This document shows, one piece after another, positions 1 to 63,879 of a stretch of 63,879 nt of DNA (position 1 is its first letter; every line of letters starts with the position of its first letter). Source of the stretch: a virus. Lineage: Duplodnaviria > Caudoviricetes. The stretch lies in the IMG/VR virus record IMGVR_UViG_3300010376_000007, positions 1-63,879 of that record; one strand, written 5' to 3'. The notes under the pieces were generated by a model. The model ran no database searches and was not told the DNA's origin. It saw nothing but the letters and a program-made list of their open reading frames with translations. The position numbers were made by a program, and so were the translations under genes.

Positions 1-123
1 GCCTTGCGGCCCAGCGGCAGGCTGCCCTTGTCGTCGTGGGCCACGATCTCCAGCGGGCGCGGCACCTCCTGCATGAGCTTGCGTAGATTGGCCATATTCC
101 TGCTCCAGCATCAACAGGTCGCC
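1..123. repeat. Terminal direct repeat, identical to 63757-63879 (circular assembly overlap)
   Basis: Bases 1-123 match the last 123 bases exactly, and a minus-strand ORF reads in frame across the join. Confidence 0.95.
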
Positions 124-612
124 GCCGGTCTTGTCGGCAATCCTGGCGCCCAGCGCGCGGGCCATCAGGATCATGCGCGGCACGTCCGAGTCAGCGACCT
201 TGAACGACTCCAGGGTGTCCCAGTCGGGCGCCTCCTCGACGGCAACCACGTACAGGTCGCCGCGCCCGACGTACAGCGCCACACGCCGCTCGGGCGTGGC
301 GTCGACGGGCACGGCGTTCAGCGGGACCATCGGGCGGCGGCTGACCGGTCCAGCCGAAACGGGCTCGTCGTGTACTTGGGGCTCAGGCATCCAGGCATGT
401 CCATAATCGTGGTTGGGCACATGGTCTTCACCACATTGCCAGCAGGGCGGCGGGGGAATGCGCGACCTGTAGCCGGGCGTACCCGGCGTCATCGCCAGTG
501 AGTGCAGATCGCGCTGACCGTTGGGCAGGTTGCCCGCCGCGCGCAGCCCATCGACGGGTCCAGGGTTCTCGGGCCGCATGGCCCTGAACATGTCCAGCGC
601 ATCCCCCTGCAT
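1..612 (-). CDS. Hypothetical protein spanning the contig join (ATG 612 to 1, continuing 63756 to stop at 63682; ~228 aa)
   Basis: Manual translation MQGDALDMFRAMRP...CWQCGEDHMPNHDYGH...DLLMLEQEYGQ joins the track ORF 63682..63870; TAAACT lies 6 nt before the ATG. Confidence 0.75.
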   Translation of the reverse strand, partial: MQGDALDMFRAMRPENPGPVDGLRAAGNLPNGQRDLHSLAMTPGTPGYRSRIPPPPCWQCGEDHVPNHDYGHAWMPEPQVHDEPVSAGPVSRRPMVPLNAVPVDATPERRVALYVGRGDLYVVAVEEAPDWDTLESFKVADSDVPRMILMARALGARIADKTGGDLLMLEQEYGQSTQAHAGGAAPAGDRGPRRQGQPAAGPQG

Positions 613-621
613 GCCGGGAGT

Positions 622-2568
622 TTACCCTACTGGCCTGGGAGCGCCGCGCGTGTCGGGCGCCTGAGGGGTCATGCGACCCGACATGCGCGTCGCCCCACGC
701 GGGCGCGTCGTCTGCTGCAGGTTGCCGCCCGCCGCTGCAACACCATTGCCCTGATTCCCGCCTGGCATGCCCGGTGGTTGTTGTGTCCCCCCCTGCGGCG
801 CCATCGGGCTGGTCTGCGCCTGCTGCTGGGACACCAGTTTCTGGCTCAGCGCAATGAAACGTGGTGAATCCTCACCGAACCAGTTCTTGACGCGCTCCAG
901 TCCAACCTGTTCAATCACGAACGGCAGCGAGTCGACCGCCTCGCGCACCAGTTCGTCGAGCCATTCCTGCGGATTATCCGTTGCACCGGATAGCTCGATG
1001 CTCGTCCGGTGGGGTATCCACTTGTTCGCCTGCAGAGCCTGGAGGGCTTTCCACTGCTCCAGAATAGCCGGGTCCAACCGTCGACCGAGACTGACTTCCC
1101 AGCCGTCCCAGTAACCGTTGATATCCTGTGGGGATACAGTGACCTCTCCAAGGTCCTCACCATCACGGCTCTTGCCTGGGACCGGCAGGGTGAGCCGGTC
1201 TTGGAGGCAAACTTCCAACTCCATGGATGCGAGTTCGAGGGCGCGCGTAATGCCGCGTACCAGCGCATCCTTCGCGCTCTCGATCTTGAGGGTGCGCATG
1301 GACTGGATAGCCCACAACTGCTGCGCGCTGCGGGTACCCTCAGCGCTACGTGGACCCTGCGCGACACCATTACGCTGGATGTACTGGTCGACCACCGAAG
1401 CTGTGGACAGTAGCTCTTCAGGAACAGGCTGACCTTCGAGCATCGCCAGGTACTCACCGATGCGCTGGTCGATGGGGATGTACTGGCCGGGGCGGATCTC
1501 GATCTGGCGCCCATCCTTGGTCCAGCCCAGATACGTCCGCCAGGCATTGATGGCCAGCATCCAGATCTGCATGGTGAGCACGTTGCTCTCGATGGGGTAC
1601 AGCCCCGCCGCGTTGGTGAGCATACCCCGGTAGCGGCGCTCCATGTCCTCGAAGGTGAGTTCCCTGAACGGACAGATGACGTACGGAATGACCGGGTAGC
1701 CGTGCTCGGCCACGCCCCGGTAGTCGGTGCCTACGTGCGTCTCGAACAGCGGCTCGTCGTTCATCAGCAGGCTGCGGAAGCGGCCGATCCACACATCGTC
1801 GATCCACACCAGTTCGTCGGGGCTCATGCCGCGCAGGATGCGCTCGGTGTCCGCGTAGCGAGAAAACGCGTGCATCGCCTCGGCCTTGGAGGTCTGGTAG
1901 TGCTCGACCATGACCAGCATGGTGCCGTCGTCGGCTTCTTCCCAGCGGCAGGTGCGCGCGTCCCGGCGCTGGAAGAGGATCGGGTTGCGGCGCCGGTTGG
2001 CGACCTCCCAGATCTCTTCCGCGTCGGCCTCTTCCCAGGTCTCGACGCGCTGCTCGTACTCCTCGTCGCTCTCGTCGGTCAACTGCTCGGGCATCGGCCC
2101 GCGCGCCTGCAGCCCTTCAGGTTTCTGCGGCCACAGGCTGCGGTCGACCATGATGCGGAACACGCCTACCCGGCGAATGACCATGTCGGTCGGGATCTGG
2201 CGGAAGACATCCTTCTGCTTGCGCCAGTCGTGGATCAGGGCCTTACCAAGCCGCGTAAGCTTATCTGCCTGCAGTCGATACTTCTGGCGCGCCCGCGCGG
2301 GCCGCACACGCACGGATACATCAGGAGGAACCAGCGAGTCGATTGCCGCGTCGGCGTCTGCGGGTGCCGAACCGGTCTTGACCGCCAGCCTACCACCCGG
2401 CGACTCCACGTCGAACAGTTGGAAGTAGAGATCCTCTTCGTCCTCCTGGGCCTCATCCAGATCCCCCCATTTTGAGCACAGGTGGTCGCGCCAGTAGCGC
2501 ACTTCCTCGTACGTCGGCATGTCGTCGATGGCGTCGCGGTACGCGCCGTGTGCGTCCTGTAGTGTCAT
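622..2568 (-). CDS. Portal protein (podovirus-type)
   Basis: 648 aa downstream of TerL; helical/acidic body with a Q/G/P-rich C-terminal tail, typical size and position for a portal. Confidence 0.8.
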   Translation of the reverse strand: MTLQDAHGAYRDAIDDMPTYEEVRYWRDHLCSKWGDLDEAQEDEEDLYFQLFDVESPGGRLAVKTGSAPADADAAIDSLVPPDVSVRVRPARARQKYRLQADKLTRLGKALIHDWRKQKDVFRQIPTDMVIRRVGVFRIMVDRSLWPQKPEGLQARGPMPEQLTDESDEEYEQRVETWEEADAEEIWEVANRRRNPILFQRRDARTCRWEEADDGTMLVMVEHYQTSKAEAMHAFSRYADTERILRGMSPDELVWIDDVWIGRFRSLLMNDEPLFETHVGTDYRGVAEHGYPVIPYVICPFRELTFEDMERRYRGMLTNAAGLYPIESNVLTMQIWMLAINAWRTYLGWTKDGRQIEIRPGQYIPIDQRIGEYLAMLEGQPVPEELLSTASVVDQYIQRNGVAQGPRSAEGTRSAQQLWAIQSMRTLKIESAKDALVRGITRALELASMELEVCLQDRLTLPVPGKSRDGEDLGEVTVSPQDINGYWDGWEVSLGRRLDPAILEQWKALQALQANKWIPHRTSIELSGATDNPQEWLDELVREAVDSLPFVIEQVGLERVKNWFGEDSPRFIALSQKLVSQQQAQTSPMAPQGGTQQPPGMPGGNQGNGVAAAGGNLQQTTRPRGATRMSGRMTPQAPDTRGAPRPVG

Positions 2569-2984
2569 CGCGCCGCCGCCCGTCGTGCAGCCTGGTCGTC
2601 TCGATTGCAGCCCATGCAGCGCCGCTTCCCGTTACTGGGTTGGGTGTAGATGTTACCGGCTACCCACGGATGCAAGCCGCGCACACACAAGCCCCCTCGC
2701 TCACGTGCCCGAGAGTCAGTCCCCCGATACTGATTGACTTTCTTCGACACGTATTCCAGATGATCCGGATTTACACAGCACCGCACGTGGCAGACGTGGT
2801 CGCGCTCAGGGGAGCCCACCGGCAGGGGGGACAGCCACAGGTCGTACACCCGCAGGTTCTTCCTGTTGCGCTTGATTTCGGAGTACCCATTGGACGACAG
2901 CGCACCACCCCACAGCCAGCACCCGGTGTTGGGCTCGAAGCAGATCTTGTCCAAGACGCGGGGCTCGATCTCCGTTACCTGCAT
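2565..2984 (-). CDS. HNH homing endonuclease
   Basis: CWLWGG..NGY, DHVCHVRCCVNPDHLE, C-terminal CVRGLH...CMGC zinc motif; lies between TerL and portal. Confidence 0.9.
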   Translation of the reverse strand: MQVTEIEPRVLDKICFEPNTGCWLWGGALSSNGYSEIKRNRKNLRVYDLWLSPLPVGSPERDHVCHVRCCVNPDHLEYVSKKVNQYRGTDSRARERGGLCVRGLHPWVAGNIYTQPSNGKRRCMGCNRDDQAARRAAAR

Positions 2985-4972
2985 CAGCGTCCTGCCACGG
3001 TCAAGTACGAGGTCGGCTCGTACGAACCGCGCTCATGATAGCTGCGCACCTCCTGCAGGAACATCCGCCCGCGCGCCAGGGGCTGACGCGCCAGCACTTC
3101 GGGTGAGACCGGCTCTTCGAGCACGTCGGGGTCCGCGTCGTAGTCGGGCTCCAGATGCGTGTCGAGGTAGGAGTACGAGTCACTTTCCGGCTCACCCTCG
3201 AAGCGACGCTTGATCCACACGTAGTAACCCCACGCGTCCATGGCGTGGTTCATCCAATCGAGCGGCTTTTCCTTCAGATTCTCCTGATCGTTACGCCGCT
3301 TTGGATACCGGTACGCCTTGGCTTCTGCGATGAAGTTGTGACATCCTTTGTCTATTCTGATCCTGGCGCATGAGCGTAAATAGCTCAGTGTGTCACCGAC
3401 GATATCTTCTTCGTTCAGCCGCTCTTCAACTTCGATGGTCAGCAGGCGTTGTTCCTCGACGGGCATGCCCATGTCGGCGTCTTCGGGCAGCCCTTTGCTG
3501 TCCAGCACGAGGTTGACCATGGAGCGGTAGAAGCGGAAGAAGCGTACCGGGTCGCGCAACTGATTGCGCTGGAACGGGATGCGCTCCATGACCTCGGGCT
3601 TCTTCTCGACGATGTACGCGGGGAAGCCCATGCGCTGCCAGCGGCGCATCTCCTCGGGCTGCGCCGAATCGCAGATCATGTCCGAGATGCCCTCGATGCG
3701 CCACTGCGGCAGCAGCGCGCCGTCGGGCGAGATCTGCTGCGCCTGGATCCAGGGGCGCGAGCAGAGTAGCTCGGCCATCTCTTCGGTGCTCCGGTGGTCC
3801 TCGTAGATCTCGTCGAAGACCACCGTCATGTCGGTGTACTCCTGAATGGCCAGGATGCAGTAGGCGTTCGATCCGCCGGATGGGTCGACCGCCAGAATAA
3901 CCGGGAGGTCGGCATTATATTCAACATCCGTCACATGCACCCGCTCTTTGAACTCGGGGAACACCCGCTCCCGCGCGGCGGCTGGGATACCGCCGAACTG
4001 CTCAAGGAACTCGTACGGCTCCATCTCGCGGGCGGCTTGCTGGAGGGCGGGTGTCTGGCGACCCTGCGGGAAAGCGTAAAAGTTGATCTCGTAGGACGCG
4101 TCTTGGAACATTTCCCACGCCGCCTCGGTGCCGTTGCCGACCATGTCAGCACGAGCGTCGACGGCTTTCTGGTGGAAGAAATCACCTTCGCCTTCCCAGG
4201 AACTGATGAGCAGCGCCTGACCATTACGGTCCGTCAGCGGTGGGAGGATAGCCCGGGACCATGCCTCTGGGTAGATCTGCGCTGCTTCGTCAATGATCGC
4301 CAGGTCGATGGCTGCCCCGGCCGCCGTGTGTACGTCATCGAGTGAGACGCCCTCCAGTCGGGCGCCGTTTTCGAGGATGCACAGCTTCTCCTGATTGGTG
4401 TCCCGGACGACGCGGGTCTTGAACTGGTTGTCTCGGATCGACTGCATGACCTTGTCGAAGGAGCGGCTGACCAGGCGCATCGTCGGCGCCGCCAGCCAGA
4501 TCCAACTTCTTGGCCGCAGGATGGCCACGCCGATGGCTTCCATGGCAGCCTGGGTCGTCTTGCCGCCCCGGCGTCCCCAGGCCGCGATGCGGAAGCGGGC
4601 GCCGGAGCGGGTCAGGGCTTGCTGGCCCGTCCAGTGGCCAGGCATGCCGCGACTGGCCCACGTGGCGGTCTCGTCCTGCAGCGCGTGATACTCCCTGAGC
4701 CGGTCGTCGGCCGACTCGAAGCTGCCCACGTAGCGCACCCGCTCGCGGAGGCTGGCGCGGCCGTCCTCATCCAGCGGCACGTACAGTCCGTGCGGACGGT
4801 ACTTCAGGCGCTCGAACGCCTCGAAGCGCTCCTGGGGGGTGATCGGCAGGAACTGCGAGACGTTGGCCTTGGCGCGGTCTTCCCAGGCTGTCAGCCAGTC
4901 GTTGGGCGAGCCGCCCCTGGCCAGGCGAGAGAAGTCGAGCCCCGCCAGGCCAGGCAGCGTGGTCTGGGGCAA
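2984..4972 (-). CDS. terL: Terminase large subunit
   Basis: Walker A WGRRGGKT, Walker B AIIDEAA, coupling motif LISS, nuclease LAVDPSG and C-terminal NHAMDAWGY. Confidence 0.95.
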   Translation of the reverse strand: MPQTTLPGLAGLDFSRLARGGSPNDWLTAWEDRAKANVSQFLPITPQERFEAFERLKYRPHGLYVPLDEDGRASLRERVRYVGSFESADDRLREYHALQDETATWASRGMPGHWTGQQALTRSGARFRIAAWGRRGGKTTQAAMEAIGVAILRPRSWIWLAAPTMRLVSRSFDKVMQSIRDNQFKTRVVRDTNQEKLCILENGARLEGVSLDDVHTAAGAAIDLAIIDEAAQIYPEAWSRAILPPLTDRNGQALLISSWEGEGDFFHQKAVDARADMVGNGTEAAWEMFQDASYEINFYAFPQGRQTPALQQAAREMEPYEFLEQFGGIPAAARERVFPEFKERVHVTDVEYNADLPVILAVDPSGGSNAYCILAIQEYTDMTVVFDEIYEDHRSTEEMAELLCSRPWIQAQQISPDGALLPQWRIEGISDMICDSAQPEEMRRWQRMGFPAYIVEKKPEVMERIPFQRNQLRDPVRFFRFYRSMVNLVLDSKGLPEDADMGMPVEEQRLLTIEVEERLNEEDIVGDTLSYLRSCARIRIDKGCHNFIAEAKAYRYPKRRNDQENLKEKPLDWMNHAMDAWGYYVWIKRRFEGEPESDSYSYLDTHLEPDYDADPDVLEEPVSPEVLARQPLARGRMFLQEVRSYHERGSYEPTSYLTVAGR

Positions 4973-5311
4973 CTACATCCTGGGCGGCTTACCGGAGCCG
5001 CTCCTTGAGCGCGTACCGGAACTGGCCTTGGCCTTGGCCCGACTGGCAGCCGACGGCTTGGAGCCGGAAGCTTTCTTCTTGACGCCGCCCGACGGCAGCG
5101 AGGACTTCTTCTTGGGCGCGCCGCCGAGGGCGGGCGGCTTGGGCGGCGCGAACGGGTTGCCGCCCATCGGGCCACCGGGCGGCGGCGTCGGGCGCGGCGC
5201 GGGCGGACGCATCGGACCGGGACCGGGGCCTGTCGATCCCGGTGCGCCGAACGGCCCAGGCTGCGCCGCCGGGAAGGGGGGACCCAACGGCGGCTGGCGC
5301 GGGAAGCCCAT
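4973..5311 (-). CDS. Pro-rich, Lys-rich low-complexity protein
   Basis: ATG 5311 overlaps the upstream stop; MGFPRQPPLGPP...KKKSS... Confidence 0.6.
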   Translation of the reverse strand: MGFPRQPPLGPPFPAAQPGPFGAPGSTGPGPGPMRPPAPRPTPPPGGPMGGNPFAPPKPPALGGAPKKKSSLPSGGVKKKASGSKPSAASRAKAKASSGTRSRSGSGKPPRM

Positions 5312-5409
5312 CAGTACTTCTTCCCCTTGGAACTCGGCGTGCCGTGGCTGGAATTGCCCTTGGGCACGCAGCGGCCGCACGAGCCGCCCGACTTACTTGC
5401 TTTTGCCAC
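5311..5409 (-). CDS. Small basic peptide (32 aa)
   Basis: GGAGG 8 nt before GTG; MAKASKSGGSCGRCVPKGNSSHGTPSSKGKKY. Confidence 0.45.
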   Translation of the reverse strand: MAKASKSGGSCGRCVPKGNSSHGTPSSKGKKY

Positions 5410-5548
5410 GCTTGGTACCTCCTGCGTTGGTGATCTTGGCGGCTCTTTCTTTGCCGTACTTGGCCTTGAGCGCCTCGTACTGTTTGGGGTTCTTGACAAA
5501 CCCGCCCCGGGCGGTGGTGAAGCCGCTACCGCTCTTCTTCCAGGGCAT
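5393..5548 (-). CDS. Small basic protein (51 aa)
   Basis: Manual translation MPWKKSGSGFTTARGGFVKNPKQYEALKAKYGKERAAKITNAGGTKRGKSK; abuts the upstream stop. Confidence 0.65.
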   Translation of the reverse strand: MPWKKSGSGFTTARGGFVKNPKQYEALKAKYGKERAAKITNAGGTKRGKSK

Positions 5549-5671
5549 TCAGGCTCTCACATTGATCCACACGATAAACACAGCCAGCAGGATAATCATG
5601 AGCAATAGCGCGATGAAGAAGAAGAGGGCAGGCCCAGACTCGGCCTGGCCTTCTCGATAGGGCTGCTTCAC
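5549..5671 (-). CDS. Small single-TM membrane protein, possible lysis accessory or holin-like
   Basis: GTG start; ...ALFFFIALLLMIILLAVFIVWINVRA; follows the peptidase gene. Confidence 0.45.
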   Translation of the reverse strand: MKQPYREGQAESGPALFFFIALLLMIILLAVFIVWINVRA

Positions 5672-5698
5672 GGTGCATTAGACCCCCTCCAAGCATCG

Positions 5699-6184
5699 CT
5701 AGGTAAGCCATACCACCGAAAAACCGCCCAGCCTCGCAAAATCATCACGTGAAACATTGTCCCACACCGACTTGTAGCCGGGCGCCGAGTTGGCGACCCA
5801 GATCGTGTCGCCCTGCACGCCGCGAATGCCCACCCAGTGATACCACGCTGCGCCGGACATCATGCCAGGCCCATCCATCGCGTGCGCGTACGTCTGGTCG
5901 AAGTCGAGCCAGCCCTGCTCCGAATCCTGGCCATAATCAGACAGCACACGCTGAAGCTGAGCGCCACTGCCGTCCATAAGCCCATAGGTGGAATTGATAT
6001 TGTTCGGATAGCCGATCTCGTAGACGGTGCTTTCGCGCGAGGCATATATGTCTGACGGTACCACCAGCCCGGTGGCGCGCTTGAGCCAGTCCAGGCTGCA
6101 GGCCGAGCAGGTCCAGTCGTACAGTTGCCCGGGCTGTGAGGTCCAGGGGTCGTACCACGCGGCGGGTGGGGGTTCGGCGCCATC
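5699..6184 (-). CDS. C39-like (papain-fold) cysteine peptidase domain, candidate endolysin or maturation protease; probably expressed by +1 frameshift from the upstream ORF
   Basis: QPGQLYDWTCSAC (Cys), WYHWVGIRG (His), IWVANSAPG; the Cys motif lies upstream of the first in-frame start codon (GTG 6064). Confidence 0.7.
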   Translation of the reverse strand, partial: DGAEPPPAAWYDPWTSQPGQLYDWTCSACSLDWLKRATGLVVPSDIYASRESTVYEIGYPNNINSTYGLMDGSGAQLQRVLSDYGQDSEQGWLDFDQTYAHAMDGPGMMSGAAWYHWVGIRGVQGDTIWVANSAPGYKSVWDNVSRDDFARLGGFSVVWLT

Positions 6185-6365
6185 AAAAGGGTGTCCGCTG
6201 GGTGCGGTTGTCCTCCTGATACCAGTAGTACACCCCGTCGGTGGCGAAGGTCATGCTGATCTTGCGGCCCTCGTCAAGCACAATATAGCGCTCGTCGCTC
6301 CTCGGCTCGGCGCCGTTGTCGGCAATCGCCTGGGCGACGCCGGGTCCCACGCTGAAGTCGCTCAT
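6183..6365 (-). CDS. 60-aa protein, putative N-terminal part of the frameshifted peptidase
   Basis: ATGA overlap with the upstream gene; ends CCC TTT TGA. Confidence 0.75.
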   Translation of the reverse strand: MSDFSVGPGVAQAIADNGAEPRSDERYIVLDEGRKISMTFATDGVYYWYQEDNRTQRTPF

Positions 6366-6748
6366 GGTGTCGCTCCCGTAGTCAGCAGCGTGTCGGAGCC
6401 GATCCACGTGTTACCCAGCCCATCGACGCAGTACGCGGCGGTGTGGTACTGGGTGTTGGGCTGCAGATCGTCCCCGCAGATGGTGATCGCGGCGCTGGGG
6501 CCGGGCACAAGCTTGGTCTTACGGTCGTAGCCGTACGCGTTGCGGCCCCACATGATGCCGACCTTCGAGCCGGTGGTCATCGCCGCGTTGCCGGCAGCCA
6601 CCAGGGTGACCGTGGTCGTGGCCGCGTTGCTCTTGACGTTGGTCCACGTCATGGTGGCGAAGCGGCCGACCAGATACGAGTAGTCGGTCGACCAGTCGTA
6701 CATGCTCCAGCCGAATACCCCGGCGGCTTTGCCATTGGCACTCGGCAT
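6362..6748 (-). CDS. Putative virion protein with beta-rich (FN3-like) fold
   Basis: T/A/G-rich; LQPNTQYH resembles the FN3 L-x-P-x-T-x-Y signature. Confidence 0.55.
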   Translation of the reverse strand: MPSANGKAAGVFGWSMYDWSTDYSYLVGRFATMTWTNVKSNAATTTVTLVAAGNAAMTTGSKVGIMWGRNAYGYDRKTKLVPGPSAAITICGDDLQPNTQYHTAAYCVDGLGNTWIGSDTLLTTGATP

Positions 6749-7236
6749 CAGGGTGTCGGGTAGGTGGTCATCTTGGGGTTGTACTGCGCCCAGGTGTAGC
6801 TGGACCAGTTGCCAATACCTGCACCACCGGCGGGGCGGGTGCCGTCACCGAACATGTTCCAGCGCACGGGCACAGCCTTCTGGTTGGCGACGGTGCGCGC
6901 GGCGGAGATGCGCACCGTGCCCTGGTACGGCCGCAGGGTGGGCGGCGGCGCCGTGACGCTGGTGATCTCAAAGCCCATCACCTTGCCCTGCGGGTTGGCG
7001 CTCACCGGGGACAGGGTGTACTGAAAGGTGCGCGTACCGACCGCCGCCGCTGCCTCGGTGCCGCCCGCGCTGACGCTGGGGTTCTGGGTGTCCCAGATCC
7101 TGAAGTTGAGTTGCACCGACTGGTCGGTGGTCACCGAGAAGGTGACCACCGTGCCGGCCGCGTTGGGCGTGGCAATGACGTTGCTGAGCGTGACGAAGCC
7201 CGCCGGTCCCGCCACGATAGCCAGCGGCATGGTCAT
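6748..7236 (-). CDS. Putative virion protein (beta-rich)
   Basis: T/A/V-rich 162 aa; translationally coupled in the late operon. Confidence 0.6.
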   Translation of the reverse strand: MTMPLAIVAGPAGFVTLSNVIATPNAAGTVVTFSVTTDQSVQLNFRIWDTQNPSVSAGGTEAAAAVGTRTFQYTLSPVSANPQGKVMGFEITSVTAPPPTLRPYQGTVRISAARTVANQKAVPVRWNMFGDGTRPAGGAGIGNWSSYTWAQYNPKMTTYPTP

Positions 7237-7691
7237 GCTTGCGGCGCCTCTTCAGCGGGCGCTTCCGCTTCCTCAGCAGGGGCGTCATCGACGGGCTCCG
7301 CCACGCTGGGCTCAGCTTCGACCGGAGCGGTCGCGTAGCTGATGGCCCCCTCGGTGCCCTCGACCGGGACGCGCGGCCCCATCGAGATCTGCGGCGTGTT
7401 GGGCACAATGTCGGTCGGGGACTGGGACTCGACGACGACGTTGCGCGTGCGCGCGGCGAACTCGGCGTCGCCTTCGCCCCGCTCGCGCACGTGCTGCAAA
7501 TCCTCGCCTGGCGGGGCGATGGCGCCCAGCGGCTCGTCGGGGCCTGGCGTCGTCTCGGGCTGGTTCTGGATCGGCTGCCCGCTGGCGTCGGTCTGCGTAC
7601 CCGGTTCGACATAGCCCGGGTCGCCAGGTTCGAGAATGACTTCGTCGCCGGAGTCGGTTTGCTGGACGTTGGGATCGGTCACGAGAACCAC
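7233..7691 (-). CDS. Acidic low-complexity hypothetical protein
   Basis: E/D/P-rich; coupled starts and stops. Confidence 0.65.
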   Translation of the reverse strand: MVLVTDPNVQQTDSGDEVILEPGDPGYVEPGTQTDASGQPIQNQPETTPGPDEPLGAIAPPGEDLQHVRERGEGDAEFAARTRNVVVESQSPTDIVPNTPQISMGPRVPVEGTEGAISYATAPVEAEPSVAEPVDDAPAEEAEAPAEEAPQA

Positions 7692-7692
7692 C

Positions 7693-9168
7693 TCATGGTT
7701 GAATGGCTACCAGGGTCTGAAACTGGCTGGCCGTGAACGGGGCGGCCTGCTGGCCTCCGGTGTGAATAAGCATGCCGTACGGACAGTCGGGCAGGAAGTG
7801 CCACTGGCCAGGGCCTGCGCCCGTCGGCACCTGATCTCGCAGAGGCGTCGGTCCACCGACTGTGCCCAGCACATGCAGGTTCAGCAGATTGTAGTACGCG
7901 TCCCACACCCCCAGGACCACGGCGGGCTTGCAGAGCCCGTAGCGGTCGAAGGTGTTCTCGGCGGGACGCCAGTGGACGATGGAGCCGATGGCCAGCACCG
8001 GGTTGCCATACGGGTCGCCTGGTGCGCCCTGCGGTCCGCGCGGCCCGGTCGGCCCCTGCGGGCCTGACGGGCCAGTAGGGCCAACCGCCCCCGGAGCCCC
8101 CGGCAGCCCCTGCGGGCCTGGCGCGCCCGTGGGTCCCTGGATGCCGGGGTCACCCTGCGCGCCCTGCGGCCCAGCGGGGCCTTCGATGGGTCCCAGGTCG
8201 AGCCACGCGGTGCCCGTCGAGTACCAGATGTGGCTGTCGTTGAGCGTCTGGTAGGCGTTGCCGACGGGCTGCGGCTGGGACGGCAGCGCGTTGGCGTCGT
8301 TGACCTGGCCCTTGATGGTGTACCCCAGCCCGGGCGGGCCGGTCGGTCCTGTGGGGCCTGCGGGGCCGACCGGCCCCTGGACGCCCTGCGTACCCTGCGG
8401 ACCAGGCACGCCTTGCGGGCCGATGGGACCCTGGATCCCGGCGGGTCCCACTGGACCCTGGACGCCCTGCGGTCCCTGCGCGCCCGTGGCGCCTGTCGCG
8501 CCGGTATCGCCCGTGAACCCCCTCGGACCCTGCGGGCCATCGGCGCCCGTGGCCCCCGTCGGTCCCGTCGGCCCCGGGATGCCCTGGGGTCCCTGAGCGC
8601 CGGTGTTGCCGATGGGTCCCTGGCTACCCGTGGCGCCTGTCGGCCCCTGGGCACCCGTTGCCCCCGTCGGCCCCTTCAGGTTACCCCGATTGGTCCACGT
8701 CGAGCTTGCTGTCTTCTCGTAGAAGTCGCCCGTGCTGCCGTCGAGGTACCAGTCGTTGGTGGCTCCCAGCGCGCCCGCAGGCGCGCCGACGCCGGTGAAC
8801 CACTTCTCACCGGGGGTGCCCTGCGCGCCCGTGGCGCCGGTGTCGCCCGTCGGTCCCTGCGGGCCGGTAGCGCCGGTAGCGCCCTGCGGCCCGGTGGCAC
8901 CCTGCGGCCCGGTAACTCCCTGCGGCCCCTGTGCGCCCTGCGCGCCGGTAGCGCCCTGCTGCGCCAGCAGGGTCCAGTTGGTGCTGGGCGGCGCCGAGTT
9001 CGAGTTGCTGGTGACGCACACGTAGCTGGAGCCGCCCGAGAAGACCGCGTCACCGGGGTTGTAGGTGGTGGCCGCTGACCAGTTTCCCAGCCAGTTGATG
9101 GTCGGGACGGCGAGCGTGTCGTAGGTGGTGACGACGCTGGTGATCGGCGCGGCCTGCGGCTGGGTCAC
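7693..9168 (-). CDS. Collagen-like (Gly-X-Y) fibre protein with an N-terminal CBM5/12-like motif
   Basis: [22 protein letters not shown]; three GPQ/GAT triplet blocks separated by small knob domains. Confidence 0.85.
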
Positions 9169-9509
9169 GCGATGCCTAGCCAGGCACCCGCGTTCTTGAA
9201 GTACACGTGGGTTGCTCCAGCACCACCACCGTCTTGCCGGAAGTAAAAGTCGCCGTTGACGCCGAGCCCCGCCGCTGGCACGCCCGTGCCGCCGCGCAGC
9301 GTCACGTTGCCGACGATCAGGCTGGTCGTGGCGGTCACCGTACCGGCAGACGTGCTGGCCAGCGGCGGCGCCCCCGGGACGCCGAGCACCGTCGCCTGGG
9401 TGGCCATGATGGCGTCGGCTATCTCCTTCTCGCCGCTGATCTCGTCGACGGCATTCGGAAACAGGGAGCCGGTGTAGGTTGGGTTATTGGCGGGGTAGGG
9501 TGCTGGCAT
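9165..9509 (-). CDS. Small virion fibre-associated protein
   Basis: [20 protein letters not shown] resembles the knob in the adjacent collagen protein ([18 protein letters not shown]). Confidence 0.65.
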
Positions 9510-9682
9510 GGATCACCTCCGGTGCCGGATGGTCGTAGGGAATGACGCGGTACTGGACGCCCTTGAGCACATGTCTGGTCCAGACCATATACGCCCCGAA
9601 GTAGTCGTAATGGCCCGCGCAGATAAGCCGCCCTCCGGTCCGGTGGCAGCGCCCCTCGACGGCCAGGGCTGCCTGCAGGCCA

Positions 9683-9827
9683 TCAGACCAGCCGGGCAAC
9701 GGCTAGCCCGTCGATGAGCAGGCCCACCTTCAGGTCAACCTGCGAGATGGCCATGAAGACCACGTCGACGACCAGCACGATGATGGCGATGATGGCGCCG
9801 AGCCGGAGAGGTTTGATTGACTCTCAT
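9683..9827 (-). pseudogene. Holin-like two-TM protein with a frame break near its 5' end
   Basis: Hydrophobic frame LGAIIAIIVLVVDVVFMAISQVDLKVGLLIDGLAVARLV has no upstream start; the RBS-backed ATG 9827 is one base out of frame. Confidence 0.4.
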
Positions 9828-9982
9828 GCGCGTCTCCAGTACGGGTGGCGGTCGTAGCCGCCAGGGCAGTCCCTGAGCCAGACCCGGAGCAGAGCGTAGA
9901 TCGAGTCGAGCAGCCAGTCACGGTGGCGCCAGACCGGTCGCTCCGTGCGGTGCAGCGTCGTCAGGTTCACCGGGCGCGGCAT
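9824..9982 (-). CDS. Hypothetical protein (52 aa)
   Basis: Fills the gap in the coupled late operon; MPRPVNLTTLHRTERP... Confidence 0.45.
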   Translation of the reverse strand: MPRPVNLTTLHRTERPVWRHRDWLLDSIYALLRVWLRDCPGGYDRHPYWRRA

Positions 9983-9984
9983 GG

Positions 9985-10209
9985 CTAGACTCTATAGCGC
10001 TTGCCGTCGAGCGCGATGGCGGCGTTGACCCACATGCGCGCCTCCTGCAGCTTGCGGACCCCGAGCGTGCGCTCCGCGCTCTCGGGCGCGTGGCCCAGGA
10101 TGGCGTCGTAGGCGATGCGCATCGCCTCCGAGATGGCGCGATAGTGGGCGATGGTCACCGGGTCGTCGGTGCCGATGTAGTCCATCGGGTGGGGGATGTC
10201 TTCGGTCAT
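9985..10209 (-). CDS. Acb2/Tad1-like helical-hairpin protein (candidate cyclic-nucleotide sponge)
   Basis: 74 aa; APESAERTLGVRKLQEARMWVNAAIA matches the family pattern P.sRE.sLA.tKLeEA.MW.N.aIA. Confidence 0.7.
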   Translation of the reverse strand: MTEDIPHPMDYIGTDDPVTIAHYRAISEAMRIAYDAILGHAPESAERTLGVRKLQEARMWVNAAIALDGKRYRV

Positions 10210-10439
10210 CGCTTCTTGTCGTTGCCCATGCCGAACTTGGCCCTGACCTTGGCGCGCACAGTAGCTTTCTCGGCGGGGGTGCCGTGCTGCGCCACCCTGC
10301 TCAAGGCCGCCTGGCCGTGAGTGCGGTCCGGGATCGGATAGCTGCCGGAGCCCTTGCCAGACTTTCCCTCGCCTTTACCCGGCAACGCAAACGAGGAACT
10401 GGGCAGCTTCTGGCGCTGGGCGGCTTTGAGCTTCGCCAT
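10206..10439 (-). CDS. Small basic protein, DUF6582-like
   Basis: LPSSSFALP...YPIPDRTHGQAALSRVAQHG pattern recalled from phage head-region proteins. Confidence 0.6.
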   Translation of the reverse strand: MAKLKAAQRQKLPSSSFALPGKGEGKSGKGSGSYPIPDRTHGQAALSRVAQHGTPAEKATVRAKVRAKFGMGNDKKR

Positions 10440-10645
10440 CAGCGCGGGAAGGGGCCGGAGCCTTTGGGGTTGCGCTTGTTGGCCGCGTGCCCCGCACCCA
10501 CGGGCTTGTCGGGCTTGAGCCCGAATTTCCTGTCCAGCGCCAGGTCTTTCTTGGAGCCCTCCTTGATGCCGCGCTTCTTATCGAGCGCGGTGTCCCGGGC
10601 TTCGGTCATCTTGGTTTTCTTTCTGAACTGGGGCGGCAGAGCCAT
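10439..10645 (-). CDS. Small Lys/Arg-rich protein
   Basis: AAAGGA RBS; internal repeat D.ALD(K/R)K.G(I/L)K. Confidence 0.65.
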   Translation of the reverse strand: MALPPQFRKKTKMTEARDTALDKKRGIKEGSKKDLALDRKFGLKPDKPVGAGHAANKRNPKGSGPFPR

Positions 10646-10657
10646 GCTGAGTCCTTT

Positions 10658-11347
10658 CTATGCTGCGGTGCCGACGCCCTCCAGGGCGCGGCGTACGTCG
10701 CCAACGATACGCTGCCAGAGTTCCGGATAGGTGACGGCCACGTGGCGCTCCATGATGCCCATCAGCACCTCGGCCACGGCCTGGGCTTCCTTGGAGACCG
10801 CCTCGGTGCGCGTGGCCTCGGTGAAGCGCTGCAGTTGATTGACGAAGCTGAGCAGGGAGGCGTTGGTCTGGTTGTACTCGGACTGGTTGAAATCCCTGCC
10901 GGAAGCCTCCATCTGGCGTAGCCTGATGGTGAGCCCGGCGACCCGCTCGCACAGGAGCTTGTATTGCGGGCCACCCTGCTCGTACTGGGCGTCGAAGTCG
11001 TGGAGCATCTGCTGGTACTGCGCCTCCCAGACCTGGGTTCTGGGTAGCTCCAGCCTGGCCCGCCTGAATTTTTCGCCCAGATCCTGCGCCTGCTGAGAGA
11101 TCTCGTACCAGCGCCGATAGGCGTTGCGCAGTTCCTTGCGCGCGTTCTCCAGAAGGTCGGGGTCGGTCACCGGGTCGATGTCGTCGGCCACCCGCGCGCA
11201 GTCCTGCCACTCTTCCCTGGCACGTTGTTCGGCCTCGATGACCAGCGTGAGGCGGACCTCCGGGTCCAGGGCAGGGTTCTGAAGGATCTCCGGGAGGCTG
11301 TGCTCAGGTTGGGGGTCGGGGCCTGGCGGGAAGTTGATGACCGACAT
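10658..11347 (-). CDS. Helical protein, first gene of the late operon; candidate terminase small subunit
   Basis: Likely start ATG 11347 with TGGTATCCT 7 nt upstream (leaderless-type); function inferred from position only. Confidence 0.45.
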   Translation of the reverse strand: MSVINFPPGPDPQPEHSLPEILQNPALDPEVRLTLVIEAEQRAREEWQDCARVADDIDPVTDPDLLENARKELRNAYRRWYEISQQAQDLGEKFRRARLELPRTQVWEAQYQQMLHDFDAQYEQGGPQYKLLCERVAGLTIRLRQMEASGRDFNQSEYNQTNASLLSFVNQLQRFTEATRTEAVSKEAQAVAEVLMGIMERHVAVTYPELWQRIVGDVRRALEGVGTAA

Positions 11348-11524
11348 CGGGATGAGGATACCACCAGTGTCACGGGCACGAAACTTGACACTGTTAGAGG
11401 TGATGTTGTACCAGTTAGGACGCCCTCCCGGTGGGCAGGCTCCCCGAAGATGGCCACATCTGCACGCGAGCTTCCGGGAGAGGGCGTGGTAACTGTGAAG
11501 AGACGGGAGAAAAGAGCACACGGC

Positions 11525-11728
11525 ATGTCGATACGTCGAGGATCCCTTAAGGGGATGGAGGAGTTGGACACCCTGGAAGCCGCCGCGCTGCTGGAGGATT
11601 ACGCGGCGGGCAAGCGCCGCGACCACTGCAGCCGGCAGGACTTTGCCGCCGGGTGGCGAGCGGCTAAACTGAGGTTCGAGCAGGAGCACCAGAGCCCAGG
11701 CAGGGCCAAACTGAAACTCGCCGTCTGA
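11525..11728 (+). CDS. Hypothetical protein
   Basis: ORF downstream of TTGACA at 11385. Confidence 0.5.
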   Translation: MSIRRGSLKGMEELDTLEAAALLEDYAAGKRRDHCSRQDFAAGWRAAKLRFEQEHQSPGRAKLKLAV

Positions 11729-11738
11729 GTACGAAAAC

Positions 11739-11768
11739 TTGACAACAACTTTCCGGTTCTGGTAAGCT
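11739..11768 (+). promoter_or_regulatory. Sigma70/SigA-type promoter
   Basis: TTGACA-N18-TAAGCT. Confidence 0.7.
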
Positions 11769-11797
11769 TTCAGTGTTGGAAAGGAGTATGTCAAAAC

Positions 11798-12586
11798 ATG
11801 CTCAGAAAAACGAAAGACGGCGGCTTCGAGCGCCAGGACTCGGAGGGCAAGTGGGTTCCAGTGAGCGCCGACGAGGCCAGGGCTGCTTCCTCAGTCGGGG
11901 TCGCCCCCGAGCCCGTCGCGGAAGTCGAATCGGTTAGCTCCATGATCGACTCGCTGGTTGAGGAGATCCATTCGGGAAATGGCCAGGCTGAGGTGAGCAC
12001 AGTAGCTGAGCCTGAAGTTGTGGCACCGGCCACTGGAGAAGCTGAGACGCCCTCCTCCCAGGACGGAAATGGTGAAGAGTCGGGTAACGGCACGGTGCTG
12101 GACACCGAGTCGGTGCCGGGCGACTTCGATCTGGAGGTGCCCGGGTTGGTGTCTGGAGACTCGGGCAGATCGAGCCGGGGTTTCAAGACCGTCAGGGAGC
12201 GGCTCAAGGAAAACGCCAGGCGCAGGCGAGAGCCCAGGAAGGTCGAAGTCTCAGGTAGCTCCGCGCTGGTGAGCGGCCCGGCCAAGAAGGAAGGCACCGA
12301 GAAGCGGCAAGCGGCCAGGGCTCAGGCCAGGTTGGAAGCGGGTAAATCGGCAGGGGATCAGGCTGTTCGCGGCCAGCGCTACGTGAACCGTCCCGCTCCC
12401 AGCCTTATGTCGGACCGCCCGAAGTGGGTGCAGGATCTGTTCGAGGCCCACTTCCGGTCGGAATATACGTTAGGTCTTCGTCGGCAGCACAATCGTATGA
12501 AGATCTCGCGGGCGGACTACGCCATCGGCTGGCTGACGGCGTTCGACAAGTTCCGCGAAGAGTCTTCTCTGCTCCGGCTGAAATAG
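11798..12586 (+). CDS. Hypothetical protein (acidic N-terminus, basic C-terminus)
   Basis: AAGGAG RBS; 262 aa. Confidence 0.7.
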   Translation: MLRKTKDGGFERQDSEGKWVPVSADEARAASSVGVAPEPVAEVESVSSMIDSLVEEIHSGNGQAEVSTVAEPEVVAPATGEAETPSSQDGNGEESGNGTVLDTESVPGDFDLEVPGLVSGDSGRSSRGFKTVRERLKENARRRREPRKVEVSGSSALVSGPAKKEGTEKRQAARAQARLEAGKSAGDQAVRGQRYVNRPAPSLMSDRPKWVQDLFEAHFRSEYTLGLRRQHNRMKISRADYAIGWLTAFDKFREESSLLRLK

Positions 12587-12602
12587 AAAAACTCGAAGTC
12601 GG

Positions 12603-12896
12603 GTGAGTGAAAGCACAGTAGGGGGGGAGTGGGTTACCCTCCCTCTCTCTGAGTTCGAGCGGCTGCACGAGGAGATCCGTCGGCTGGAGATTGAAGTCCG
12701 AGAGGTCAAGATAGCGGCCGGGCACAGGTGGTGTGAGGAGACGATCTACCGGCTCAAGCAGGAGAAGAAAGAGCTAGAGGTTGAGGTAGCCGGGTATCGG
12801 TGGGGAGAGTCGAACGCCATAGCTGAGTCGCATCTGGAGGGCTACGAGGGGGAGCTTGAGGACGACGATGGGGGCCACGAGAGCAGCCGTGATTGA
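12603..12896 (+). CDS. Coiled-coil hypothetical protein
   Basis: Heptad-like E/L pattern. Confidence 0.55.
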   Translation: MSESTVGGEWVTLPLSEFERLHEEIRRLEIEVREVKIAAGHRWCEETIYRLKQEKKELEVEVAGYRWGESNAIAESHLEGYEGELEDDDGGHESSRD

Positions 12897-13309
12897 ACAT
12901 GATTGAGGAAAATGACTGGGAAGAGTCGAGCCTGGCATCGCCACACGAATCTTCGGTGCCGGAGTTGCCGGGAAGTGGTGTGGAGCACAGCAGTGTGCGT
13001 AAGCCGGAAGTCGAAATCGTCATGCCCGGTAGTGGGGGCCGTAGTCTGTCTCCAGTGTCGATTGGCGGGGGCGGGGTCGAGATTCGAGGAGAGGCCGCAG
13101 CGCTGATCGTGGAGATCCTCGACGATTGGATCCGGGCTCGTAACCGGCGCATCGAGTTCATCCGCCGGGGGGAGATGGACGCGGCGTCGAGGCGAGCAAT
13201 AGCCGAGATCCATCGGAAGACCGGACTGGTATACCGGGTACTGCAGGCGTGGGAGGGGGTCCTGTCTGTTTCGGGGAAAGAAGATACCCGGCCCAATCCC
13301 GAGCCTTGA
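12893..13309 (+). CDS. Hypothetical protein
   Basis: Overlaps the previous stop; 138 aa. Confidence 0.5.
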   Translation: MNMIEENDWEESSLASPHESSVPELPGSGVEHSSVRKPEVEIVMPGSGGRSLSPVSIGGGGVEIRGEAAALIVEILDDWIRARNRRIEFIRRGEMDAASRRAIAEIHRKTGLVYRVLQAWEGVLSVSGKEDTRPNPEP

Positions 13310-13620
13310 ACCGCACCGAACAGTCACCCTTCCGTTGCATAGCACCATAGGGGGCTAGCCCCCCATGGCGATGATGCGCGACGTTGGGCTCGTCCACGTA
13401 TCGTGGGTGACCCAGCGCACGCGCTCGCGCGCGTAGCGCTGGGCCAGCCCACGTAAGGGACGCGTAAGCGCCCACCTCACCTCTATCCCTACCCGGGCGC
13501 GTTGCGCCCTGCGCGCACCATGCCAGTACCCCGCGTGGTCCCCCGCAGCACATGCCTGTGCGAGTTGGCGAGGGGCGTCCCGCCCCCACACCCCCTGGAA
13601 CTGGGGTTCTTGCTGCGCGC

Positions 13621-13822
13621 GCTCCTTCCTCGCGGCTCATGCATGCGCTGGCTTTCGGGGTCTAGCCCAGCACTGCGGTGTCGTCAAGGGCTCCGCAACA
13701 AATCGTGCGCTACGCGCACCGCCCGCAAGGGGCTCGATTTGTTACGTCGCTGATCCTTGACGCCATCCTCGCGCCGGGCTTTTCCGACCCCGCCAGCGCA
13801 AGCTGAGCCACAAGAAAGGAGC
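13621..13822. promoter_or_regulatory. ~200-nt imperfect inverted repeat with a branched tip, Frpo/ssi-like single-stranded promoter candidate
   Basis: Nested pairings GGCTCA/TGAGCC, TGCGCTGG/CCAGCGCA, CGGGGTC/GACCCCG, AGCCC/GGGCT, CGTCAAGG/CCTTGACG, AACAAATCG/CGATTTGTT. Confidence 0.6.
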
Positions 13823-13831
13823 ACTGCCACT

Positions 13832-14242
13832 ATGGCTTCTGCTCTCGACAAACTCTTCGACGGTGCCGCGTCACCTGTCGCCCGCGACCTGAAGGTCGTT
13901 GCCTCTTTCAAAGCTGACGTAAAGCGCGACAGCAAGGGCAACGCGGGCTTCAGCATCCGCCCAGTCCTCTCGGACGGCAGCGAGGGTCGCTTCGGTGACA
14001 TGTGGATCCGGCTGGCCGAGGGCCCGGACACGCTGCGTGCGTTCGCCGCCTCGCTGCCGCAGATCTACGCGGCGATCCAGAAGCTCGACGCCTACATGGT
14101 CGAGGCGGGCGAGTGGAAGGCCGCGCCGAAGGCAGCCCAGCCTGAAGCAAAGCCGGCTGCCAAGCCAGCCGCGCCAGCCAAGCCGGCTCCGAAGCCCGCG
14201 CCTGCGCCGGCGAAGGACATCTTCGACGATCTCCCGTTCTGA
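13832..14242 (+). CDS. Early protein with PAK-rich linker and SSB-type acidic tail
   Basis: AAGGAG RBS; ends KDIFDDLPF. Confidence 0.75.
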   Translation: MASALDKLFDGAASPVARDLKVVASFKADVKRDSKGNAGFSIRPVLSDGSEGRFGDMWIRLAEGPDTLRAFAASLPQIYAAIQKLDAYMVEAGEWKAAPKAAQPEAKPAAKPAAPAKPAPKPAPAPAKDIFDDLPF

Positions 14243-14320
14243 CGGGTGATCACGCTCTGGGGCTGGCCGCGCAAGCGGTCAGCCACCGTTCCATCCACGA
14301 AAGGTGAGGCCGAATCTCAC

Positions 14321-14701
14321 ATGGATACTACTCCATCTTGGGTCGCTGAGACCCGCAAGCAGATCGACGACGTGCGCGCCTGGCTGGCCGACATCGAGTC
14401 CAAGCTGGACCGCTTCAGCACATCAGTTGGCAAGCTGCCGACGCTGACCGTCGACGAGATGGTCGCGGCTGCCGAATCTGCCACGACCGTGCAGAAGGCG
14501 CTTGAGCGCGAGCTTGGCATCGACCGCCGCACCGTGCTGGCCAAAGCCGAGCGGCTGGTCAAAGCACATGGTCTCGATGCCAAGATGCCGGACTGGTCGA
14601 CCAACGTCCGGCTGTGGAAGTACCTGGCCGAACGGCAGCCGTCCGGCAACATCCGCCTGATCGACGGGTTGTTCGCCCTGAAGAGCGAGGTCGCGGCGTG
14701 A
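14321..14701 (+). CDS. Hypothetical protein
   Basis: AGGTGAGG RBS, preceded by a GCAA-tetraloop hairpin (~14258-14284). Confidence 0.7.
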   Translation: MDTTPSWVAETRKQIDDVRAWLADIESKLDRFSTSVGKLPTLTVDEMVAAAESATTVQKALERELGIDRRTVLAKAERLVKAHGLDAKMPDWSTNVRLWKYLAERQPSGNIRLIDGLFALKSEVAA

Positions 14702-14844
14702 GCCGCGATACTCGCGCCTCCGTCCCCTTCAAGCGCACGCGCAACGCCGGCTATCTGCAGGCCAAGCGCCGGCTCGCTGACAAGGAGCAGCGCGCCTTCG
14801 ACAGGCAGGCCAAGCGCCTGGTGACCTGGGGCCGCAGCCGCTAA
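14698..14844 (+). CDS. Small Arg-rich protein
   Basis: GTGA overlap with the previous stop. Confidence 0.5.
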   Translation: MSRDTRASVPFKRTRNAGYLQAKRRLADKEQRAFDRQAKRLVTWGRSR

Positions 14845-14909
14845 CGTAATCGCCAGCAGGGCGGGCAAACGTGTCCGCCTTGCTTAGCTTCCTTGAGGAG
14901 GAACAGCAC

Positions 14910-15173
14910 ATGCTTGGAGTTATCCTGCTGGGCGTCGCCGCATGCATCATCGGGGCCGCGCTCGCGGCCCTCAACGACGCGCTCACGCTCTGGTGGCTGC
15001 GCAGGCAAAAGCCTGCGCCGAAGCCATCCGGCTTCGAGAAACGCCGCGTCTGGACGATGGCCTGCCGCTTTGACCAGCCGCATCCAGCACATCGTTGGCG
15101 CAGATCGGCCTGGAACGCAGGCCACGTACCGACCAGCCACCCGAACTGGTGCCCTGGCTGCCCGCCGCGCTAA
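14910..15173 (+). CDS. Membrane-anchored protein with C-terminal Cys/His motif
   Basis: CCTTGAGGAGG RBS; N-terminal hydrophobic helix; C..HPAH...WCPG. Confidence 0.65.
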   Translation: MLGVILLGVAACIIGAALAALNDALTLWWLRRQKPAPKPSGFEKRRVWTMACRFDQPHPAHRWRRSAWNAGHVPTSHPNWCPGCPPR

Positions 15174-15289
15174 CGCGCGGCTCGGCAGGGTGGCCAGGCT
15201 GTTTCGAGCCGACGGTTCTGCCTTGGCCTGATTCGGCCGTCTTTAGGCTTGAATCCGGCCCGGAATGTGCCCGGCTGAATCCAGTAGCT

Positions 15290-15360
15290 AATCTAATTCA
15301 GCCTTGTCGTGTCTAAGCCATACTTTGTCTTGTAAGACGCTAAGAACGCTGAATTAGATT
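15290..15360. repeat. Perfect 13-bp inverted repeat in a lower-GC non-coding region
   Basis: AATCTAATTCAGC (15290-15302) and GCTGAATTAGATT (15348-15360). Confidence 0.85.
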
Positions 15361-15613
15361 GCAAATGCCCGGGTAGCGCGTTACCTACCGGTATACGCTT
15401 GAATGGGTTGGTAACATAGCATCCGGCGGTAGTAATCGACGTAGAAGCGTAAAACCCAAAATGCCGGTATCCGGTGTAATGTTATGTCAAGCTAGGGCAC
15501 GGATAGGCCTCGTCAAGCGTTTACGGTTGCATCGCGTTACCAACTTCGGCAACCAAGCGTTACAAGACTGTGGGTTGCTAACGTGTTGCACGTTAGTGTA
15601 TGATGCTGATGAC

Positions 15614-16744
15614 ATGAAACCAAGCCCGCTTAGCTGGATCGACCTCAGCACGATACCCAGATGGTCACCGCTCGAACTCGCTTTCCACCGCCGGGGCGTC
15701 ACTCTCGACGATGGCGTCATCCGCTCTGATCGCGTGCGGCTATCCGAAAAGGACGCAGAGCTTGGCGCCTACCTGTACCTGGGCAACTTCTACGACGTGG
15801 GCGCGACAGAGTCCCTGGCCTCCGACTATTACCCTGAGAACAACTTCACCCCGGATCAGATCCGGTTCAACGAGACGATCTGGGCGCAGTACCACGGTGA
15901 GGCCACTGACGACCAGCGCGCTCTGGCTATCCTGTGCTCGTACAACGCCCTGGATAAGCGCGCCCAGTACCGGGCTCAACTTGGCCAAGCCATCAAAAGC
16001 GCCGGCGCCGACATCGAGAGAGTCGTGCGGCTCAATCAGGAGTTGTCGGTCTGGCAGGCACTGGATATGGCCGACGTGACCAACTACATCTCGAAGTATC
16101 TGGGTCCCATCCAGACGCTACTTGAAGACCGGCACGGCCACTGGGTTTGGCCTGAGCCGCCGCATCCACGCAAGCGCCCGGCGATCAACTGGCACGGGCA
16201 CAAAGGCGTACCGGTATACAAGATGCTCTGGCCGCTGGTGTTCCCAGACGATCCACTACCTGTGCGCAGCCAGAAGCGAGCCATCAAGCGCGAGGCCGTG
16301 TGCAACGACATCGAGTTCCGGCAGTGCGTCAACCCAATGCACTACGAGACGGTCGAGCCGTGGACGTGGATGCCTGGCGGCAAGCGCGGCAGGCACACCG
16401 ACATCAAGACCGGGCGCTCGCTCAAGTGGACATACATCGACAACGTCAAGCTAGTCAACGGCGAGGCGCTGCTGCACTGTCCCGCGTGCAACGCGGTTGC
16501 CTCGTCGGACTTCCAAGCACAGGTGGCTGCCGGGGTGGTGGCTGGCACGATGCGCTGCCAGGCGTGCATCGACCGCTGGAAGAAGGCCAACGGATTCCGC
16601 AAGGTGCGCACCGGGCGCAAGGCTATTCCCAACGACGAACGCAGCATCGAGGACATCGAGTTCGAGCGGGAGATCATTCGAGAGTTCAGCAAGGCTGAGC
16701 ACTGGGATCCGTTCGAGACTAGCAATCCGGACGATCCCGCGTAG
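15614..16744 (+). CDS. Hypothetical protein with degenerate HNH-like motif and C-terminal zinc ribbon
   Basis: VCNDIEFRQCVNPMHYE; CPAC...CQAC; TATGAT just upstream of ATG 15614. Confidence 0.65.
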   Translation: MKPSPLSWIDLSTIPRWSPLELAFHRRGVTLDDGVIRSDRVRLSEKDAELGAYLYLGNFYDVGATESLASDYYPENNFTPDQIRFNETIWAQYHGEATDDQRALAILCSYNALDKRAQYRAQLGQAIKSAGADIERVVRLNQELSVWQALDMADVTNYISKYLGPIQTLLEDRHGHWVWPEPPHPRKRPAINWHGHKGVPVYKMLWPLVFPDDPLPVRSQKRAIKREAVCNDIEFRQCVNPMHYETVEPWTWMPGGKRGRHTDIKTGRSLKWTYIDNVKLVNGEALLHCPACNAVASSDFQAQVAAGVVAGTMRCQACIDRWKKANGFRKVRTGRKAIPNDERSIEDIEFEREIIREFSKAEHWDPFETSNPDDPA

Positions 16745-16761
16745 ATAGGTGTTGTGAAAAC

Positions 16762-16791
16762 TTGACATTCTCCGCCGCTCCTTGGTAGAGT
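16762..16791 (+). promoter_or_regulatory. Sigma70/SigA-type promoter
   Basis: TTGACA-N18-TAGAGT. Confidence 0.75.
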
Positions 16792-16841
16792 GATGGGGCC
16801 AGTGAAACCACTGAGCCCACATCCTTGAGGAGGATGCAGAG

Positions 16842-17006
16842 ATGTTCGGATTCAAGCGCAAACCAAAGCCGCCGTTCGACTGGGCGAGCTACGACAGGAT
16901 CACGGGTCAGCAGCGCATCGCAAACTGGGAGCGGATGAAGCGCGAGGGCGAGGCGTACCGCATCACCACCGAAGCCGCCAAGCGGACGCCGCCATGCCAG
17001 AGCTAA
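16842..17006 (+). CDS. Small hypothetical protein (54 aa)
   Basis: CCTTGAGGAGG RBS; MFGFKRKPKPPFDWASYD... Confidence 0.6.
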   Translation: MFGFKRKPKPPFDWASYDRITGQQRIANWERMKREGEAYRITTEAAKRTPPCQS

Positions 17007-17338
17007 CACCCACCGAGCAGCAGGCGCTCATCGACAGCCTGCAGCACAGCTTCGGGGCGTGTACCTGCCGCACCGTCAACGGCCAGGTCATGTTCTGCGA
17101 CGGGCACCGGTTCATCGCTGAGACGCAGACCTGGGCGGGTGAACTGATGGATCGTGTCTCGATCCTGCTGGCGTACCGCCGCATGGCCAGCTTCTGGACC
17201 AGCGCCGAGTTCAGCCGTCCGTTCACCACGCTCCAACCGGAGCCCATGCTGCAGCCCGCGCCGATCCCCGAGGAGTATCTCAAAGACATCCCGGGATCAC
17301 CCCAACAGGGTGACGCGCCAGAACGATTACCCTGGTAG
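16994..17338 (+). CDS. Hypothetical protein with CxC...CxxH motif
   Basis: Track ORF overlapping the previous gene. Confidence 0.6.
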   Translation: MPELTPTEQQALIDSLQHSFGACTCRTVNGQVMFCDGHRFIAETQTWAGELMDRVSILLAYRRMASFWTSAEFSRPFTTLQPEPMLQPAPIPEEYLKDIPGSPQQGDAPERLPW

Positions 17339-17342
17339 CGCC

Positions 17343-18062
17343 ATGGCCACCAAGTCGCATGGTCGCTGCAAGATCTGCCGGGCGGTGATCCACTCGGGAC
17401 ACCGCTTCGGGATGTGCGCCAAGCATGGCCGCGAGTACTACGCCCGTCTCCAGCGCGAGCGGCAGGAAGCCAAGGCCCGCCAGCGGGCAAGACAGGACAC
17501 CGTCCTTGAGGAGGACCATCACATGAGCGAACCAGAACCAAAGCTATCAGCCGGGGCGGCGCGAGCCCAGCACGCCCGCGATGTCAGAGACGGCAAGGCC
17601 AGCGCCAGGCTGAACGACGAGCAGCGCGTCGAGATCCTCGACGCCTACACCACGACCGACGAGCCGACCGACGAGATCGCTGCCCGGTACGGCATCAAGG
17701 ACACCTACATCTACAACGTGCTGGAGAAGCTGGACATCACCTGGCGTCGCCGGGATCCGATCTCGTTCGAGACGTGGCAGGCGCAGCAGCACGTCGAGCC
17801 CGAGGTCCCCGAGCCGCAGCAGAAGGCGCTGGAGAACATGCTCGACCCAGACCATGTGCTCAAGCCCAGGCCCGAGCCGGTAGCCCCCACGCCCGCCGTC
17901 GAGCGCCGGGTACATCGCCCGTCCAACGTCGACGCTGAGATGTGGGCCATCACGGTGCAGGGCGTGATCCTGATGGAAGGCGGCGACCTCGAAGACGCCA
18001 TCCATAAAGTCAGGGTGCAGCAACCTGGGCTACGCATCATCAAGGTAGAGCTAAGCCAATAG
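17343..18062 (+). CDS. HTH DNA-binding protein with optional N-terminal Zn finger (second start at 17523)
   Basis: CKIC...CAKH; PTDEIAARYGIKDTYIYNVL HTH; strong internal RBS at 17504. Confidence 0.7.
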   Translation: MATKSHGRCKICRAVIHSGHRFGMCAKHGREYYARLQRERQEAKARQRARQDTVLEEDHHMSEPEPKLSAGAARAQHARDVRDGKASARLNDEQRVEILDAYTTTDEPTDEIAARYGIKDTYIYNVLEKLDITWRRRDPISFETWQAQQHVEPEVPEPQQKALENMLDPDHVLKPRPEPVAPTPAVERRVHRPSNVDAEMWAITVQGVILMEGGDLEDAIHKVRVQQPGLRIIKVELSQ

Positions 18063-18087
18063 CCGGCACTGCTGGGTGTTGGAAAAC

Positions 18088-18117
18088 TTGACAATCTCCA
18101 ACACCCCGTTGTACAGT
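18088..18117 (+). promoter_or_regulatory. Sigma70/SigA-type promoter with the -35 inside a 10-bp inverted repeat
   Basis: TTGACA-N18-TACAGT; GGGTGTTGGA/TCCAACACCC. Confidence 0.8.
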
Positions 18118-18150
18118 TTCACCATCAACTTTCCTTGAGGAGGAAACGCA

Positions 18151-18594
18151 ATGACACAGTTGGACAAGCGCTTTATCGGTTCGATCTCCGAAGCAACCAT
18201 GCGCACCGAAGATCTCCTGCCGAAGTTCATCTCGGTCCTCGAAGCCGCTGATCCCAAGCATCAGGTCGTCGAGGACTACCGCGAGCTTGAGAAGGCAGTC
18301 GAGACGCTGGCCGATTGGGCTGGGATGCAGCCCGCCGAGTACGCCGAGAGCATCGGGCTGTGGGAGATGGAGCGCGTCTCGATGTTCCTGAACGACAGCG
18401 TGTTCGATGCGCTCAACGACGTGGCACCGGAAGGCACGTACTTCAGCAGCAGCGAGGGTGACGGCGCCAGCTACGGGTTCTGGTACATGGACTGCGACGT
18501 GTGCGGCAAGAGCCTGGGTGACCACTCACCCGAAGGCCAGGGCTGCGACGATCCGGACATGGGCGACGACGCTGAGATCGAGGTGGTCTCGTGA
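18151..18594 (+). CDS. Acidic early protein
   Basis: Strong RBS; GSISEATMRTEDL...APEGTYF..SEGDGASYGFW. Confidence 0.75.
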   Translation: MTQLDKRFIGSISEATMRTEDLLPKFISVLEAADPKHQVVEDYRELEKAVETLADWAGMQPAEYAESIGLWEMERVSMFLNDSVFDALNDVAPEGTYFSSSEGDGASYGFWYMDCDVCGKSLGDHSPEGQGCDDPDMGDDAEIEVVS

Positions 18595-19091
18595 CCAGCC
18601 TGCACATCGCCTGGCACTGCGAGTGCGGGGACGCCGAGTCCTCGCACTACACCACCGAAGACGGCGAGGTCTGCTACGGCTGGTGCCGCAACACCGAACG
18701 AGACTGTGCTGGCCAGGGCTACCGGCCCATCAGCCACACGCGGCGCCCCGCCTCGTTCACGGCCATGCTCAAGGCCATTGGCGAGGACGGCAACCACCCG
18801 CACTGGCCAGCCCACTACACGTGCGATTTGTCGACCGACTACCAGACCATCATCCGGGATCTGGACGACGGCGACTGCTTCATCTGGATCGTCAGGGAGA
18901 TGGGCACGCATCTCTACCCGCTCAAGTACCTGGCCACCGACGAGTACGGCTTCATCCGCCAGGCCATGCAGTACCACGAGCGCAACACGCCAGCATCCCA
19001 CGTCTTCCACTGGACCGGTGAGACGCTGGAGCGTATCGACTGGAGTAAGGCGCGCTCGCTAGTCCAGGCTGGCGCACCGGTACCAGCGTGA
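18591..19091 (+). CDS. Hypothetical protein with N-terminal Cys/His cluster
   Basis: CECG...H...C...C; coupled to the previous gene. Confidence 0.7.
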   Translation: MTSLHIAWHCECGDAESSHYTTEDGEVCYGWCRNTERDCAGQGYRPISHTRRPASFTAMLKAIGEDGNHPHWPAHYTCDLSTDYQTIIRDLDDGDCFIWIVREMGTHLYPLKYLATDEYGFIRQAMQYHERNTPASHVFHWTGETLERIDWSKARSLVQAGAPVPA

Positions 19092-19240
19092 TCGTCTTCA
19101 AGATTGGGGACCGGGTAATCGGTCAATCGCAGACCTCATCGCAGCGGGCCATTCGCCTGCTGCTTGAGGTACTGGCCAAGCAGCATCCTGGGCAGGAAGT
19201 GACTGCCCACTATCCGGCTGACTACCAGCCGAAGCCTTGA
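19088..19240 (+). CDS. Small hypothetical protein (50 aa)
   Basis: GTGA overlap; fills the gap before the next RBS. Confidence 0.5.
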   Translation: MIVFKIGDRVIGQSQTSSQRAIRLLLEVLAKQHPGQEVTAHYPADYQPKP

Positions 19241-19253
19241 GGAGGGCTAGCAC

Positions 19254-19526
19254 ATGCATGTCTTCGTCGTGATCCGCTCCGCGTTCAGCGAGCACACCCA
19301 CATGGTCAACGTCATGGGCGTCTTTGCCCACATGCACCAGGCCACCCGGTACGTGGCCGAGTCGAAAGAGCAGGACAGCATCAACCGCAAGGTGCAGTCC
19401 GCGTACACCATCGAGAAGCACGCGGTCATGGATCCCGGCCGCGAGTCCATCCCTGGCACCGGTTGGCTACCGGGTGGGGAGGGCGTTCAAACTGATCCGT
19501 CGCAAATCGGTGCCCGGTCGTCATGA
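19254..19526 (+). CDS. Hypothetical protein
   Basis: CCTTGAGGAGG RBS. Confidence 0.7.
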   Translation: MHVFVVIRSAFSEHTHMVNVMGVFAHMHQATRYVAESKEQDSINRKVQSAYTIEKHAVMDPGRESIPGTGWLPGGEGVQTDPSQIGARSS

Positions 19527-19705
19527 CCGGGCCTGTTGTCTACGTAGTGGTCATCGTGGTCATGCTCGACGGCGCGCTCAAGTACAGCGTGGGCGATGTC
19601 TATAAGGACCGGACGCACGCCGAGGCCGTGGCCAAAGCCCATCGCGGTCAGCCTGGGCTGGTCGCCAGAGTGCTCAAGCAGGAGCTTCAAGACCAGCCGG
19701 CTTAG
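19523..19705 (+). CDS. Small hypothetical protein
   Basis: ATGA overlap; VYVV...VY...AEA pattern similar to the neighbouring gene. Confidence 0.6.
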   Translation: MTGPVVYVVVIVVMLDGALKYSVGDVYKDRTHAEAVAKAHRGQPGLVARVLKQELQDQPA

Positions 19706-19729
19706 TTCACAACGGCCCACAAACTCAAC

Positions 19730-19759
19730 TTGACAACCACGATGCCACTGTGATATGGT
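19730..19759 (+). promoter_or_regulatory. Sigma70/SigA-type promoter
   Basis: TTGACA-N18-TATGGT. Confidence 0.7.
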
Positions 19760-19820
19760 TTCACCACTTCGGTCCACGGCATTGGGGCCAAGGATTCCAC
19801 TCTTGAGGAGGGTATACAGA

Positions 19821-20870
19821 ATGCCTGCAGAGCTTTTTGGAGATCGGTTCTACGGTGGTCGCGGCAAGGCAGCCTGGCACAATCAGGGCTTCGTCGACGA
19901 TCTGGAGCACACCGCCAACGAGGCGTTCGATCTGATCGGCCGCTACAACGTGATGAAGCTGCCGCTGCAGACGGTGGCCACGCGTCAGGACGGCACGCAC
20001 ATCCAGACGCCAGCTTATGGCATCATCCGTCCGCCGGTGGATGACAGCGGCGAGCAGTATTTCGGCACCGTCTCGGGCGACTACCGCCTGGTCACGCCGC
20101 AGGAGATCGTCGACCTGTGCGACGAACGGGTCCGGCGCCCCGTCGAGACGATGCTGGCGCTCAAGGACGGCAAGCAGTTCGTCGTCACGTTCAAGCTGCC
20201 GAAGTTCGACGTGCGCGGCGACGAGATCGAGAACTTCCTGATGCTGTGGAACATGATGGACGGCGGCACGGCGTCGGGCGCCAACACTTCGAGCGTCCGG
20301 GTTGTGTGTGCCAACACCTTCGCCGCGTCGCTGGGCGCCAGCGAGCAGAAGGCGCGCTTCGTCCACGACTCGTGGATCCTGCAGCGCATGGCCCGCTGGA
20401 TGGAGGACGTGGTCCACGTGGCCGAGGCACGTCTACCGGAGCTTGCCGAGGCATACGATGCCATGGCTGCCTACGGCTTCACCAGGGCCAATCCGAATGC
20501 AGGCAAGGAAGTCAAGCACATCCTGCAGGCGACCTACCCGCAACTGCCTGGCTACGTCACGGACCCGCTGATGAGCGAGGAGCAGAACAAGGAGCGCGAG
20601 AAGCGCCGCCTGTCTGAGATCCGCATCATCGACGAGCGCCGGGTTCAGGCTCTCGAACTGTTCAAGGGCGCCGGCACGGGCATCGACTCGAAGGCAGCCT
20701 ACGGCACGGCCTGGGGATTATATCAAAGCGTTGTAGAACTTGAGGACTGGAAAGGCGGATCGAAAGGTAACCAACTCGCCCAAAGCGTGCTTTTTGGCGA
20801 GCGAGCCGAGACCAAGAGCCGCGCCTTCGACGCCACGATGGCTGTCGTCCAGGGCAGGGCCGGGATCTAG
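19821..20870 (+). CDS. DUF932-family phage/plasmid protein
   Basis: AWH..G, GTVSGDY, VRVVCANT, YGTAWGLYQSVVE..D, SVLFG...K.RAF. Confidence 0.85.
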   Translation: MPAELFGDRFYGGRGKAAWHNQGFVDDLEHTANEAFDLIGRYNVMKLPLQTVATRQDGTHIQTPAYGIIRPPVDDSGEQYFGTVSGDYRLVTPQEIVDLCDERVRRPVETMLALKDGKQFVVTFKLPKFDVRGDEIENFLMLWNMMDGGTASGANTSSVRVVCANTFAASLGASEQKARFVHDSWILQRMARWMEDVVHVAEARLPELAEAYDAMAAYGFTRANPNAGKEVKHILQATYPQLPGYVTDPLMSEEQNKEREKRRLSEIRIIDERRVQALELFKGAGTGIDSKAAYGTAWGLYQSVVELEDWKGGSKGNQLAQSVLFGERAETKSRAFDATMAVVQGRAGI

Positions 20871-20876
20871 TGGACT

Positions 20877-20911
20877 GACCAGACAGCGGGATTCGGCCCC
20901 GCTGTCTGGTC
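20877..20911 (+). terminator. 14-bp hairpin after the DUF932 gene (no U-tract)
   Basis: GACCAGACAGCGGG / CCCGCTGTCTGGTC. Confidence 0.6.
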
Positions 20912-20923
20912 TACCCTCTGGGC

Positions 20924-21292
20924 ATGGTCCACACACCGGATCCCGCGCTGAACCTGCGCGCCGAGATCAAGGCGAGCATGATCGCCATGCAGAGCTACAT
21001 CCAGATGGGCAACTACCGCCGCGCCGCGAGCATCGCCCACGATCTCAGCAACATGCTGGAGCGACTGGCCGAGATCGAGATGCCCAACGACCGGACGCGG
21101 ACAAGACGCGTCGAACCGCCGTCGCCACCCCAATCGGGTGACGAGTTCCTCGGCCCCCGGCTACGAGCGTTCCGCCAGGCGGGCCGCGATGCCGGAATGC
21201 CCGTGCCGCCCCGACGCCCACCACAGCGTCACATTCGTATCACGGAGGTCAAGCCCGAGCCACCGGAGCCGCCGCAACTCCCAGCGGGCTAG
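20924..21292 (+). CDS. Hypothetical protein, Pro-rich C-terminus
   Basis: TACCCT 6 nt before the ATG (leaderless-type). Confidence 0.55.
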   Translation: MVHTPDPALNLRAEIKASMIAMQSYIQMGNYRRAASIAHDLSNMLERLAEIEMPNDRTRTRRVEPPSPPQSGDEFLGPRLRAFRQAGRDAGMPVPPRRPPQRHIRITEVKPEPPEPPQLPAG

Positions 21293-21327
21293 TACAATCC
21301 AATCCATTCCTTGAGGAGGGATTCGCA

Positions 21328-21594
21328 ATGGCAATCATTGAATGGCCATCGCAGATGGCGCCCCTGGTCCCGCAGCTTCGACGGCTGCAGTACGCCGCCA
21401 ACATGCTGGGACTCACCGAGTTCTGCGCCGCGCAGGGCTGGTCGCCCACTGACAACTACGCCCGGGCCAAGTATCTGGAGTTCCAGGCACTGGGCCGCAT
21501 GCACGTCTTCGACGACAATGTGCTGCGCAACGCCGTCGAGTACTACGAAAAGATCACTGCCGAGCACGAGGCGGCACGCGAGGCCCGTTCGTGA
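21328..21594 (+). CDS. Hypothetical protein
   Basis: CCTTGAGGAGG RBS with TACAAT upstream. Confidence 0.7.
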   Translation: MAIIEWPSQMAPLVPQLRRLQYAANMLGLTEFCAAQGWSPTDNYARAKYLEFQALGRMHVFDDNVLRNAVEYYEKITAEHEAAREARS

Positions 21595-22058
21595 GCGGCG
21601 ACATTCCGGAGGACGCTGGGTTCACGCCCCCGCTGTTCTCGCTCGAACAGGTCGACGCGCTGGTCGCCTTTGCCACCGATCACGGCAGGGCCAGGGCGAA
21701 GATGCAGGGCTCAGACTTCAGCGAGTTCGACTACCTCGCCGGGGTGATGAGCATGTTCTTTGCGCTGCGGCTGCAGGGCAAGATCCCCGCAAGCTGGATC
21801 TTCGACGCCTTTACAGGCCGCAGTCCGCTGGATCTCAAGATCCCGGACGCCCAGGTCTACATCGTCATGGCGGGACAGTTACGCCAACCCACTGCGGTAT
21901 ACAAGCACCGGCGCGAAGCTCAGGAGCACGTCGAGCAACTCTGGCGGCAGGGCGACGAGCACGCCTTCATCGCTACCGAGCCGATACGCCAGGAAGTGCT
22001 GCCCAAGGTGCAGAAGCGCATCGACGCCTACTTCGACGAGGTCGAGACGGGGCTCTGA
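21591..22058 (+). CDS. Hypothetical protein
   Basis: GTGA overlap; 155 aa. Confidence 0.65.
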   Translation: MSGDIPEDAGFTPPLFSLEQVDALVAFATDHGRARAKMQGSDFSEFDYLAGVMSMFFALRLQGKIPASWIFDAFTGRSPLDLKIPDAQVYIVMAGQLRQPTAVYKHRREAQEHVEQLWRQGDEHAFIATEPIRQEVLPKVQKRIDAYFDEVETGL

Positions 22059-22077
22059 GCCTGGTACAAGGGGAAGC

Positions 22078-22479
22078 ATGGCAGTGTTGCTCGCTCTGGG
22101 TCTGCTGTTGACGCAGGCTCTAGACCCGATCCCGCCGCCGTACGCCCCGCCCGCCGACGAGATGCCGGTGCCCGATGAGGCACCGGATCCCGCACCAGCG
22201 GAGGTGGTTGCAACTGTCCCGACGTTGATGGTGCGTCCGGTGTGGGACCGGCTCGCTGTTTGCGAGAGCACGTCGAACTGGCACGCCAATACCGGCAACG
22301 GCTACTACGGCGGAGTCCAGATGGACATGAACTTCTGGCGCAGATACGGGGGGCCAGTCTACGCCGCCCGCCCCGATCTGGCGTCGCGCGAGTCTCAAGT
22401 GGCCGTTGCCGAGCGCGGCCTGGCCGTACAGGGCTGGGCTGCGTGGCCGGTGTGCAGCAGGCGCCTGGGGCTTCGATGA
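22078..22479 (+). CDS. Secreted resuscitation-promoting factor (Rpf) family lytic transglycosylase
   Basis: Hydrophobic N-terminus, Pro-rich linker, WDRLAVCESTSNWHANTGNGYYGGVQ...ASRESQVAVAE...QGWAAWPVC. Confidence 0.92.
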   Translation: MAVLLALGLLLTQALDPIPPPYAPPADEMPVPDEAPDPAPAEVVATVPTLMVRPVWDRLAVCESTSNWHANTGNGYYGGVQMDMNFWRRYGGPVYAARPDLASRESQVAVAERGLAVQGWAAWPVCSRRLGLR

Positions 22480-22503
22480 GGAGGTGCAGATGAGGAGGTG
22501 CAG

Positions 22504-22680
22504 ATGAAGACGTTCGTGGTCCGCACCCCGGACCTGAGACACTGGATGGGCAACGCCGAGTCGCCCGAGGAAGCGGTGGACTACGCCATCGCCCGAGCGA
22601 GCCTGTACGCGGCTCGCTACATCGTCTACGACTGGGACGCCAACTGCTTCGAGGTCGAGACGCCGCAGCATGGCGCGTGA
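22504..22680 (+). CDS. Small hypothetical protein
   Basis: AGGAGG RBS within a 14-bp tandem duplication. Confidence 0.6.
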   Translation: MKTFVVRTPDLRHWMGNAESPEEAVDYAIARASLYAARYIVYDWDANCFEVETPQHGA

Positions 22681-22933
22681 CCTGGCCTGCCCGAAGTGCG
22701 GGCGCGCCTTCAGCGTGCCGGTGACACTGGGCGAGCGAATCATCAACGTCCGACCGAAGTCCGGCGAGATGACGATCTGCCTGAACTGTGCGTCCGTTCT
22801 GACGTTCGAGGGCCAGCCGCTGAGCGCGCGGCTGGCCAACGCGGTCGACCTGGCCGCGCTCGACGACGACACGCTCGACAACCTGTATCTGGCCCGGGTC
22901 ACGGTCCAGACGTATCGCCATCAGCACAACTGA
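22670..22933 (+). CDS. Zinc-ribbon protein
   Basis: CPKC...CLNC. Confidence 0.7.
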   Translation: MARDLACPKCGRAFSVPVTLGERIINVRPKSGEMTICLNCASVLTFEGQPLSARLANAVDLAALDDDTLDNLYLARVTVQTYRHQHN

Positions 22934-22945
22934 GGAGGAGTGCAC

Positions 22946-24505
22946 ATGCCCAAAATTCGGAAAATCTACGGGCCTCCCGGGACAGGCAAGACAACCACCC
23001 TGGTAGAAGCGGGAGTCCGCATAGCGGAGACTCTCGGTCCGGACCAACTCGGTATGGTCACCTTCACCGTCGCCGCCGCAGACGAGATCAAGCTGCGCAT
23101 CGGCCAACGGCTGGGGATGCAACCCCCCGCTGGGCGCTGGGAACGCAACCGGTACTTTGCCACGCGGCTGCCATGGATCGGCACGATTCACTCGATCTCG
23201 CTGCGGTTGCTGGGCGGCGGACTGAAGGTGATCAGCCCCGGGTCAAGAGAGATGAACGCCTTCATCCGCAGCCTGGGAGGCGCGCCGTCCACGACGGGAG
23301 AGTGGACACCCGATGACCCCGATGCCTACGCCTGGGGGCCTGGCGCGCGAGCCGATGATATCGAAGACGCGCTGCGCGTGCTGAGCATGGCGCGTCACCG
23401 CATGCAGTCGATCCCCGAAGTGTGGAACGACGTGCCGTGGCGCCGCGATGGGCCGTCGATCACCCCGGAGCGCGCCCAGTTCATCGCCCAGACGTACGCC
23501 GACTACAAGCGGCAGATCGGCGTGATCGACTTCGAGGACATGGCTGCCCTTGGCCGCGAGCACATGTTGCCGGTGCGCGCCTTGCTGGTCGACGAGGTGC
23601 AGGACAACTCGCCCCTGCTGTGGTCGGTCACCGACCGCTGGTCCGAAGGCCCGGAGTACACCATGCTGGCGGGCGACCCGTACCAGGCCATCTTCATCTT
23701 CTCGGGCGCCAGGCCGGACCTGTTCATCCAACACCCGGGCGACTTGAGGAGTTTGGGGAACTCCCGCCGACTCACAGCAGACGCGGCAGTCTACGCCCAG
23801 CGCGTGCTGACCAGGGCGGGCTACCAGTCGGGCGACGGCTGGCTGGGCTCGTGGACCGGCAGCCAGACCACCGAGTTCCTCGACGGCAAGCACACCGAGT
23901 TCTGGCTGGCGCGTACCGGGACGCTGGTCAACGAGGCCGCGCGCTGGCTGGAGGACGACGGTGTCCCGTACGGCTACGTCAGGGGCGGCGGGCCGCTGCA
24001 GACCAAAGCTGCCGGTGCGTTCCGCAACCTGCTGCTGCTGCGCCGCCAGCGCGAGATCCCCGCCAGGCTGGCGGCCGGTATTGCAGAGCACGCCGAGTCC
24101 GATTACTTTCCCGAGTACCTCGTCAAGCGCGCCAGAGCCCAGGCCCGAGAAGACCCGGAGCGCATGGTCAGCATCGCGGAGCTACAGGTAGCCTGGGGGC
24201 GCGACCTCGACAACCCCGCCGTGTGGCTGAAGCGGGGCAGCTACTTCGAGCACGTGGCGAGACGTGAAGGACTGGAGCCGTTCATTGTCGGGCCGCGCAC
24301 GCTGGTCGGCACGATCCATGCCGCCAAGGGCCGCGAGGCCGACGTGGTGCATCTGGTGGAAAGCTGGGGCTACCTGCCCTACCGCGCCACCGAGGAGCCC
24401 AGAGGTGCGCGTGCCGAGGCGTGCGTGGCCTACGTCGGCGTCACGCGACACCGGCACCGTCTAGTGATGGAGCCGATGGGGCAGGGCTATGCTTACCCCT
24501 GGTAG
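22946..24505 (+). CDS. UvrD/Rep-like SF1 helicase
   Basis: GPPGTGKT, GTIHS, VDEVQD, GDPYQAIF, TIHAAKGRE, YVGVTR. Confidence 0.92.
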   Translation: MPKIRKIYGPPGTGKTTTLVEAGVRIAETLGPDQLGMVTFTVAAADEIKLRIGQRLGMQPPAGRWERNRYFATRLPWIGTIHSISLRLLGGGLKVISPGSREMNAFIRSLGGAPSTTGEWTPDDPDAYAWGPGARADDIEDALRVLSMARHRMQSIPEVWNDVPWRRDGPSITPERAQFIAQTYADYKRQIGVIDFEDMAALGREHMLPVRALLVDEVQDNSPLLWSVTDRWSEGPEYTMLAGDPYQAIFIFSGARPDLFIQHPGDLRSLGNSRRLTADAAVYAQRVLTRAGYQSGDGWLGSWTGSQTTEFLDGKHTEFWLARTGTLVNEAARWLEDDGVPYGYVRGGGPLQTKAAGAFRNLLLLRRQREIPARLAAGIAEHAESDYFPEYLVKRARAQAREDPERMVSIAELQVAWGRDLDNPAVWLKRGSYFEHVARREGLEPFIVGPRTLVGTIHAAKGREADVVHLVESWGYLPYRATEEPRGARAEACVAYVGVTRHRHRLVMEPMGQGYAYPW

Positions 24506-24538
24506 TCTACGGATCATTCTCCTTGACGGGGAGGCAGA

Positions 24539-25018
24539 ATGTCCGAACTACTGTTGTGGCGCCCGGAGTGGGCCGACCGCTTCGACGACCGCATCCGCAA
24601 GACCGACCAGCACTGGCTGTGGGTGGGCTACGTGGACTCCAAGGACGGCTACGGACGCTTCAAGCCACTGCACAACGAGCGGGGACAGCTTGCCCACCGG
24701 CTGGCCTACGTGCGCTGGATCGGCCCCATCCCCGACGAGTTCCCCGTCATCGACCACCTCAACCATCCCTTCAACCTCAGGCGCTGCGTCAGACCCGACT
24801 GCCTGGAGGCGATCACCCACGCCGAGAATACCCGGCGCGGACTCAGTCCCGCAGGCGTCAACGCGCGCCTCACGCACTGCCCCCGCTGCGGCTCCGAGTT
24901 CAACGCCACCAACGCCGTTTACCGGGACGACGGCGAGCGGCGCTGCCGGATCTGCAGACGCGCCGCGAACGCCGTCTACAAAGCTAGGAGGAGGGTGCGG
25001 GAAGCATTGGCAAGGTAG
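24539..25018 (+). CDS. HNH homing endonuclease
   Basis: DGYGRF, AHRLAY, IDH...RRCVRPDCLE..THAENT, THCPRC...CRIC. Confidence 0.85.
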   Translation: MSELLLWRPEWADRFDDRIRKTDQHWLWVGYVDSKDGYGRFKPLHNERGQLAHRLAYVRWIGPIPDEFPVIDHLNHPFNLRRCVRPDCLEAITHAENTRRGLSPAGVNARLTHCPRCGSEFNATNAVYRDDGERRCRICRRAANAVYKARRRVREALAR

Positions 25019-26621
25019 GCACAGGTGGGTCCTGGGCGACGCGCACCTTGAGCAGCACCGTGGGTCGGTGGTCGGCCCAGGTGTAGCCGGGCTCGATGCC
25101 GACCTGGCCCAGGATGGCCAGGATGCGGTGCATCTTCTGGGCGTCGATGGAGCGGTCGATGGCTTTCATGCGCCGCAGCAACATATCCGGGAATAGGTAG
25201 TACGTGTCTTCGTACTTCCAGCCCATGCTGCCCGTGCGCGCGTGGTACTGCGGCAGGCTATCGACTTGCGGCAGCGGGCTGAGCGTGTTCTCGATGGAGC
25301 GTGCCAGGTAGCCCTCGTCGGACAGTTCGACCGGGATCTTCTGCACCTCGCTGACCATGCCCTGCACGGCCCGCATGAAGTTGCTCCAGTTCTGGCCACG
25401 CTGGCCAGGCAGAAACTCGGGCACCCACATACCGGCGCTGGGTACCCAGCAGCGATCCCTGAAGCCCTTCTCGCTCGAAAGCTGGACGTTGGTGGCCTCG
25501 ACCCGCGAAGTTCTGGGCGACGTGCCGGGCTGCGTCACCTCGATCAGCAGCACGTACTCCATCAGGTCGTGGCCGCGCTCGCGGCACACGACTTCCTTGA
25601 CGGTGAAGTTGGCCCCCGAGGCCCGGAGCGCGTTCTGCCGCTCCTCCTCGACGGCGGTCCTGGCGTTGTCGTAAGTGCGCTTGATGTACGCGAAGCCGTA
25701 GCTGCCGCGCCCTTTGGCCCGGTAGCAGTTGTCCCCGATGGGCGAGGCGGCAAAGATCTCCTCGACCTCGTCCAGGCTCTGGTTGCGGCGGATCAGTTCG
25801 CACACCACCGAGTAGTCGATGCCCGAGCCCGACGGATCCGTGCTGAGCGCCCAGGCGGGCGAGCCCGGTGCCCCGTAGCCCGCCACCAGCAGCGAGTCCT
25901 GCACCTTCTTCTTGAGCCGCAGGCTGCGTACCCGGGAAAGAACCAGGGCGCTCTGGGCATCGTCGAGGTACAGGATCCGGTAGCTGCTGCTGGAGGGCGT
26001 TCCAACTGATCCGACGGCGCTGGGGTCGCCGCCGTCTGCCACGTAGGCTTCGACGATGGCCCGGGCAAGCTCGGCTACGTCGGGGACCATCGGCAGCGCC
26101 GCGAAGCTGCCCGAGCGGATCCGGTAGGGTCGGCCCGTGTCGGGGTGCAGGCTGGGCGGCACGACCATGTACGAGGGACCGGCATTGCCGGAGCCCTCAC
26201 CACGGATGTCGCCTGCCTTGCGGCCCTGGCCCAGCGACCACACGCTGGAGCGGATGGGCTGGAGCGACCGCACCCAGATGTGGGCCTTGCCCGAGCCCGA
26301 CTCGACGATCAGCGCGCCGTGGAACAGCATCTCACCGGCATGCGCCAGGACCCACTGCGCCAGGTCGAGGTCGTCGGCGTCCAGACAGTACGCGCCGCCC
26401 GAAACCTTGCCGCAAATGAGACCCCAGCCCATGCGCGGATCCCCGACGTTGATCCACTGCTGGACCTGGGCGTCTGAGGCGGCGCGGCGCTGGTACTCGC
26501 TCCAGCCCGTGGGCAGGATGCGCAGGTACGGGCGTTTGTCCTGAGGCGCCAGCGGGATGATGCTGTAGCCCAGGTGCTGCAGTTCTAGCGCTGAGTGATC
26601 GGGAGCCGGCATGGCAGCCAT
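24984..26621 (-). CDS. Bifunctional primase-polymerase (Prim-Pol) domain protein
   Basis: GYSIIPL..DKRP, WGLICG..SG..CLDAD, SGSGKAHIW, DIRGEG..YMVVPPSLHP.TG.PY. Confidence 0.88.
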   Translation of the reverse strand: MAAMPAPDHSALELQHLGYSIIPLAPQDKRPYLRILPTGWSEYQRRAASDAQVQQWINVGDPRMGWGLICGKVSGGAYCLDADDLDLAQWVLAHAGEMLFHGALIVESGSGKAHIWVRSLQPIRSSVWSLGQGRKAGDIRGEGSGNAGPSYMVVPPSLHPDTGRPYRIRSGSFAALPMVPDVAELARAIVEAYVADGGDPSAVGSVGTPSSSSYRILYLDDAQSALVLSRVRSLRLKKKVQDSLLVAGYGAPGSPAWALSTDPSGSGIDYSVVCELIRRNQSLDEVEEIFAASPIGDNCYRAKGRGSYGFAYIKRTYDNARTAVEEERQNALRASGANFTVKEVVCRERGHDLMEYVLLIEVTQPGTSPRTSRVEATNVQLSSEKGFRDRCWVPSAGMWVPEFLPGQRGQNWSNFMRAVQGMVSEVQKIPVELSDEGYLARSIENTLSPLPQVDSLPQYHARTGSMGWKYEDTYYLFPDMLLRRMKAIDRSIDAQKMHRILAILGQVGIEPGYTWADHRPTVLLKVRVAQDPPVPTLPMLPAPSS

Positions 26622-26628
26622 GCCGGGC

Positions 26629-26934
26629 TCAAGCGGCGACGGTTTGCGCTTCCCCGGCCTCGGACTTCGACTGTGCTGCCGCAGTACGCTTGCCGAGGTC
26701 GGGGTGAGACCGGGCATACGCGTCGAGATCGGCAACCCGGAACATCAATACGCTGGACTTCTCGCCAAGCATGAAGCCTGGCACGCCGGCAGCGCCTTCG
26801 TCGTACAGATTCTTGAGCCGGTAGATGTATTCGCGCGAGATGCCGAGATAGTCGGCGGCTTCCTGGGCGGGCAGCCAGCCCTTGAACGAGACGCGATTGG
26901 CCTGGGTCTGGGTATCTTCTGTACCCGTAGTCAT
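26629..26934 (-). CDS. Excisionase/MerR-like HTH DNA-binding protein
   Basis: WLPAQEAADYLGISREYIYRL...FRVADLDAY; GGAGG RBS. Confidence 0.8.
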   Translation of the reverse strand: MTTGTEDTQTQANRVSFKGWLPAQEAADYLGISREYIYRLKNLYDEGAAGVPGFMLGEKSSVLMFRVADLDAYARSHPDLGKRTAAAQSKSEAGEAQTVAA

Positions 26935-26966
26935 ACAAATCCTCCGCTAAGAAGAGTGAGCCGAAC

Positions 26967-26996
26967 TTGACAAACTCGGCCACAAGATGCTACAGT
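26967..26996 (+). promoter_or_regulatory. Sigma70/SigA-type promoter for the replication operon
   Basis: TTGACA-N18-TACAGT with an extended -10 TG. Confidence 0.8.
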
Positions 26997-27083
26997 GTTC
27001 GTCGGTTGGTCTGCAACCAACGGTGTCAAGGACTCGGCACCGAATCCCCCATTCAGTCACAGTCGCAGAGAGGAGCATGTCTT

Positions 27084-28505
27084 ATGGCCGTATCGTTTCA
27101 CCCGTATCAGACCGAGGGAATTGTGCAAGCGTATCACGCGATGCAGGATCCCGAGGCGAGGGGCGGATTCTACCTCCAGTGGAAGCCTGGCATGGGCAAG
27201 ACGCTGGGTGCAATCGCCCTGCATCGTGCTCTGAAATCAGAGCGCACCCTGATCGTCTGCCCCGTCGTCGCACAGGGGGTGTGGCGCAGGGAGTTTGCCA
27301 AGTGGCTGCCAGCCGCCCGGGTTGGCGACCTCGACGACGGGGCTCAGGTGGTGATCACCACCTACGACAAGCTCAAGGACCCCAAGGCGTCGAACATCCT
27401 GCACCAGCGCAGGACGGGCGCGGGTCGGCTGCATCGGCTGCAAGCCTGGTCACCGACGCTGCTGATCCTCGACGAGGCGCAGTACATCAAGAGCCCGTCG
27501 GCAGCCAGGACGCGGGCCATGTGGAAGATGGCGGCGGCGAGCACCTTCAAGCTGTTGCTCTCCGGTACGCCCGCCCATTCGCCGCTCGACTGGTGGGCGC
27601 AGTTCCGCGTCGTGGCGCCTCACGAGCCGGCGTTCCGCCAGACGTATCAGGAGTTCAAGCAGTCGACCATGGTGCTGCAGCAGGGACCCAACGGAGCCTA
27701 TCCGCTGCGCGGCAAGGGCGGCGCGTATCTGACTCAGAAGGACGGCTGGGAGAAGGTCGTCAAGGCCATGGCGCCGTACGTCCACGCCGTCTCGAAGGAT
27801 GTGCTGGGCCTGCCGGAGCCCATCGTCACCGAGGTGCCTATCGAACTGAGCCCGAAGGAGCGCAAGGCGTACGTCCAGATGGAGACGATGCTCAGGACGG
27901 AACTGCCTGACCTGACCGAGGCCAACGCCAACATCGTGCTCACGCAAATTATGAGACTGACTCAGATAGCAGCAGGCCATGTTACGAACGAAAACGGAGA
28001 TTCCATTGTCGTGGGGGAGAGCAAAGTCCAGGCGGCAATGGAGCTTCTGTCTGAACGGGAAGATGAGAAGGTTGTCATCGCTTGCCGGTTCAGGCAAGAC
28101 ATCCGCAGTCTCTCCGAGGCTCTGACCAAGGCCGGTCGTCCTTTCAGGGTCATCGACGGCAGCACGAACGCCGGTGCCCGAACGAAGGCAGAAGACTGGT
28201 TCCAGACCGAAGAGCACGCGGGTGTAATGCTGCTCAACTGGCAGTCTGGAGGCGTCGCTATCACGCTCTCCAAAGCCCAGTCCATGATCGTCTACACCCT
28301 TACCCCGTCAGTCATTGCATGGGAGCAGGGTATAGCCCGAGTCCACCGGATAGGGACTACCACGAATGTTCAGATCCTCTACTTGATTGCGGAAAATACT
28401 CAGGATGAGATCATGTTGCCCGCTCTCCAACGAGGAGCGTCAGCAGTCGATATGTGCCGGCTACTGCTGAAGTATTTGCAACGCATTGATGGAGCGGCGA
28501 AGTGA
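27084..28505 (+). CDS. SNF2-family (SF2) helicase
   Basis: PGMGKT, ILDEAQYIK, LLSGTP, QGIARVHRIG. Confidence 0.92.
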   Translation: MAVSFHPYQTEGIVQAYHAMQDPEARGGFYLQWKPGMGKTLGAIALHRALKSERTLIVCPVVAQGVWRREFAKWLPAARVGDLDDGAQVVITTYDKLKDPKASNILHQRRTGAGRLHRLQAWSPTLLILDEAQYIKSPSAARTRAMWKMAAASTFKLLLSGTPAHSPLDWWAQFRVVAPHEPAFRQTYQEFKQSTMVLQQGPNGAYPLRGKGGAYLTQKDGWEKVVKAMAPYVHAVSKDVLGLPEPIVTEVPIELSPKERKAYVQMETMLRTELPDLTEANANIVLTQIMRLTQIAAGHVTNENGDSIVVGESKVQAAMELLSEREDEKVVIACRFRQDIRSLSEALTKAGRPFRVIDGSTNAGARTKAEDWFQTEEHAGVMLLNWQSGGVAITLSKAQSMIVYTLTPSVIAWEQGIARVHRIGTTTNVQILYLIAENTQDEIMLPALQRGASAVDMCRLLLKYLQRIDGAAK

Positions 28506-28849
28506 AGAAGTGGACCGAGAACGAGCGCTTCGCCAGCCTCATCATGTGCGACCTCAGCACACGGTGCTGGCTGTGGATCGGTGCGAAGTACCGTGTAGGC
28601 AACTACTGGCACGCCAGCTTCTGGGCCAGCAAGCGCGGGGCAGTCAACGCGGCCAAGTTCTTCTGGGAACGAGCCCACGGTCGACCGATGAGGGAGGGCT
28701 ACGAGACGTGTCACGTCCGGTCCTGCTCAAGCTCGCTCTGTGTTCGGCCTGCTCACCTGTACGAAGGCACCCGCTCCGACAACATGCGGGACAGGCAAGC
28801 CACCGGCTACAGCCAGCCTCGTGATGCCGCCGGAAGGATGTGGATCTGA
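28502..28849 (+). CDS. HNH endonuclease
   Basis: CWLWIG, CH..SC...CVRPAHLYEGT.SDNM.D. Confidence 0.85.
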   Translation: MKKWTENERFASLIMCDLSTRCWLWIGAKYRVGNYWHASFWASKRGAVNAAKFFWERAHGRPMREGYETCHVRSCSSSLCVRPAHLYEGTRSDNMRDRQATGYSQPRDAAGRMWI

Positions 28850-29904
28850 TGGCCACCTACCTCGACGCGCTGACGTTCAGGGAGATGTTCGGGCGGCAGC
28901 TACGCCGCCCCGACCGGGGTCAGGCCCAGGCGTACATCGTGGCCCCGCTCGACAACGACATGACCCGCAGCGCTCAGGGCCGGATGATCGAGATGGTGCG
29001 CCAGAGCCTGATCCGGTGCGTCGACTACGGCGAGGTCTACTACGTGACGCGCGAGATGGTCGAGCACATGTTGAGCTTGATCGACCAGCACCTGCAGGGC
29101 GAGCGTATCTTCCACCTGAGCCAGGGCCAGATGCCCAGCCTGACCGGGTTCGTGTACTTCGACGGGCCGATCCCGATCCCCACCGTGTACTCGCCCACCG
29201 GCTACCAGAACCTGCGCGCCGTGCTGTGGGACCAGTACGCCATCGTCCGCGACGAGCCAGGCAAGAAGTCACCGGTCTACTACGGTGGCGCCGAGGTCGA
29301 GCAGCATCGGGACCCGGAGGTCATCGGCAAGATCCTGTACAGCGTGACCGATTCGCCCAACCCAGCCCAGCGCGAGATGTATGGGCCGTGGAAGATGCGC
29401 CACTGGATCCCGGCGCAGTACGGGCAGCGGCTCGACGTGAGCATGGTCGAGAGCGGCTTCGAGCAGGCCAACCAGATGATCCGCAACGACAGCCGCTACC
29501 GCGACCTGGCGCTGTCGCCGGAGCATATTGAGCAGGACAAGCTCGACACGCGCACCGCGCTGGACACGCTGTTCAAGCTGATCAGGGTCTGGACACGCGT
29601 CATCCAGCAGGAGATCCCAGTGCGCCACCCCCGACCGTCCAGCTACGACAAGGTGATGCACAAGGAGGGCAGACCCCCGGCCGACGTACAGGTGACCCAC
29701 CTCCGCCGCTACGAGAACAAGCCGCCGACGGGTCTGGTCGAGGTCGACTGGGCCTACCGCTGGAAGGTCAAGGGCCACCACCGCTGGCAGCGCGTCGGGC
29801 CAGGCAGGGCGTTCCTGCGCCAGGTGTGGGTCAGGGAGCACGTCAAGGGACCCGCTGACAAGCCGCTGGTCGAGCGGGATAAGCTGACCGCGTTAGACCG
29901 ATGA
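28849..29904 (+). CDS. Conserved phage hypothetical protein
   Basis: C-terminal RWKVKGHHRWQRVGPGR...WVREHVKGP motif recalled from other phage proteins. Confidence 0.75.
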   Translation: MATYLDALTFREMFGRQLRRPDRGQAQAYIVAPLDNDMTRSAQGRMIEMVRQSLIRCVDYGEVYYVTREMVEHMLSLIDQHLQGERIFHLSQGQMPSLTGFVYFDGPIPIPTVYSPTGYQNLRAVLWDQYAIVRDEPGKKSPVYYGGAEVEQHRDPEVIGKILYSVTDSPNPAQREMYGPWKMRHWIPAQYGQRLDVSMVESGFEQANQMIRNDSRYRDLALSPEHIEQDKLDTRTALDTLFKLIRVWTRVIQQEIPVRHPRPSSYDKVMHKEGRPPADVQVTHLRRYENKPPTGLVEVDWAYRWKVKGHHRWQRVGPGRAFLRQVWVREHVKGPADKPLVERDKLTALDR

Positions 29905-30005
29905 TGCCGACTTATAACGTGGATATCTTCAGCTTCGCCGCCGGGGTGCTGTTTGGCATTGTGCTGTTCATGGCCTGTGTCGGCATCCTGCGGAGCCTGC
30001 CCTGA
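29901..30005 (+). CDS. Small membrane peptide (34 aa)
   Basis: Coupled at both ends; single hydrophobic helix. Confidence 0.5.
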   Translation: MMPTYNVDIFSFAAGVLFGIVLFMACVGILRSLP

Positions 30006-32353
30006 TGCCCTTCGCTGAGCGCTGCGCCGAATGTCCTGCCGGCCCTGGCAACCGGGTCAGCGGGGAGTGGTGGGGCGACGTGGACTGGGACGGCCCCGCG
30101 TGTCTGGTGCTGGGCATCAACCCTGGCTATAACGAGGTGCAGGTTGGTCAGCCGTTCATTGGCGCCTCTGGCCAGTTGCTCAAGTCGGCGCTGGAGCAGG
30201 CCGGTGTCAAGCGCGCGTTTCTGACCAACACCTACCGCTGCGCGGGCGAGCCCGACATGAGCTTCGCCAGGCTGTGCAGGGACAAGCTGGAGGCAGAGAT
30301 CGAGCGTGTTCGACCGGCTTATATTCTGGCACTGGGCAACATCCCCGTGCAGCGACTGCTGGGAAGAGGAACCATCGGAGCAGTCGCCGGCAAAGAGATC
30401 TGGTCCGCCCGATACAACGCCTGGATCCTGCCAGCATTTCACCCCGCCGCTATTCTTCGCAATCGCGGACGGGAGAATGCTTGGCGTGCCGACATCCATC
30501 GCTTCGGACGGCTCGTTCGAGGAGAACTGGAACCACCCCCCGCTACACCTCCGGTACGTGTCGATCTGGTGGGCTCAGGGAGCGGCCTGCGGGTACTCGA
30601 CCAGGCTCTTCGAGTAGAGCCCGGCTGGACGTACGACTTCGAGACCAACATCCTGCCGTGGTGGCACGTCGGCTTCCGGATCTACTCGGTGGCGTTTTCG
30701 TTCACGGGCCAGGAAGCGTACTGCCTGCCCATCGCCCACCCCGAGTGCGACGCGGCCTGGACGGCAGCCGTGCTCAAGTGGATGGCGCGCATCCGCCCGG
30801 TGATGACCGACACGCAGACCTCTCGCACGGTCCACAACGGCGTCTTCGACGATCTGGTGTGGTACCGGGCTGCGGGCTACCTGCCCAGGCCGACGTTCGA
30901 CACGATGATCGCGCTGCAGTTGCTCGACGAGAACGCGCCCAAGTCGCTCAAGTGGGCCGGTAGAGCACATCTGGGGTGGCCCGACTGGGACATCGACGCC
31001 AGGAAGTACCACCCGCTGGCCGATCTATACCCGTACAACGGCTACGACGCGGCGGCGACGCTGCTGCTACGCGAGAAGCTGCTCGACCGTCTCCGGGAGG
31101 AGCCGCTGGTGCTGCGCTACATGGCCCTGCTGGAGATGCCGAAGCTCCGGTCCCTGGAGCGCCTGATCGCCAGGGGCATCTACGTCAACCGGAGCAGGGC
31201 GGCGAAACTGTACCGCCAGGCTCGCGGCGAGCAGCGCGCCGCCGACGCCCTGGTGCCGGTCACCAACCCTGCGAGTTCGCGCCAGGTGGCCGACTGGCTG
31301 TACTCCCAGCAGGGGCTACCGGTCATCAAAAACGGGAAGCAGCACCCGTCGACAGACGAGGCAACTATAAAGACGCTCGCACAGCAGTTTCCTGAGGCCC
31401 GCCGGATTCTCGATTGTCGCCGGCCACGGAAAAAGATAAGCACATACTTTCGACCCATAAATCATGCAACCAAGCAGTCGTTCGACGGTCGGTTCCACCC
31501 CGAGATGCGGACAACCAGCGTTGAGACAGGCCGTCTTGCGGGTTTCTTCCATACGACCCCCCGAGATACCAGCGTACGCCCTGTTTTCTCGGCTCCACCA
31601 GGCATGGTGCTGATCCAGGCCGACTACCGGCAGATCGAGGCCAGAATCTGTGCCTGGATGGCCGCTGGGCGCCCCGAGACGTGGGACGGCGTCAACCCGC
31701 TGACGATGCTGTGGGCCTTCCACGAGGGCCAGGACATCTACGTCGACTTTGCATCCCGGGCACTCAGGAAATCTGAGTCGAGCATCACCAAGGAGGAGCG
31801 TCAGATCCTGGGCAAGGTGCCGGTGCTGGCGCAGCTTTACGGCATCAGCCCCGAGGGGCTCAGGGAGTACGCCTGGAAGACGTTCGAGATCAACTGGACC
31901 CCGCAGCAGGCCCAGGCGCTCTGGCTGCTGTTCCGGCAACGCTATCCCGAGTTCCCGCAGTGGCATCGTTTAGCCGAGGCGAAACTGATGCGGCGCGGCT
32001 ACGCCCAGACGCCCATCGGCCGCATTCGGAGGCTGCCAGACGCGGTGTACGGCCAGCGCGACGCGATTCGGAGCGGCATCAACGCCGAACCGCAGTCGCT
32101 CGCCTCCGACATCACCCAGCAGGCGCTGATTCTGCTCGATTCAGCCGGCGCCAGGATCGTCGGAGACATTCACGACGCGCTGCTCTTCGAGATCAGGGAG
32201 GATCGAGCCGCCGGCGCGTGCAGGCTCATCAGGCAGGGCATGCTCAAGGCCCCGGTCGAGCTTCAGAAGCTGGGGTTGTGGCTTCCCGAGGGGCTGATCG
32301 ACGTTGAGATCACGGCTGGGCCGTGGGGTCTGGGCAAGACCGTGCCCGACTGA
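30005..32353 (+). CDS. Family A DNA polymerase with N-terminal uracil-DNA-glycosylase-like and 3'-5' exonuclease domains
   Basis: UDG: CAEC, GINPG, TNTYRC, FHPAA; Exo: YDFET, HNGVFD, YNGYD; Pol: ADYRQIEAR, K....AQLYG, IHDALL. Confidence 0.92.
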   Translation: MPFAERCAECPAGPGNRVSGEWWGDVDWDGPACLVLGINPGYNEVQVGQPFIGASGQLLKSALEQAGVKRAFLTNTYRCAGEPDMSFARLCRDKLEAEIERVRPAYILALGNIPVQRLLGRGTIGAVAGKEIWSARYNAWILPAFHPAAILRNRGRENAWRADIHRFGRLVRGELEPPPATPPVRVDLVGSGSGLRVLDQALRVEPGWTYDFETNILPWWHVGFRIYSVAFSFTGQEAYCLPIAHPECDAAWTAAVLKWMARIRPVMTDTQTSRTVHNGVFDDLVWYRAAGYLPRPTFDTMIALQLLDENAPKSLKWAGRAHLGWPDWDIDARKYHPLADLYPYNGYDAAATLLLREKLLDRLREEPLVLRYMALLEMPKLRSLERLIARGIYVNRSRAAKLYRQARGEQRAADALVPVTNPASSRQVADWLYSQQGLPVIKNGKQHPSTDEATIKTLAQQFPEARRILDCRRPRKKISTYFRPINHATKQSFDGRFHPEMRTTSVETGRLAGFFHTTPRDTSVRPVFSAPPGMVLIQADYRQIEARICAWMAAGRPETWDGVNPLTMLWAFHEGQDIYVDFASRALRKSESSITKEERQILGKVPVLAQLYGISPEGLREYAWKTFEINWTPQQAQALWLLFRQRYPEFPQWHRLAEAKLMRRGYAQTPIGRIRRLPDAVYGQRDAIRSGINAEPQSLASDITQQALILLDSAGARIVGDIHDALLFEIREDRAAGACRLIRQGMLKAPVELQKLGLWLPEGLIDVEITAGPWGLGKTVPD

Positions 32354-32365
32354 GGAATTGCACAC

Positions 32366-32395
32366 TTGACAAACTGATTTCGGTTGGTTTACAGT
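32366..32395 (+). promoter_or_regulatory. Sigma70/SigA-type promoter
   Basis: TTGACA-N18-TACAGT. Confidence 0.8.
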
Positions 32396-32453
32396 TCACA
32401 TCGCCGTTTGTTGTTGATGTTGTTGTTGTGACAGCGGCAGAAAGGAAGAGCGT

Positions 32454-33455
32454 ATGGAGATTTCTCTCTCCACGACGGGATTCAATGACGCTGCCCGTTG
32501 TCTGAAGCGTTATGAGTATCGCTGGATCGACCGGCTGGTGCTCAAACCGAAGGATGTGCGCCCCGCGATGCGTCGCGGCACGTGGATCCATCGGACACTG
32601 CAACTCCTCGACGAGGGCGCCCCGTGGCGCGGCGAACTGGTCAACATGGCCCGCTGGGCCATCGACAACGAGGTCGACCCGGAACAGGTCAGGAGCCTTG
32701 TGACCGAAGTCACCGAACTGGTCGAGGATTACGTCGCCTACTGGGACGGACACACCGATCCGCCTGGCCCGTACACCACCGAGGCGACCGAGATCGAGCT
32801 TTGCTGGGAGCCCAAGCCCGGCATCGTGCTGACCTCGACGCTGGACTGCCTGAAGCGCGACCGCAACGGCCGCTTGTGGATCTGGGAGCGCAAAAGCACC
32901 ACAGAGATCCCGGATAGCGACTGGCGCGGCGTCGACCCGCAGACGATGATCCAGTATCTGTGCGCCAGGGCACAGGGGTGTGACGTGGCCGGCATTATGT
33001 TCGACTACGTGCTGACCAGGGAAGCCCGCTCGCCGCGCGTCACGCAGAAGGGCCTGCTGCACCGCTCCGACGAGGACATGGCCACGCGGGGCCGCTACTG
33101 GGCCGAGACGGAGCGCCAGCTACGCGCCGCTGGCCAGGGCGAGACGTACATCAACGAGATGCGGCAGCGCATCGTCTCGGACGCGCAGTGGTTCCAGCGC
33201 TACCCGACGTTTCGGCCTGACGAGCAGGCCCGGATGACGCTGAACGACATCGCCGCCGTGTTGCGTTCGATTGCGGGAGCCAGGGAGAAGAGCTACTACC
33301 CCCGGTCCATCTCGATCCTCGACTGCCGTATGTTCTGCCCCTACGGCAAGCTGTGCATGCACGAGTACCTGCTGGGGCGCCGATCCGAAGCCTATCGGGA
33401 GGAGTACACCACGGCTCTCACCGACGATGTCCGCTCTGAAGGGAGAACCGGGTGA
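32454..33455 (+). CDS. PD-(D/E)XK exonuclease (Cas4/RecB-like) with Fe-S-type cysteines
   Basis: N-terminal C, RGTWIH, TLDCL, IWERKS, QTMIQY, CRMFCPYGKLC. Confidence 0.85.
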   Translation: MEISLSTTGFNDAARCLKRYEYRWIDRLVLKPKDVRPAMRRGTWIHRTLQLLDEGAPWRGELVNMARWAIDNEVDPEQVRSLVTEVTELVEDYVAYWDGHTDPPGPYTTEATEIELCWEPKPGIVLTSTLDCLKRDRNGRLWIWERKSTTEIPDSDWRGVDPQTMIQYLCARAQGCDVAGIMFDYVLTREARSPRVTQKGLLHRSDEDMATRGRYWAETERQLRAAGQGETYINEMRQRIVSDAQWFQRYPTFRPDEQARMTLNDIAAVLRSIAGAREKSYYPRSISILDCRMFCPYGKLCMHEYLLGRRSEAYREEYTTALTDDVRSEGRTG

Positions 33456-34183
33456 ACCCACACAAGTTTCAGCCTATGCCGTCGCTCAGCGACGAAGAGT
33501 ACGCGGCACTCAAGGAAGACATCCGCATCAACGGCCAGCAGATCCCCATCCTGATCGACGAGGACAACAACATCCTCGACGGCCACAACCGCTGGGAGAT
33601 CTGCCAGGAACTGGGTATCGAGCCCATCGTCGAGGTCAAGGAGGGCCTGGCAGACGACGAGGCCAAGTGGAACTACGCACTGCGGCTGAATAACACCCGG
33701 CGCCACATGACGCTGGAGCAGAAGCAGACGCTAGTCAGATCGGAGCTACGCCGCAACCCCAACCGGACCGATGCCGCCATCGCTCGCTCGCTGGGCGTCA
33801 GCGGCACGATGGTCGGGCGCTATCGCCGCGAGATGCAGGAGGAAGCCGAGCGGGAAACCTGGGATCCCAGGTACCGGGCTGCCATAGAGGAGATCGTCGA
33901 GTTGACTCGCCAGCAGGTTGATAGCTGGGCGCGGCTGGCCGACCTGATCGTCGAGATTGACCGGGACTGGGGCGACAACTTCGACGAGATGATCGAGCGG
34001 ATCGGGCTGGACGAGCACACCGCCGCTGAGATGTTCCACAACATCGAAACGTGGTCCTGGGATCGCTGGCCATCGCTGCAGCGCACCTTCCGCAAACTGG
34101 TGCCGTACCGCCAGCGGCTGACCCACGGCATCACGTTCACCGACGAGACCGGGTTCTCGGATCACCCATGGGCGGCTGACTGA
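33452..34183 (+). CDS. ParB/Srx-like N-terminal domain plus HTH
   Basis: LKEDIRINGQQIPI...ILDGHNR; TDAAIARSLGVSGTMVGRYR. Confidence 0.85.
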   Translation: MNPHKFQPMPSLSDEEYAALKEDIRINGQQIPILIDEDNNILDGHNRWEICQELGIEPIVEVKEGLADDEAKWNYALRLNNTRRHMTLEQKQTLVRSELRRNPNRTDAAIARSLGVSGTMVGRYRREMQEEAERETWDPRYRAAIEEIVELTRQQVDSWARLADLIVEIDRDWGDNFDEMIERIGLDEHTAAEMFHNIETWSWDRWPSLQRTFRKLVPYRQRLTHGITFTDETGFSDHPWAAD

Positions 34184-35013
34184 TGAGCATCGCTGATCTG
34201 TACGTCCCGCCGGACAAAATCGCTTCGCTGACCCACGTCAGGATGGGCATCTACGGCCCGAACGGCGCGGGCAAGACGACGCTGGCGAGCACCATCCCCG
34301 ACACGGAGCGGGTGCTGTTCGTCTCGGTCGACGACGAGAACATCCGCCCGGTGGCGCACTTGAAGCACTTCAGGGTGCTCAAGCTGCGCCGCTGGAACGA
34401 CATCCTGACCATCTACCAGGCACTGACCACGCCCGGCAATAAGATCACCACACTGGTGTGGGACACGTGGTCGCGCATTCAGGACCTGGCGGTCGGCAAG
34501 GTCACCGGCTACGAGCCTGCCGACGTGAACAAGCTGAGCCAGTACATCAACCAGATCCCGCGCTCGCCCAATGGTTGGGCGGGCTGGGGCCAGGTCGGCG
34601 CGCTGTGTTCCGAGTGGCAGCGCAACTTCAACATGCTACCGATGCACGTGCTGTACCTGCTGCAGGAGCAGGACCGGCGAGATCAGGACGACGTGAAGAC
34701 CGGGCCAAGACTGACCCCCGAAGCGTTGAAAGGGATTCGGGACTCGCTGGAACTGCTGGGCCGACTGTACGTCGACCTCGAAGCCCCCGGTACCAACGGC
34801 TCCGCTGGCGAGCCGCCGCCGATCAACCTGCTGGCCGCGCCGCAGACGGACAGGATCGACCCTAACGTCACGGAGATCCGGAGGCTGTTCATCGGCCAGC
34901 ACGAGCGCTATATCGCCAAGGGTCCGACTCGCATTCTTGGCCGGGTTATTACCGAACCTACGTGGGACAATATCGTGCTCCCGCTGATGGCACAGAACCA
35001 CACTAATGTTTGA
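34183..35013 (+). CDS. AAA_24/Sak4-like P-loop ATPase
   Basis: IYGPNGAGKTT, TLVWDTWS; sits between the exonuclease and SSB-like genes. Confidence 0.82.
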   Translation: MSIADLYVPPDKIASLTHVRMGIYGPNGAGKTTLASTIPDTERVLFVSVDDENIRPVAHLKHFRVLKLRRWNDILTIYQALTTPGNKITTLVWDTWSRIQDLAVGKVTGYEPADVNKLSQYINQIPRSPNGWAGWGQVGALCSEWQRNFNMLPMHVLYLLQEQDRRDQDDVKTGPRLTPEALKGIRDSLELLGRLYVDLEAPGTNGSAGEPPPINLLAAPQTDRIDPNVTEIRRLFIGQHERYIAKGPTRILGRVITEPTWDNIVLPLMAQNHTNV

Positions 35014-35188
35014 CAACATCGACCCAGTTCGTGTTACACTCACCGCACACTGGAAAAGTGGTAACTCAACGATGGACGCGACCGTAGCGTTCGCCGCCCC
35101 GTCCCTGGACGAGGCCCTGCGCAGGATCCGACAGGTCACCCCGCAGGCGCCGATGTTCCGAGACCCTGATCATCCTGAGGAGGAATAG
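35006..35188 (+). CDS. Small hypothetical protein
   Basis: Track ORF filling the operon gap. Confidence 0.45.
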   Translation: MFDNIDPVRVTLTAHWKSGNSTMDATVAFAAPSLDEALRRIRQVTPQAPMFRDPDHPEEE

Positions 35189-35190
35189 CG

Positions 35191-35796
35191 ATGCCGTTCA
35201 CGGCTTTTTCGTTCGATGACTCTGTTGGCCGCACCGAGCCCGGCCGTCCGCGCGTTCCAGAAGGCTACTACCTGATGGACTTCGAAGGCTTCGAACCCAC
35301 TCCCGAGGACTACGACAAGACCACGGGCATCTACGGCAAGTACGCCATTGTCTCCGGGCCTGACGCCAACCCGAGCATGGGCATCGGCGGGCGCATGCGC
35401 GACTTCAACGCGGTCGGCAAGCCCGATGCACAGTTTGGTCTGGGTCAGACGCTGGGCGCGCTGGGCCACGCCGAGATCGCCAAGGCGCTGGCCACGCAGA
35501 AGATGGTCATCGGCTCCTGGGGCCAGCTTTCCAACCTGTGCCAGAACATGACCCAGCGCGTGGGTAAGGTGCGCGTCGTGGCGCTCATCGCGGACCAGCC
35601 CGGCAACCAGGGACGCCCGTTCTCGGGCATCGAGTCCCTTCACCCGGCTTCCGAGTGGGAGACGTACAAGCGCGCCGCCGTCGTCGGCGCCGCCACGGTG
35701 GCCCAGCCGAATGCCAACGGCGCCCGTCCCGCCGGTCCTGCCGTCTCGCAGCAGACCGTCGACGACCTGTTCGCGGATCTGGACGCCAAACTCTAG
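35191..35796 (+). CDS. Phage ssDNA-binding protein-like (DUF669/gp2.5-like)
   Basis: VPEGYY N-terminus, acidic tail VDDLFADLDAKL, position after Sak4-like gene. Confidence 0.6.
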   Translation: MPFTAFSFDDSVGRTEPGRPRVPEGYYLMDFEGFEPTPEDYDKTTGIYGKYAIVSGPDANPSMGIGGRMRDFNAVGKPDAQFGLGQTLGALGHAEIAKALATQKMVIGSWGQLSNLCQNMTQRVGKVRVVALIADQPGNQGRPFSGIESLHPASEWETYKRAAVVGAATVAQPNANGARPAGPAVSQQTVDDLFADLDAKL

Positions 35797-36770
35797 TGGC
35801 TACGGCGGAGGCCACGCTCAGGGCAGCTATCCTGCGGGACCTCCGCCACCGCTACACCCGACGGCACGGCGTGATCGTCTTCGGACGGCCTGCCAGCGCC
35901 GCCACCGGCCCTGGCCACCCCGACCTGTTCGGGGTGGTGCGGGGTTTCTTTCTGGCCCTGGAGATCAAGACCCGCACCGGAAAACCCACGCCGCTGCAGG
36001 TTCAGCGCATTCAGGAGCTACGCGAAGCTGGAGCATACGCGTGGGTCGTTCGCAGCCCGGCAGAGGCCAGGGCTGCTATCACATGGATCCTTGAAGGAGG
36101 ACGCGCACCAATGTCCGAAGAACCGATTGACCTGAGCGCCTGGTTGAATGAGGCGCCGATGAGCGAGACGGAGCAGGGCGCGGCAGCCGCCGTGGCCAGC
36201 GTGACTGACGCCGACGTGGCCGCTGCCGAGCAGACGCTGCAGAACTCGGAGGCGGGCGGAGCCGAGGATCTCCTCGACACGTTTCCCGCCGCTCTCACTG
36301 CACCGGTGGAGAACGGTACCGCTGACTACACGCCCGAGCCCCTGCCGGACTTCGAGAACCTGGCACAACCCGCACCTGAGGTGAGCACGCTGCGCTCCGC
36401 CGACGACCCCGCCGTGAAGGCGGTGACCCGAGCGGAGAAGCTGGCCGATCTGGACGCCCGGGATGAGGCGCTGGACAAGTTCCTTCAGCCTGGCGAGCCC
36501 GAGCCTGGAGTGAACGCGCTGGGCGACGACCCCGCCGACGAGCCACACGATACGCGGGTCTTCCACAGCATGCTGCGCAACGACATCCGAGCGGTCGGGG
36601 ACCGGGTCACCATGGTCTACGAGACGATCAATCGCCTGGAGACCGACGTGGCCGCGTTCGCCAAGATGTTCCGGGCGCTGCTCAAGGCGCTGGAGGTCGA
36701 GGAGTCGGAGCTTCCCGAGATCCCGCCCGCCGAGCCCAAACGCCGTCGGCCTGCAAAAAAGGCGGAGTAG
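35796..36770 (+). CDS. VRR-NUC nuclease/resolvase in frame with an acidic protein that has its own start (36111)
   Basis: GHPDL...LEIKT..GKPTPLQ...AYAWVVRS; AAGGAGG before ATG 36111. Confidence 0.8.
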   Translation: MATAEATLRAAILRDLRHRYTRRHGVIVFGRPASAATGPGHPDLFGVVRGFFLALEIKTRTGKPTPLQVQRIQELREAGAYAWVVRSPAEARAAITWILEGGRAPMSEEPIDLSAWLNEAPMSETEQGAAAAVASVTDADVAAAEQTLQNSEAGGAEDLLDTFPAALTAPVENGTADYTPEPLPDFENLAQPAPEVSTLRSADDPAVKAVTRAEKLADLDARDEALDKFLQPGEPEPGVNALGDDPADEPHDTRVFHSMLRNDIRAVGDRVTMVYETINRLETDVAAFAKMFRALLKALEVEESELPEIPPAEPKRRRPAKKAE

Positions 36771-36782
36771 ACTCCAGGGGTT

Positions 36783-36914
36783 ATGCCCCCCTGGTTGTGG
36801 ATCCTCCTGGCCGTCTGGCTGGGGGGATCTGTCCTCATCGCGCTGGCCTGGTCCGCGTTCTTCCGTCCGATCACGAAGTGGGAAGACGCGCGTGCCAAGC
36901 AGTCCCGTACCTAA
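36783..36914 (+). CDS. Small membrane protein (43 aa)
   Basis: MPPWLWILLAVWLGGSVLIALAWSAFFR... Confidence 0.55.
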   Translation: MPPWLWILLAVWLGGSVLIALAWSAFFRPITKWEDARAKQSRT

Positions 36915-36968
36915 AAACCTGTGCTACAGTAGCAACCCGGGATTGGGAGGCTGTCCCTACAGCCTTCC

Positions 36969-37115
36969 ATGCAGCGCGCCCAGAGCTACGTTGAATACGC
37001 CCTGATCATCGCCACCGTCGCCGTCCTCGTGCTGCTGGCGGGTGTCCAGTTCGGCCAAGTGCTCGACGTATGGCTGCGTTTGCTGCTCGCCCGCATCGTC
37101 GGGACGGTGTACTAG
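36969..37115 (+). CDS. Flp/Fap (Tad) pilin-like protein (48 aa)
   Basis: MQRA|QSYVEYALIIATVAVLVLLAG: Glu at +5 followed by Tyr, then a hydrophobic helix. Confidence 0.75.
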   Translation: MQRAQSYVEYALIIATVAVLVLLAGVQFGQVLDVWLRLLLARIVGTVY

Positions 37116-37134
37116 GCACGCGAGGGGTACCGCA

Positions 37135-37278
37135 ATGGTTGCAGAGGAATCGAGTTCGTTACTCACGAACGAGGTTGAGCGGCTCAAGGAACTGCTCGCT
37201 GCCACGTCCGACTACATTGCCCATGACGAGCGGTCGAAGCTCTGGCGCGAAGTAAGAACGGCCCTTGGTAGAGATTAG
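37135..37278 (+). CDS. Small hypothetical protein
   Basis: GAGGGG RBS; last gene of the plus-strand block. Confidence 0.5.
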   Translation: MVAEESSSLLTNEVERLKELLAATSDYIAHDERSKLWREVRTALGRD

Positions 37279-37415
37279 GAGTGCTAGATCGAGCCGGGTG
37301 GGGCGACCCGGCCCGTGTTGCCGGCTAGTGACGGATCAACCGAAGGTTGAGGGTTGCTCCCGGTCCCTGCGGTTATCACCCGTGTTTGAGTTGTGCGTGA
37401 CCCCAGCACCTCCTA
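37276..37415 (-). ncRNA. Candidate structured RNA or bidirectional terminator between converging operons
   Basis: Closing stem TAGGAG(G)TGCT/AGCACTCCTA, C(UUCG)G hairpin, GCCGGGT/ACCCGGC stem. Confidence 0.35.
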
Positions 37416-37433
37416 TAGTAAGCTTCCCGGGAA

Positions 37434-37583
37434 TCAGCGCTTGCGTCGGCGCCAGGCGCGCCAGCGCAGGCGTGCCTCGCCGCCCGCCCAGCCCGCCACG
37501 AACGCGGCCAGCGTCGGCAGGCCGTGGTTGGCCAGGAAGTCAGCCAGCGCGAGTAGCCAGCCCGTCGGCGCGGGTTGAGCCAC
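37434..37583 (-). CDS. Small membrane protein with basic tail (holin-like)
   Basis: MAQPAPTGWLLALADFLANHGLPTLAAFVAGWAGGEARLRWRAWRRRKR. Confidence 0.45.
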   Translation of the reverse strand: MAQPAPTGWLLALADFLANHGLPTLAAFVAGWAGGEARLRWRAWRRRKR

Positions 37584-37908
37584 GTGGCGCCTCGCTGGCC
37601 TGCATGATGTCGTCGTAGAACTGGATGAAACGCCGGTCGACCATCGACCACGGCATCTTCTCCACCTTGTGCTTCAGGTAGTCCCAGTCGGCGTCTTCCA
37701 GTTCCAGCGTGTCGGCGGCCCGATCCAGCGCGTCGAAGATGCGGATGCCGCGCCGCATCTCGTCGATGTCGGCGCCCCGCTCCGGGTCGAGCGGGATGCG
37801 CACGGCCTGCTCGATCATGAACCGATAGTCGAGCCGGTTGGGCTCCCACCTCGGGTCGTCTGCGGCAAAGCGCGGGTCGGGCAGCGATAGTAGCCGGATG
37901 CGCCTCAC
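37540..37908 (-). CDS. Hypothetical protein (possible tail-fibre accessory)
   Basis: Coupled downstream of the fibre genes. Confidence 0.65.
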   Translation of the reverse strand: MRRIRLLSLPDPRFAADDPRWEPNRLDYRFMIEQAVRIPLDPERGADIDEMRRGIRIFDALDRAADTLELEDADWDYLKHKVEKMPWSMVDRRFIQFYDDIMQASEAPRGSTRADGLATRAG

Positions 37909-38309
37909 TTCTTGGTCCCCAGCCCCGCGACCAGCGCGGATTCGTCAAGCTGCCAGCGCTCCGGGCCGTCCATGGCCTCGACGAGTTCCCTGACGTGGTC
38001 GACCGCCGCCTGCGGCGTCATCGCGCCGCGCTGTAGCATCTCCGGGCACACGCAGCCATCAGACTGGCACTTGTTCACGAACATCTGCTGGACGCTCTGG
38101 GGCTGCGCGCCGCCGCCCACCGGGTGAGTGCTGACCGCCTGGCATACCGGGCAAGTGATCATCAGGTAGTTGTGATTCTCAACTCCACTGATGTCGGTGG
38201 TATGAACAATGGTGGTCGGATCGACCGTGCCCGTGTGCGCACCACCAGACGCGTCGTCATGCACTACAGACCATGGCGTTGTCGAAAAGTCGCGCACATA
38301 GATGCTCAT
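37905..38309 (-). CDS. Zn-binding hypothetical protein
   Basis: H..T...CPVC..STHP; ATGA overlap. Confidence 0.65.
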   Translation of the reverse strand: MSIYVRDFSTTPWSVVHDDASGGAHTGTVDPTTIVHTTDISGVENHNYLMITCPVCQAVSTHPVGGGAQPQSVQQMFVNKCQSDGCVCPEMLQRGAMTPQAAVDHVRELVEAMDGPERWQLDESALVAGLGTKK

Positions 38310-39277
38310 GGGTTCGCCTCAATCACGAAGTACCCGCTTCCAGCGGTGGCAATCAGGATGGTGGCGTTGCCGCCCGTCAGACCGGTGGCCACGCTGACGT
38401 CGACGCGGCAGTTTTCTACGGTTGCTGCCGACCCGCTCACGGTCGAACAGGCCACGTTGCCACCGCCGGAGTTCGAAAGGGCGAAGCTACTCCCCGGTCC
38501 TCCGAGGGTGATTGTCGGCACGACCGGTTTCCGACTGTTGAATCGCAACGCCATAAACGCCGCTGTCGTTCCATACGCCTGACCGGTCAGGAGCAATTCG
38601 GGGCTCGTCAGGCCACCGTAGGTCTCGTAGTAGCGCAGACATCTGGTGTAGTCGTCCACCGGGTGCAGCGGTACGTAGTTGGCGGGCTGCGAACCGACCA
38701 CCAGCGCCGCATTGTCCACGTAGGCCGTACAAGAAGCTTGGAAGAAGATAGCCACCTGGACAACCGTTGCGTTGGCTGCGACCGTGTACGTCGCGGTGAG
38801 GGTCTGGTAGGTGCCGTTGCCCGAGTGCATGCCGCTGCTGACGTTGCTGACGTTGTCCTGGATCTGGACGAAAACCGCGTTTGCCGTCGAGGTCCGTACG
38901 CGAACTGAGAGACTCAGCGTTCTGCCGCGCACATTCCCATAGTCCTCAAGTTTTTGCAGGAGGAACGACGTGGTGCTGTGCGTGTACGTCGCCACGGCCG
39001 CCGCCCCGGAACCGGTGTCCACGTTGCCGGTATCACGCGTGACACTCAGCGTCGAGCCACTCCCAATGCCGAGCGACCAGCGGTCGGCCGCATATACGCC
39101 CGTGGTGAAGGGGCCGGCTCCGCGCGACCACACTTCGAACCCTCCGTTAACGAGCAACTGGGCACGCGCCACGTCCGGACCGAGTTCGGCATTGCCGATA
39201 GAGCCATCCGTGATGTCCGTGCCGGTGATGGTGCCGTCGAGCACGTCGGTGCCGCGAATCTGTTGAACCGGGCTCAT
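38306..39277 (-). CDS. Tail fibre/receptor-binding protein 2 (CBM-like domain)
   Basis: LLVNGGFEVWSRG...PLHPVDDYTRCLRYYE; paralog of the C-terminal half of the next gene. Confidence 0.75.
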   Translation of the reverse strand: MSPVQQIRGTDVLDGTITGTDITDGSIGNAELGPDVARAQLLVNGGFEVWSRGAGPFTTGVYAADRWSLGIGSGSTLSVTRDTGNVDTGSGAAAVATYTHSTTSFLLQKLEDYGNVRGRTLSLSVRVRTSTANAVFVQIQDNVSNVSSGMHSGNGTYQTLTATYTVAANATVVQVAIFFQASCTAYVDNAALVVGSQPANYVPLHPVDDYTRCLRYYETYGGLTSPELLLTGQAYGTTAAFMALRFNSRKPVVPTITLGGPGSSFALSNSGGGNVACSTVSGSAATVENCRVDVSVATGLTGGNATILIATAGSGYFVIEANP

Positions 39278-39338
39278 AGCGCGCCTCCTGAATTACGATC
39301 CGGGCCAAGCTGACGGTTGTCGAGCAGAGGCGTGGGCA

Positions 39339-41504
39339 TCAGGGGTTGGCCTCTGCCTTGAACGATCCGACGCTGCCGCTGGCGAAAAACGCGGACACAA
39401 TGCCGTTGCCGTGCGATCCCGTCGAATACAGCGCGAAGCTATCCACAGTCGTCCCATTGATTCCCGGCCCTTGGGAGGACTGCGCTCCCGTATCCAGTCG
39501 CTGAAGAATCCACTGATTTGCCGAAGTCGTGATTGTCGGAGCTACAGCCTTCTTGGTCTTGAACGGGTACGAAATGCCACCAGTCGCGCTGGCGTAGCCC
39601 GCGCCGATAAAAATCGTGTTTCCTGCGACCGTCTGGATTTCCTCGTAGTACCGCTGACACCGCGCCAGGTCATCCGCCGGGTGCAGCGGCACGTAGTCGG
39701 CGGCCTGCGAGCCGACCACCAGACAGGCGTTATCCAGATACGCCGTGCAGGACGCGGCGAAGAAGATACCGCATTGCCAGTTGGTCCCCGGCCCGCTCAT
39801 GGTCGCGGTGACCGTCAACGTCTGGTACGCACCACTGCCGGTGTGAAAGGTGGATTGCGTCCAGGCAGACCCGTCGAAGAGTCCAATTCGCACGGCGTTG
39901 GGAGTCGCGGTCCGCACCCGCACCGAGAGTGACATCTGGCGACCCGCGAGTTGGTAGCCGTCGGTCGAAGGGATCTTCTGGTAGATGGTCGATGCCCCGC
40001 CGCCAGTCCCCAACGTGAAGGCGCAGGCCGCGCACGCCTGACTGCCGGTGTCCACGTTCGTGGTGTCTTTGCTGACGCTGATCGCGTCGCTGCCCGCTAA
40101 CGAGGACACCCAGCGATCACCAGCAACAAACACGCCCGATCCGGAGTTCGGCCCATTGCCGCGCTGCCAGATCTCGAACCCGCCGTTGGTGAGCAGGTTG
40201 GCCCGGGCCGTGTCGCTGGCCAGGCGCGCGTTGGGGATAGCATCCGGAAGCTGGGCCGGGAAAAAGCCGGTGCCGACGCTGCCGATGACCAGCGTCGCCT
40301 CGGCTAGCTCGACGGTCGCCGTGGCGATGTCCAGCACCACACCGACGCTGAGGGTGGTCACCGCGCCGAGAGTCCGCGTGAAGCTGATCGTCTCACCGGC
40401 AGTGGTGGCGTTGTAGCTGCCGAAGTTCCAGCTACCGTCGAAGATGCCGGCTTTTATCGCGCCGACGACGCTGCTTTTGACCCGGAACGAGACGGTGATC
40501 TGCTTGCCCTGCAGGCTGCCGAAGCCCAGCACCGCCTGGGTCACGTACAGGTTGCCGCTGGCGGCGTGGGTGTAGGCCACCTGTTCGGCGTAGCCGCCGC
40601 TGATGGTCGAGGCGATGCGCGTGGCCGCGAACGTCGAGGAGCCGCCCAGCGCGTGCAGCCAGCCATCCACCGGAGTGGTGCCAGTGACCGACGAGCCGCC
40701 AGGCATGGTCCACACCTCGAAGCCGCCATTCTGCAGCAGGTTGGGCCGGTACACGTCGGAGGCCAGCTTGACGTTGGTGACCGCCTGGTCGGCCAGCTTG
40801 GGCGTGGTCACCTGGCCATCGGTCAGCCCCGAACCCCCCACCGGGCCGACGGTGTAGCCCACGTCGACGCGCTCGGTGCCGTCGAAGGGCGTGGTAAAGG
40901 TGATCGCCGGGCCGACAGCCGAGTAGTGGTTATCGGTCACCGACTGCACCACGCCGTTGCGCGAGACGTACAGGATAGCCGTCGGGTTCTGGCTGATGGT
41001 GACCACCGTCGCCGCCGCCGTCGGCAGAAACTCCTCGTGCAGCGCCTGGCCGCCCACGTCGGTGGCCAGCTTGATGTTGGTCACCGTGTGGTCGACCAGC
41101 GAGCCGCCGTTGAGCGTGTTCAGCGGCAGTTCCAAGACGGGGGTGATGTACAACCCGGGCGTATCCGAACTGTGCCCGTTCTGCAGCGCGATGCGCGACA
41201 TGAACGTGTCCTGCGGCGCCGTACCCCCGGGACCCCAACCCAACCGACCCGAGCCGTTGAAGCCGAAGCCGGGCTGGGCCTGGTTCTTGTCGAGGTACAT
41301 GTCGATCAGATTGGTGTTCTGGCCAATCGCACCGTACACGCGCAACGGCACCGTGGTCACGTTCTGGTTGCCGCCCAGCGTCAGCGTGTTCGAGAACGTC
41401 ACGGGCTGGTCAGTCATCACCCCGGTGAAGAGGTTGTAGAACTGCAGCATGTCGACGCTCTTGACCGGACCCTGGGGGTGGAAGTTGGTGGTATCCAGCG
41501 GCAC
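39339..41504 (-). CDS. Tail fibre/receptor-binding protein 1 with two CBM-like domains
   Basis: VTxxKLA repeats; NLLQNGGFEVW and NLLTNGGFEIW; DDLARCQRYYE. Confidence 0.8.
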   Translation of the reverse strand: MPLDTTNFHPQGPVKSVDMLQFYNLFTGVMTDQPVTFSNTLTLGGNQNVTTVPLRVYGAIGQNTNLIDMYLDKNQAQPGFGFNGSGRLGWGPGGTAPQDTFMSRIALQNGHSSDTPGLYITPVLELPLNTLNGGSLVDHTVTNIKLATDVGGQALHEEFLPTAAATVVTISQNPTAILYVSRNGVVQSVTDNHYSAVGPAITFTTPFDGTERVDVGYTVGPVGGSGLTDGQVTTPKLADQAVTNVKLASDVYRPNLLQNGGFEVWTMPGGSSVTGTTPVDGWLHALGGSSTFAATRIASTISGGYAEQVAYTHAASGNLYVTQAVLGFGSLQGKQITVSFRVKSSVVGAIKAGIFDGSWNFGSYNATTAGETISFTRTLGAVTTLSVGVVLDIATATVELAEATLVIGSVGTGFFPAQLPDAIPNARLASDTARANLLTNGGFEIWQRGNGPNSGSGVFVAGDRWVSSLAGSDAISVSKDTTNVDTGSQACAACAFTLGTGGGASTIYQKIPSTDGYQLAGRQMSLSVRVRTATPNAVRIGLFDGSAWTQSTFHTGSGAYQTLTVTATMSGPGTNWQCGIFFAASCTAYLDNACLVVGSQAADYVPLHPADDLARCQRYYEEIQTVAGNTIFIGAGYASATGGISYPFKTKKAVAPTITTSANQWILQRLDTGAQSSQGPGINGTTVDSFALYSTGSHGNGIVSAFFASGSVGSFKAEANP

Positions 41505-41506
41505 GG

Positions 41507-43576
41507 CTAGACTCCTATGCCCGTATCATACAGCGCCAGCGGGGCGTCGTAGCCATACAGCGCTGCCTGATCGGGGTTGTTGTCGGGGTTGCGCGTCCAG
41601 GGCATGTCGTACTGGAAGGTGCCGACGATCCCCTCGCCGGAGGTGTACTCCAGCAGCGTCCAGTCGAGCACCCACTCGGGGGTCCGGTCGGGCTCGCGCA
41701 GCGCCTCCTGCTGCTGCAGCTTCAGCACCCTGACCTGATACAGGTCGTTCCACGGGTCGGAGAACGGCACCGGGATGCCTCCCCGCCGGATGTCCCAGGA
41801 GTGGATGAGTTGCAGGTACGGGTTCTGGAGGTCCTCGGCCAGCGTACCGAACGAGCCGCCCGGCAGGCGCGTCTGCAGCACGAACAGCCGATACACTTTG
41901 GTGTTCAGGCTGAGCCGGGCGCTGATGCCCCATAGCTTGGGGGTGATCGTCGGGTCGGCGGTGTTCAGCACCAGCCGCAGCTTGATGCGCTTGGCGACCT
42001 GAATGGCACCGATGGGGAAATCGACCTCGCCCGAGGGCGAGGTGCGGATGGTGCCCAGGTCCTGCCAGGGCTGGATGCCGTCGATCAGCGCCTGCACGTC
42101 GATGGTCTGTGAGACGCCCACCAGATCGTCGGCAATCACCCGCACGGCGAAGCTGACCTTGTCCTCGTCGGGAAAGCCCAGGTCGATGTCGGGCAGGGTC
42201 AGGGTGCCCGTCGGCTGGTAGCGGCACGCCGGATCGTCGAACTCGGCGTCGCCGTCGAGCGGCATGATGCACTCCCCGACGCTGGTACCTGTCGAAAACA
42301 TCAGGCGCGGCTGGCCGGGGAACAGATACGTCACCGCCATGGCGTGTACGGTCGTGGCGCCCAGGCTCAGGTAGGTGTGCGGCGCGCCGGTGGTCTGGTC
42401 GTTGCGCCAGATCCACGTGTGGCCCTGGCTGTTCTGGCAGGCGTAGTACAGGAAGCGCTGCGTGCCGACGATGGCGGTGACCACGCCCCGGGCATTCGGC
42501 GGGCGCCGGTAGTTCGAGGTCCACGGCGCAATCGAGTTGGCGGTGCCCGAGAACTGATCCGCCGGAGCGTACTCCCACAGGCCGCGCTCGCGCGGGAAGA
42601 CCAGCGTCATCGACCCGCGCTGCGCTTCGGTGCCGGAGGCCAGCATCCACTTGAGCGGGCGGCAGTTGGTGTTCAGCCGCGAGTCGAACGGAATCAGTTC
42701 GCGGTAGATGGCCTGGGTGTCGATCTCGCCCAGTGCGTCGACCTTGCCGACGTAGACGCCAACTAGCCCCCCTCCAGGGGCTAATGAGGTGATCATCGTG
42801 TCGCCGGTGTCGATGGGACCCGCGTAGTCGTGATCGGCAAAGGTGCTCGACATGACTATGTGGTACTGGTCGGTCGTCGCGCCGCCCGCCACGTAGCTGG
42901 CGGCGTGGTCGTTGGTGTAGGCCCACACGTAGATCGGCAACGCGCCACCCGGCTGGTCGGCCTTCTGCAGCACGTCGATGAACGCATTGGCGGGCGTGAG
43001 CGCCACGGCGGTGGCTGCGGAGCCGAAGCCGATCACCAGATAGCCCTGGTACACGCCGATGGCCGTATCGACCGCCGGTCCCTTGGCCACCGTAGCCACG
43101 GTGCTCCACGTGCCAGTCGTGCCGCGCATCCAGACCGTGGTGCTGGCTGCCCCCGACGGCCCGACAGCCAGCATCCTGCCGCCGATGGCCTGGGTGCGGA
43201 AGTCCTCACCCATCCACACGGCGGGTCCGGTCGCGCCCGGCAGCGTGTACGACTGGATCTCGGGCGAGAGCACAGTTGGGGCGAAGGCGCAGTTGACGTT
43301 GTCGGTCTCTTCGTACAGGGATCTGTACTGGTCAGGGTCGCCCGGTGCATCGGAGTAGCGGCGCAGCCCCGCGCCGCCGGTCAGCGCCGAGACGGCCCAG
43401 GCGCTCTCGTACGGGTTGAAGTCGGCGTACTTCAGTTCGCCCTGGGACACCTTGGCGCCGAAGCGGTCGGCCTCCTCGACGCCGTACTTGCCGGGCACTA
43501 GCTCCAGCGGCATGCCGTCGATAATGACCTGATCGGGCTGCCCCGGAATGGGGTTCGGCCAGGGCAGGATGCTCAC
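41507..43576 (-). CDS. Tail nozzle / tail tubular protein B-like
   Basis: 689 aa, beta-rich; follows the adaptor and precedes the fibres. Confidence 0.65.
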   Translation of the reverse strand: MSILPWPNPIPGQPDQVIIDGMPLELVPGKYGVEEADRFGAKVSQGELKYADFNPYESAWAVSALTGGAGLRRYSDAPGDPDQYRSLYEETDNVNCAFAPTVLSPEIQSYTLPGATGPAVWMGEDFRTQAIGGRMLAVGPSGAASTTVWMRGTTGTWSTVATVAKGPAVDTAIGVYQGYLVIGFGSAATAVALTPANAFIDVLQKADQPGGALPIYVWAYTNDHAASYVAGGATTDQYHIVMSSTFADHDYAGPIDTGDTMITSLAPGGGLVGVYVGKVDALGEIDTQAIYRELIPFDSRLNTNCRPLKWMLASGTEAQRGSMTLVFPRERGLWEYAPADQFSGTANSIAPWTSNYRRPPNARGVVTAIVGTQRFLYYACQNSQGHTWIWRNDQTTGAPHTYLSLGATTVHAMAVTYLFPGQPRLMFSTGTSVGECIMPLDGDAEFDDPACRYQPTGTLTLPDIDLGFPDEDKVSFAVRVIADDLVGVSQTIDVQALIDGIQPWQDLGTIRTSPSGEVDFPIGAIQVAKRIKLRLVLNTADPTITPKLWGISARLSLNTKVYRLFVLQTRLPGGSFGTLAEDLQNPYLQLIHSWDIRRGGIPVPFSDPWNDLYQVRVLKLQQQEALREPDRTPEWVLDWTLLEYTSGEGIVGTFQYDMPWTRNPDNNPDQAALYGYDAPLALYDTGIGV

Positions 43577-43579
43577 AGG

Positions 43580-44539
43580 CTAACCAAGCCGGAAGGATGC
43601 CGACTTAAATGCTCCTAAAAAGCGCCAGTCCTCGGGGGACGGGAAGGCCATCGCGTCGCCGTGGCCAGGGGTGACGATGCGGCCGGGCTGGTGTGAAGGA
43701 GCATTCACAAGGATGTCGTTTTTCTGGCGCTCCAGGCGGTCCATCGCCTGCTGCCGGATCTTCTCCGCCTCACCTGTCGGGACGCGGTTGGTCAGGCTGT
43801 CGTTCAGCCGGAACTCCGCGAAGTCGTAGATCCACTCCAGCGCGCCGCTCTCCCATTTGCCCGAGATGGCCAGCACGTCGCCGTCGTCGGTAAGCTGGGG
43901 GTAGTAGCCCTCCGCGAAAATGCGCAGTTGCCGGTCGGGTGGCGGCTGGATGCCGAATTCGATGGCCCACGTGTCGTTGCCCTGGTCGTCGGTCCAGTAG
44001 CGCGGGCGCCAGTTCAGGTACTCGGCGTCGGCAAACGGATAGCCGATCTGCTCCGGGCTGGTGTTGATCTGGATCTCGACCCGGTAGATCAGCGACCAGT
44101 TCGTTGTATTGTCCGGATAATAGATCCAGTTGTTGACCTGGGTGGTGATCGTCTCGTCGCAGATCTTGCGGTACCACGTCAGGCCCAACTGGCCGATGGC
44201 CGAGTTGAGCGCCTTGAGCACCCGGTCGCGCCTGAAGCGCATGCGGATCTCGTACTCGCCCGCCGTGATCGTCTGCGGGAAGCCCGGCGAGTACAGGATC
44301 AGCGTGCTGTTGGTCGGGTCCCAGGTCTGGCCGCGCCGCTCGATGCCCCGGTTGAGCGCGTCCGGGCTATCCTCCGGGCAGTACACCCAGCCGTTGAACT
44401 GCTGCAGCGGCTGCGGAAAGTACTGGCGCAGATCGGGGTCGATCAGCGTCGTCGTCCCGCCGATGGACGGGGTGGCCAGCGCGAAGTCGCTGACGCGCTC
44501 ACTCAGTTCCCGGATCAGGGTCTTGGCTAGCTGCCCCAC
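43580..44539 (-). CDS. Head-tail adaptor / tail tubular protein A-like
   Basis: VLKALNSAI helix; position after the capsid genes. Confidence 0.65.
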   Translation of the reverse strand: MGQLAKTLIRELSERVSDFALATPSIGGTTTLIDPDLRQYFPQPLQQFNGWVYCPEDSPDALNRGIERRGQTWDPTNSTLILYSPGFPQTITAGEYEIRMRFRRDRVLKALNSAIGQLGLTWYRKICDETITTQVNNWIYYPDNTTNWSLIYRVEIQINTSPEQIGYPFADAEYLNWRPRYWTDDQGNDTWAIEFGIQPPPDRQLRIFAEGYYPQLTDDGDVLAISGKWESGALEWIYDFAEFRLNDSLTNRVPTGEAEKIRQQAMDRLERQKNDILVNAPSHQPGRIVTPGHGDAMAFPSPEDWRFLGAFKSASFRLG

Positions 44540-44831
44540 TCAGGATCTCCTCCTTGCGCGACGGATCCCAGATCACGCTCTCGGGCACCGCAGCCACTGC
44601 GCTCGGCGGCTGACGCTCGGGCCACTGCACCTCGGCGTGGACGTTCTCCCCGGCCTCCTTGAAGAACGTCTCCAGCCAGGACAGGGCGTACGGCGTAAGC
44701 TGAATCTTCACGTCCGGTCGACGCATCATAGCCACCAGATCGCGGCCGTGCTTGATGACCGCGTGGCCCTGCAGGAAGCGCACCTGGCGCCCAGGCGTCG
44801 ACGGCAGCATCACGTTGCGCGCGGGGAGCAC
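44499..44831 (-). CDS. Hypothetical protein
   Basis: Overlaps the adaptor start; true start uncertain. Confidence 0.55.
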   Translation of the reverse strand: MLPARNVMLPSTPGRQVRFLQGHAVIKHGRDLVAMMRRPDVKIQLTPYALSWLETFFKEAGENVHAEVQWPERQPPSAVAAVPESVIWDPSRKEEILSGAASQDPDPGTE

Positions 44832-44884
44832 GTAGGCGTCAGCGATGCTCTCTTGGAATTGTATGATACGATCACCCCTCTCTC

Positions 44885-45311
44885 ATGTCAGATTGTATTC
44901 CCTGGGGTGGAAACATTGACCGACAGGGGTATGGCACCACCTACCATAAACTGCCCGGGTTCAAGAGCCACACGATACGCGCACACCTACGTATGGACTG
45001 TCCGGTACGGTCGACCGCCGAAGGGCGTCGATATCGACCACGTTTGCCACAACGAAGACCCAACGTGCGCCGGTGGGCCAGCGTGCCTGCATCGAAGGTG
45101 TGTCAATCTGGAGCACATGCGACTGGTTACCAGGGGACAGAATGTCCTCGCTGGTAAAGGGCGCGGGGCTCAGAACGCGCGCAAGACTCACTGTGCCGCA
45201 GGACACCCGCTCACGGTCGTGCCTGGGACTGGAGGGGCGCGTGGCTGTCATGACTGCACCAGGGCGAGGATCCGCGAGCACTATCACTCCAAGCGTTCTG
45301 GTGGCCTGTAG
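44885..45311 (+). pseudogene. Frameshifted HNH endonuclease inserted antisense in the head operon
   Basis: MSDCIPW.G.IDRQGYG...RAH in one frame; YVW...IDHVCHN...RRCVNLEH...KTHC..GH in the +1 frame; break near 44981-44988. Confidence 0.75.
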
Positions 45312-45496
45312 GCTACCCCAGGCACCACGCGCGGCGCCTGGGTCAGCGTGGCGATGCCCTTGCGCGCCAGCCTGTGCTGCGCCTCCAGGCACGGCATGCT
45401 GGTGGGGTGCGAGACGCACGGCCAGCGCGTGTGCTCCACGTTGTTGTCGATGGTCTCCAGCCCGATGTGGTCGGGGTGCGCGTTGCGGACCAGCAT
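45284..45496 (-). CDS. Small Cys/His protein
   Basis: CVSH....CLEAQH; TGATG coupling. Confidence 0.55.
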   Translation of the reverse strand: MLVRNAHPDHIGLETIDNNVEHTRWPCVSHPTSMPCLEAQHRLARKGIATLTQAPRVVPGVAYRPPERLE

Positions 45497-45858
45497 CAGT
45501 CGTGGCCGAAGATCGCCGCGTAATTGTCCCTGTAAGCGTCGGATGGGGCGGAGAGAAACCTCTCCGCCCCCGCCGACTTGGTCCGCCAGCGTGACTCACG
45601 GCCGAGTCGATGGTCAATGTCTACCCCGGTCGAGGTGGTTCTGGTCCACGTAAACCCGCACCCCCCCTTCCGGACATCGGCGTTGAAGATCGACCAGTCG
45701 TGGACGCCTTCACGGACGCCAGACCGGTCGCCTTCGCTGCGATGGGCTGCATCGACTTCCATGCACCCGTCGGAGGGGCAGCGGTCGTAGTAATCGCCGT
45801 CCTTGGACGAGTTGGCCGGGGGATCTACGTGGGTCCCCTCAACGTGAATGACGGTCAC
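45496..45858 (-). CDS. Hypothetical protein
   Basis: GTGA overlap with the capsid stop; CPSDGC...GCG. Confidence 0.6.
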   Translation of the reverse strand: MTVIHVEGTHVDPPANSSKDGDYYDRCPSDGCMEVDAAHRSEGDRSGVREGVHDWSIFNADVRKGGCGFTWTRTTSTGVDIDHRLGRESRWRTKSAGAERFLSAPSDAYRDNYAAIFGHD

Positions 45859-47078
45859 GACTGACTGGAACCAACCTCGCCTCGGAACAGCCACGCGTTG
45901 CGCGTGCGGGCGTAGCCCTCGATACCGTACCAGCCGAAGGTGAGGAAGCGGCCGAGTCGGTCGAAGGGGCCGGTGACCACCGTCTCGCCGTAGGGGCCAG
46001 TCCAGTCGGAGCTTGACTTGGTGACGCTGTTGGGGCCGAAGACCGGAACGGGGAAGACGGAGTTGTTGTTGGTGACGGCAGCGCCGGAGGCGTGCGCGAA
46101 GCGGAGGCCCGCAGCGTCACCTGGGCCTGGGTCGAGAGCGAAGCCAGTGATCGTGGTGCCAGCAACGCCAGTGACCATAAACAGTTCATTGGAGTCGCTC
46201 CACGTGTTACCGGGCTCCGTCGCGTCCTGAATCGCCAGCCACATGCCCACGGTGATGTTGGTGCCCGCCGCGACGGTGATCGTCGTGTCGCCAGGGTTGG
46301 CGGCGGTGCCCAGCGTGGTCGCCACGGCAGACGCCGGTGCCGCGCCCGCGCCCCAGAAGCCCTTGGCGTTGGCGGTCACGATCATCCTGAGCCCGCCCCA
46401 GTAGGCAAGCTCGCCGTTGAACAGCAACTCCGGATGGCTGTACTGCGACATGGTGCGCAGCCCGCCGTTGGCGTTGTCCTGCATCAGGTCGTAGAACACG
46501 AACGGATGCACGGCGGTCGCCACGGCGCCGTCCTCGTACAGCGGCATCTTGGTCGCCCGCGCGCCAATCATCGACAGCAACTCGATGAAGCGGATCGACA
46601 TCTGGTCGGCGGTCACCGTCTGGCCAGTGAACTGCGACCGGGCGGTGTGCTTGTTCTGGAACCATACCCGGGAGCCCTGACCGAACACCGCGCGGGCGAT
46701 GTAGTCGTAGCTCTCCGCCAGGTTGTAGCCGTTGATGTACGCGGCCTGCTTGTACACGTCGGCGTAGGCGGTCGCCACGAGGAACTTGGTGACCTCAATC
46801 GCGTTGCCGTACTCCGACAGGGTGATGACCACCTCGGAGCCGCGCATCTGCTGCGGGGCCACGTCGATGAGTTCGTCGAGCACAGTCGGGTTGGGCTGCA
46901 GCGACTCGATGATCGGGAAGTTCTGGCTGATGCCGCGCTGCCCGTTCATGATCGGACCCTTGAGGTCCGCGAACTGATCCCAGTACAGGACGCTCTGGCC
47001 CTGGATGTAGAAGTCGGCGTCGTATAACGCTTTGACCTCCGGAGCAAGCGCAACGGTGCCGGTTGTGCCCTGCGGCAT
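45855..47078 (-). CDS. Major capsid protein (N4-gp56-like HK97 fold) with a beta-rich insertion
   Basis: TLSEYGNAIEVT, VHPFVFYDL, LFNGELAYWGGLRMI, DRLGRFLTFGWY. Confidence 0.88.
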   Translation of the reverse strand: MPQGTTGTVALAPEVKALYDADFYIQGQSVLYWDQFADLKGPIMNGQRGISQNFPIIESLQPNPTVLDELIDVAPQQMRGSEVVITLSEYGNAIEVTKFLVATAYADVYKQAAYINGYNLAESYDYIARAVFGQGSRVWFQNKHTARSQFTGQTVTADQMSIRFIELLSMIGARATKMPLYEDGAVATAVHPFVFYDLMQDNANGGLRTMSQYSHPELLFNGELAYWGGLRMIVTANAKGFWGAGAAPASAVATTLGTAANPGDTTITVAAGTNITVGMWLAIQDATEPGNTWSDSNELFMVTGVAGTTITGFALDPGPGDAAGLRFAHASGAAVTNNNSVFPVPVFGPNSVTKSSSDWTGPYGETVVTGPFDRLGRFLTFGWYGIEGYARTRNAWLFRGEVGSSQS

Positions 47079-47081
47079 GGG

Positions 47082-47198
47082 TTACCTCTTCTTCTTGTTC
47101 TGAGATGACCAGGGCCTCGGCTTGCGCTTGGCCTTGGGTTTGGGGTAACTGGGCTTGACCTGTGCCGCCATCGCGCTGGTTCCGGTAGTGCCGGCCAT
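47082..47198 (-). CDS. 38-aa micro-protein resembling the capsid N-terminus, with a basic tail
   Basis: MAGTTGTSAMAAQVKPSYPKPKAKRKPRPWSSQNKKKR; TAATG overlap with the scaffold stop. Confidence 0.65.
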   Translation of the reverse strand: MAGTTGTSAMAAQVKPSYPKPKAKRKPRPWSSQNKKKR

Positions 47199-48073
47199 TA
47201 GCCCATCGTATCTCGCAGCTTCTGCATGCGGGCGATGTTGGCCTTGGGGCCTGCCTTGGAGTCGTACGTCTGCGCGGCTGCCCTGACCTCGTCGGCCGAC
47301 GCGGCTTTGCCGCGCCTGGTGCTTGCCGGTCGGGCGCCGTTGGGGCTGGTCGCCCCGAGCTTCTCGCGCTCCTCTTGCCGGATCCGCTCGCGCATCTGCG
47401 CGGGGGTCTCGTCCTTCTTTGGTGGTGCCACTGCGGTGCCTCCCTGGCCTGATCGTGCGGCCTGTCGCATAACCTCGCGGTAGAACGTCTCCTCGGCGTC
47501 CCAGGCAGCATCTGGGATCTCGTCCAGATTCGGACGCACGCCAAACTCGCGTTCGGCTTCGTCGACGATCTCGGTGACGCGGCGGTTCATGTACTCGCGG
47601 CGTTCGTCGTCGGTGGCCTCGTGCTGTGCCGGGGCCTGCTGTTGCGGAGGGTTGGGGGTGGATTGCTGCGCCGGTTGTCGCTGCGCGCCAGCGGCCCGCA
47701 GGTCCCTGACCTCACCCTGGAGGAGTTGAATCTGCCGCGCTAAACGGTCTGCGGGAGGCAGACGCTCCAGTTCAGCCTGTTGCTGCTGCTGCCGCACCTC
47801 GGCTTCCCGCTGATCGCGGGCGCTGAGGTTGGCGGCGAGCAGCCTGATCCCGGCCTGAAGCTCTCCGATCTGGGCGTTCTGGTTGGCAAGCTGGGCCTGG
47901 GCTTGCTGCGCCTGGCGCCTGGCTTCGGCGGCTTCACGGCCTGACTGTGTGAGGCGTCGCTGGATCTCACGCTCACGATCCGCTTCCGTCTCCGGGGCCG
48001 AGTCCTCTTGCGCAGGGGGCGTTTGCCCTGCGGGGAGGTCTTCAAACTCAGCCGCGTTGTCTGCGGTGGCCAC
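47198..48073 (-). CDS. Capsid scaffolding protein
   Basis: Acidic N-terminus, long Q/E/R coiled coil, immediately upstream of the capsid gene. Confidence 0.75.
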   Translation of the reverse strand: MATADNAAEFEDLPAGQTPPAQEDSAPETEADREREIQRRLTQSGREAAEARRQAQQAQAQLANQNAQIGELQAGIRLLAANLSARDQREAEVRQQQQQAELERLPPADRLARQIQLLQGEVRDLRAAGAQRQPAQQSTPNPPQQQAPAQHEATDDERREYMNRRVTEIVDEAEREFGVRPNLDEIPDAAWDAEETFYREVMRQAARSGQGGTAVAPPKKDETPAQMRERIRQEEREKLGATSPNGARPASTRRGKAASADEVRAAAQTYDSKAGPKANIARMQKLRDTMG

Positions 48074-48078
48074 TGGGA

Positions 48079-48270
48079 TCAGCCCCCGTTATGGGTTCCC
48101 TTGGCTACGTCGGGTCCGGAATACCCCTTGTGATTGGTCAGCCCGACCTTGGTGCCCTGCATGCTCCTGGGTACCGGCCCGGCGGCGTAGCCGTCGCGCT
48201 TGAAGTCGTAGTTGTCGCCCGAGCTTTTCCCGCCCACCTTCTGGTGCTTGCTATTGATGGTGTTGGCCAC
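48079..48270 (-). CDS. Small Gly/Lys-rich protein
   Basis: AAAGGA RBS; TAGTG overlap. Confidence 0.6.
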   Translation of the reverse strand: MANTINSKHQKVGGKSSGDNYDFKRDGYAAGPVPRSMQGTKVGLTNHKGYSGPDVAKGTHNGG

Positions 48271-48443
48271 TAGCTCTTTCCTTTCTTGAGTTCCGGACGC
48301 AGATCGCTACCGCGCTGTTTGGTTGGCCCATCCCGATCTTTGCGGTCGTACGGTCGCTTCCAGTTCTGCAGAGGTACCGGGCCTGATCCGACCCCGATCT
48401 TCCCGGCGTACTTGACTGCCTTGTCGCTGAGTCGGTCTGCCAT
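48270..48443 (-). CDS. Small basic protein (57 aa)
   Basis: GGAGG RBS; MADRLSDKAVKYAGKIGVGSGPVPLQNWKRPY... Confidence 0.6.
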   Translation of the reverse strand: MADRLSDKAVKYAGKIGVGSGPVPLQNWKRPYDRKDRDGPTKQRGSDLRPELKKGKS

Positions 48444-48452
48444 CTAACCTCC

Positions 48453-51400
48453 CTAAGATACGTTCTCCGGTTGTTCTGGGTCCAGGCCCTGGATCTGACG
48501 CAGGCCGACGTACTTCTTGTTGGACACCCGCGACAGGTAGGCCATGTACTCGGCCAGCGTACCCCGATTGTGCTCGTACGCGGGACCCAGCGGGTCGGTC
48601 TCGCCTTTCCACTCGATGAGCGGGCGCGGGTTGGGCACATTCTGGTCGTCGTACGAGGTCTTCTCTTCCTTGGTCAGGCTGTTCCACAACCGGGTCGCCG
48701 CCACGCGCCGGTTCCATTCGTCCTTGGGCAGCACCCCGCCAGGGAACTTCTTGGCGTCGTTCCACTCGTCCAGCGTGCCGTCCTTGAATTGCTTCCACTC
48801 GGTCGGGGTGAGCGCCGAGCCCTCGCCCTCCCACTGGAAGTACGCGTCGCGCTGGGCCGGGGTGATGCTGGGGTCGCGCAGAACTTGCTTGGTCGTCAGC
48901 GCGGTCGCCCGCCGCCTGGCCTCGTCGAGTTGGTTGAGGTGCTCGTCGGGCTTCCAGCCGTACAGCGGGTCGCCCTGGATGTACGTGCTGCCGTGCTTCT
49001 GGTCACGGTTGTTGGCGACCGTCAGTTCCTGATCCCACTTGGCCCAGTCCTGCGCGTTGCCCAGCGGCTGGCCATTCTCGTCGACGTACTTGTAGGCCGT
49101 GACCTTCTGCCTGACCGCCTCAGCCCGGTCGTAAGAAAGCTGATCGGGCGTCTGGTCGGCTACCGGCAGCTTGCGCAACTGGATGCGGCGGGCCAGGTTG
49201 GTCTGGTCGAGTTGCGGCCCGTTCGGGTTGGTGGCGTTGATGGCGTTGACCGTATTCGACAGGTACGTCTCCTTGGCCATGCGCGCCGCGTCGGGCGGCA
49301 GATCCTCCTGGGTCTTGGCGTCTTTGCCCGCGTTGGTGTAGCCGTTGATGATGTCATCAAGCTGGCCGCTGGTGACGCCCGGAATGGGGGGCGGCGCCCC
49401 ATCGCCGTACATCTGCGCCTTGAGCGTGTCCTGCAGCACATCGTAGTCGACGCCGTAGGTCTTGGCCGTGTCGGCCATCCAGCGCTGGCGCTGGTCGGCC
49501 AGTTCGCCCGCCGCGTCCTTACCCGGGTGCGAGGCGAGCCCGCGTCGTCCGCCCGCCTGCAGGTCCGCGACGAGGTTCGGGTCGCGGTTCCAGGCCATGC
49601 GCACGAGGTTCTGCACGTAGTCGCTGGGCTGGCCGGAGGTGTCCAGATCGGCAGGCACGTCGGCCCCCCGGTTGGTGTTCTGGTCGTCCAGCCAGGCGAT
49701 CTCCTGGCGCAGCCGTGCGTCTTCGGGCTGCGTCTCGGGGCTCAGCTTGAGTTTGGCGTCGATCTGGTCCTTGCGGACCTGGCTCTCGGGCTTCTTGTCC
49801 CCCAGCGCGCTGCTGATCGACTTGCCTCGGTCCCCGTACGTAGCGTTGGGATCCTCGACGCCGTTGATCAGATTGGCGATGTGCTGGTCGACGCCCATAT
49901 TGGCGTTGCGGTTGTTGTCGAGGATGGCCTGCCAGTCGCGCGGGTCCTTACCGGCGTCCTTGATGAACTCATCCTGCATGTCGAAGAAGCGTTCGGCTTC
50001 GGTGCCGTGCGACAGCCGCGCGCCCGTGACGGCCGAGCCGAGCGTGGTCTGCCACGGCTCGCCGGTGGTGCCGCCCTTGATGACCTGGGTCACGCCCGTT
50101 GGCAGCATGTGCTGCGCGGCAACGTTGACGCGGTTGATAGCCTGCTGCCAGAACGGATCGTCGTTACGGTCGAGCGGGCGCCCCGCGAAGTCGTGGTCGT
50201 CGAGAAGCTGTGCCGCGCCGGTGCCCAGCATACTGCCGCGCGCCGAGGCGAAGTCCTTCATCCGCTGACCCGGGTCGGGGCGCGGGATGGCCAGCGAGAC
50301 ATCCTCGCCAGGCTTGGGGAAGTAGCCCGCGATGGCGGGGCCACCGGGCAGGCTCATCGGGTCGACTCCGACGCCCTTGGCCGCTGCCACGGTCGAAGCC
50401 CTGCCCAGGTCGATGATGGGCTGCAGCAGGCCCTTGTACGGCCCCAGCACGTCGATGTACGGCGTGAACTTGTTGCCCTTGGAATCGGTCGTCGACCAGC
50501 CAAACTTGTTGTATAGATTGGTGGCGTCGACTTCGAGCACATGATCAGGGTCGTTCTGCCACGAGAAGTGCCCGCCCAGCGCCAGGTTGGAGGCTTCCAG
50601 CAGGAACGCCGACTGCAGCGCGGCGTTGGCCCAGTACTGGCGCGACATCTCGCCGGTGGGGGTGTTGAGCGCAGAGGTGCCGATCAGCCGCGCCCAGGAT
50701 TCGGTCCAGTCGGGCGCCAGCATCGTCAGCCGCATGGCGTCCTGCACCGTGCGCGAGCGGGCGATGGCCTCCAGATTGTTGCCGCCGTAGACCGTGTTGG
50801 CGAACTCGGCAGCCGCCTTGCCGCCGTACTTCGGGGCGTACATCTCGTAGGTGCTGAGCTTCATCATCGGGATGGTCCGGTTCCACAGACCCTCGCTGAT
50901 GGTCTCGACCAGGCTCTTGGTGCCCATACCCCGGAACTGCTGGCCCAGCAGCATGCCAGTGCCCGGCGCCGTGGTCGCCGCACCCATCGCCGCACCGGCC
51001 AGGCCCCACTTGATCTGGTCCTGCACGTCGCCGCCCGCCGCCGCCGACGCTTGCGAGCCCACCAGCGCGCCGCCGCCGACGTTCATCAGCGTGGTGGCGA
51101 TGCGCGCCTTGGTGCCCGTCACGTCGTGCTCCGCCAGGGTGTTCAGCGACAGGCCGTCCTTCATGGCCTGCTCGATCATGCCGCGCGACTTGGCGTCGGA
51201 CATGAAGTTCCTGAACTCGCCCGGGTTGAGGGTGCCCTTGACGATGCTGGACATGTTGCCCAGGCCGCTAGTGCCCTGCGTCGCCCAGTACTGGCGCCAC
51301 TCGTTGGCCATGTGGAACAACGAGCCCGACAGCGTGTTGTGCTTGAGCGCCGCGTTCATCTGCATGACCGGCTGGACCAGATAGCGCAGGCCAGGCGCGT

Positions 51401-54400
51401 TGGCGAAGCCCTGCGGCGAGAACGCGTTCTTGAACACCTCGGCCAGTTCGGGCGAGACGTACGTCTTCTCGGCGCCGAAGACTTCAGCCGCGTACTTGTT
51501 GCCAATACCCGGAATGCTGCCCAGCCAGATCGCGTTGGACGGCGCCTTGGTGCCCTGCGGGATGCGCACCACGTCCTCGCCTGCGAGCATGAAATCGCCC
51601 AGCGTCTTGCCGTACCACTTCGGGTTGTTGATCTGCGCTTGGGCTTCCAGGCCCCCCACCATGTTGTCCAGCGCCTGGGCGCGCAGCCCCGCCGAGTAGT
51701 AGTTGCCCAGTACCTTGGGCAGATCGTCGGAGTATTTCACCCCGGCTGCCATGCCGTCTTCGAGCGTCTCGTGCAGCCGCTCCTGGGTGTAGGTGTAGAA
51801 CGGGTTGGACGACGCGCGACCGGGCTGGTTCCTGCCTCTGCCCAGCTTGACCGCCTGGTCCCAGTCCGACTCGACGGCGTGCGGTACGTACAGCACGGCC
51901 TTGCTGCCGGGCTTGTTGAAGTCGATATCGTTGGGCACAATGTTGAGCCTGGCAAAGTCGTTGGCGACCGTCTTCCACTCGTCGAGTGTTTCCCTGGCAG
52001 CCTTGTAGTCGATGTTGGGGTCGGACAGCATGGCAATCGGCAGCCGACCGGTGCGCTCGATGGTCGCCAGCGTGTTGGCGTCGTAGGCGTACTTGCCCCA
52101 GGTGCGGTACACCCGGTCGCTGAAGTTCCTGCCCGCCTCGATGCCCCAGCCCGTGTCGCCCGCGAACGTCTCCCACATCGAGCGCGCCTTGGGGGTCAGG
52201 TTCATGGTCGGCGCGAAGAACTCGCGCAGCGGCGCCAGAGCCCGGGCGCCAGCGGGCGACTCGATGGCCGCGCTGACGGCCTTGGGGATCATCGCCGCGC
52301 CATGCACCACGGCTGCTGTGGAGCCCAGCCCGAGCAGCGACTTGGTGGCCACGTTGGTGTAGTAGTCCGGGCTGTTGGGGTCCTCGGTGGCCAGGCCGAC
52401 CGCCGCGCCCGCCGCGCCGCCGCCCAGGTCAAGCGCCAGCTTGGTGTTGACCGCCGCTGCCTGCTTGCTGCCCAGGCCCAGCGCGGTGCGGTCCGCCGCC
52501 TGAGCTTCGGGCGCCAGGCCGATCTCGCGCAGCCCGCCAATGCGCTCGCCCAGCGACTGGCCGTAGGCGCCCGCGCGCTCGCTGTCGCCCAGGATGTCCA
52601 TGCCCGCGCCGCGCATGATCGAGTCCGTCTTGTCGAGCACAGTCTGTGCGTCGACGCCGGGGTTGGTGCGCGCGACGGCGTTCATCACCTCGCGCCTGAC
52701 CTGATCGCCCGTCAGCGGCTCGTAGCGCTCGCCCTCCGCCACGGCCTGCGCCGACTGCTCCAGGGTCGAGTCGTTCAGGTCCAGCGCCGCGCGCTGCAGC
52801 ACCGTGCGCGTCTCGTCCTGGGTCAGCGGACGCACGAAGTCGGTGTACTCCGGGGCGTGCTTGGCCACGCCCTCGGCGGCAGCCCTGGCCGCGTCGCCGG
52901 TGAGCACCTGGGGCAGCACCTCGGTGCCGTCGAGGATCACCTTGCCGGCCTTGCCGTACTTGGCGATGCCCGCCGCCGGGTCCACGACCATGGCCAGGTT
53001 CATCGGGTCGGTGACAAACGCGGCGCCCTCGGCAGCCCACTGACCTTCGGGCGAGTCGCGCACCTCGGGCGACTGCATCGCCTGGGCGATGGACTTGCGC
53101 AGATCGCTGTTGGCATCCATCGCTTCGGTGACAAGCTGCGCGCCCTCTGCCGGGTTGAGCACGCCACCGTGGGCCACCTTGTACGAGGCTGGCCGCTGCT
53201 GCGGGTCGGGAGTGCTGATGTTCAGCAGCGTCTGGTTGACCAGATCGGCGTCGTAGCCGTTGTCCTTGAGGTAGCCGAGCGAGTCCGCCACGCCAGGCGC
53301 CAGGATCTGCGCGGGCACAGCGGCGGGTCCGAGCGCGGACAGCGCCTTGCTCTTGGCCATGTCGGCCGCGTACCCGCCCGGGTCCTGCAGCATCTTGGTG
53401 TACTCGTCGACCAGGCCCTGCTGCGCTCCAGTCGCGGCCTGGGTCGCCGCGCCAGTGACCGCCTCGGTTGCCGCTCCTGCTGCCTGGCCAGCCACGTCGG
53501 GGGCACCGCTCAGGTCAACCGGCTGGGCGCCCAGGTCCTGGGCTGCCGCGTGTACGTCACCGGCGGTCTGCGCGACCCCCTGTGCGGCGTCGGCCAGCGG
53601 CGCGCCAGGCTCCGTCTGCATGACCGCCTGGTTGAGGTCCCCTGCTGTGTCGGCCACGTTGCGCGCCGTCTGGCCCGCGATGTCCGCCCCGCCCCGCGCC
53701 ACGGTGCCGAGCCCGCTGAAGACGCCGCCGATCATCGGGCCAGCCGCCTGCGCCACGTCCTGGGCGCCCGACGCCAGTGTCTGGGGCACGGTGCCCTCCT
53801 GCGCGGCCTTATCCAGCGACTCGCCAGGCTTGAGACGGTTGGGCGCGGTCTGCGAGATCGGCTGGCGCGCCGGCACCGACAGCGGCGCGCTCACCGGGTC
53901 GGGGGGCGGCGGGGGTGGCGGCGGCGCCTCGTCGGGCGGCGGCATCTCGGGCGGCGGTGGGCTCAGGTCGGGCGGCGGGGTCACCTCCAGGGGCGGCATC
54001 TCGTCGGGGCGCTTGATGCGCTCGTAGCTGCCAGTGCTGGGGTTCAGGAAGTACTGGTCCTCTTCGTCCTGGCCCGCGCCCACGCGGGCGGAGGGCACAT
54101 AGGTATCGCCGTCCCAGTGGCCTGCCTTCTGGGGGTACTGACCGGCAAACTTGGACTGGTCCGAGAACGTCGGGTGGTTGGGTTTCTTGTACGTGTCCGG
54201 CCAGTGACCCGTCTCGGGATCGGGCCTGATCCCAGCGGCGAACGCGCCGCGCAGATCGTAGTCCCAGCCCGAGTCGCGCGGTGCGTTCTGCGCCTTCCAG
54301 ATCTGGAACGCGGCCTCGCCCTGCGGCGACAGCGGCGTGTCGAGGAACGAATAGTCAGTGTCGTCGTCTTCCTCAGCCTGGGGCGGCGTGCCGCCCAGGT

Positions 54401-56081
54401 GGCGCATCAGGTCCGGGTCGCGCTCGTCGGCGCCCGAGCCCAGATCCGTCTGGTCCTCACCCGAGTGGCCGAGTACCGTGCCGTTGGGCGCGCTGGCCTT
54501 GCCCAGGTCGTCCTTCTTGATGCCCCCGGCGGTGTACAGCGTGACGATCTGGCGCCCATGCTCGACGGTGACCACCCACTCGGTGGGCACATCCTGCGGG
54601 CTGGAGCGCAGCCCGCCGCCCGTCGCGCGGCTGTACAGCGAAGGGTCCACGCCGTTCACGCGGCGGAACTGGGCGCCCGACCACAGCGGGGTGATGTCCA
54701 CGCCGCCGTTGGGGTTGATGCTGGAGTCGTGGACCATCATGCCGTTGCCGGCGTAGATGCCCACGTGCTCCATGTGCGCCCCCTCGCCCATGTTGTAGAA
54801 GACGAGGTCGCCCGGCATGGCATCCTGAGCGCGCACGTTCGAGGTCTGCTGGAACATGCTGCTGGTCTGCGCGGGCAGCGTCAGCCCGGTGGCCTGGTTG
54901 TAGGCCCAGGCCACGAACCCGGAGCAGTCGGAGCCGACGAACTTCGGGTCGAAGTTTGACCGCCCTCCGGCGCCGCCCCACACGTACTTGGAGCCGACCT
55001 GGCCCGCCGCCGTGTCCAGCAGTCCGGTCATGCCTACGCGCTGGGTGTCCTTGTCGACGCCCAGCTTGCTGGGCTTGCTGGGATCCGCCGCCTGGGTGCC
55101 GTCCAGACTGTTGCCGATGCTGATGACCTGATTCGACCAGTTCGGATCGGTGGCGTAGCCCGCGTCGTGGACCATGCGCAGGAAGCCACGCCAGTCGTCA
55201 GGGTTCTGCTTCAGGTACGACATGGCGGGCTGATAGCGCGAGTTCGACTGCAGGAACCGGGCGAAATCGTTGGCCGAATCCTGATAGCCCTGGTACGCCC
55301 GGAAGGTGTCCTGAATGTTGACGCGCTGGCCGTTGACGACTTCCCAGGTGCCGACCTGGCCCGTGTTGGCGCCCGTATCGGGGTTGGAGCCCTTGATGCC
55401 GAAGTAGTTGTTCCCGGCGACAGCCGTGCCCCAGCCCGTCTCGTTGGCGCTCACAGCGACGATGGCCTGCCACGGGATGCCCGTCTTGGCCTGCACCTTC
55501 TCGGCGGCAGGGATGGCCATAGCCGTGAAGTCCTGCTGGCTCTGGGTCCTCGGAGCGCTGCTCGACGAAGACGAAGAGGAGGTGGCACGAGCCGCAGACG
55601 AAGGCCCTTGAGGAGGAGGCGCCGCTTGCCGCGAAGGTGCAGCGCTCTTTGTTACCCCCGTCTGCGGTTGTGCGGTCCGCGCAGCCGTACTCCCGCTCGT
55701 CGCGCGGGGAGCATGATCCGCTGCAGAAGTGGCTGGTGGCGGCGCTTGAGACGATGCGGGGGACTCAGACCCGCTCGGCTCTTCTGAAGTTGTATCAGAA
55801 GATGGGGCAGGCGTCAAAGATTGTGGTGGTACATAGGCATCCGCTGCCCAGCCACCAATCCGGCTCAGATACTCGGGTACCGAGATCCCCTGCGCGACCT
55901 GCTGAGGTGCGTCAGGTTCCTCATCATCCCCCGCGCCCAACTCCATGCCAGGCACCTCCCACGCGCTGCGGATCTTGACTGTGCGATTCGGTCGCGGCGC
56001 CCAGCCGGGCCGAGTACGCGACAGCAGGTTCGGCGTGGGGGAGGTCGCGGGGTCGGTCGCCAGCCAGTCGGGAACTGCCAT
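48453..56081 (-). CDS. Giant internal virion/DNA-ejection protein with GH73 (FlgJ-like) and NlpC/P60 domains
   Basis: ANETGWG..NNYFGIKG...GYATDPNW; YVWGG..SDCSGFV...PGDLVFY..HVGIYAGNGMMVH; long helical body. Confidence 0.85.
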   Translation of the reverse strand: MAVPDWLATDPATSPTPNLLSRTRPGWAPRPNRTVKIRSAWEVPGMELGAGDDEEPDAPQQVAQGISVPEYLSRIGGWAADAYVPPQSLTPAPSSDTTSEEPSGSESPASSQAPPPATSAADHAPRATSGSTAARTAQPQTGVTKSAAPSRQAAPPPQGPSSAARATSSSSSSSSAPRTQSQQDFTAMAIPAAEKVQAKTGIPWQAIVAVSANETGWGTAVAGNNYFGIKGSNPDTGANTGQVGTWEVVNGQRVNIQDTFRAYQGYQDSANDFARFLQSNSRYQPAMSYLKQNPDDWRGFLRMVHDAGYATDPNWSNQVISIGNSLDGTQAADPSKPSKLGVDKDTQRVGMTGLLDTAAGQVGSKYVWGGAGGRSNFDPKFVGSDCSGFVAWAYNQATGLTLPAQTSSMFQQTSNVRAQDAMPGDLVFYNMGEGAHMEHVGIYAGNGMMVHDSSINPNGGVDITPLWSGAQFRRVNGVDPSLYSRATGGGLRSSPQDVPTEWVVTVEHGRQIVTLYTAGGIKKDDLGKASAPNGTVLGHSGEDQTDLGSGADERDPDLMRHLGGTPPQAEEDDDTDYSFLDTPLSPQGEAAFQIWKAQNAPRDSGWDYDLRGAFAAGIRPDPETGHWPDTYKKPNHPTFSDQSKFAGQYPQKAGHWDGDTYVPSARVGAGQDEEDQYFLNPSTGSYERIKRPDEMPPLEVTPPPDLSPPPPEMPPPDEAPPPPPPPPDPVSAPLSVPARQPISQTAPNRLKPGESLDKAAQEGTVPQTLASGAQDVAQAAGPMIGGVFSGLGTVARGGADIAGQTARNVADTAGDLNQAVMQTEPGAPLADAAQGVAQTAGDVHAAAQDLGAQPVDLSGAPDVAGQAAGAATEAVTGAATQAATGAQQGLVDEYTKMLQDPGGYAADMAKSKALSALGPAAVPAQILAPGVADSLGYLKDNGYDADLVNQTLLNISTPDPQQRPASYKVAHGGVLNPAEGAQLVTEAMDANSDLRKSIAQAMQSPEVRDSPEGQWAAEGAAFVTDPMNLAMVVDPAAGIAKYGKAGKVILDGTEVLPQVLTGDAARAAAEGVAKHAPEYTDFVRPLTQDETRTVLQRAALDLNDSTLEQSAQAVAEGERYEPLTGDQVRREVMNAVARTNPGVDAQTVLDKTDSIMRGAGMDILGDSERAGAYGQSLGERIGGLREIGLAPEAQAADRTALGLGSKQAAAVNTKLALDLGGGAAGAAVGLATEDPNSPDYYTNVATKSLLGLGSTAAVVHGAAMIPKAVSAAIESPAGARALAPLREFFAPTMNLTPKARSMWETFAGDTGWGIEAGRNFSDRVYRTWGKYAYDANTLATIERTGRLPIAMLSDPNIDYKAARETLDEWKTVANDFARLNIVPNDIDFNKPGSKAVLYVPHAVESDWDQAVKLGRGRNQPGRASSNPFYTYTQERLHETLEDGMAAGVKYSDDLPKVLGNYYSAGLRAQALDNMVGGLEAQAQINNPKWYGKTLGDFMLAGEDVVRIPQGTKAPSNAIWLGSIPGIGNKYAAEVFGAEKTYVSPELAEVFKNAFSPQGFANAPGLRYLVQPVMQMNAALKHNTLSGSLFHMANEWRQYWATQGTSGLGNMSSIVKGTLNPGEFRNFMSDAKSRGMIEQAMKDGLSLNTLAEHDVTGTKARIATTLMNVGGGALVGSQASAAAGGDVQDQIKWGLAGAAMGAATTAPGTGMLLGQQFRGMGTKSLVETISEGLWNRTIPMMKLSTYEMYAPKYGGKAAAEFANTVYGGNNLEAIARSRTVQDAMRLTMLAPDWTESWARLIGTSALNTPTGEMSRQYWANAALQSAFLLEASNLALGGHFSWQNDPDHVLEVDATNLYNKFGWSTTDSKGNKFTPYIDVLGPYKGLLQPIIDLGRASTVAAAKGVGVDPMSLPGGPAIAGYFPKPGEDVSLAIPRPDPGQRMKDFASARGSMLGTGAAQLLDDHDFAGRPLDRNDDPFWQQAINRVNVAAQHMLPTGVTQVIKGGTTGEPWQTTLGSAVTGARLSHGTEAERFFDMQDEFIKDAGKDPRDWQAILDNNRNANMGVDQHIANLINGVEDPNATYGDRGKSISSALGDKKPESQVRKDQIDAKLKLSPETQPEDARLRQEIAWLDDQNTNRGADVPADLDTSGQPSDYVQNLVRMAWNRDPNLVADLQAGGRRGLASHPGKDAAGELADQRQRWMADTAKTYGVDYDVLQDTLKAQMYGDGAPPPIPGVTSGQLDDIINGYTNAGKDAKTQEDLPPDAARMAKETYLSNTVNAINATNPNGPQLDQTNLARRIQLRKLPVADQTPDQLSYDRAEAVRQKVTAYKYVDENGQPLGNAQDWAKWDQELTVANNRDQKHGSTYIQGDPLYGWKPDEHLNQLDEARRRATALTTKQVLRDPSITPAQRDAYFQWEGEGSALTPTEWKQFKDGTLDEWNDAKKFPGGVLPKDEWNRRVAATRLWNSLTKEEKTSYDDQNVPNPRPLIEWKGETDPLGPAYEHNRGTLAEYMAYLSRVSNKKYVGLRQIQGLDPEQPENVS

Positions 56082-56085
56082 GGCC

Positions 56086-58182
56086 CTACGCCGCGATGCC
56101 GCTCAGGTTCTGACCCGTCTGGTTGGTCTTGACGTTGGCGGCCTGGGCACCCGACCACAGGCGCTGTTGCCCCGTCCAGAACTGCGACGGGCTCTGGCCG
56201 AAAAGCTCGCCGGTCATCTGCATGCCGGCCTGATCGGCGGGGTTGGCGCCTGCTGCCTGCATCTGGGTGACGTTGGGCGTGCCGCCCGCCTGCTGGTACT
56301 GGCCCCCCAGCGCCGCGCTCATCTGGTTCCACACGCCTGGCCCCAGCGCCTCGATGTCGGTGCGGTACGCGGCTTTCTGGAAGGGCGTCATCTGCTGCCA
56401 CTGCTGCCAGTCAGGGTTTCCATTGAGGGTGCTGGTCGAGGTCGCGTAGGGCAGGCTGGGCTGTCCCTGACCCGCAGGCCCGCTGGGTCCGCCCGCCGTG
56501 CTGCCCTGCAGGCCCATCACGCTCGGTGCGTTCTGCACGCCCCAGGCGCGCGGGTCGTACGGCTGCATGATCTGCTGAATCAGGTTGGCCAGGTTCTGGC
56601 CACCCACCACGCTACCCGGCGCGGCGCCCGGCGCGGGGCTCATGCCCGAGAGCGCCTGCAGCCAGGGGTTGGAGAGCGCGCTGCCCAGGATCTGCATGCG
56701 CTGGTCCTGACCCTTGCTCCACGAGTCGTAGGCTTGCTGGCCCTGCTGCAGGTAGATGGCGTTGCCCTCCTGCATCTGCTGGATCTGAATCTCGTGCGCC
56801 TCGCGCATCTGCTCCAGACGCTCGTTGCTGGCGATCTGGTCGCGCTGAAGCTGCTCCTGGGCCTGGGCGTGCCGGACGTTCTCGGCGTCTTCCTGCTGCT
56901 TGAGCAGCACGTCGTCCTGATGGAACTGGTAGTCCTGCTGGATCTTGGCCAGCGCCTCATTGTGCCGGTTGTTCTCGGCGTCGCGCTTCTGCGCGTCTTC
57001 CATCTGGGCGATCTTGAGCAGGTTGTCGAGTTGCTTGTTGGTCAGATCCACGCTGGCCTGCTGGCTGGGGGTCATCGTCGCCGTGTCGCCGGCGCCCATA
57101 CCGCCCTCACCCCCGGAGCCGACCTTGCCCAGCGACGAGCCGACCTTCCACGTGTTGCGCTGCCAGGCGTCGTACTTGTTGGCCATATCCCGCAGCACAG
57201 GGTCTGGGTTTTGCGAGTACGAGTTCGGGTCCGGCCCGATGTTGTTGGCGCGGGTACCCGAGTTGAAGGCCGAGGTGTTGGCCGTCGCCAGCGACGAGAC
57301 CGACGGGTCGATGGCCGATGCCAGCCACGAGCCAGGCCCGGTGCCGCTGGCAGCAAACGACGGGTTCTGCTGGATCTCCTGAATGTGGCCCTGGCGGGCC
57401 TGGGTGCCTGGTGCGCCCGTGCCGCCCGGCCCCGTCGAGCCGCTCTGTCGATCCGCGCCTGGAATGACCTTGCCTGTGCTGGAGTCGATGACCGACCCGC
57501 CCGCGTCGTTCGGATCGGCGCGCGTCTCGTCCCAGTGCATCGACCCGTCGGGGTACTTGACGTATACCCCCCCGGCACCCATGCCCCGCTCGCCGCCGGA
57601 GCCGACTTTGCCCAGTGACGAACCCACCTTCCACGTGTCCCGCTGGAACTGGTCGTACTGATTTTTCATGTCCTGCAGCTTCGGGTCGGTCTGGGTCATC
57701 GTCGTGCCCGCGCTGGGGTCGGTCGACAGCAGGCCAACCCCGCTCGCCTGGGACGGCGTGTACGCCGAGGCGCCCGACATCGAACCGATGCTGGGATCCA
57801 GCGCGGAGGCCAGCCACGAGCCCGGTCCGGTGCCCGAGGCGGCGAACGTCGGGTTGGCCTGCAACTCGGCAATGTGCGCCTGCTGCGCCTGCGAGCCCTG
57901 CGGCCCGGTGCCGCCGGGTCCCGACGCGTAGCTCTGGCGGTTGGCACCCGGGATGGCCTTGCCCGAGGAGGAGTCGATGACCGATCCGCCGTTGGGGTTG
58001 GGGTCGGCCTTGGTCTCGTCCCAGTGCATCGAGCCGTCGGGCGACTTGACGTACACGCCGCCCGCGCCCATGCCCCCCGCGCCGTTGCCGGAGCCAATCG
58101 GCGCGGGCGAGCGCGGCCCCCAGAACGGCCCCTGATCCTTGGCCTGGTACAGATCCCACAAGGTGTCGGCGCTCATGCTCAT
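56086..58182 (-). CDS. Internal virion protein with two tandem ~160-aa repeats and a coiled coil
   Basis: ATGA overlap at 58182; repeat unit GVYVK.PDGSMHWDET...WKVGSSLGKVGSGGE.GMGAG. Confidence 0.8.
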   Translation of the reverse strand: MSMSADTLWDLYQAKDQGPFWGPRSPAPIGSGNGAGGMGAGGVYVKSPDGSMHWDETKADPNPNGGSVIDSSSGKAIPGANRQSYASGPGGTGPQGSQAQQAHIAELQANPTFAASGTGPGSWLASALDPSIGSMSGASAYTPSQASGVGLLSTDPSAGTTMTQTDPKLQDMKNQYDQFQRDTWKVGSSLGKVGSGGERGMGAGGVYVKYPDGSMHWDETRADPNDAGGSVIDSSTGKVIPGADRQSGSTGPGGTGAPGTQARQGHIQEIQQNPSFAASGTGPGSWLASAIDPSVSSLATANTSAFNSGTRANNIGPDPNSYSQNPDPVLRDMANKYDAWQRNTWKVGSSLGKVGSGGEGGMGAGDTATMTPSQQASVDLTNKQLDNLLKIAQMEDAQKRDAENNRHNEALAKIQQDYQFHQDDVLLKQQEDAENVRHAQAQEQLQRDQIASNERLEQMREAHEIQIQQMQEGNAIYLQQGQQAYDSWSKGQDQRMQILGSALSNPWLQALSGMSPAPGAAPGSVVGGQNLANLIQQIMQPYDPRAWGVQNAPSVMGLQGSTAGGPSGPAGQGQPSLPYATSTSTLNGNPDWQQWQQMTPFQKAAYRTDIEALGPGVWNQMSAALGGQYQQAGGTPNVTQMQAAGANPADQAGMQMTGELFGQSPSQFWTGQQRLWSGAQAANVKTNQTGQNLSGIAA

Positions 58183-61100
58183 ATGTCCAACATCGCACTG
58201 GTCCCTGCGGAAGACCGCCGTTTCATACCCCCGGCGCGTGGCGTCCAGCCCGCGCGGCGTCCCATCTCCATCCTGCTGGAGGGCATGCGCATCGGCTGGC
58301 GCATCGACGTGGACAAGTGTACCGGCCCGAGTTGCAGACCGGCACCCATGCCGGAGCGCGGCGCCTGCATGCGCGCGATCAACTCCATCAGCAGCGCCAT
58401 GATCTCTTCGGAGGACATGTCCTGATGTCCCGGCTCGGCGGGTACCGACGGCTCGCCCGTGTCGGCACCCGCGCCGCCCAGCCACGCCGGGCGCTGATCC
58501 CACCAGTTGTTGACACTCTCCTGCACGTCGCCCAGGTCAGGTAGCGGGGGGCCGGCGCCTTCCGTGTGCTCGGGTAGCTGAACCTCCGGGCCTGGCACGT
58601 GCCCCTGGGGGAACTCGGGCAGCGGCACGGGGATGTGCCCGCCCGGCATTTCCACCGGCGGCATGAAGATGTTGGGCTTGCTCAGGTCCTCGATGCTCGG
58701 CCCCACCGGCGGCTTGTGCCCGCCGCCCAGATCAATCGGCGGTGAAACCGACTTGCTCTTGTCAGGGATCTCGGGGATACCTGGCTCGTAATCCCCGTAA
58801 CCGGGGTACTTCTGCTGTAGCCGCTGTTCCTCGGCCTGGTACGCCTTCTCCTCCTCGTCCATCTGGTGTTGCCAGTCGTTGTAGCCGGCGTCCCGCGCAT
58901 CTTCGTCCATCTGCGCGCGGCGCTCCGCATGCTCACGCGCCACGCGCTCCTCGTCGGTCTCCGCTGGCGGGCGATTCTCAGGAGACAGCTTGGCCAGATC
59001 TTCCCAGGACGTGGGCGGCGGCTTCTCCGTACCCACGGCCAGCCCGGTCTTGTCGGGAGGCGGCGTCGGGTTGGTGACGCCCTTGGGCTCCCAGCCGCCG
59101 GGCGGCGGGGTGGTCGGCTCACCGGCGGCGCGCTTGCGCTCCCACTCGGTCTCCCAGTCAGTGGCGTCTTGCTTCTCCTCAGGCGCCGCTGGCGTCTCGG
59201 CGGGCTTGTACTTGGCGCGGATGGCCTCGACCTCGTCCTGGGTGGGCGGATGTCCGAGTTGCTTCATCTCGTCGATGGCGCCTTGCGGCCAGCCCTGATC
59301 GGCCAGCTTGTCGAGCTTACCGCCCAGCGCTTCTTGCCCCTGCTGCTGGCGAATGAACCACTTGTGCTGCCGGTCCCACTTGTTCCACTCCTTGGGGTTG
59401 GTGTCCTTGTCGTGCGGGTTCCACCCCTCGGCGGTGTACGGGCTGTCGTTCCACGTGCTGCGGTTCTGGATGCCGTGCTGCGCGGCGGACGACTGCGGGT
59501 TGGTCTCCTGGCTGCGGCGGTAGCGGTCCTCGGGCTGCGTGTTGCGCTCGTACTCACCGATGCTGTGGCCCGGGTCGAGATCCTCACCCCTGGCCTCCTG
59601 CTCGGCGTCGTAGTCAGCTTTGCTGGCCGTGCCCTGGCGAATGCGCTCCTGGCGCGCGTCGCGCTCGGGGTCGTCGGCTGCGCCCGGCGCGGTGCGCCAG
59701 GTGCCCTGCTTCTTCATCTGCTGATCGACCCAGCGGTTGTGCTGGATGTTCCATTGCCGCTGCAGGTTGCGGTCGTTGAAGCCGTACGGATTCTGCTTGT
59801 TCCAGCCGAAGGGGCTCAGCGGATCTTCGTCGGCGGGCTCGTCCTGCCCGCCGCCCATCGGCTGCGGGGGCTGGCCCGCAGACTGCACAGGAGTTGGAGG
59901 CGTCCCCTGCGCGGCCTGCGGTCCAGGCTGGGGTCCGCCAGGCGAGGAGGTCCCGCCAGGTGGCCCCATCATCTGGGTGCCTGGCACAGGAGGGAGATTG
60001 GCCATGGCACCCAGCGAGGCGGTCGGATCCGTCGGTTGCCCGTCCGGAGTCTTGACCGCCCAGTGTAGGTGGGATCCCGTCGTGTTCCCCGTGGATCCCA
60101 CCTTGCTCTGCAAGTCCTGCCCCTGCGACACGGTAAGGCCCGGGTACGCGCTGGTCTCCTTCAAGTGGCCCAGCTTGTGCGTGGTGCCGTCCTTGCCCTG
60201 CAGGATGACGGTGATACCCAGCCCCTGCGGGTTGTACTCGACGCGCTGCACCACCCCGTCGACGGGAGCAATGGTCGGCGTGCCCTCAACCGCCTGCAGA
60301 TCGACGCCCGAGTGGAACGGCTCGCCCATGTTCATCTGCTGCCCGAAGCGGTGGCCGATGCCCGCCACATCGTCCTGGGGCACCGGCGGGGTCCAGCCCG
60401 CGTAGCTGCCCGCATTGGGTTGAGCCGGCTGTTCGTCCTGCCCGCCGCCCATCGGCGCGCCCTGGCCAGCCTGGCGCCGCTGCATGGCGAACTGGAACAG
60501 CGGGTCGTTGGTATTGGGCAGCGCACCGGGCTGCGACGGCATGGCGCCCGGCTGGATGCCCGGCATGGTGCCGCCCCCCCCGCCGGGCGGGCCAAGCGCC
60601 GCCAGGTCAGGCGGCTTGAGCGGGTTGTAGCCAGGCTGCGAGGCGATGGCCGTGGGGTCTCCCCCCATCGGAGACGGTGAGGTTGCACCCCCCATGGGAG
60701 GAGCCCCGACAGGCGCTGCCCCAGGAGGAGGAGGCGCCCCCTGAATGGCTTGTGGCGTCGGTGTCGTGTCGTAACCCGGGTTGCCCGCTGGCCTGTGTTT
60801 GTCTGGCAGCGAGGTGCCCTGCCCGCCCTGCGGGATGTCAGTGCCCGCGCCGGTGATCTCGCTCCGCCTGCGGCGGCGCCCGACGGTGGGATCCCAGACG
60901 ACCTCGTCGGGGTTCTCCTGGCCGTACTCGTCGGTCTGGTCCTGCTCGCCCTGATCGCCCTGGTCCGTGGTGTCTTCGAGACCCTCGGCCAGCGTGCTGC
61001 CCAGCCCCTCGTAGTCTGGCGGCGCGGTGTTCTTGTAGTCGATGCCGGTCAGGTTGCCCTGCGCGTCGTAGTGGGCGATGTCACCCGCCGCCGTGGTGCG

Positions 61101-63335
61101 CGTGGTCGGCGGCTGGGCAGCGCCCTGCAGGCGCGGATCCTCTCCCGGCCAACCAGGCTTCATGATCGCGCCCGCCGGCGAGTTGGCGGCGAGCGCCTGC
61201 TTCTCGTCGATGCCCAGGTTGATCAGACCAGGCTGATCTTCCTGCTTGGCCTGCGGCTGCTGCGTGGGCTGCTGCGTCTGGCTCTTCTGGATCTCGGTGG
61301 CGGCGGCGTTAGCCTTCTGCGTGTCGCCGCCCGCCAGCGCCTTGTCCATCTCGTCCATCAGCGAGCGCATGCGCGCGATGTTGGCTTTCTGCTCGTCGCT
61401 CAGGTCGCCGCCCGAAACGTGCTCGTACGTCGAGGTTTTCGTTTCCGGGTTGTAGCGCTGCACGTCAGCGGCGGCGCCCGACGGCAGGTAGATGTCGCTG
61501 GAGCCGATGAAGCGCGCTTCCGGGTGCTCCAGCTTCTGCAGCGAATCGAGCATCTTCATGCGCGAGTCGGCCTGGGTGATCTTGGCCGTGGCCAGGTCCG
61601 ACTTCGATTTCTCGATGTCGGCCAGCGCCTTCTGCCGGTCGATGGCCTTGCGGTCCTCGTAGTCCTCGGGCGTGTAGATCGTCTGGGTCTTGGACGGGTC
61701 GTCCTTGTTGACGGCGATGGCGCGGCCGTACGTGTCGTAATGGATGTCGTACCCCGGCGGCGGCTTGTACATCTCGGTGGCCGACTTGCCGTCGTCGCTG
61801 AGCTTGAGCAGGCGCCCGTTGCTCTCGTAGATGCCCGCTTTGGGGTCCACCCCGCCCAGCTTCTCCTGCGCGCCGGTCTGCTCGTTGACGATCCACGTCT
61901 GGCCCGCCGAGTCCTGATGCACGGCGTACGGCGTCGAGCCAATCGTCGCCGCGTCGATGCGCGCCTGGTTGATGCCCGCCTGTTTGTCCACGTCGGTCTG
62001 CTGCTTGGCCGCGTAGTCCCTGGCCATCTGCGCCTCGCGGGCGGCGTCGTGCGTCCACTTGCCATCGGCGCCCTGCACGAGCACAGTCGGGTGAGGCGAG
62101 TCCTGGCCGTAGATCTTGGTGTTGCCTTCCTGGCCCGGCGTGGCGGCTTTGTCGGGCTGCGAGACGCCGTAGTCGGTGATGACGCCCTGGTCGGGGTGCT
62201 CCTTGTCGACCAGCACCCGGTGCATCTTGCCGTCGCCGCCCATCTGCTCGATGATCTGGCGCCCGCTGCCGGTCTTCAGGTTGGCGTCGAGTTCCTTGGC
62301 GTAGTCGGGCGACATGGCGCGCTGTTCTTTTTCGGCGTACTTGACGAACGGCCGCTCGGAGGTGCCCGCCTTGTACTGCGCGTCGTAGTAGCCAATCGGG
62401 ATGTTGGCCTTGCCGCCCGTGTCGGACTGCAGCCACAGCGTCTGGCGTACCGGCGCGCCTCCCGGTCCACGCGGCGGCTGGCCGTCGGCGCCATTGGGCG
62501 GGTCGAGCATGAAGTGGTAGCCCGACGGGGCGGTGGTGGGCGGCTGCGATTCGGCGGGCGAGCTAGCGCCCCCTCCCCCGCTGGTGTCCCCGCCGCCGCT
62601 CGCAGCGCTGCCACCACTGCTGCCGTAGATGGCGTCTTCGGGGGACACCGGCTCGCCGGTGTCGTCGTCGTAGCCGTCTCCGTCGTCGTCGGCGCCGGTG
62701 CCCATGCCCCAGTTCTGCAGGTTGCCGGTCATCGAGCCGCGCTGTTCGACAGGCCGCGCGGTCGGGCCGCTGGCCTGCACGCGCGGACCTGGCCCGGTGC
62801 CGTAGGGTGTGGGGGACAGCGGCGGCTGGCCAGGCGAGAACTGGTTGGTGCGCAGCGCGGCGTTTTCGCCGTAGCGCCCCATCAGCCCGTCGGTGCCCGC
62901 CGGTGTGCCTGGCGAGGCGACGATGGAGTCGGCGCCCATGCCCATGCTGCCGCCCTGCCCGGTGTTCTTCCACACGTTGCTCTGAACCCGCTGGCCAGCG
63001 TTAGCCGGCTGAAGCGCGGACGACAGCCCCGTGCCCGCCGCCGGTCCGCCGCCCTGTGGGGGCTGGCCGGGCGGACTCACGTTGCCGCCCGCCTGCAGTT
63101 CATCGTGCGGCACCAGCGAGTAGTTCAGCTTGTCGATGGGCGCCAGCACGCCTGGCGCGTGGACCTCGCCCGTCTCGGGCGTGTAGTTGATGCGGTCGAT
63201 GGGCGCGCCCGTCCCGGGGGGGCTGGCGATGATGTGCGGCTGGGGTCCACGCTCCAGGCCCGTGCGGCCGTTTTCGGCCATCAAGCGCGCCCCGGGCCGC
63301 GTCGTAGTCAGGCTGGGTGGCTGCCAGAACGGCAT
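58179..63335 (-). CDS. Large internal virion protein with M23 peptidase domain
   Basis: FHSGVDL (HxxxD), VGSTGNTTGSHLHW (HxH); P/G/Q-rich linkers. Confidence 0.85.
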   Translation of the reverse strand: MPFWQPPSLTTTRPGARLMAENGRTGLERGPQPHIIASPPGTGAPIDRINYTPETGEVHAPGVLAPIDKLNYSLVPHDELQAGGNVSPPGQPPQGGGPAAGTGLSSALQPANAGQRVQSNVWKNTGQGGSMGMGADSIVASPGTPAGTDGLMGRYGENAALRTNQFSPGQPPLSPTPYGTGPGPRVQASGPTARPVEQRGSMTGNLQNWGMGTGADDDGDGYDDDTGEPVSPEDAIYGSSGGSAASGGGDTSGGGGASSPAESQPPTTAPSGYHFMLDPPNGADGQPPRGPGGAPVRQTLWLQSDTGGKANIPIGYYDAQYKAGTSERPFVKYAEKEQRAMSPDYAKELDANLKTGSGRQIIEQMGGDGKMHRVLVDKEHPDQGVITDYGVSQPDKAATPGQEGNTKIYGQDSPHPTVLVQGADGKWTHDAAREAQMARDYAAKQQTDVDKQAGINQARIDAATIGSTPYAVHQDSAGQTWIVNEQTGAQEKLGGVDPKAGIYESNGRLLKLSDDGKSATEMYKPPPGYDIHYDTYGRAIAVNKDDPSKTQTIYTPEDYEDRKAIDRQKALADIEKSKSDLATAKITQADSRMKMLDSLQKLEHPEARFIGSSDIYLPSGAAADVQRYNPETKTSTYEHVSGGDLSDEQKANIARMRSLMDEMDKALAGGDTQKANAAATEIQKSQTQQPTQQPQAKQEDQPGLINLGIDEKQALAANSPAGAIMKPGWPGEDPRLQGAAQPPTTRTTAAGDIAHYDAQGNLTGIDYKNTAPPDYEGLGSTLAEGLEDTTDQGDQGEQDQTDEYGQENPDEVVWDPTVGRRRRRSEITGAGTDIPQGGQGTSLPDKHRPAGNPGYDTTPTPQAIQGAPPPPGAAPVGAPPMGGATSPSPMGGDPTAIASQPGYNPLKPPDLAALGPPGGGGGTMPGIQPGAMPSQPGALPNTNDPLFQFAMQRRQAGQGAPMGGGQDEQPAQPNAGSYAGWTPPVPQDDVAGIGHRFGQQMNMGEPFHSGVDLQAVEGTPTIAPVDGVVQRVEYNPQGLGITVILQGKDGTTHKLGHLKETSAYPGLTVSQGQDLQSKVGSTGNTTGSHLHWAVKTPDGQPTDPTASLGAMANLPPVPGTQMMGPPGGTSSPGGPQPGPQAAQGTPPTPVQSAGQPPQPMGGGQDEPADEDPLSPFGWNKQNPYGFNDRNLQRQWNIQHNRWVDQQMKKQGTWRTAPGAADDPERDARQERIRQGTASKADYDAEQEARGEDLDPGHSIGEYERNTQPEDRYRRSQETNPQSSAAQHGIQNRSTWNDSPYTAEGWNPHDKDTNPKEWNKWDRQHKWFIRQQQGQEALGGKLDKLADQGWPQGAIDEMKQLGHPPTQDEVEAIRAKYKPAETPAAPEEKQDATDWETEWERKRAAGEPTTPPPGGWEPKGVTNPTPPPDKTGLAVGTEKPPPTSWEDLAKLSPENRPPAETDEERVAREHAERRAQMDEDARDAGYNDWQHQMDEEEKAYQAEEQRLQQKYPGYGDYEPGIPEIPDKSKSVSPPIDLGGGHKPPVGPSIEDLSKPNIFMPPVEMPGGHIPVPLPEFPQGHVPGPEVQLPEHTEGAGPPLPDLGDVQESVNNWWDQRPAWLGGAGADTGEPSVPAEPGHQDMSSEEIMALLMELIARMQAPRSGMGAGLQLGPVHLSTSMRQPMRMPSSRMEMGRRAGWTPRAGGMKRRSSAGTSAMLDI

Positions 63336-63685
63336 CAGCGTGCTAGCCTCCGTCGCGCCGCACTATTGAGCTTTGCCAGCGGCCGTCCAGTTCGCCCATC
63401 AAGAATCTCCACAGGCCCCATGCCTTCAGGACCGACGCCGTCCCAGCGCTCGATGTGTGGTTCTGGAGCACTCGATCCCACGAGGTGGGCCTCGCTAAAC
63501 GCGGCGGTTCCCGGTTGCTGGTCCTGAAAGATTCCCTCACGCGGGGGTGCCATGTGGAGGTGTTCGTCGGGTCCGGCGTGATAGACATCGTGCAGCCTCC
63601 TCACAAAGGACTCCGGGCTATCGTCGTGAGCGGGCGTGGTGGGCGTCGAGATAGGCTCGGAGGGTGTCGGCTGCGGCGTCGTCAA
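63335..63685 (-). CDS. Hypothetical protein
   Basis: Coupled at both ends; His-rich. Confidence 0.55.
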   Translation of the reverse strand: MTTPQPTPSEPISTPTTPAHDDSPESFVRRLHDVYHAGPDEHLHMAPPREGIFQDQQPGTAAFSEAHLVGSSAPEPHIERWDGVGPEGMGPVEILDGRTGRPLAKLNSAARRRLAR

Positions 63686-63756
63686 GCGGCACCTTCCCCT
63701 GCGCCAGGTGGTTCAGGAAGCTGCCCTGCCGCTCCATCGCCTTCGCCCGGCTGATT

Positions 63757-63879
63757 GCCTTGCGGCCCAGCGGCAGGCTGCCCTTGTCGTCGTGGGCCAC
63801 GATCTCCAGCGGGCGCGGCACCTCCTGCATGAGCTTGCGTAGATTGGCCATATTCCTGCTCCAGCATCAACAGGTCGCC
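63757..63879. repeat. Terminal direct repeat copy of 1-123
   Basis: Exact match to the window start. Confidence 0.95.

Follow-up and report, generated by a model that had tools for sequence, protein, structure and literature searches.

Among bacteria and phages, programmed +1 frameshifts are a rarity; those studied in detail are found in release factor 2 and in a few structural genes. A conserved frameshift in phage tail assembly chaperone genes, of the lambda G/GT type, was reportedly described by Xu, Hendrix and Duda in 2004. In prfB, the shift takes place at CUU_UGA, where the P-site tRNA slips +1 on NUU_U with UGA in the A site. According to PMC5009743, a minority of species have UUU_U as the RF2 site, and in E. 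coli RF2 constructs this word worked far less well than CUU_U. For the Listeria phages PSA, A118 and A500, the same source describes a +1 shift at CCC_UGA in the tail shaft gene (tsh) and a +1/-1 shift in the capsid gene. Endolysin genes may yield more than one product as well. As given in PMC9430671, Lys170, LysIME-EF1, CTP1L, CD27L and LysP7951 combine the full-length enzyme with extra non-catalytic modules in proportions of 1:3, 2:2 or 1:5; the module is C-terminal, and an internal start codon in the same frame supplies the additional copies. Neither 'frameshift' nor 'slippage' occurs in that paper. Our search of the literature for frameshifts in endolysin or lysin genes found no such case and returned mainly tail or capsid frameshifts. 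A genome announcement on Streptomyces BI phages (PMC9671017) refers to frameshifts that GeneMark predicted, without verification, for genes in the vicinity of endolysins.

Here we analyze a locus in a 63,879-nt soil phage sequence (Caudoviricetes; IMG/VR record IMGVR_UViG_3300010376_000007), the whole of which is referred to as the window. Most likely, a programmed +1 frameshift in a phage lysis gene yields two products at this locus, a free, putatively wall-binding module and a fusion of this module with a peptidase. The site resembles that of prfB in that the P-site tRNA would slip +1 on NUU_U with UGA in the A site. Unlike prfB, the phage site has neither an SD-like stimulator at a fixed distance nor a conserved C after UGA, and nothing points to autoregulation. 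The phage gene is predicted to encode a lysis enzyme, and its zero-frame product is a folded 60-aa domain. With the Listeria phages the locus would share a P-site slip beside a stop codon, a short and a C-terminally extended product and, as described for these phages in PMC5009743, relatives that reach the same extension by +1, -1 or in-frame decoding. It differs from them in that tRNA-Phe would slip on UUU after CCC, in that a catalytic peptidase takes the place of a structural or Ig-like extension, and in that the frameshifted gene adjoins a holin-like gene. As in the lambda G/GT system, the putative frameshift lies at a homologous position in very diverged phages, with variation in the slippery word and even in the direction, and a short, here presumably major, product has its N-terminal part in common with a long minor one. 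However, the gene in question probably encodes a lysis enzyme, and the shift is mostly +1 at a stop codon rather than -1 at a heptamer. Like the heteromeric endolysins, a single lysis gene would supply the enzyme together with extra copies of a module, which may form a heteromer. The arrangement would be a mirror image of the internal-start endolysins, with an N-terminal module whose free copy would arise via termination and an enzyme that would arise via frameshift.

Anatomy of the locus

The features of the locus, given by their positions in the window, are as follows:

6186..6365, minus strand: ORF of the 60-aa N-terminal module (MSDFSVGPGV...RTQRTPF), the zero-frame product, delineated by the ORF and by GC3 of 0.8-0.95
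6183..6191, minus strand: shift site CCC UUU UGA, taken from the sequence, in which UUU_U provides UUU in both the zero and the +1 frame
6139..6184, minus strand: acidic and Pro-rich linker in the +1 frame (DGAEPPPAAWYDPWTS), without a start codon, delineated by sequence and GC3
5699..6138, minus strand: C39-like papain-fold cysteine peptidase domain with its stop at 5701-5699, assigned from invariant columns, an AF2 model and fold matches
6127-6125 (Gln), 6109-6107 (Cys), 5839-5837 (His) and 5791-5789 (Asn), minus strand: invariant peptidase residues
5549..5671, minus strand: 40-aa ORF with one strongly hydrophobic segment, a holin-like candidate beginning 28 nt past the peptidase stop

The 60-aa ORF starts at ATG 6365 and its last codons, ACA (6194-6192), CCC (6191-6189) and TTT (6188-6186), are followed by TGA (6185-6183). 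The +1 frame, in which TTT (6187-6185) is followed by GAT (6184-6182), has no stop between about 6253 and 5701-5699, where it ends, and encodes ...GHPFDGAEPPPAAWYDPWTSQPGQLYDWTCSACS...; a +1 slip at the site is predicted to join module and peptidase into a fusion of 221 aa. A computed translation that decodes TTTT as Phe reads this fusion correctly over its first 214 residues, after which a second in-frame TTTT (F215) is shifted too. The first ATG, GTG or TTG of this frame is GTG 6064, located 15 codons past the codon of the conserved Cys. That the 60-aa ORF ends in CCC TTT TGA and that the +1 frame offers no start before the Cys had been claimed in an earlier note on this DNA; we re-derived all of its coordinates and they match.

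Third-position composition changes at the same place. In 20-codon windows, zero-frame GC3 is 0.8-0.95 over 6410 to 6230 and lower afterwards, and +1-frame GC3 is up to 0.85-0.9 from about 6170. GC3 swaps frames at the site, and therefore both stretches look coding, with the switch at the site. The two-frame pattern at the locus is far beyond chance.

The junction in homologous genes

An initial census comprised 80 viral loci. The N-terminal module was present upstream of the peptidase in 58 of them; relative to the module, the peptidase is read in the +1 frame in 48, in the -1 frame in 4 and in the same frame in 6. The final census was compiled from 271 related sequences. Leaving out 143 rows (112 duplicates, 24 without this N-terminal module and 7 without the peptidase part) resulted in 128 distinct junctions, among which 97 need +1, 18 need -1 and 13 are in frame. 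The earlier note had raised the question of whether homologous phages keep the split, and they do so at the same Pro-Phe codons in 115 of the 128 distinct junctions, in sequences down to ~50% identity.

The slip site and the codons needed for it are conserved. The Phe codon is TTT in every one of the 97 distinct +1 junctions, compared with a background TTT use of 36/215 (17%) in these genes. The preceding codon is CCC in 90 of the 97, the background CCC use being 71/234 (30%). The zero-frame stop follows TTT immediately in 50 of these junctions, one codon on in 43 and 2-3 codons on in the remaining 4, so that it is held 0-1 codon from TTT in 93/97. Because TTT is separated from the stop by a sense codon, most often CGN, in 43 of the 97 +1 loci, a stop codon in the A site is not universal.

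Each of the other two classes has its own form of the junction. In the -1 class, CCT TTY is found at 11 of the 18 junctions, and the -1 loci for which the preceding base is listed have C_CCU_UUY in 10 cases out of 11. All 13 in-frame junctions retain CCCTTTY, even though this means rare codons, together with TGA in the -1 frame. Continuous natural homologs of 219-223 aa (P0005, P0008, P0017, P0018, P0024 and P0095) have the two parts joined exactly at ...PF. Lower-GC relatives with a different N-terminal domain have the slip word C_CCA_AAA. Counted on a quick tree, the frame relation switched 21 times among four classes, and the in-frame class arose at least three times.

Neither blastn nor tblastn matched the region to any of 50,697 phage records. 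Relatives of these phages were found in Chloroflexota genome bins.

Signals around the shift site

The likeness to prfB drawn in the earlier note holds for the slip beside UGA and fails for the upstream Shine-Dalgarno stimulator. An SD-like word within 18 nt upstream of the site is present in just 12 of 82 +1 loci, at variable spacing; in the window, AGGAGG (6217-6212) lies 23 nt before the UUU codon. There is no conserved C after UGA at these 82 loci, the commonest base being G (35/82). A search for a stimulatory RNA fold was likewise negative, as the mean MFE of the 60-nt windows directly past the site (-16 to -18 kcal/mol) is not below that of the rest of the genes. An MFE dip at +60 to +80 falls in the region coding for the conserved Cys motif. 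Rfam produced no match at E 1 for window positions 5400-6800, and no tRNA genes were found in the window.

The peptidase and its lysis context

Four residues, Q21, C27, H117 and N133, are invariant across 23 peptidase sequences and constitute the predicted catalytic set. P0018, one of the naturally fused homologs, was modeled by AF2 with pLDDT of 92.9. Foldseek matches of the peptidase model span E-values from 5e-6 to 1e-5, PeiR (8z4h) being matched at 5e-6 (5.3e-6), and VIA aligned the model with 6mpz (Z 15.5, rmsd 2.5, 134 residues aligned) and with 8z4h (Z 13.7). Based on these models, we assign the long product with high confidence to C39-like papain-fold peptidases. The 'cysteine peptidase' label of the earlier note is borne out by this fold and by the invariant Gln, Cys, His and Asn.

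For the peptidase protein of the window, Pfam returned no family at E 0.1, Peptidase_C39 and Peptidase_C39_2 included; neither Pfam nor PHROGs yielded a family for the module or the peptidase part, and profile searches of PDB sequences gave chance-level matches only. A distant relative, P0174, scores 23.6 bits with Peptidase_C39_2, just below the cut-off of 24. The fold is like that of the PCAT/ComA double-glycine peptidase domains and of PeiR, a pseudomurein endoisopeptidase (VIA Z 15.5, 14.0, 13.7 and 13.4), whereas sequence identity to the solved C39-like chains is only 14-19%. Unlike in C39 leader-peptide processing, the context of the window peptidase points to a cell-wall substrate.

In 67 of 83 relatives, the peptidase is followed within 150 nt by the start of a small ORF that contains a 19-aa hydrophobic window, compared with 3 of 335 control positions. 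In addition, relatives of the peptidase domain are fused to GH25 (muramidase), glucosaminidase, SLT, SH3 and YqbQ-like parts. The earlier note had left the choice between an endolysin and a maturation protease. The former is favored because of the membrane-protein gene downstream, the cell-wall-hydrolase domain partners and the occurrence of the module on GH25 and SLT enzymes, so that the product of the peptidase gene is probably the endolysin. We rejected a maturation protease on the same grounds of context, namely the holin-like neighbor and the hydrolase partners.

The 60-aa N-terminal module

The AF2 model of the module (pLDDT 93.2) consists of a small helix and a four-stranded beta-meander, and the 60-aa product ends exactly at the last strand. 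Mean column identity is 66% over 44 aligned relatives. The module is present also on GH25 and SLT enzymes; in SLT enzymes that carry it C-terminally, an in-frame Met precedes it in 5 of 7 cases. As for the DNA of the GH25- and SLT-linked modules, scans with single proteins found none, and scans with alignments mostly returned the same peptidase contigs.

The best VIA match of the module is 6swz. Z is 6.4 (rmsd 2.4, 55 residues aligned) when the module is compared by itself and 7.0 when it is part of the full model, only about one Z unit above unrelated beta-propeller blades. The structure 6swz is the C-terminal domain of C. glutamicum mycoloyltransferase A, which presumably consists of LGFP repeats, the cell-wall anchoring repeat that we take to be Pfam PF08310. 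None of the 44 module sequences matches the Pfam LGFP model at E 10, Foldseek returned nothing for the module at E 0.001 or better, and a module profile search of PDB sequences produced chance-level matches only. On the basis of domain shuffling and the weak fold match (Z 6.4-7.0), the module is putatively wall-binding.

Complex prediction with four copies of the module scored 0.58 (0.01, 0.59 and 0.58 in individual runs), compared with 0.02 for the best control. Of 30 proteins with structures solved as pairs, 20 attain the mark used for this score, as does 1 of 23 single-chain structures. Contacts agree between the runs to at least 7%, with partner pLDDT of at least 61. The model supports binding between copies without proving it, and the predicted self-association is head to tail.

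Alternative explanations

The TTTT homopolymer at the site is the type of place where indel errors arise, and the split might accordingly be an artifact of sequencing or assembly, mark a dead gene or result from transcriptional slippage along the T run instead of a ribosomal event. We consider this highly improbable. An indel had been named in the earlier note as a possible cause of the split, but independent contigs show none at the site, and the frameshift reading stands. A contig from an independent assembly of the likely source run (X1; 15,012 nt, depth 25.9) has no gaps across 5600-6500, X3 record 22, which is 151 nt long and comes from another sample, does not differ from the window at 6077-6227, and a contig from a third study (X4 record 28), although 12% diverged, has no gaps over 6048-6253. 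Moreover, the split is repeated in 115 distinct junctions from many metagenomes. Coding-type GC3 is kept in both frames, and the run itself is short, with four T here and just three in the CCC TTT CGN variant. Polymerase slippage is known from far longer runs. Only slightly less improbable, in our view, is that the two parts are separate genes and that the peptidase is translated from its own internal or non-canonical start. An ATG nine codons before the Cys is indeed present in 48 of 90 split loci (compared with 1 of 10 in-frame loci), and therefore some relatives could also start the peptidase alone. Many gene models of 145-148 aa begin there, and in L075, a distant relative, the peptidase has its own ATG overlapping the upstream stop. 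However, the window and 26 others of the 90 split loci, 27 in total, lack any ATG, GTG or TTG from the site to the Cys. A loose SD pattern before the ATG was seen in just 2 of the first 45 distinct junctions. The residues encoded upstream of it in the peptidase frame, including a W/Y-D-P-W-like motif that precedes any possible Met, are kept in 79 of 90 split relatives, and no stop interrupts the peptidase frame back beyond the Pro-Phe codons in any of the 83 split loci examined. Independent initiation also gives no reason for the exclusive use of TTT at the +1 junctions (97/97 against 17%), and the natural fusions are joined exactly at PF.

A somewhat more serious alternative, though still rather unlikely, is that the frameshift is real yet merely tolerated: an ancestral one-base indel at the slippery CCCUUUU would be corrected by slippage, and the 60-aa protein would be a by-product. 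Translational correction of 'savior' indels is a known use of frameshifting according to the abstract of PMC5009743. No stimulator was found among SD-like words, MFE values or Rfam families, and the 13 in-frame lineages as well as the in-frame GH25 fusions function without a forced split. The same lineages and fusions weaken the claim that an excess of the free module is essential. On the other hand, the split form makes up the large majority of junctions (115/128) down to ~50% identity, the zero-frame stop stays 0-1 codon from the site in 93 of 97 +1 loci, and all 13 in-frame loci have the rare codons that preserve CCCTTTY and the -1-frame TGA. The module, moreover, is predicted to fold by itself, its end coincides with its last strand, and the model supports its self-association.

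Proposed mechanism

More than 100 related phages keep the slip site at the same spot, so it looks like a deliberate production of a short and a long protein from one gene. The +1 frameshift at CCC-UUU-UGA proposed in the earlier note is supported by the intact sequence, by the split kept in homologs and by the +1 frame having no start before the Cys. According to this scheme, ribosomes would start at ATG 6365 and make the 60-aa module. Most of them would stop at UGA 6185-6183 and release it as a free protein, which would make the short product the major one. With UGA in the A site, tRNA-Phe could slip +1 from UUU 6188-6186 to the overlapping UUU 6187-6185. GAU would then be read next, followed by the Pro-rich linker and the C39-like peptidase, resulting in the 221-aa fusion. 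We infer that the slip is ribosomal. Its efficiency would set the ratio of the free to the enzyme-bearing module, and this ratio may serve to ration the enzyme.

A more far-reaching version of the programmed frameshift can be put forward only tentatively, and we regard it as rather doubtful. CCCUUUY might be a two-way frameshift hub that is under selection in all frame arrangements, with both proteins made everywhere and a ring-like multi-module endolysin as the outcome. Where the enzyme is in the +1 or -1 frame, a slip would produce the fusion. Where the enzyme is in frame, a -1 slip on C_CCU_UUY would meet the conserved TGA and produce the free module. The free module and the fusion would then co-assemble head to tail, with stoichiometry set by slip efficiency.

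Significance

Gene callers split or truncate this gene, many of their 145-148-aa models starting nine residues before the Cys, so the architecture of the lysin family is mis-annotated. With its roughly 100 distinct +1 sites, and with sister lineages that are -1 or in frame at identical nucleotides, the family would provide a large, naturally replicated set. Such a set would be unusually well suited to finding out why UUU_UGA or UUU_CGN shifts when no stimulator is obvious. If the proposed frameshift is true, the idea of the multi-subunit endolysin would widen from internal starts to recoding.

The joint between module and peptidase

The gene lies on the minus strand, and checking of its ORFs and frames bore out all coordinates of the earlier note:

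6365-6183 (-), 60-aa module ORF, from ATG 6365 to TGA 6185-6183; C-terminus ...RTQRTPF, last codons ACA CCC TTT TGA
~6253-5699 (-), +1 peptidase frame, open from ~6253 to the stop at 5701-5699; reads ...GHPFDGAEPPPAAWYDPWTSQPGQLYDWTCSACS...

In windows of 20 codons, third-position GC of the module frame is 0.8-0.95 from 6410 to 6230 and falls afterwards, while that of the +1 frame climbs to 0.85-0.9 from ~6170. As the values are high in each frame in turn, both pieces look coding, with the switch at TTTT. The third frame, which holds an ATG overlapping the module stop (TGATG), displays no coding signal. The absence of a canonical start ahead of the catalytic Cys, claimed previously, also held: the earliest ATG/GTG/TTG of the +1 frame is GTG 6064, 15 codons past the conserved Cys codon (6109-6107). 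Standard decoding cannot yield the peptidase from this gene, and the word at the joint (CCC TTT TGA, 6191-6183) permits perfect re-pairing of tRNA-Phe one base forward with the stop codon in the A site.

Where the module encodes its conserved Y-Q/E-E-D-N there is a perfect AGGAGG (6217-6212, minus strand), 23 nt upstream of the UUU codon, a distance exceeding the spacings known for prfB or dnaX. It is followed by no start codon and may be a simple consequence of the Glu-Asp codons.

Conservation of the joint in related loci

Among 578 candidates, 564 were relatives of the +1-frame protein at E 0.001 or better, and they fell into three length classes. Proteins of ~145-148 aa begin with MPGQLYDW or MSQPGQ, nine to eleven residues ahead of the Cys. 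Those of ~168-177 aa begin with the last part of the 60-aa ORF read out of frame; therefore, their contigs have the same split. In the third class (219-223 aa) the 60-aa part runs on without interruption into the peptidase at ...R-x-P-F, which shows that both are parts of a single protein.

Scanning viral, metagenome and genome collections yielded 270 loci of relatives. Of the first 80 viral loci, 58 have the module just upstream, with the peptidase frame at +1 in 48, at -1 in four and the same in six. For the final count the window was added, and rows were dropped if they were duplicates (identical over 220 nt around the joint; 112 rows), lacked the module (24) or lacked the peptidase part (7). 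The resulting 128 distinct junctions comprise 97 of the +1 type (window included), 18 of the -1 type and 13 in frame, so that the split is kept at the same site in most related sequences, as the earlier note had proposed to examine.

All 97 junctions of the +1 class encode the Phe at the joint by TTT, and 90/97 have CCC as the codon before it, against a background in the same genes (first 43 distinct +1 junctions) of 36 TTT among 215 Phe codons and 71 CCC among 234 Pro codons, these junctions being kin sequences and not independent events. Wobble positions near the site vary freely and TTT is constant. The zero-frame stop directly follows TTT in 50/97 and comes one codon later in 43/97 (for instance CCC TTT CGN with TGA or TAG); in the remaining 4/97 the delay is two or three codons. 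The -1 class has CCT TTY in 11 of its 18 junctions and the less canonical GCT TTY in the other seven; where the preceding base was listed, 10/11 loci carry C_CCU_UUY, the classical X_XXY_YYZ word. All 13 in-frame junctions contain the heptamer CCCTTTY, with a -1-frame TGA zero or one codon beyond. Thus, the nucleotide word persists even at junctions from which the peptidase is reached without it. What is conserved at the joint is the nucleotide word, beyond mere amino acids.

The frame relations were mapped as four classes (+1 followed at once by the stop, +1 with the stop further on, -1, in frame) onto a quick maximum-likelihood tree of 93 rows having SH-aLRT support only. This tree requires 21 class changes; over 200 shuffles the mean was 42.7, and no shuffle needed so few. 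It implies a minimum of three origins of in-frame forms and, counting well-supported branches, a minimum of four of -1 forms. The site has been retained through repeated switches of the frame relation.

Some relatives carry other upstream domains. Six lower-GC loci (GC 0.47-0.53; L034, L039, L040, L045, L046 and L050; about four distinct sequences by reading of the stretches) have a different N-terminal domain (...ITQLQQQQSLFTAAL...) that ends ...SLPKG-stop. They are split by -1 at C CCA AAA GGG TAA, which contains a heptamer of the classical -1 type and lies ~60 nt ahead of the peptidase match. Outside this set, loci with the same type of N-domain are mostly in frame. In loci L063 and L073 (~2900-3030) a third kind of upstream ORF ends ...GSYVASDE-stop and the peptidase lies one base forward; a slippery word is absent at this upstream stop. 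In locus L075 (~2960) the peptidase has a separate ATG that overlaps the stop of the upstream ORF (ATGA).

Proposed frameshifting and alternative explanations

The slip would be made by the ribosome, with termination as the major outcome, and the short and long products would work together. In the CCC UUU CGN stop variant, the slip would be from UUU to UUC ahead of an Arg codon; the same word is used by influenza A PA-X and plant amalgaviruses. As for stimulators, no conserved SD-like word was found upstream (12/82 +1 loci), downstream folding was not unusual and there was no Rfam match.

An assembly artefact of this soil metagenome, such as an indel at the T run, is an unlikely alternative. 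Three separate contigs (X1, X3 and X4) list no insertion or deletion there, which argues against an indel, a concern raised in the earlier note. Spanning 5600-6500, an independently assembled contig of the likely source run (X1; 15,012 nt, depth 25.9) has one letter different and no gaps. Contig X3 (record 22; 151 nt, another sample) matches 6077-6227 exactly, and X4 (record 28; a third study), which is 12% diverged, crosses 6048-6253 without gaps. It is also possible that in relatives the peptidase has a start of its own, at an internal Met that many of them could use. An ATG nine codons ahead of the Cys occurs in 48 of the 90 split loci with a recognisable Cys motif versus only 1/10 in-frame loci. 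This counts against a pure frameshift picture, and some relatives may also make free peptidase from that ATG. A loose SD pattern precedes it in only two of the first 45 distinct junctions. A W/Y-D-P-W-like motif 5' of this ATG is conserved in the peptidase frame in 79/90 loci, and that frame is open backwards over the Pro-Phe codons in 83/83 split loci of the tree set. In the window and 26 others (27/90) the interval from joint to Cys contains no ATG, GTG or TTG. The split itself is dispensable, as shown by the in-frame lineages in which module and peptidase are joined.

The 60-aa module

Modelled alone (pLDDT 93.2), the module forms a short helix and a four-stranded meander, ending exactly at ...PF. 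Structurally it comes closest to the wall-anchoring C-terminal domain of mycoloyltransferase A from C. glutamicum (Z 6.4, rmsd 2.4, 55 aligned; Z 7.0 within the full model), only ~1 Z above beta-propeller blades. Foldseek and Pfam yielded nothing for the module. In view of these blanks and the slim margin, the modelled fold match is a lead only.

The distribution of the module is stronger evidence. It is N-terminal in GH25 muramidases (P0284, P0285 and P0287; GH25-type set P0284-P0287) and C-terminal in SLT-type enzymes (P0279, P0282, P0283 and relatives; SLT-type set P0279-P0283, P0288 and P0290). Shuffled among three kinds of wall hydrolases at either end, it appears to behave like a wall-binding or targeting domain. 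An in-frame Met two to four residues ahead of the module, present in 5/7 aligned SLT-type proteins, is what would be expected if the free module had its own internal start. A four-copy complex prediction gave a head-to-tail interface with a score of 0.58 (runs 0.01, 0.59 and 0.58) versus 0.02 for the best control, a mark reached by 20/30 pair-solved and 1/23 single-chain proteins in a calibration on two copies, not four. Contacts in these runs agree by at least 7%, and partner pLDDT is at least 61. The model supports possible self-binding. A weak point of the proposed scheme is the support for the wall-binding and heteromer ideas, which comes from shuffling of the domain, a fold match that is weak and a single complex score from a model.

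Peptidase, putative lysis cassette and possible host

Neither the module nor the peptidase part matched Pfam or PHROG models. We modelled P0018, a natural continuous fusion of the two, with AlphaFold2 (63 aligned rows; mean pLDDT 92.9). In structure comparison with VIA and Foldseek, residues 67-220 match C39-like papain-fold peptidases.

Structural matches of the P0018 model
6mpz (double-glycine protease): Z 15.5, rmsd 2.5, 134 aligned
PCAT1: Z 14.0
PeiR (pseudomurein endoisopeptidase): Z 13.7; Foldseek E 5.3e-6
ComA: Z 13.4

The invariant residues of the peptidase are Gln21, Cys27, His117 and Asn133. Scanning of 30 long distant relatives of the domain for partners revealed seven SLT-type, two GH25, one glucosaminidase, three YqbQ-like phage tail part, one SH3, one weak GH19 and one TIR; one was just below the Peptidase_C39_2 cut-off and thirteen had no family. 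Partners of this kind point to a cell-wall hydrolase.

Within 150 nt 3' of the peptidase, 67/83 loci have the start of a small ORF containing a strongly hydrophobic stretch of 19 residues, versus 3/335 upstream control positions; its counterpart in the window is the 40-aa ORF 5671-5549. The entire window is a phage genome, with a major head protein, DNA polymerase, helicase, primase and collagen-repeat fibre.

Features of the window around and beyond the peptidase
2984-4972, large terminase
4973-5380 and 5393-5548 (-), two ORFs between terminase and holin-like ORF: a 51-aa DUF7218 protein (Pfam E 1e-7) and a 135-aa Pro/Gly-rich basic ORF, no family
5671-5549 (-), 40-aa hydrophobic ORF (holin-like candidate) downstream of the peptidase
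9985-10209 (-), 74-aa ORF, Acb2/Tad1 hairpin domain (Pfam E 4.7e-7, 30.3 bits, cut-off 27)
48453-56081 (-), 2542-aa protein, glucosaminidase and NlpC/P60 domains
58179-63335 (-), 1718-aa protein, M23 peptidase domain

No ORF was recognised as a small terminase subunit. The two giant proteins probably belong to the virion or are ejected, and would breach the wall at entry; they would be distinct from the lysis peptidase. The 74-aa ORF may encode an anti-defence nucleotide sponge.

Peptidase relatives also occur in genome bins (L161-L163) labelled Gemmatimonadales (39.7-kb contig), Chloroflexota (110-kb contig) and Chloroflexia (1.12-Mb contig); on the latter two contigs the gene is in frame with the other type of N-domain. 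The Gemmatimonadales-bin relative has the same junction as locus L013, and its contig is probably a binned phage. The bin labels are a hint to the host (range) of the phage group.

Relation to known systems

According to the review PMC5009743, UUU_U, the word at the window joint, is a natural minority word at the RF2 site, used in some species; in E. coli constructs it is far less efficient than CUU_U. The same review describes a +1 shift at CCC_UGA in Listeria phages and relatives that may reach the same extension by +1, -1 or in-frame decoding. A search of full-text literature found no frameshift in an endolysin gene, and in the accessible portion of PMC9430671, on two-polypeptide endolysins, neither 'frameshift' nor 'slippage' appears. 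The slip type has precedents; in the literature searched, its occurrence in this class of gene and with this functional logic is not described. We file the locus as a putative conserved programmed frameshift, mostly +1, that would join a shuffled 60-aa module to the C39-like peptidase of a phage lysis cassette.

Follow-up and report, generated by a model that had tools for sequence, protein, structure and literature searches.

The window analysed here is a whole viral contig of 63,879 nucleotides, IMGVR_UViG_3300010376_000007, whose ends form a 123-bp direct repeat. A source-like contig covers the whole stretch without change. The phage is from soil and its relatives come from metagenomes. An earlier note on this DNA, made from its letters, called it a dsDNA phage, and the genes agree: it is a tailed dsDNA phage that encodes a terminase, a major head protein and tail fibres, together with the replication genes for a primase (24984-26735), two helicases and PolA. 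Among its virion proteins are giant ones of 2542, 1718 and 805 amino acids, mostly without known domains. No DNA or protein relatives were found in collections of cultured phages and plasmids, and the identity of PolA to that of any listed phage is below 30%. Protein scans of a viral contig collection that appears to be without near records were negative for the close family and for P0048. Five viral-contig loci returned by two motif scans proved to be chance matches within unrelated coding DNA, and three motif matches in genome contigs were likewise due to chance, in low-complexity or unrelated DNA. A search for tRNA and tmRNA found none.

The region of interest lies inside a rightward operon, as codon periodicity on both flanks places the coding sequence on the plus strand. 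Ahead of the first rightward gene (11798) stands a conserved sigma-70-type promoter, TTGACA-N18-TAAGCT (11739-11768, plus strand). Its TTGACA and TAnnnT are invariant in all four sequences compared, and its form is that of a canonical dsDNA promoter. This promoter is the likely source of read-through RNA over the hairpin described below, which occupies a conserved non-coding slot of 520 nt. The stretch upstream of the hairpin (13310-13618) is itself conserved in the alignment and lacks codon periodicity; consensus folds place smaller hairpins there at 13345-13368, 13392-13453 and 13572-13586.

Downstream of the slot is a plus-strand gene with codon periodicity (13832-14242, ATG at 13832) for a 136-aa SSB-like protein. 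Like bacterial and plasmid SSBs, the protein has a folded N-terminal domain (about 95 aa), a disordered linker rich in P and A (here also K), and a D-D-[IL]-P-F tip, in this case DIFDDLPF. The SSB-type tail reported in the earlier note is thus real: the protein ends KDIFDDLPF, where the F-plasmid SSB ends SDDIPF. All 24 close relatives keep the motif I-F-D-x-L-P-F (23 IFDDLPF, one IFDTLPF), and among 15 distant representatives the ending [DN][LMF]PF occurs in 12. The fold may differ. Bacterial and plasmid SSBs have an OB fold, whereas the low-confidence model of the 136-aa protein (pLDDT 70.7) has three strands and a long helix rather than a five-strand OB barrel. No Pfam family (SSB PF00436 included) or PHROG matches it, and its fold matches are weak and PC4-, Pur-alpha- or COMMD-like (Foldseek E-value about 0.1, VIA Z 3.0-3.2). 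The gene had also been called early, a label that goes back to its position only.

A branched hairpin at the ribosome site

Between the conserved upstream stretch and the gene lies a 206-nt branched hairpin of the minus strand (13619-13824), with 11 helices and a Y-shaped tip, recognized by its folds, its covariation and its excess of G.T over A.C. Every complementary segment and tip hairpin that the earlier note listed is present where the note placed it. The arms include GGCTCA/TGAGCC (13634-39/13804-09), GCGCTGGC/GCCAGCGC (13644-51/13793-800), CGGGGTC/GACCCCG (13656-62/13786-92), CAAGG (13685-89) with CCTTG (13755-59), and GCAACAAATCG (13695-705) with CGATTTGTTAC (13735-45). An invariant A/T-rich helix (13695-13745, minus strand), which reads GCAACAAAT/ATTTGTTAC on the plus strand, encloses two tip hairpins. 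Nine of the 12 pairs of this helix 9 never vary, and a minus-strand U.G at column 98/151 is found in 7/7 sequences. The first tip mini-hairpin (13705-13719) reads GTGCGC-GTA-GCGCAC on the minus strand, a 6-bp stem closed by a C-GNA-G triloop, and GTGCGC-TAC-GCGCAC on the plus strand. The second (13721-13733, also assigned to the minus strand; GCCC-GCAAG-GGGC on the plus strand) has a covarying stem and a variable loop. A third small branch is present in relatives and absent from the window.

The base of the hairpin contains the ribosome-binding site of the SSB-like gene. In the outermost helix, the plus-strand segment GCTCCTT (13621-13627) stands opposite the Shine-Dalgarno (SD) sequence AAGGAGC (13816-13822); both are invariant, and the pairing, which the earlier note had described as possible, is kept in 7/7. 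In the predicted fold of full-length plus RNA the SD is paired with the 5' arm, which agrees with the earlier proposal that read-through RNA would hide the site. In a leader starting at 13792, within the 3' arm, the SD lies in a small, weaker local hairpin. An alternative partner for the SD is codons 3-5, in a pairing that includes a plus-strand G.U. Over its first 27 nt the gene does not vary, synonymous sites included.

Is this structure more than chance would give? Folding both strands as DNA, the check that the earlier note had suggested, gave -63.8 kcal/mol (z -6.9) for the plus strand and -78.2 kcal/mol (z -10.0) for the minus strand. As RNA, the plus strand reached -117.8 kcal/mol (z -8.4) and the minus strand -142.8 kcal/mol (z -11.6), the best of the four. 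On each strand, and for all four folds, 0 of 200 shuffles were as good, which confirms that the hairpin exists and exceeds chance. We also scanned the whole 64-kb genome with a 220-nt sliding window, correcting for GC content. At 13601 the minus strand gives the strongest outlier of that scan (z -5.8), and the plus strand comes 13th (z -2.5). Windows 13281-13401 are likewise minus-strand outliers. There is one copy of the hairpin per genome.

Over the window, Rfam gave no match at the gathering score; the best E-value within 13200-13900 was 0.065, far below gathering. Other identities were considered and rejected. A 6S-like RNA does not fit, as the internal loops are small (2 against 6 nt) and no model matches. 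Retron-like msDNA came into question since msDNA is antisense, but the proteins scanned, which cover part of the ORFs, include no reverse transcriptase. A hairpin telomere or protelomerase site is contradicted by an imperfect, branched palindrome, and an enzyme of this kind did not turn up.

Pairing is preserved on the template strand

Conservation was assessed in seven metagenome relatives, those with enough upstream DNA among the matches listed; nucleotide identity among the seven sequences is 70-81%. The hairpin is kept in 7/7, with 93.6% of cells paired and compensatory change at 40 of 79 pairs. Slid alignments gave only 36-44% paired, and 0 of 500 shuffles reached the observed value. Since the seven sequences are related, such cell counts make independent events look more numerous than they are. 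The earlier note had allowed that its reading would fall if relatives showed no structural conservation. The structure is conserved, with abundant compensatory change, so this objection fails.

The two strands of an imperfect hairpin are not equivalent, as a G.T on one is an A.C on the other. The consensus fold of the minus strand reaches -110.35 with 79 pairs; that of the plus strand, -81.48 with 68 pairs (36 compensatory), is 29 kcal/mol worse. In the consensus structure the minus strand has G.T wobbles in 49 cells and 17 columns against A.C in 4 cells and 4 columns. Three of the minus-strand G.T pairs are invariant in 7/7, and in helix 1 pairs swap between sequences while remaining G.T or Watson-Crick on the minus strand. 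RNA parameters favour the minus strand by 12-33 kcal/mol and DNA parameters by 8-18 kcal/mol, each in 7/7 sequences. The strand that has kept its pairing is the minus strand, the template for the SSB-like gene, and not the mRNA strand. Preservation of template-strand pairing points to a signal that acts when the DNA is single-stranded.

The loops show the same asymmetry. Triloops of the C-GAA-G or C-GTA-G type make up 12 of 26 minus-strand hairpin loops and 0 of 25 plus-strand loops. GCGNAGC-type mini-hairpins are described as far stabler in DNA than in their RNA versions and as poor binders of SSB, and they occur at the G4 primase origin, in RSF1010 ssiA and in N4 hairpin promoters (PMC13037366). 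The phage element has the strand-specific fold with C-GNA-G mini-hairpin loops that is found in primase-type ssi signals. Its sequence-invariant parts are helices (CAAGG/CCTTG and AACAAAT/ATTTGTT), while loops and tip stems vary. From the alignment, we infer that this is the pattern to be expected if the duplex is what is recognized.

A candidate promoter within the stem

On the 3' arm of the folded minus strand lies a candidate promoter (13659-13687, minus strand): TTGACG (13687-13682), a 17-nt spacer and TAGACC (13664-13659). The TTG of the -35-like hexamer, which lies in CCTTG, is invariant. The TA of the -10-like hexamer faces an internal loop with GGAAAA on its other side, and a loop-facing TA lies 17 nt past the -35-like hexamer in 5/7 sequences. 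Upstream of the candidate, at about -45 to -53, is the invariant A/T-rich helix. The -10-like hexamer varies (TAGACC, TATACC, TAGAAC, CAGGAT). The pair of hexamers matches consensus at 7-8 of 12 positions in 6/7 sequences, with T-7 missing in 5 of those 6. In the remaining one, L006, there is no hexamer pair here and the spacer is interrupted by an extra branch of 26 nt. Chance often yields 7-8 matches of 12, which weighs against a promoter, and the clade's dsDNA promoter is canonical, unlike the stem candidate with its non-canonical -10. Reading the stem as -35 and -10 boxes is a weak assignment.

The hairpin is a palindrome, so a mirror candidate exists on the plus strand as well (13757-13785): TTGACG at 13757-62, 17 nt, and TTTTCC at 13780-85. 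This is the pair that had been noticed first, with TTGACG paired and TTTTCC no consensus -10. Both hexamers are there. With 5+2 matches of 12, the mirror candidate falls below our cut of 7 of 12.

How does the element compare with Frpo, the conjugative promoter to which it had been likened? Frpo drives ssb, and its RNA also primes DNA synthesis (PMC9849209, PMC11541004 and PMC7736820). In PMC9849209 and PMC11541004, the folded stem of Frpo/ssi elements is said to rebuild -35 and -10 boxes and an A+T-rich UP element; the F plasmid has two Frpo copies (PMC9849209). The Frpo/ssi elements (F Frpo1 and Frpo2; ColIb-P9 ssi2 and ssi3) and the phage element are all long, imperfect template-strand hairpins directly upstream of an SSB-type gene. 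F Frpo2, formed by the template (T) strand immediately before ssb, is a hairpin of about 310 nt, where the phage hairpin has 206 nt. In both the template strand folds better, with a weaker bias in Frpo2 (-100.8 vs -93.9). A Frpo-type ssDNA promoter requires folding of the template strand, and so the strand preference in the phage fits. In both stems a -35-like TTGACG is followed 17 nt on by a poor -10, and the best hexamer match of F Frpo2 is likewise low (5+3 of 12).

There are differences too. The base of the F hairpin ends about 35 nt before the SD, whereas that of the phage hairpin includes it. The phage element has a branched tip with GNA mini-hairpins, is present in one copy and has a -10 mostly without T-7. 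Frpo belongs to conjugative plasmids; the phage that carries the present element is a tailed one with dsDNA and is not known to enter cells as ssDNA. A blastn comparison with the 15-kb F leading region, the one such region compared, found no similarity (best E-value 0.98), where the threshold used for Frpo/ssi elements is E of at most 1e-6 (PMC11541004). The Frpo-like reading of the earlier note thus survives in part. The conserved structure and the preference for the template strand support it. The -35/-10 match is weak, and the position near an entering genome end is not supported, as the contig ends are a direct repeat and do not give the physical termini.

Possible functions of the folded strand

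The best explanation, in our view, is a signal of the Frpo/ssi kind, in which the folded single-stranded minus strand starts RNA synthesis rightward into the SSB-like gene. We give this a probability of about 0.4. The setting speaks for it too: a conserved non-coding slot whose iteron-like repeats change in concert, with iterons also in the equivalent slot of a distant relative. The stretch would be unwound, for example at or near an origin, by a passing fork or in a recombination intermediate. The minus strand would then fold into the 206-nt branched hairpin, tipped by very stable GNA mini-hairpins. Its stem might offer a platform of duplex amid protein-coated ssDNA, with the invariant A/T-rich helix, CCTTG carrying the -35-like TTG, and, some 17 bp on, an internal loop already open at the -10 location. 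An RNA-synthesising enzyme, most likely the host RNA polymerase or alternatively the phage primase, would start in the stem and copy the 5' arm rightward. The resulting leader would be about 40 nt long and without the 5' arm, and so would lack the anti-SD partner. This RNA could be translated into the SSB-like protein, could prime DNA synthesis to the right, or could do both. Read-through mRNA from the 11739 promoter would carry both arms and bury the SD. A more specific version makes the template-strand hairpin a sensor of ssDNA: the strand, once laid bare by replication or recombination, recruits host RNA polymerase to make a short-leader mRNA for the SSB-like protein, the caps resist SSB, and the SD of read-through RNA stays buried. 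We regard this fuller version as unlikely.

Could the hairpin instead be an RNA? A leftward minus-strand transcript from 13826 or beyond would fold into it, either as a regulator of the ribosome-binding region of the SSB-like gene or as a free-standing non-coding RNA, perhaps with the upstream hairpins included. P22 sar and lambda OOP are phage antisense RNAs that lie over ribosome-binding sites and provide precedents. The preference for the minus strand suits RNA equally, since the G.U asymmetry and the GNA triloops are both compatible with it; the minus RNA gives the best of the four folds (-142.8, z -11.6), the adjacent windows 13281-13401 are minus-strand outliers too, and the invariant synonymous sites in the first 27 nt of the gene would permit an overlapping signal. 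However, no minus-strand promoter-like site of at least 8 of 12 lies between 13826 and 14400, the region is inside a rightward operon with plus-strand coding flanks, the minus strand has no U-run after the hairpin, and Rfam has no match. The invariant positions are in helices, not in loops, and GNA triloops are markedly stabler as DNA (PMC13037366). An antisense RNA is, on balance, unlikely.

The next alternative places the function in the mRNA leader: read-through RNA from 11739 folds and hides the SD, and the SSB-like protein is made only once the base helix has been opened or the RNA cut in the manner of RNase III, perhaps under feedback from the protein itself. Phages offer models in the lambda N leader and the T7 early sites, leaders that sequester a ribosome-binding site or are processed by RNase III, and in the autoregulation of T4 gene 32. 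As in the lambda N leader and the T7 early sites, a long hairpin lies between early genes with the next SD in its base. The plus-strand operon stands behind a conserved canonical promoter, the plus RNA folds well (-117.8, z -8.4; 68 consensus pairs, 36 compensatory), the SD and its partner are invariant with the SD within a helix in 7/7, and the gene start, whose codons 3-5 can pair with the SD in a pairing with a plus-strand G.U, does not vary at synonymous sites. What tells against this account is the strand: unlike in the known leaders, it is the antisense strand of the phage element, and not its mRNA, whose pairing has been kept. Almost all plus-strand mismatches are C.A, that is, G.T on the other strand (49 vs 4), and the bias persists even at replaced pairs, contrary to the wobble pattern of a sense RNA. 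The plus consensus is 29 kcal/mol worse, GNA triloops are absent from plus-strand loops, and the plus fold ranks merely 13th genome-wide. We consider a leader of this type improbable.

The 520-nt slot might instead be the phage origin, with no role in gene expression. An initiator would bind the iteron-like repeats, and rightward DNA synthesis would be primed on the exposed, folded minus strand by a host primosome or by the phage primase (24984-26735). Copies of GCGT(A/C)GC lie near 13430, 13465 and 13498, alongside three of GCACCAT; in two relatives, L007 and L009, all three GCGT(A/C)GC copies have C, a concerted change. The equivalent slot of a distant relative, L019, contains five 11-nt iterons; that it has neither the giant hairpin nor a strand preference counts against the Frpo/ssi reading. 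The phage has a primase, two helicases and PolA, and the element is single-copy. The mini-hairpin loops resemble those of the G4 origin and RSF1010 ssiA: the G4 complementary-strand origin, RSF1010 ssiA/ssiB and the phage element all share a strand-specific folded ssDNA with SSB-resistant GNA-type mini-hairpins (PMC13037366), and primase-type ssi signals, like the phage element, adjoin iteron-like repeats. Known primase-type signals, however, are 40-140 nt long with defined primase contacts, whereas the phage element has 206 nt and abuts the SD of a gene. A pure origin leaves the coincidence of base helix and SD in 7/7 without a reason, and no primase recognition rule is known for the clade. 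Genome-wide, the 9-mer CGCGTAGCG shows no enrichment (47 matches vs 38 expected), and an A/T-rich, partly conserved stretch at 15170-15460 competes as an origin candidate. The profiles of GC skew and AT skew track gene orientation and indicate no origin. An origin alone, too, seems improbable to us.

Readings at the level of the duplex or of a phage polymerase are very unlikely: the invariant half-sites are inverted repeats, as in a palindromic operator or cruciform bound or cut by a phage protein, but the covarying branched tips and the wobble asymmetry require single-strand folding, and for N4-type promoters no virion RNA polymerase was found in Pfam, PHROGs and PDB sequence searches. In N4 early promoters, the template strand forms a hairpin with a stem of 5-7 bp and a 3-nt loop that contains a purine (PMC13037366). 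The tip hairpin of the phage has this shape on the minus strand (6-bp stem, GTA or GAA loop), and the giant virion proteins (2542, 1718 and 805 aa), which are largely unassigned, would leave room for such an enzyme, which N4 requires; unlike N4 promoters, however, the small hairpin is embedded in a much larger conserved stem. The D.D.D motifs found are confined to acidic low-complexity runs, and an Atlas search with the 1718-aa protein gave M23-type matches only, below 0.9.

The folded-ssDNA signal that we favour would matter beyond this phage. Conjugative plasmids, ssDNA phages and N4 are known to use promoter or priming signals of folded ssDNA, and our literature search for ssDNA or hairpin promoters in phages returned N4-type, AR9 and plasmid cases only. 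If it works as the ssDNA sensor outlined above, it would be the first promoter of the Frpo type known beyond conjugative elements and ssDNA phages, and it would couple the supply of an ssDNA-binding protein directly to the amount of naked ssDNA. Mechanism aside, the locus holds a structured non-coding element that is new, covaries strongly and belongs to no Rfam family, and a small uncharacterised protein family in which the SSB C-terminal tip is carried on a domain that, in the model, does not look like an OB fold. A hairpin acting in the way proposed would be a compact and testable cis element. If confirmed, a strand-specific, DNA-type hairpin at the ribosome site of an SSB-like gene would extend the principle of folded-ssDNA signals to replication-coupled gene control.

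A conserved hairpin before an SSB-like gene

A branched fold of 206 nt (13619-13824) precedes the SSB-like gene at 13832-14242 (+). The complementary segments described in an earlier note are all in place, as are both tip hairpins, the TTGACG/TTTTCC pair and the pairing of the 5' arm GCTCCTT (13621-27) with the SD sequence AAGGAGC (13816-22). We folded a 220-nt stretch on both strands, as DNA as that note had proposed and also as RNA, and compared it with dinucleotide shuffles. The hairpin is far more stable than these: the plus strand reaches -63.8 kcal/mol as DNA (z -6.9) and -117.8 kcal/mol as RNA (z -8.4), the minus strand -78.2 kcal/mol (z -10.0) and -142.8 kcal/mol (z -11.6). When 220-nt windows are scanned genome-wide with GC correction, no outlier is stronger than the 13601 stretch folded as minus strand (z -5.8); folded as plus strand it ranks only 13th (z -2.5).

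The structure is conserved. A metagenome scan yielded eight syntenic loci; the upstream region is full in seven, limited to its 3' two-thirds in L008 and absent from L003. Wherever upstream DNA is present the element aligns, with abundant two-sided pair changes. RNAalifold gives 79 pairs and -110.35 kcal/mol for the minus-strand alignment of seven sequences. Standard pairs fill 93.6% of 549 cells in this consensus and both sides have changed in 40 of the 79 pairs. The sequences are relatives at 70-81% nucleotide identity, so a cell does not count as an independent event. No column shuffle out of 500 matched any of five measures, and sliding the partners by 1-3 columns, a control that retains the relatedness, lowered pairing to 36-44%. 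Whole helices are exchanged between subgroups, for example GGCTCATGCATGCGCTGGC versus GATTCCGCACAACTGCTGGTGA. Searched with a covariance model of the core, the window and each of the seven loci containing the element yield exactly one copy; the model's weaker matches on the opposite strand are the element's mirror image.

The folding strand

Several observations point strongly to the minus strand, the template for the SSB-like gene, as the one that folds. The consensus fold of the plus strand falls short of that of the minus strand by 29 kcal/mol and 11 pairs. Folded one at a time, all seven sequences favor the minus strand, whose advantage is 12-33 kcal/mol under RNA parameters and 8-18 kcal/mol under DNA parameters. 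In the minus-strand consensus, G.T pairs occupy 49 cells in 17 columns, as against 4 cells in 4 columns for A.C, and three G.T pairs are invariant in 7/7. Selection on the plus strand predicts the reversed ratio. In the helix adjoining the SD, pairs vary among subgroups, but the minus strand retains Watson-Crick or G.T pairing where C.A mismatches appear in alternation on the plus.

Given the minus strand, we favor single-stranded DNA over RNA as the folded molecule. Among eight sequences, C-GAA-G or C-GTA-G triloops close 12 of 26 minus-strand hairpins and 0 of 25 on the plus strand, a bias that hints at DNA. One report (PMC13037366) describes GCGNAGC-type 'mini-hairpin DNA' as exceptionally stable, the RNA versions being much less so, and as poorly bound by SSB; it is present at the G4 primase origin, RSF1010 ssiA and N4 hairpin promoters. 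As a heptamer alone, GCGNAGC is no rarity in this GC-rich window (41 on plus, 57 on minus), and the weight of the motif lies in its location at covarying hairpin tips. Furthermore, the sequence-invariant parts are helices (CAAGG/CCTTG, AACAAAT/ATTTGTT, GCTG/CAGC and the SD helix) and the variable parts are loops and tip stems. This is the opposite of the usual structured-RNA pattern and would fit recognition of a DNA duplex. An antisense RNA would carry the same minus-strand fold, which is stable with RNA parameters as well; set beside the triloops and the invariant helices, it seems unlikely.

The gene, the non-coding slot and the genome

Substitution periodicity against three syntenic relatives marks 13832-14242 as coding, likewise 11798-12586, 12603-12896 and 12893-13309 (all plus strand), and 13310-13831 as non-coding. 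Neither Pfam nor PHROGs places the 136-aa product in a family; 31 close relatives occur in metagenomes, but a search of 1.84 billion representatives gave only 19 clusters at the 50% identity level. Close relatives share a conserved N-terminal domain of ~95 residues and a Pro/Ala/Lys-rich linker, and I-F-D-x-L-P-F is invariant in 24/24 (IFDDLPF in 23, IFDTLPF in one). Twelve of 15 distant representatives end in [DN][LMF]PF, and the 10 of these 15 that were scanned matched no Pfam family; F-plasmid SSB ends comparably in SDDIPF. An AlphaFold model (pLDDT 70.7) consists of three strands and one long helix followed by a disordered part. Fold searches returned weak PC4/Pur-alpha-type rows only (Foldseek E-value ~0.1; VIA Z 3.0-3.2), a possible likeness that is a lead, not an assignment. 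The SSB-type tail claimed earlier thus holds as a conserved acidic-tip motif; the name SSB, with no family and weak fold matches, is not confirmed. The first 27 nt of the gene (13832-13858) are invariant in 9/9 sequences, synonymous sites included, and use low-GC codons rare in this genome. The SD region GGAGCA can also pair with codons 3-5 (TGCTCT), which would form a small hairpin around the AUG on the plus strand (13816-13846).

Thirty nucleotides before the first rightward gene lies a canonical sigma-70-type promoter (11739-11768, +; TTGACA-N18-TAAGCT, with TG upstream of the -10), its TTGACA and TAnnnT kept in 4/4 sequences. It shows the form of a genuine duplex promoter in this clade and makes plus-sense read-through across the hairpin likely. 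Further perfect TTGACA hexamers occur in a divergent region at 11385 (+) and 11794 (-). In the predicted full-length leader fold the SD is paired with the 5' arm, which supports the proposal that read-through RNA would hide the ribosome-binding site. Such read-through would suit a plus-strand leader with processing; the G.T to A.C ratio tells against a leader of this kind, which we consider improbable.

Conservation in the 300 nt preceding the hairpin equals that of coding DNA, without codon periodicity. This stretch holds three more conserved hairpins with a weaker bias in the same direction; the minus strand is also G-rich there, and G-richness alone favors its folding. Three GCGT(A/C)GC copies in the same stretch, all C in L007 and L009 and mostly A in other sequences, suggest by their concerted change a common binding factor; a 9-mer of the repeat is not enriched genome-wide (47 matches, 38 expected). 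In L002 the conserved hairpin GGGGCG-TCC-CGCCCC (13572-13586) keeps its stem but carries the 3-nt loop in inverted form (GGA on plus), which looks like the flip of a palindrome tip. At 13483-13506 the plus strand is a G-free C/T/A-rich tract, CCCACCTCACCTCTATCCCTACCC, and the minus strand a C-free G-rich run; composition, not sequence, is conserved across relatives.

Gene order is the same in a more distant relative, L019, whose protein shares ~44% identity with a distant member of the family; the equivalent non-coding slot there is ~500 nt long. It carries five tandem 11-nt repeats (GTAACGSTCCG; L019:1060-1115) with inverted copies, and other hairpins; no giant hairpin and no strand preference were found in that slot. 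The slot thus resembles an origin or control region that is built differently in different lineages. A pure origin priming site would sit well there, but would not account for the SD within the element, and is about as improbable as a processed leader. Elsewhere, 15155-15460 has low GC (0.48; genome ~0.65), a 16-nt inverted repeat (15290-15305/15345-15360, 94% complementary) and an RNA fold of z -5.2; 15155-15294 is 82-86% identical in four relatives, above its flanks. This stretch is a possible second regulatory region or origin.

The viral contig is complete (63,879 bp), with an exact 123-bp direct repeat at its ends (1-123 and 63757-63879) that would fit true terminal repeats as well as an overlap in the assembly of a genome that is circular or permuted. 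Physical termini are therefore not readable from coordinates, and nothing supports the earlier placement of the hairpin near an entering genome end. Judged by gene content this is a tailed dsDNA phage: annotation gives a terminase (2984-4972, -) and a major head protein (45855-47078, -), and tail fiber proteins are encoded. Three giant virion-type proteins encoded in succession (2542, 805 and 1718 aa; 48453-56081, 56086-58503 and 58179-63335, all -) have only peptidoglycan hydrolases as recognizable domains (glucosaminidase with NlpC/P60; M23), ~4000 residues being without assignment. The rightward block encodes a UDG-PolA fusion, primase, two helicases, exonuclease, Sak4-like annealase and resolvase-like nuclease. 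In DNA polymerase A (30005-32353, +), an N-terminal uracil-DNA-glycosylase-superfamily domain is fused to exonuclease and polymerase domains. Within this rightward block the primase-like gene runs the other way (24984-26735, -), adjoining an HNH endonuclease gene (24539-25018, +). No cultured relative was matched by blastn, and PolA is <30% identical to that of any listed phage.

Proposed initiation from the stem

A candidate promoter occupies the 3' arm of the folded minus strand, the would-be non-template: TTGACG (13687-13682), 17 nt, TAGACC (13664-13659). The TA of TAGACC lies against an asymmetric internal loop; on the template side this loop reads GGAAAA, the complement of the TTTTCC noted earlier. 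TTG is invariant in 7/7 sequences, the 17-nt spacing is kept in six and the loop-facing dinucleotide is TA in five. The hexamers match 7-8 of 12 positions in six of the seven, but such scores are frequent by chance and the palindrome also yields a mirror candidate on the plus strand. T at -7 is absent in five of the six sequences having the hexamer pair; L006 has no such pair and carries an extra 26-nt branch within the spacer.

The F plasmid region upstream of ssb, folded for comparison, forms a hairpin of ~310 nt; no sequence similarity between the two elements was found. In both, the template strand folds better (in F, the T strand, -100.8 versus -93.9). The F hairpin's base ends ~35 nt before the SD, whereas here the SD is inside the base. 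The best F hexamer pair also scores only 5+3 of 12 (TTGACG-17-TTTTGT), in the arm nearer the gene.

The best single mechanism, to which we give a tentative probability of about 0.4, is a single-strand initiation signal on the template strand, like Frpo (the ssDNA promoter of the F leading region) or ssi. RNA synthesis would start within the stem and continue into the SSB-like gene; in folds of a transcript starting inside the 3' arm, the SD would be freed from its 5'-arm partner. Host RNA polymerase is somewhat more likely than primase as the initiating enzyme. This signal would explain the strand bias, mini-hairpin caps, invariant duplex segments, pre-opened loop and SD inclusion; how and when the minus strand becomes single-stranded lies outside its account. 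Action as duplex DNA or as an N4-type promoter is very unlikely despite the mini-hairpins of N4, given the strand bias and the failure of Pfam, PHROGs and PDB sequence searches to find an RNA polymerase among the phage proteins scanned. The main new result for this phage and its relatives is the folding preference of the minus strand.

Follow-up and report, generated by a model that had tools for sequence, protein, structure and literature searches.

Are the three giant genes between the portal gene and the scaffold and capsid genes of this phage polyproteins that are packaged and then cut at a recurring glycine motif? An initial annotation had proposed such a scheme for the window, which is the whole 63,879-nt stretch of DNA analysed here. 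The source phage is uncultured and of a soil type. The three genes (here A, B and C), their modules and the neighbouring head genes are as follows.

58179..63335, minus strand: A (1718 aa), with a conserved N-terminal module, a mosaic middle, an M23 domain and a charged C-terminal part
60024..60317, minus strand: M23 peptidase domain, A aa 1007-1104 (Pfam E 3.3e-18)
59952..59993, minus strand: invariant segment PPVPGTQMMGPPGG, A aa 1115-1128, directly after M23
56086..58182, minus strand: B (698 aa), whose start ATG overlaps the A stop
48453..56081, minus strand: C (2542 aa), with a leader, a GH73 + NlpC/P60 cassette, a small domain and a C-terminal part
55941..56081, minus strand: conserved basic leader of C, aa 1-47, with a motif copy immediately after it
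55104..55511, minus strand: GH73 glucosaminidase domain, C aa 191-326 (Pfam E 1.2e-24)
54720..54995, minus strand: NlpC/P60 domain, C aa 363-454 (Pfam E 9.6e-21)
54084..54425, minus strand: small mobile domain of C, core HWPDTYKKPNHPTFS, between sites C547 and C667
47198..48073, minus strand: scaffold-like protein, coiled, Q/E/R-rich, motif-free
45855..47078, minus strand: major capsid protein, motif-free

Protein C strings together a number of domains of unrelated catalytic or structural kinds (GH73, NlpC/P60, the small domain and a large conserved core), and A combines M23 with mosaic modules. The C-terminal ~1800 aa of C are conserved and contain Ala/Gly-rich hydrophobic stretches, and a small mobile domain like that of C is carried by 2,179 other cluster representatives. 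Protein B contains a tandem duplication with a period of 483-489 nt (161-163 aa), which was detected by a repeat search (Tandem Repeats Finder gave 0 rows). The position of the three genes between portal and scaffold suggests that their products are packaged in the virion. The 291-aa ORF beside the capsid gene was considered as a protease-scaffold fusion and rejected because its sequence is a coil rich in Q/E/R and lacks any globular part.

The database gene calls of A and C begin too late and lose the conserved leader; that of C starts at aa 188 and misses the basic leader. An 805-aa GTG form of B received no support from third-position GC. For A, 17 homologues were present in the database. 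No DNA match to this phage was found in INPHARED, A matched cultured-phage proteins via M23 only, and the core of C had no match among cultured phages. Relatives in IMG/VR were found by an alignment scan, none having been recovered by a single-sequence scan. Literature searches retrieved no description of this motif or clade.

The initial annotation had listed about 13 copies of [MLVT]-G-[AGSTM]-G in the three giants, and all 13 are present, within ~10 nt of where it had placed them:

62928..62945, minus strand: A131, MGMGAD (in S-MGMG-ADS); G132 and G134 never vary among 14 A-family proteins
62688..62705, minus strand: A211, MGTGAD (in G-MGTG-ADDD), motif copy
60837..60854, minus strand: A828, TGAGTD (in I-TGAG-TD), a variant in which T replaces Q/A
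60435..60452, minus strand: A962, MGGGQD (in PMGGGQDE), upstream flank of M23; G965 is invariant
59841..59858, minus strand: A1160, MGGGQD (in PMGGGQDE), downstream flank of M23
58461..58478, minus strand: A1620, (L)GGAGAD, aa 1619-1625, motif copy
58338..58349, minus strand: A1663, MGAG(LQ), partial copy
57085..58071, minus strand: partial copies in B at the duplication edges, MGAGG at aa 38 and 201 and MGAGD at aa 362 (MGAG at nt 58071, 57582 and 57099)
55923..55940, minus strand: C48, LGAGDD (in LGAGDDEE), a variant; relatives have MGAGQE, LGMGQD or VGAGAD
54426..54443, minus strand: C547, LGSGAD (in LGSGADE), motif copy
54066..54083, minus strand: C667, VGAGQD (in VGAGQDEE), kept in 11/11 aligned C proteins

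Across the family the motif sharpens to [M/L/F]-G-[A/G/T/M/V/S]-G-[Q/A]-[D/E], and the residues after it are acidic or small. This form fits only nine of the 13 listed sites; at A1663 and at the three B sites [QA][DE] is missing after GMGAG, which makes these copies partial. The loose four-residue pattern has eight further matches that had not been listed (A355, A1536, B193, B354, C487, C1219, C1668 and C1952). The acidic position is D in 66 and E in 37 of 103 copies, and the residue after it is most often Ser (23/103). Before the second motif Gly stands A, G or S in 72/103 and T, M or V in 31/103. The first position is hydrophobic in most copies, and positions -2 to -7 upstream are G/P/Q-rich, with no hydrophobic periodicity.

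The motif exceeds a composition-matched, Gly-rich background, as the initial annotation had expected. The 4,958 aa of the giants contain 20 copies of the loose pattern, as against shuffle means of 4.7 (global), 6.1 (30-aa-local) and 6.8 (15-aa-local), and none of 500 shuffles reached 20; the remaining proteome has 12 copies in 14,255 aa. When the acidic residue is included ([MLVT]G[AGSTM]G.D), the giants have eight copies against 0.33-0.36 expected (0/500 shuffles reach 8), and the other 14,255 aa have none. In 30 family proteins (60,041 aa) 106 copies of the motif were counted, against 7.4 +/- 2.6 in 30-aa-local shuffles (n=200, maximum 16), with the consensus set after inspection of the data and the homologues being non-independent samples. 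The full six-residue form had 74 matches where 1.4 were expected. The ratio dropped to 0.6-1.7 once any one position was relaxed, and each position matters.

The motif is essentially restricted to one clade of phages. Other high-GC phages yielded one copy in ~104,600 aa (20 loci with GH73 giants of 1,270-3,080 aa), nine Bacillus M23 tape-measure proteins none, and 148 proteins with the small domain in common 11 copies in 127,828 aa. No copy is present in Streptomyces phage Manuel or in MW202608.1. Capsid, portal and scaffold proteins have none, both in this phage and in the related loci.

The copies stand at module boundaries. As first proposed, the two PMGGGQDE sites (aa 962 and 1160) bracket M23, which begins 45 aa after the first and ends 56 aa before the second; C48 and C547 enclose the GH73 + NlpC/P60 cassette, C547 and C667 the small domain, and GMGAG marks the unit edges of the B duplication. 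In an AlphaFold2 model of C aa 1-760, pLDDT is 25-43 at all three C copies, as compared with 70-91 for GH73 and NlpC/P60 and 60-78 for the small domain. The three copies are thus predicted to fall in disordered, low-confidence linkers between folded domains, in line with the domain-boundary check that had been suggested.

The expectation that homologues would keep the motif while the modules between copies are swapped also held, both in the C alignment and in the IMG/VR relatives. Among 11 C proteins (73-30% identity) the copies occupy the same alignment columns; at one site 10/11 share a single column and the 11th copy lies 20 columns off, with G668 and G670 invariant. Even in homologues of 30-36% identity the boundaries keep the motif and the modules between are exchanged. 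P0005 and P0010 have an additional NlpC-like domain between copies, and in L005-L008 a Cys4 mini-domain of ~55 aa between two copies replaces the small domain of this phage. In the distant cultured podovirus Manuel an NlpC/P60 protein has its own gene within the corresponding portal-capsid block. One to five copies were found in 17/18 giant or B-like ORFs of the IMG/VR relatives, and in none of the other listed ORFs of at least 300 aa; across the family a protein may hold as many as 10.

The junction between A and B gives a further indication. The N-terminus of B reads M-S-M-SADTLWDLYQAK. In 13 of the 23 relatives examined, A continues into the B module as one protein, and the fused junction reads G-x-G-Q-[DE]-(S/T/N)xD(T/S)(R/L)WD.Y. 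The stop and start found here therefore correspond to a motif copy in the fused relatives, which supports a polyprotein of separately working pieces. An assembly frameshift in a fused gene was rejected as the origin of the split, because L002 has kept both the A tail and the ATGA overlap.

Taken together, the conservation of the motif at boundaries, the swapped modules, the equivalence with a gene boundary and the linker location make a processing site of packaged polyproteins the best reading of the motif, with a probability of roughly 0.55. A, B and C would be internal (ejection) proteins of a tape-measure-less, podovirus-like phage. They would be mosaic polyproteins whose modules (M23, GH73 + NlpC/P60, the small mobile domain, coiled-coil and membrane-like parts) are joined by disordered Gly/Pro/Gln-rich linkers bearing a six-residue endoproteolytic signal. 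The scissile bond would lie after G-x-G or after D/E. Cutting would remove the ~45-aa conserved basic leader of C and would free wall hydrolases and channel-forming parts, in the procapsid or during ejection. Effectors, whose release the initial annotation also proposed, are not evident, the recognisable modules being wall hydrolases and structural or ejection parts. Processing is weakened by the motif-free capsid, portal and scaffold, unlike T4- or phiKZ-type maturation, by the four partial copies, by the absence of NlpC/P60 from the L009/L017 phage, which has the motif, and by the lack of a protease gene in the searches by Pfam, PHROGs, PDB profiles and HExxH scan. Pfam and PHROGs revealed neither an assemblin, HK97, ClpP-type or zincin protease nor a Ulp1/adenain-like one among the ORFs; all ORFs and giant sub-domains gave only M23 and NlpC/P60 as peptidase-type matches. 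PDB profile searches returned GH73, NlpC and M23 only, and a scan of A, B and C for HExxH and HxxEH returned none.

For such processing, the first candidate enzyme would be the M23 domain of A, which might act on its own flanks and in trans; already named in the initial annotation, it is still a live candidate. Its HxxxD, H and HxH residues (H1008, D1012, H1057, H1089 and H1091) are invariant in 14 sequences. The domain is present in 23/23 A-like proteins at 63-94% identity, whereas elsewhere in A the proteins share ~30% identity or show no relationship. It belongs to a clade-specific subfamily and shares no more than 38% identity with the other M23 domains compared. A combined reading of several analyses finds it flanked by the motif on both sides in this phage, in L003, L007 and L017 and in 13/17 database homologues. 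The excerpts of PMC9662197 describe the M23 family as cutting Gly-Gly, Gly-Ala and Gly-X bonds. Against such a role, M23 domains also occur in four motif-free giants (L014, L020, L021 and L022). The Q that follows G-x-G would be an unusual P1' residue for lysostaphin-type M23 enzymes. As a clade-specific and very conserved domain, M23 is nevertheless a better protease candidate than the C39-like protein described below. Less probably, the whole clade of uncultured ~64-kb phages may do without a dedicated maturation protease, its shuffled ejection polyproteins carrying a six-residue mark read by the clade-specific M23 wall hydrolase of the virion itself, which would act both as processing protease within the particle and as a wall drill when a cell is infected.

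The same motif could be an uncut docking signal, bound by a clade-specific partner (scaffold, portal, capsid interior or chaperone) that loads or orders the giants within the procapsid. The strict six-residue specificity in one clade only, the confinement of copies to products of the genes that lie between portal and scaffold, the copy immediately after the conserved leader of C and the failure to find a protease are all consistent with docking. It would not, however, need up to 10 copies per protein at boundaries and around exchangeable cassettes, and the correspondence of the motif with a stop/start gene boundary is predicted by a cut site and not by a binding site. We regard docking as possible but improbable.

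Cleavage could also be performed by an unrecognised protease, perhaps after D/E: a hidden domain in the C core, a host enzyme or the protein encoded next to the portal gene.

1..612, minus strand: post-portal protein, ~220 aa, with a CCHH motif and an alpha/beta part; the gene spans the 123-bp terminal repeat

This gene sits where HK97-type phages keep their protease and is present in 4/5 related records, the fifth being a fragment. The sequence G-[QA]-[DE] followed by Ser (23/103) recalls the A-X-E site with Ser at P1' given for SPN3US gp245 in the excerpts of PMC10052503. On the other hand, the invariant residues of the post-portal protein are the CCHH motif and R/D/E/K/T, with no protease-typical Ser/Cys/His constellation. 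It had no Pfam or PDB profile match, its five homologues no Pfam match, and the best score in an Atlas search was 0.77, which gave no lead. The preference for Asp over Glu (66 vs 37) is moreover unlike Glu-specific prohead proteases. An enzyme of this kind appears unlikely.

The initial annotation had favoured, among its candidates, a C39-like peptidase at 5699-6365. That interval contains four stops in its frame; the C39 fold stands, in a shorter open frame.

5702..6250, minus strand: C39-like cysteine peptidase, with no ATG, GTG or TTG before the catalytic Cys

This protein had no match in Pfam. Its model (pLDDT 89.7) has as top Foldseek matches LahT150 (6mpz, E 3e-6, TM 0.70-0.72) and then the PCAT1 and ComA peptidase domains, and its ESM Atlas look-alikes carry Peptidase_C39_2 (score 0.96). 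As modelled, it is a true double-glycine-peptidase fold. Cys48 and His138 are invariant in 34 sequences, and the gene is present in 3/5 related records, the two without it being fragments. These features, together with a hydrophobic P4, Gly at P1 and a small P2 in 72/103 copies, would suit a cut after G-x-G as in double-glycine sites. Several observations speak against it. The gene lies just upstream of the terminase, in the slot where MW202608.1, a distant syntenic podovirus, has an annotated endolysin after a holin-like gene; Gordonia and Mycobacterium endolysins are among its closest viral folds, and no other endolysin was recognisable in this genome with Pfam and PHROGs. Enzyme and motif seldom go together across phages: the family has 705 database relatives, a giant with the motif lies within 10 kb at only 1/80 of its IMG/VR loci, and on two contigs (L068 = L019 and L087 = L025) the gene accompanies motif-free giants. 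The relatives P0008 and P0015 contain an internal C39_2-like domain as a lysin-type module. In the motif logo, positions -2 to -7 show none of the periodic hydrophobics of an amphipathic leader, and T/M/V at P2 in 31/103 is atypical. A complex prediction of C39-like aa 36-183 with C aa 640-690 gave ipSAE values of 0.00 and 0.01 in runs without controls, which count neither for nor against this candidate. Since it occupies the endolysin slot of a syntenic phage and is widespread in motif-free phages, the C39-like protein is probably the endolysin of this phage, and we consider it unlikely to be the enzyme that cuts the motif.

G-x-G-x-D resembles the RTX core, of which the consensus is a series of tandem GGxGxDxUx nonapeptides. 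It is very improbable that the motif is a by-product, whether reflecting the composition of the linkers, forming an RTX-like calcium loop (GGxGxD) or marking DNA recombination where modules join, and this reading is disfavoured: the linkers are Gly-rich, the modules clearly shuffled and the two PMGGGQDE sites share 23 identical nucleotides, but composition-keeping local shuffles give 7.4 copies against 106, the copies are single and hundreds of residues apart with M/L/F before the first Gly and E in 37/103, there are no tandem nonapeptides (Tandem Repeats Finder, 0 rows), and synonymous codon variation at the sites, with conservative non-synonymous changes of the first residue, indicates that constraint acts on the peptide.

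If the motif is a cut site, the mature products of giant 'hypothetical' virion proteins could be predicted from it by a simple rule in a large group of environmental phages. It would then also show that lysin and small binding-domain cassettes can be exchanged without disturbing processing, and would point to maturation of a kind that differs from the HK97/T4 protease paradigm. Paired with its protease, such a short portable site could help to engineer cargo release from phage capsids. If it is uncut, it is still a clade-specific linear motif with more than 100 instances that needs a binding partner. In either case the late database starts of A and C are corrected.

Known systems resemble this one in part. 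LahT150, PCAT1 and ComA share the fold of the C39-like protein and, for most copies, a site logic of hydrophobic P4, small P2 and Gly P1, whereas here the protein is standalone, with no ABC transporter, and the substrates appear to lack a helical leader. The clan CE proteases of adenovirus, ASFV and poxvirus cut structural polyproteins at GG-X or AG-X inside the particle; those are eukaryotic viruses, and the motif here extends to Q/A-D/E. T4 and phiKZ prohead proteases have their own short cleavage motifs in packaged proteins. Maturation by T4 gp21, phiKZ gp175 and SPN3US gp245 is similar in the repeated use of a short consensus among packaged proteins and in the loss of N-terminal propeptides; the excerpts of PMC10052503 place the gp245 cut behind A-X-E and give Ser as the favoured P1' residue. 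Here, no assemblin-type (S77/S78/S80) gene was detected by Pfam, PHROGs or PDB profiles, which may miss a very divergent fold such as one in the post-portal protein; the motif is longer, Gly-based and richer in Asp than Glu, capsid, portal and scaffold are motif-free, and the copies are internal punctuation between modules and not just propeptide ends.

Polyvalent proteins are giant, multidomain and packaged with DNA, and the excerpts of Iyer et al. 2017 (PMC5512222) predict cutting by embedded peptidases, namely zincin-like MPTase or C-terminal assemblin-like domains, and describe no cleavage motif. Unlike them, A, B and C have no HExxH/HxxEH or matching Pfam family, and they carry wall hydrolases and structural modules in place of anti-defence effectors. 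In the excerpts of PMC11409707, the tail-associated lysin Tal of the lactococcal phages TP901-1 and Tuc2009, a virion protein with an M23-type lysin domain, is cut at the glycine-rich NGGGNSGGGD before its catalytic domain, and Gly to Arg changes block the processing. The M23 domain of A similarly has intact HxxxD/HxH residues and a Gly-rich site at the lysin junction. The Tal cut is reportedly self-mediated. Tal is a tail-tip protein of siphoviruses with a single site, whereas here many sites with a defined Q/A-D/E tail occur in putatively head-internal giants, on both sides of domains.

The three giant virion proteins A, B and C (1718, 698 and 2542 aa) share the motif [M/L/F]-G-[A/G/T/M/V/S]-G-[Q/A]-[D/E], present in B as partial copies; copies are named here by protein and residue. 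The best-supported reading of this motif is an endoproteolytic processing site of packaged polyproteins, with a rough probability of 0.55 for cleavage. The three genes belong to the late block on the minus strand of the window, which is a complete virus record of IMG/VR (63,879 bp, GC content about 65%) with a "terminal repeat" of only 123 bp. The late block has the following order.

Genes of the late block
5702-6250, minus strand: C39-like ORF, first in the block, followed by a small ORF
2984-4972, minus strand: large terminase, after the small ORF
2565-2984, minus strand: HNH gene, between the terminase and portal genes
622-2568, minus strand: probable portal
1-612, minus strand, continuing over the terminal repeat: post-portal protein of ~220 aa, followed by an 81-aa protein (63343-63588)
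58179-63335, minus strand: A, with an M23 domain at aa 1007-1104 (Pfam)
56086-58182, minus strand: B, between A and C
48453-56081, minus strand: C, with GH73 at aa 191-326 and NlpC/P60 at aa 363-454 (Pfam), followed by two tiny ORFs
47198-48073, minus strand: coiled scaffold-like protein, after the two tiny ORFs
45855-47078, minus strand: major capsid protein, followed by tail and fibre genes

Since no tape-measure gene was found in the window, we infer from gene order that A, B and C occupy the slot of head-internal or ejection proteins. The start ATG of B overlaps the stop of A, and third-position GC gives no support to a longer, 805-aa reading of B. This 64-kb genome carries three HNH endonuclease genes of one PHROG family (2565-2984, minus strand; 24539-25018 and 28502-28849, plus strand). 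A 491-aa tail-fibre protein of collagen-like type (7693-9168, minus strand) matches 40 PHROG tail-fibre families. For a 74-aa ORF (9985-10209, minus strand), Pfam gives a match to PF24729, the hairpin domain of Acb2/Tad1, at E 4.7e-7 and over the curated cut-off; its product may be an anti-CBASS or anti-Thoeris nucleotide sponge.

The 13 Gly-rich sites listed in the initial annotation all exist, each within about 10 nt of its reported position. The loose pattern behind them, [MLVT]-G-[AGSTM]-G, occurs 20 times in the giants versus 4.7-6.8 times in shuffles that kept global or local (30-aa, 15-aa) composition, and none of 500 shuffles reached 20. When followed by x-D, it is found eight times in the giants versus 0.35 expected, and not once in the remaining 14,255 aa of the proteome. 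The homologues compared were ten full-length C proteins (P0005-P0014, 73-30% identity; excluding P0004, the window's own call, and P0015-P0020, with at most 14% of the query matched) and 17 A proteins (P0022-P0038; excluding P0021, again the window's own call). In 30 proteins including A, B and C (60,041 aa), G-[AGSTMV]-G-[QA]-[DE] was counted 106 times versus 7.4 ± 2.6 in local shuffles. A logo of 103 distinct instances has M (40), L (13), F (9), P (8), V (7) or G (7) before the first Gly, and A, G, T, M, V or S between the glycines. G-x-G is followed by Q (69) or A (34) and then by D (66) or E (37); downstream of this acidic position come S, D, E or G, with four positions free of basic residues. 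The enrichment disappeared when any single position was swapped for "anything else" (ratios 0.6-1.7); for the full six-residue form, 74 copies versus 1.4 expected amount to a 53-fold enrichment.

The controls were nearly clean. A single copy was found in about 104,600 aa from 20 other high-GC phage loci with GH73 giants of 1,270-3,080 aa, and none in the nine Bacillus M23 tape-measure proteins P0039-P0047, which were kept outside the A homologue set, or in two distant podoviruses that share this gene order. The 148 proteins containing the small domain, a mobile module of C, held 11 copies in 127,828 aa, and the flanked ones inspected (P0168, P0169) look like C. The motif is sharper than the pattern first proposed and belongs to one clade. 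Shuffles and controls together rule out linker composition as its source and, on these sequence statistics, chance can be regarded as excluded.

The non-random placement claimed for the copies was also borne out. Two PMGGGQDE copies bracket the M23 domain of A, others flank the GH73 and NlpC/P60 cassette of C, the next pair flanks the small domain, and GMGAG stands at the unit edges of the tandem duplication in B (period 483-489 nt). At the DNA level, the PMGGGQDE sites (60430-60452 and 59836-59858) have 23 identical nucleotides and thereby enclose the M23 cassette in a short direct repeat. Copy A211 is followed by an acidic run, ADDDGDGYDDDTGE (A aa 213-224, window 62640-62700, minus strand), of which "ADDDG" is conserved in P0022 and P0023; we take this run to resemble calcium-binding DxDxDG-type loops.

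In homologues, the motif is kept while the modules between its copies are exchanged, which was one of the checks named in the initial annotation. Across 11 C proteins, the copies occupy the same alignment columns, namely after a basic leader of ~45 aa, after the lysin cassette and on both sides of the small domain, and G668 and G670 of C are invariant. P0005 and P0010 have an additional NlpC-like domain between two copies, and P0011-P0014 are missing the small domain. In the related loci L005-L008, its place is taken by a Cys4 mini-domain of ~55 aa, KPSMSKKEASYTKKA...C.DC...C...C.YFEP (e.g. L006 ORF 1-7077, ~aa 755-815), which two copies bracket. Of the 18 giant or B-like ORFs in related loci of IMG/VR, 17 carry one to five copies, and the other listed ORFs of at least 300 aa carry none. 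The copies also fall between modelled domains: in an AlphaFold2 model of C aa 1-760 (nine sequences, mean pLDDT 51), all three copies lie at pLDDT 25-43 and separate domains with values of 60-91. In the database, both genes are called shorter than their open frames, C from aa 188 on (2355 aa) and A from aa 19 on (1700 aa). The N-terminus of C omitted in this way comprises the leader and the first motif copy and is conserved in relatives; the longer form is therefore the real gene model. The small domain itself (window 54084-54425, minus strand; core HWPDTYKKPNHPTFS) is mobile and very widespread, with 2,179 cluster representatives at E<=0.001. It occurs in apparent stand-alone proteins of ~113-170 aa and within proteins of up to 4,304 aa (P0168-P0315), and has no Pfam or PHROG name.

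The boundary between the A and B genes is itself equivalent to a motif copy. Only the window, L002 and L009 encode B as a gene of its own; the A protein of most relatives has the B modules as its C-terminal part. The B-opening peptide M-S-M-SADTLWDLYQAKDQGPFWGP is internal in 13 of 23 relatives examined, and in those 13 G-x-G-Q-[DE] stands directly upstream of it. This is expected if the motif marks the ends of separately working polypeptides. An assembly error as the origin of the split was rejected, because the A tail and the ATGA overlap are both conserved in L002. The distant cultured podovirus Manuel, a Streptomyces phage, has the same block, and there an NlpC/P60 protein is encoded separately. 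The main rival, a docking signal that is never cleaved, would account for the specificity of the motif and its restriction to a clade, but it leaves boundary placement, cassette bracketing and gene-boundary equivalence unexplained. RTX-like calcium loops, a DNA-level recombination signal and linker composition, the last at odds with the local-shuffle count, are disfavoured. If the motif is a processing site, the scissile bond would follow either the G-x-G or the D/E.

Pfam and PHROGs on the window ORFs, PDB profile searches and a scan of the giants for HExxH detected no protease of the assemblin, HK97, ClpP or zincin type; the capsid, portal and scaffold proteins carry no motif copy. The first candidate for a processing protease is the M23 domain of A. 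All 23 A-like proteins carry it at 63-94% identity, the rest of A being ~30% identical or unrelated, and no other M23 domain compared, those of motif-free giants among them, exceeds 38% identity to it. Its catalytic residues are invariant, as is PPVPGTQMMGPPGG directly after it (59952-59993, minus strand) in 14 A-family proteins otherwise averaging 30% identity. Most relatives have motif copies on both sides of the domain, and its family is described as cutting Gly-Gly, Gly-Ala and Gly-X bonds (PMC9662197). This conservation, the flanking copies and the Gly specificity place it first; M23 domains as such are found without the motif too. The post-portal protein is conserved in four of five related records and lies where a prohead protease would be. 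It has a CCHH motif, invariant as P-P-C-x-x-C-G-[ED]-D-H ... H, an alpha/beta part and a DKTGGDL segment. Pfam, the PDB sequences and the Atlas yielded nothing that matches it.

The C39-like protein had also been proposed. Its label was right, as its model (pLDDT 89.7) best matches the double-glycine proteases LahT150, PCAT1 and ComA among solved structures; the interval first assigned to the gene is not an open frame. From the upstream stop to the catalytic Cys, the actual frame has no ATG, GTG or TTG, and its relatives are ordinary ORFs of 174-199 aa with normal starts. Near 6200, third-position GC moves from the frame of a 74-aa ORF (6183-6407) to the C39-like frame. These features could reflect an unusual start, a frameshift or an error in the assembly. 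The motif fits double-glycine site logic (P4 hydrophobic, P2 small, P1 Gly). Three results point to a putative endolysin rather than a motif protease: in the syntenic podovirus MW202608.1 the corresponding slot holds an endolysin preceded by a holin-like gene; actinophage endolysins are among the closest viral folds; and the family, which is large (705 relatives), occurs mainly in phages that have either no giants or motif-free ones. A motif-bearing giant lies within 10 kb of the C39-like gene in only 1 of 80 loci, and in L068 (= L019) and L087 (= L025) this gene is paired with motif-free giants.

Neither the motif nor these phages were described in the literature searched. The general kind is already known: packaged phage proteins, or polyvalent proteins, that mature by proteolysis. 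Parallels to the processing proposed here are prohead-protease maturation, as by SPN3US gp245, described as cutting after A-X-E with Ser next (PMC10052503), the Gly-rich processing site described upstream of the lysin domain in TP901-1 Tal (PMC11409707), and the polyvalent proteins, for which an account predicts self-processing (PMC5512222). What is new beside these systems is the motif, its role as recurring punctuation between exchangeable modules, and the fact that a classical prohead protease is apparently missing.
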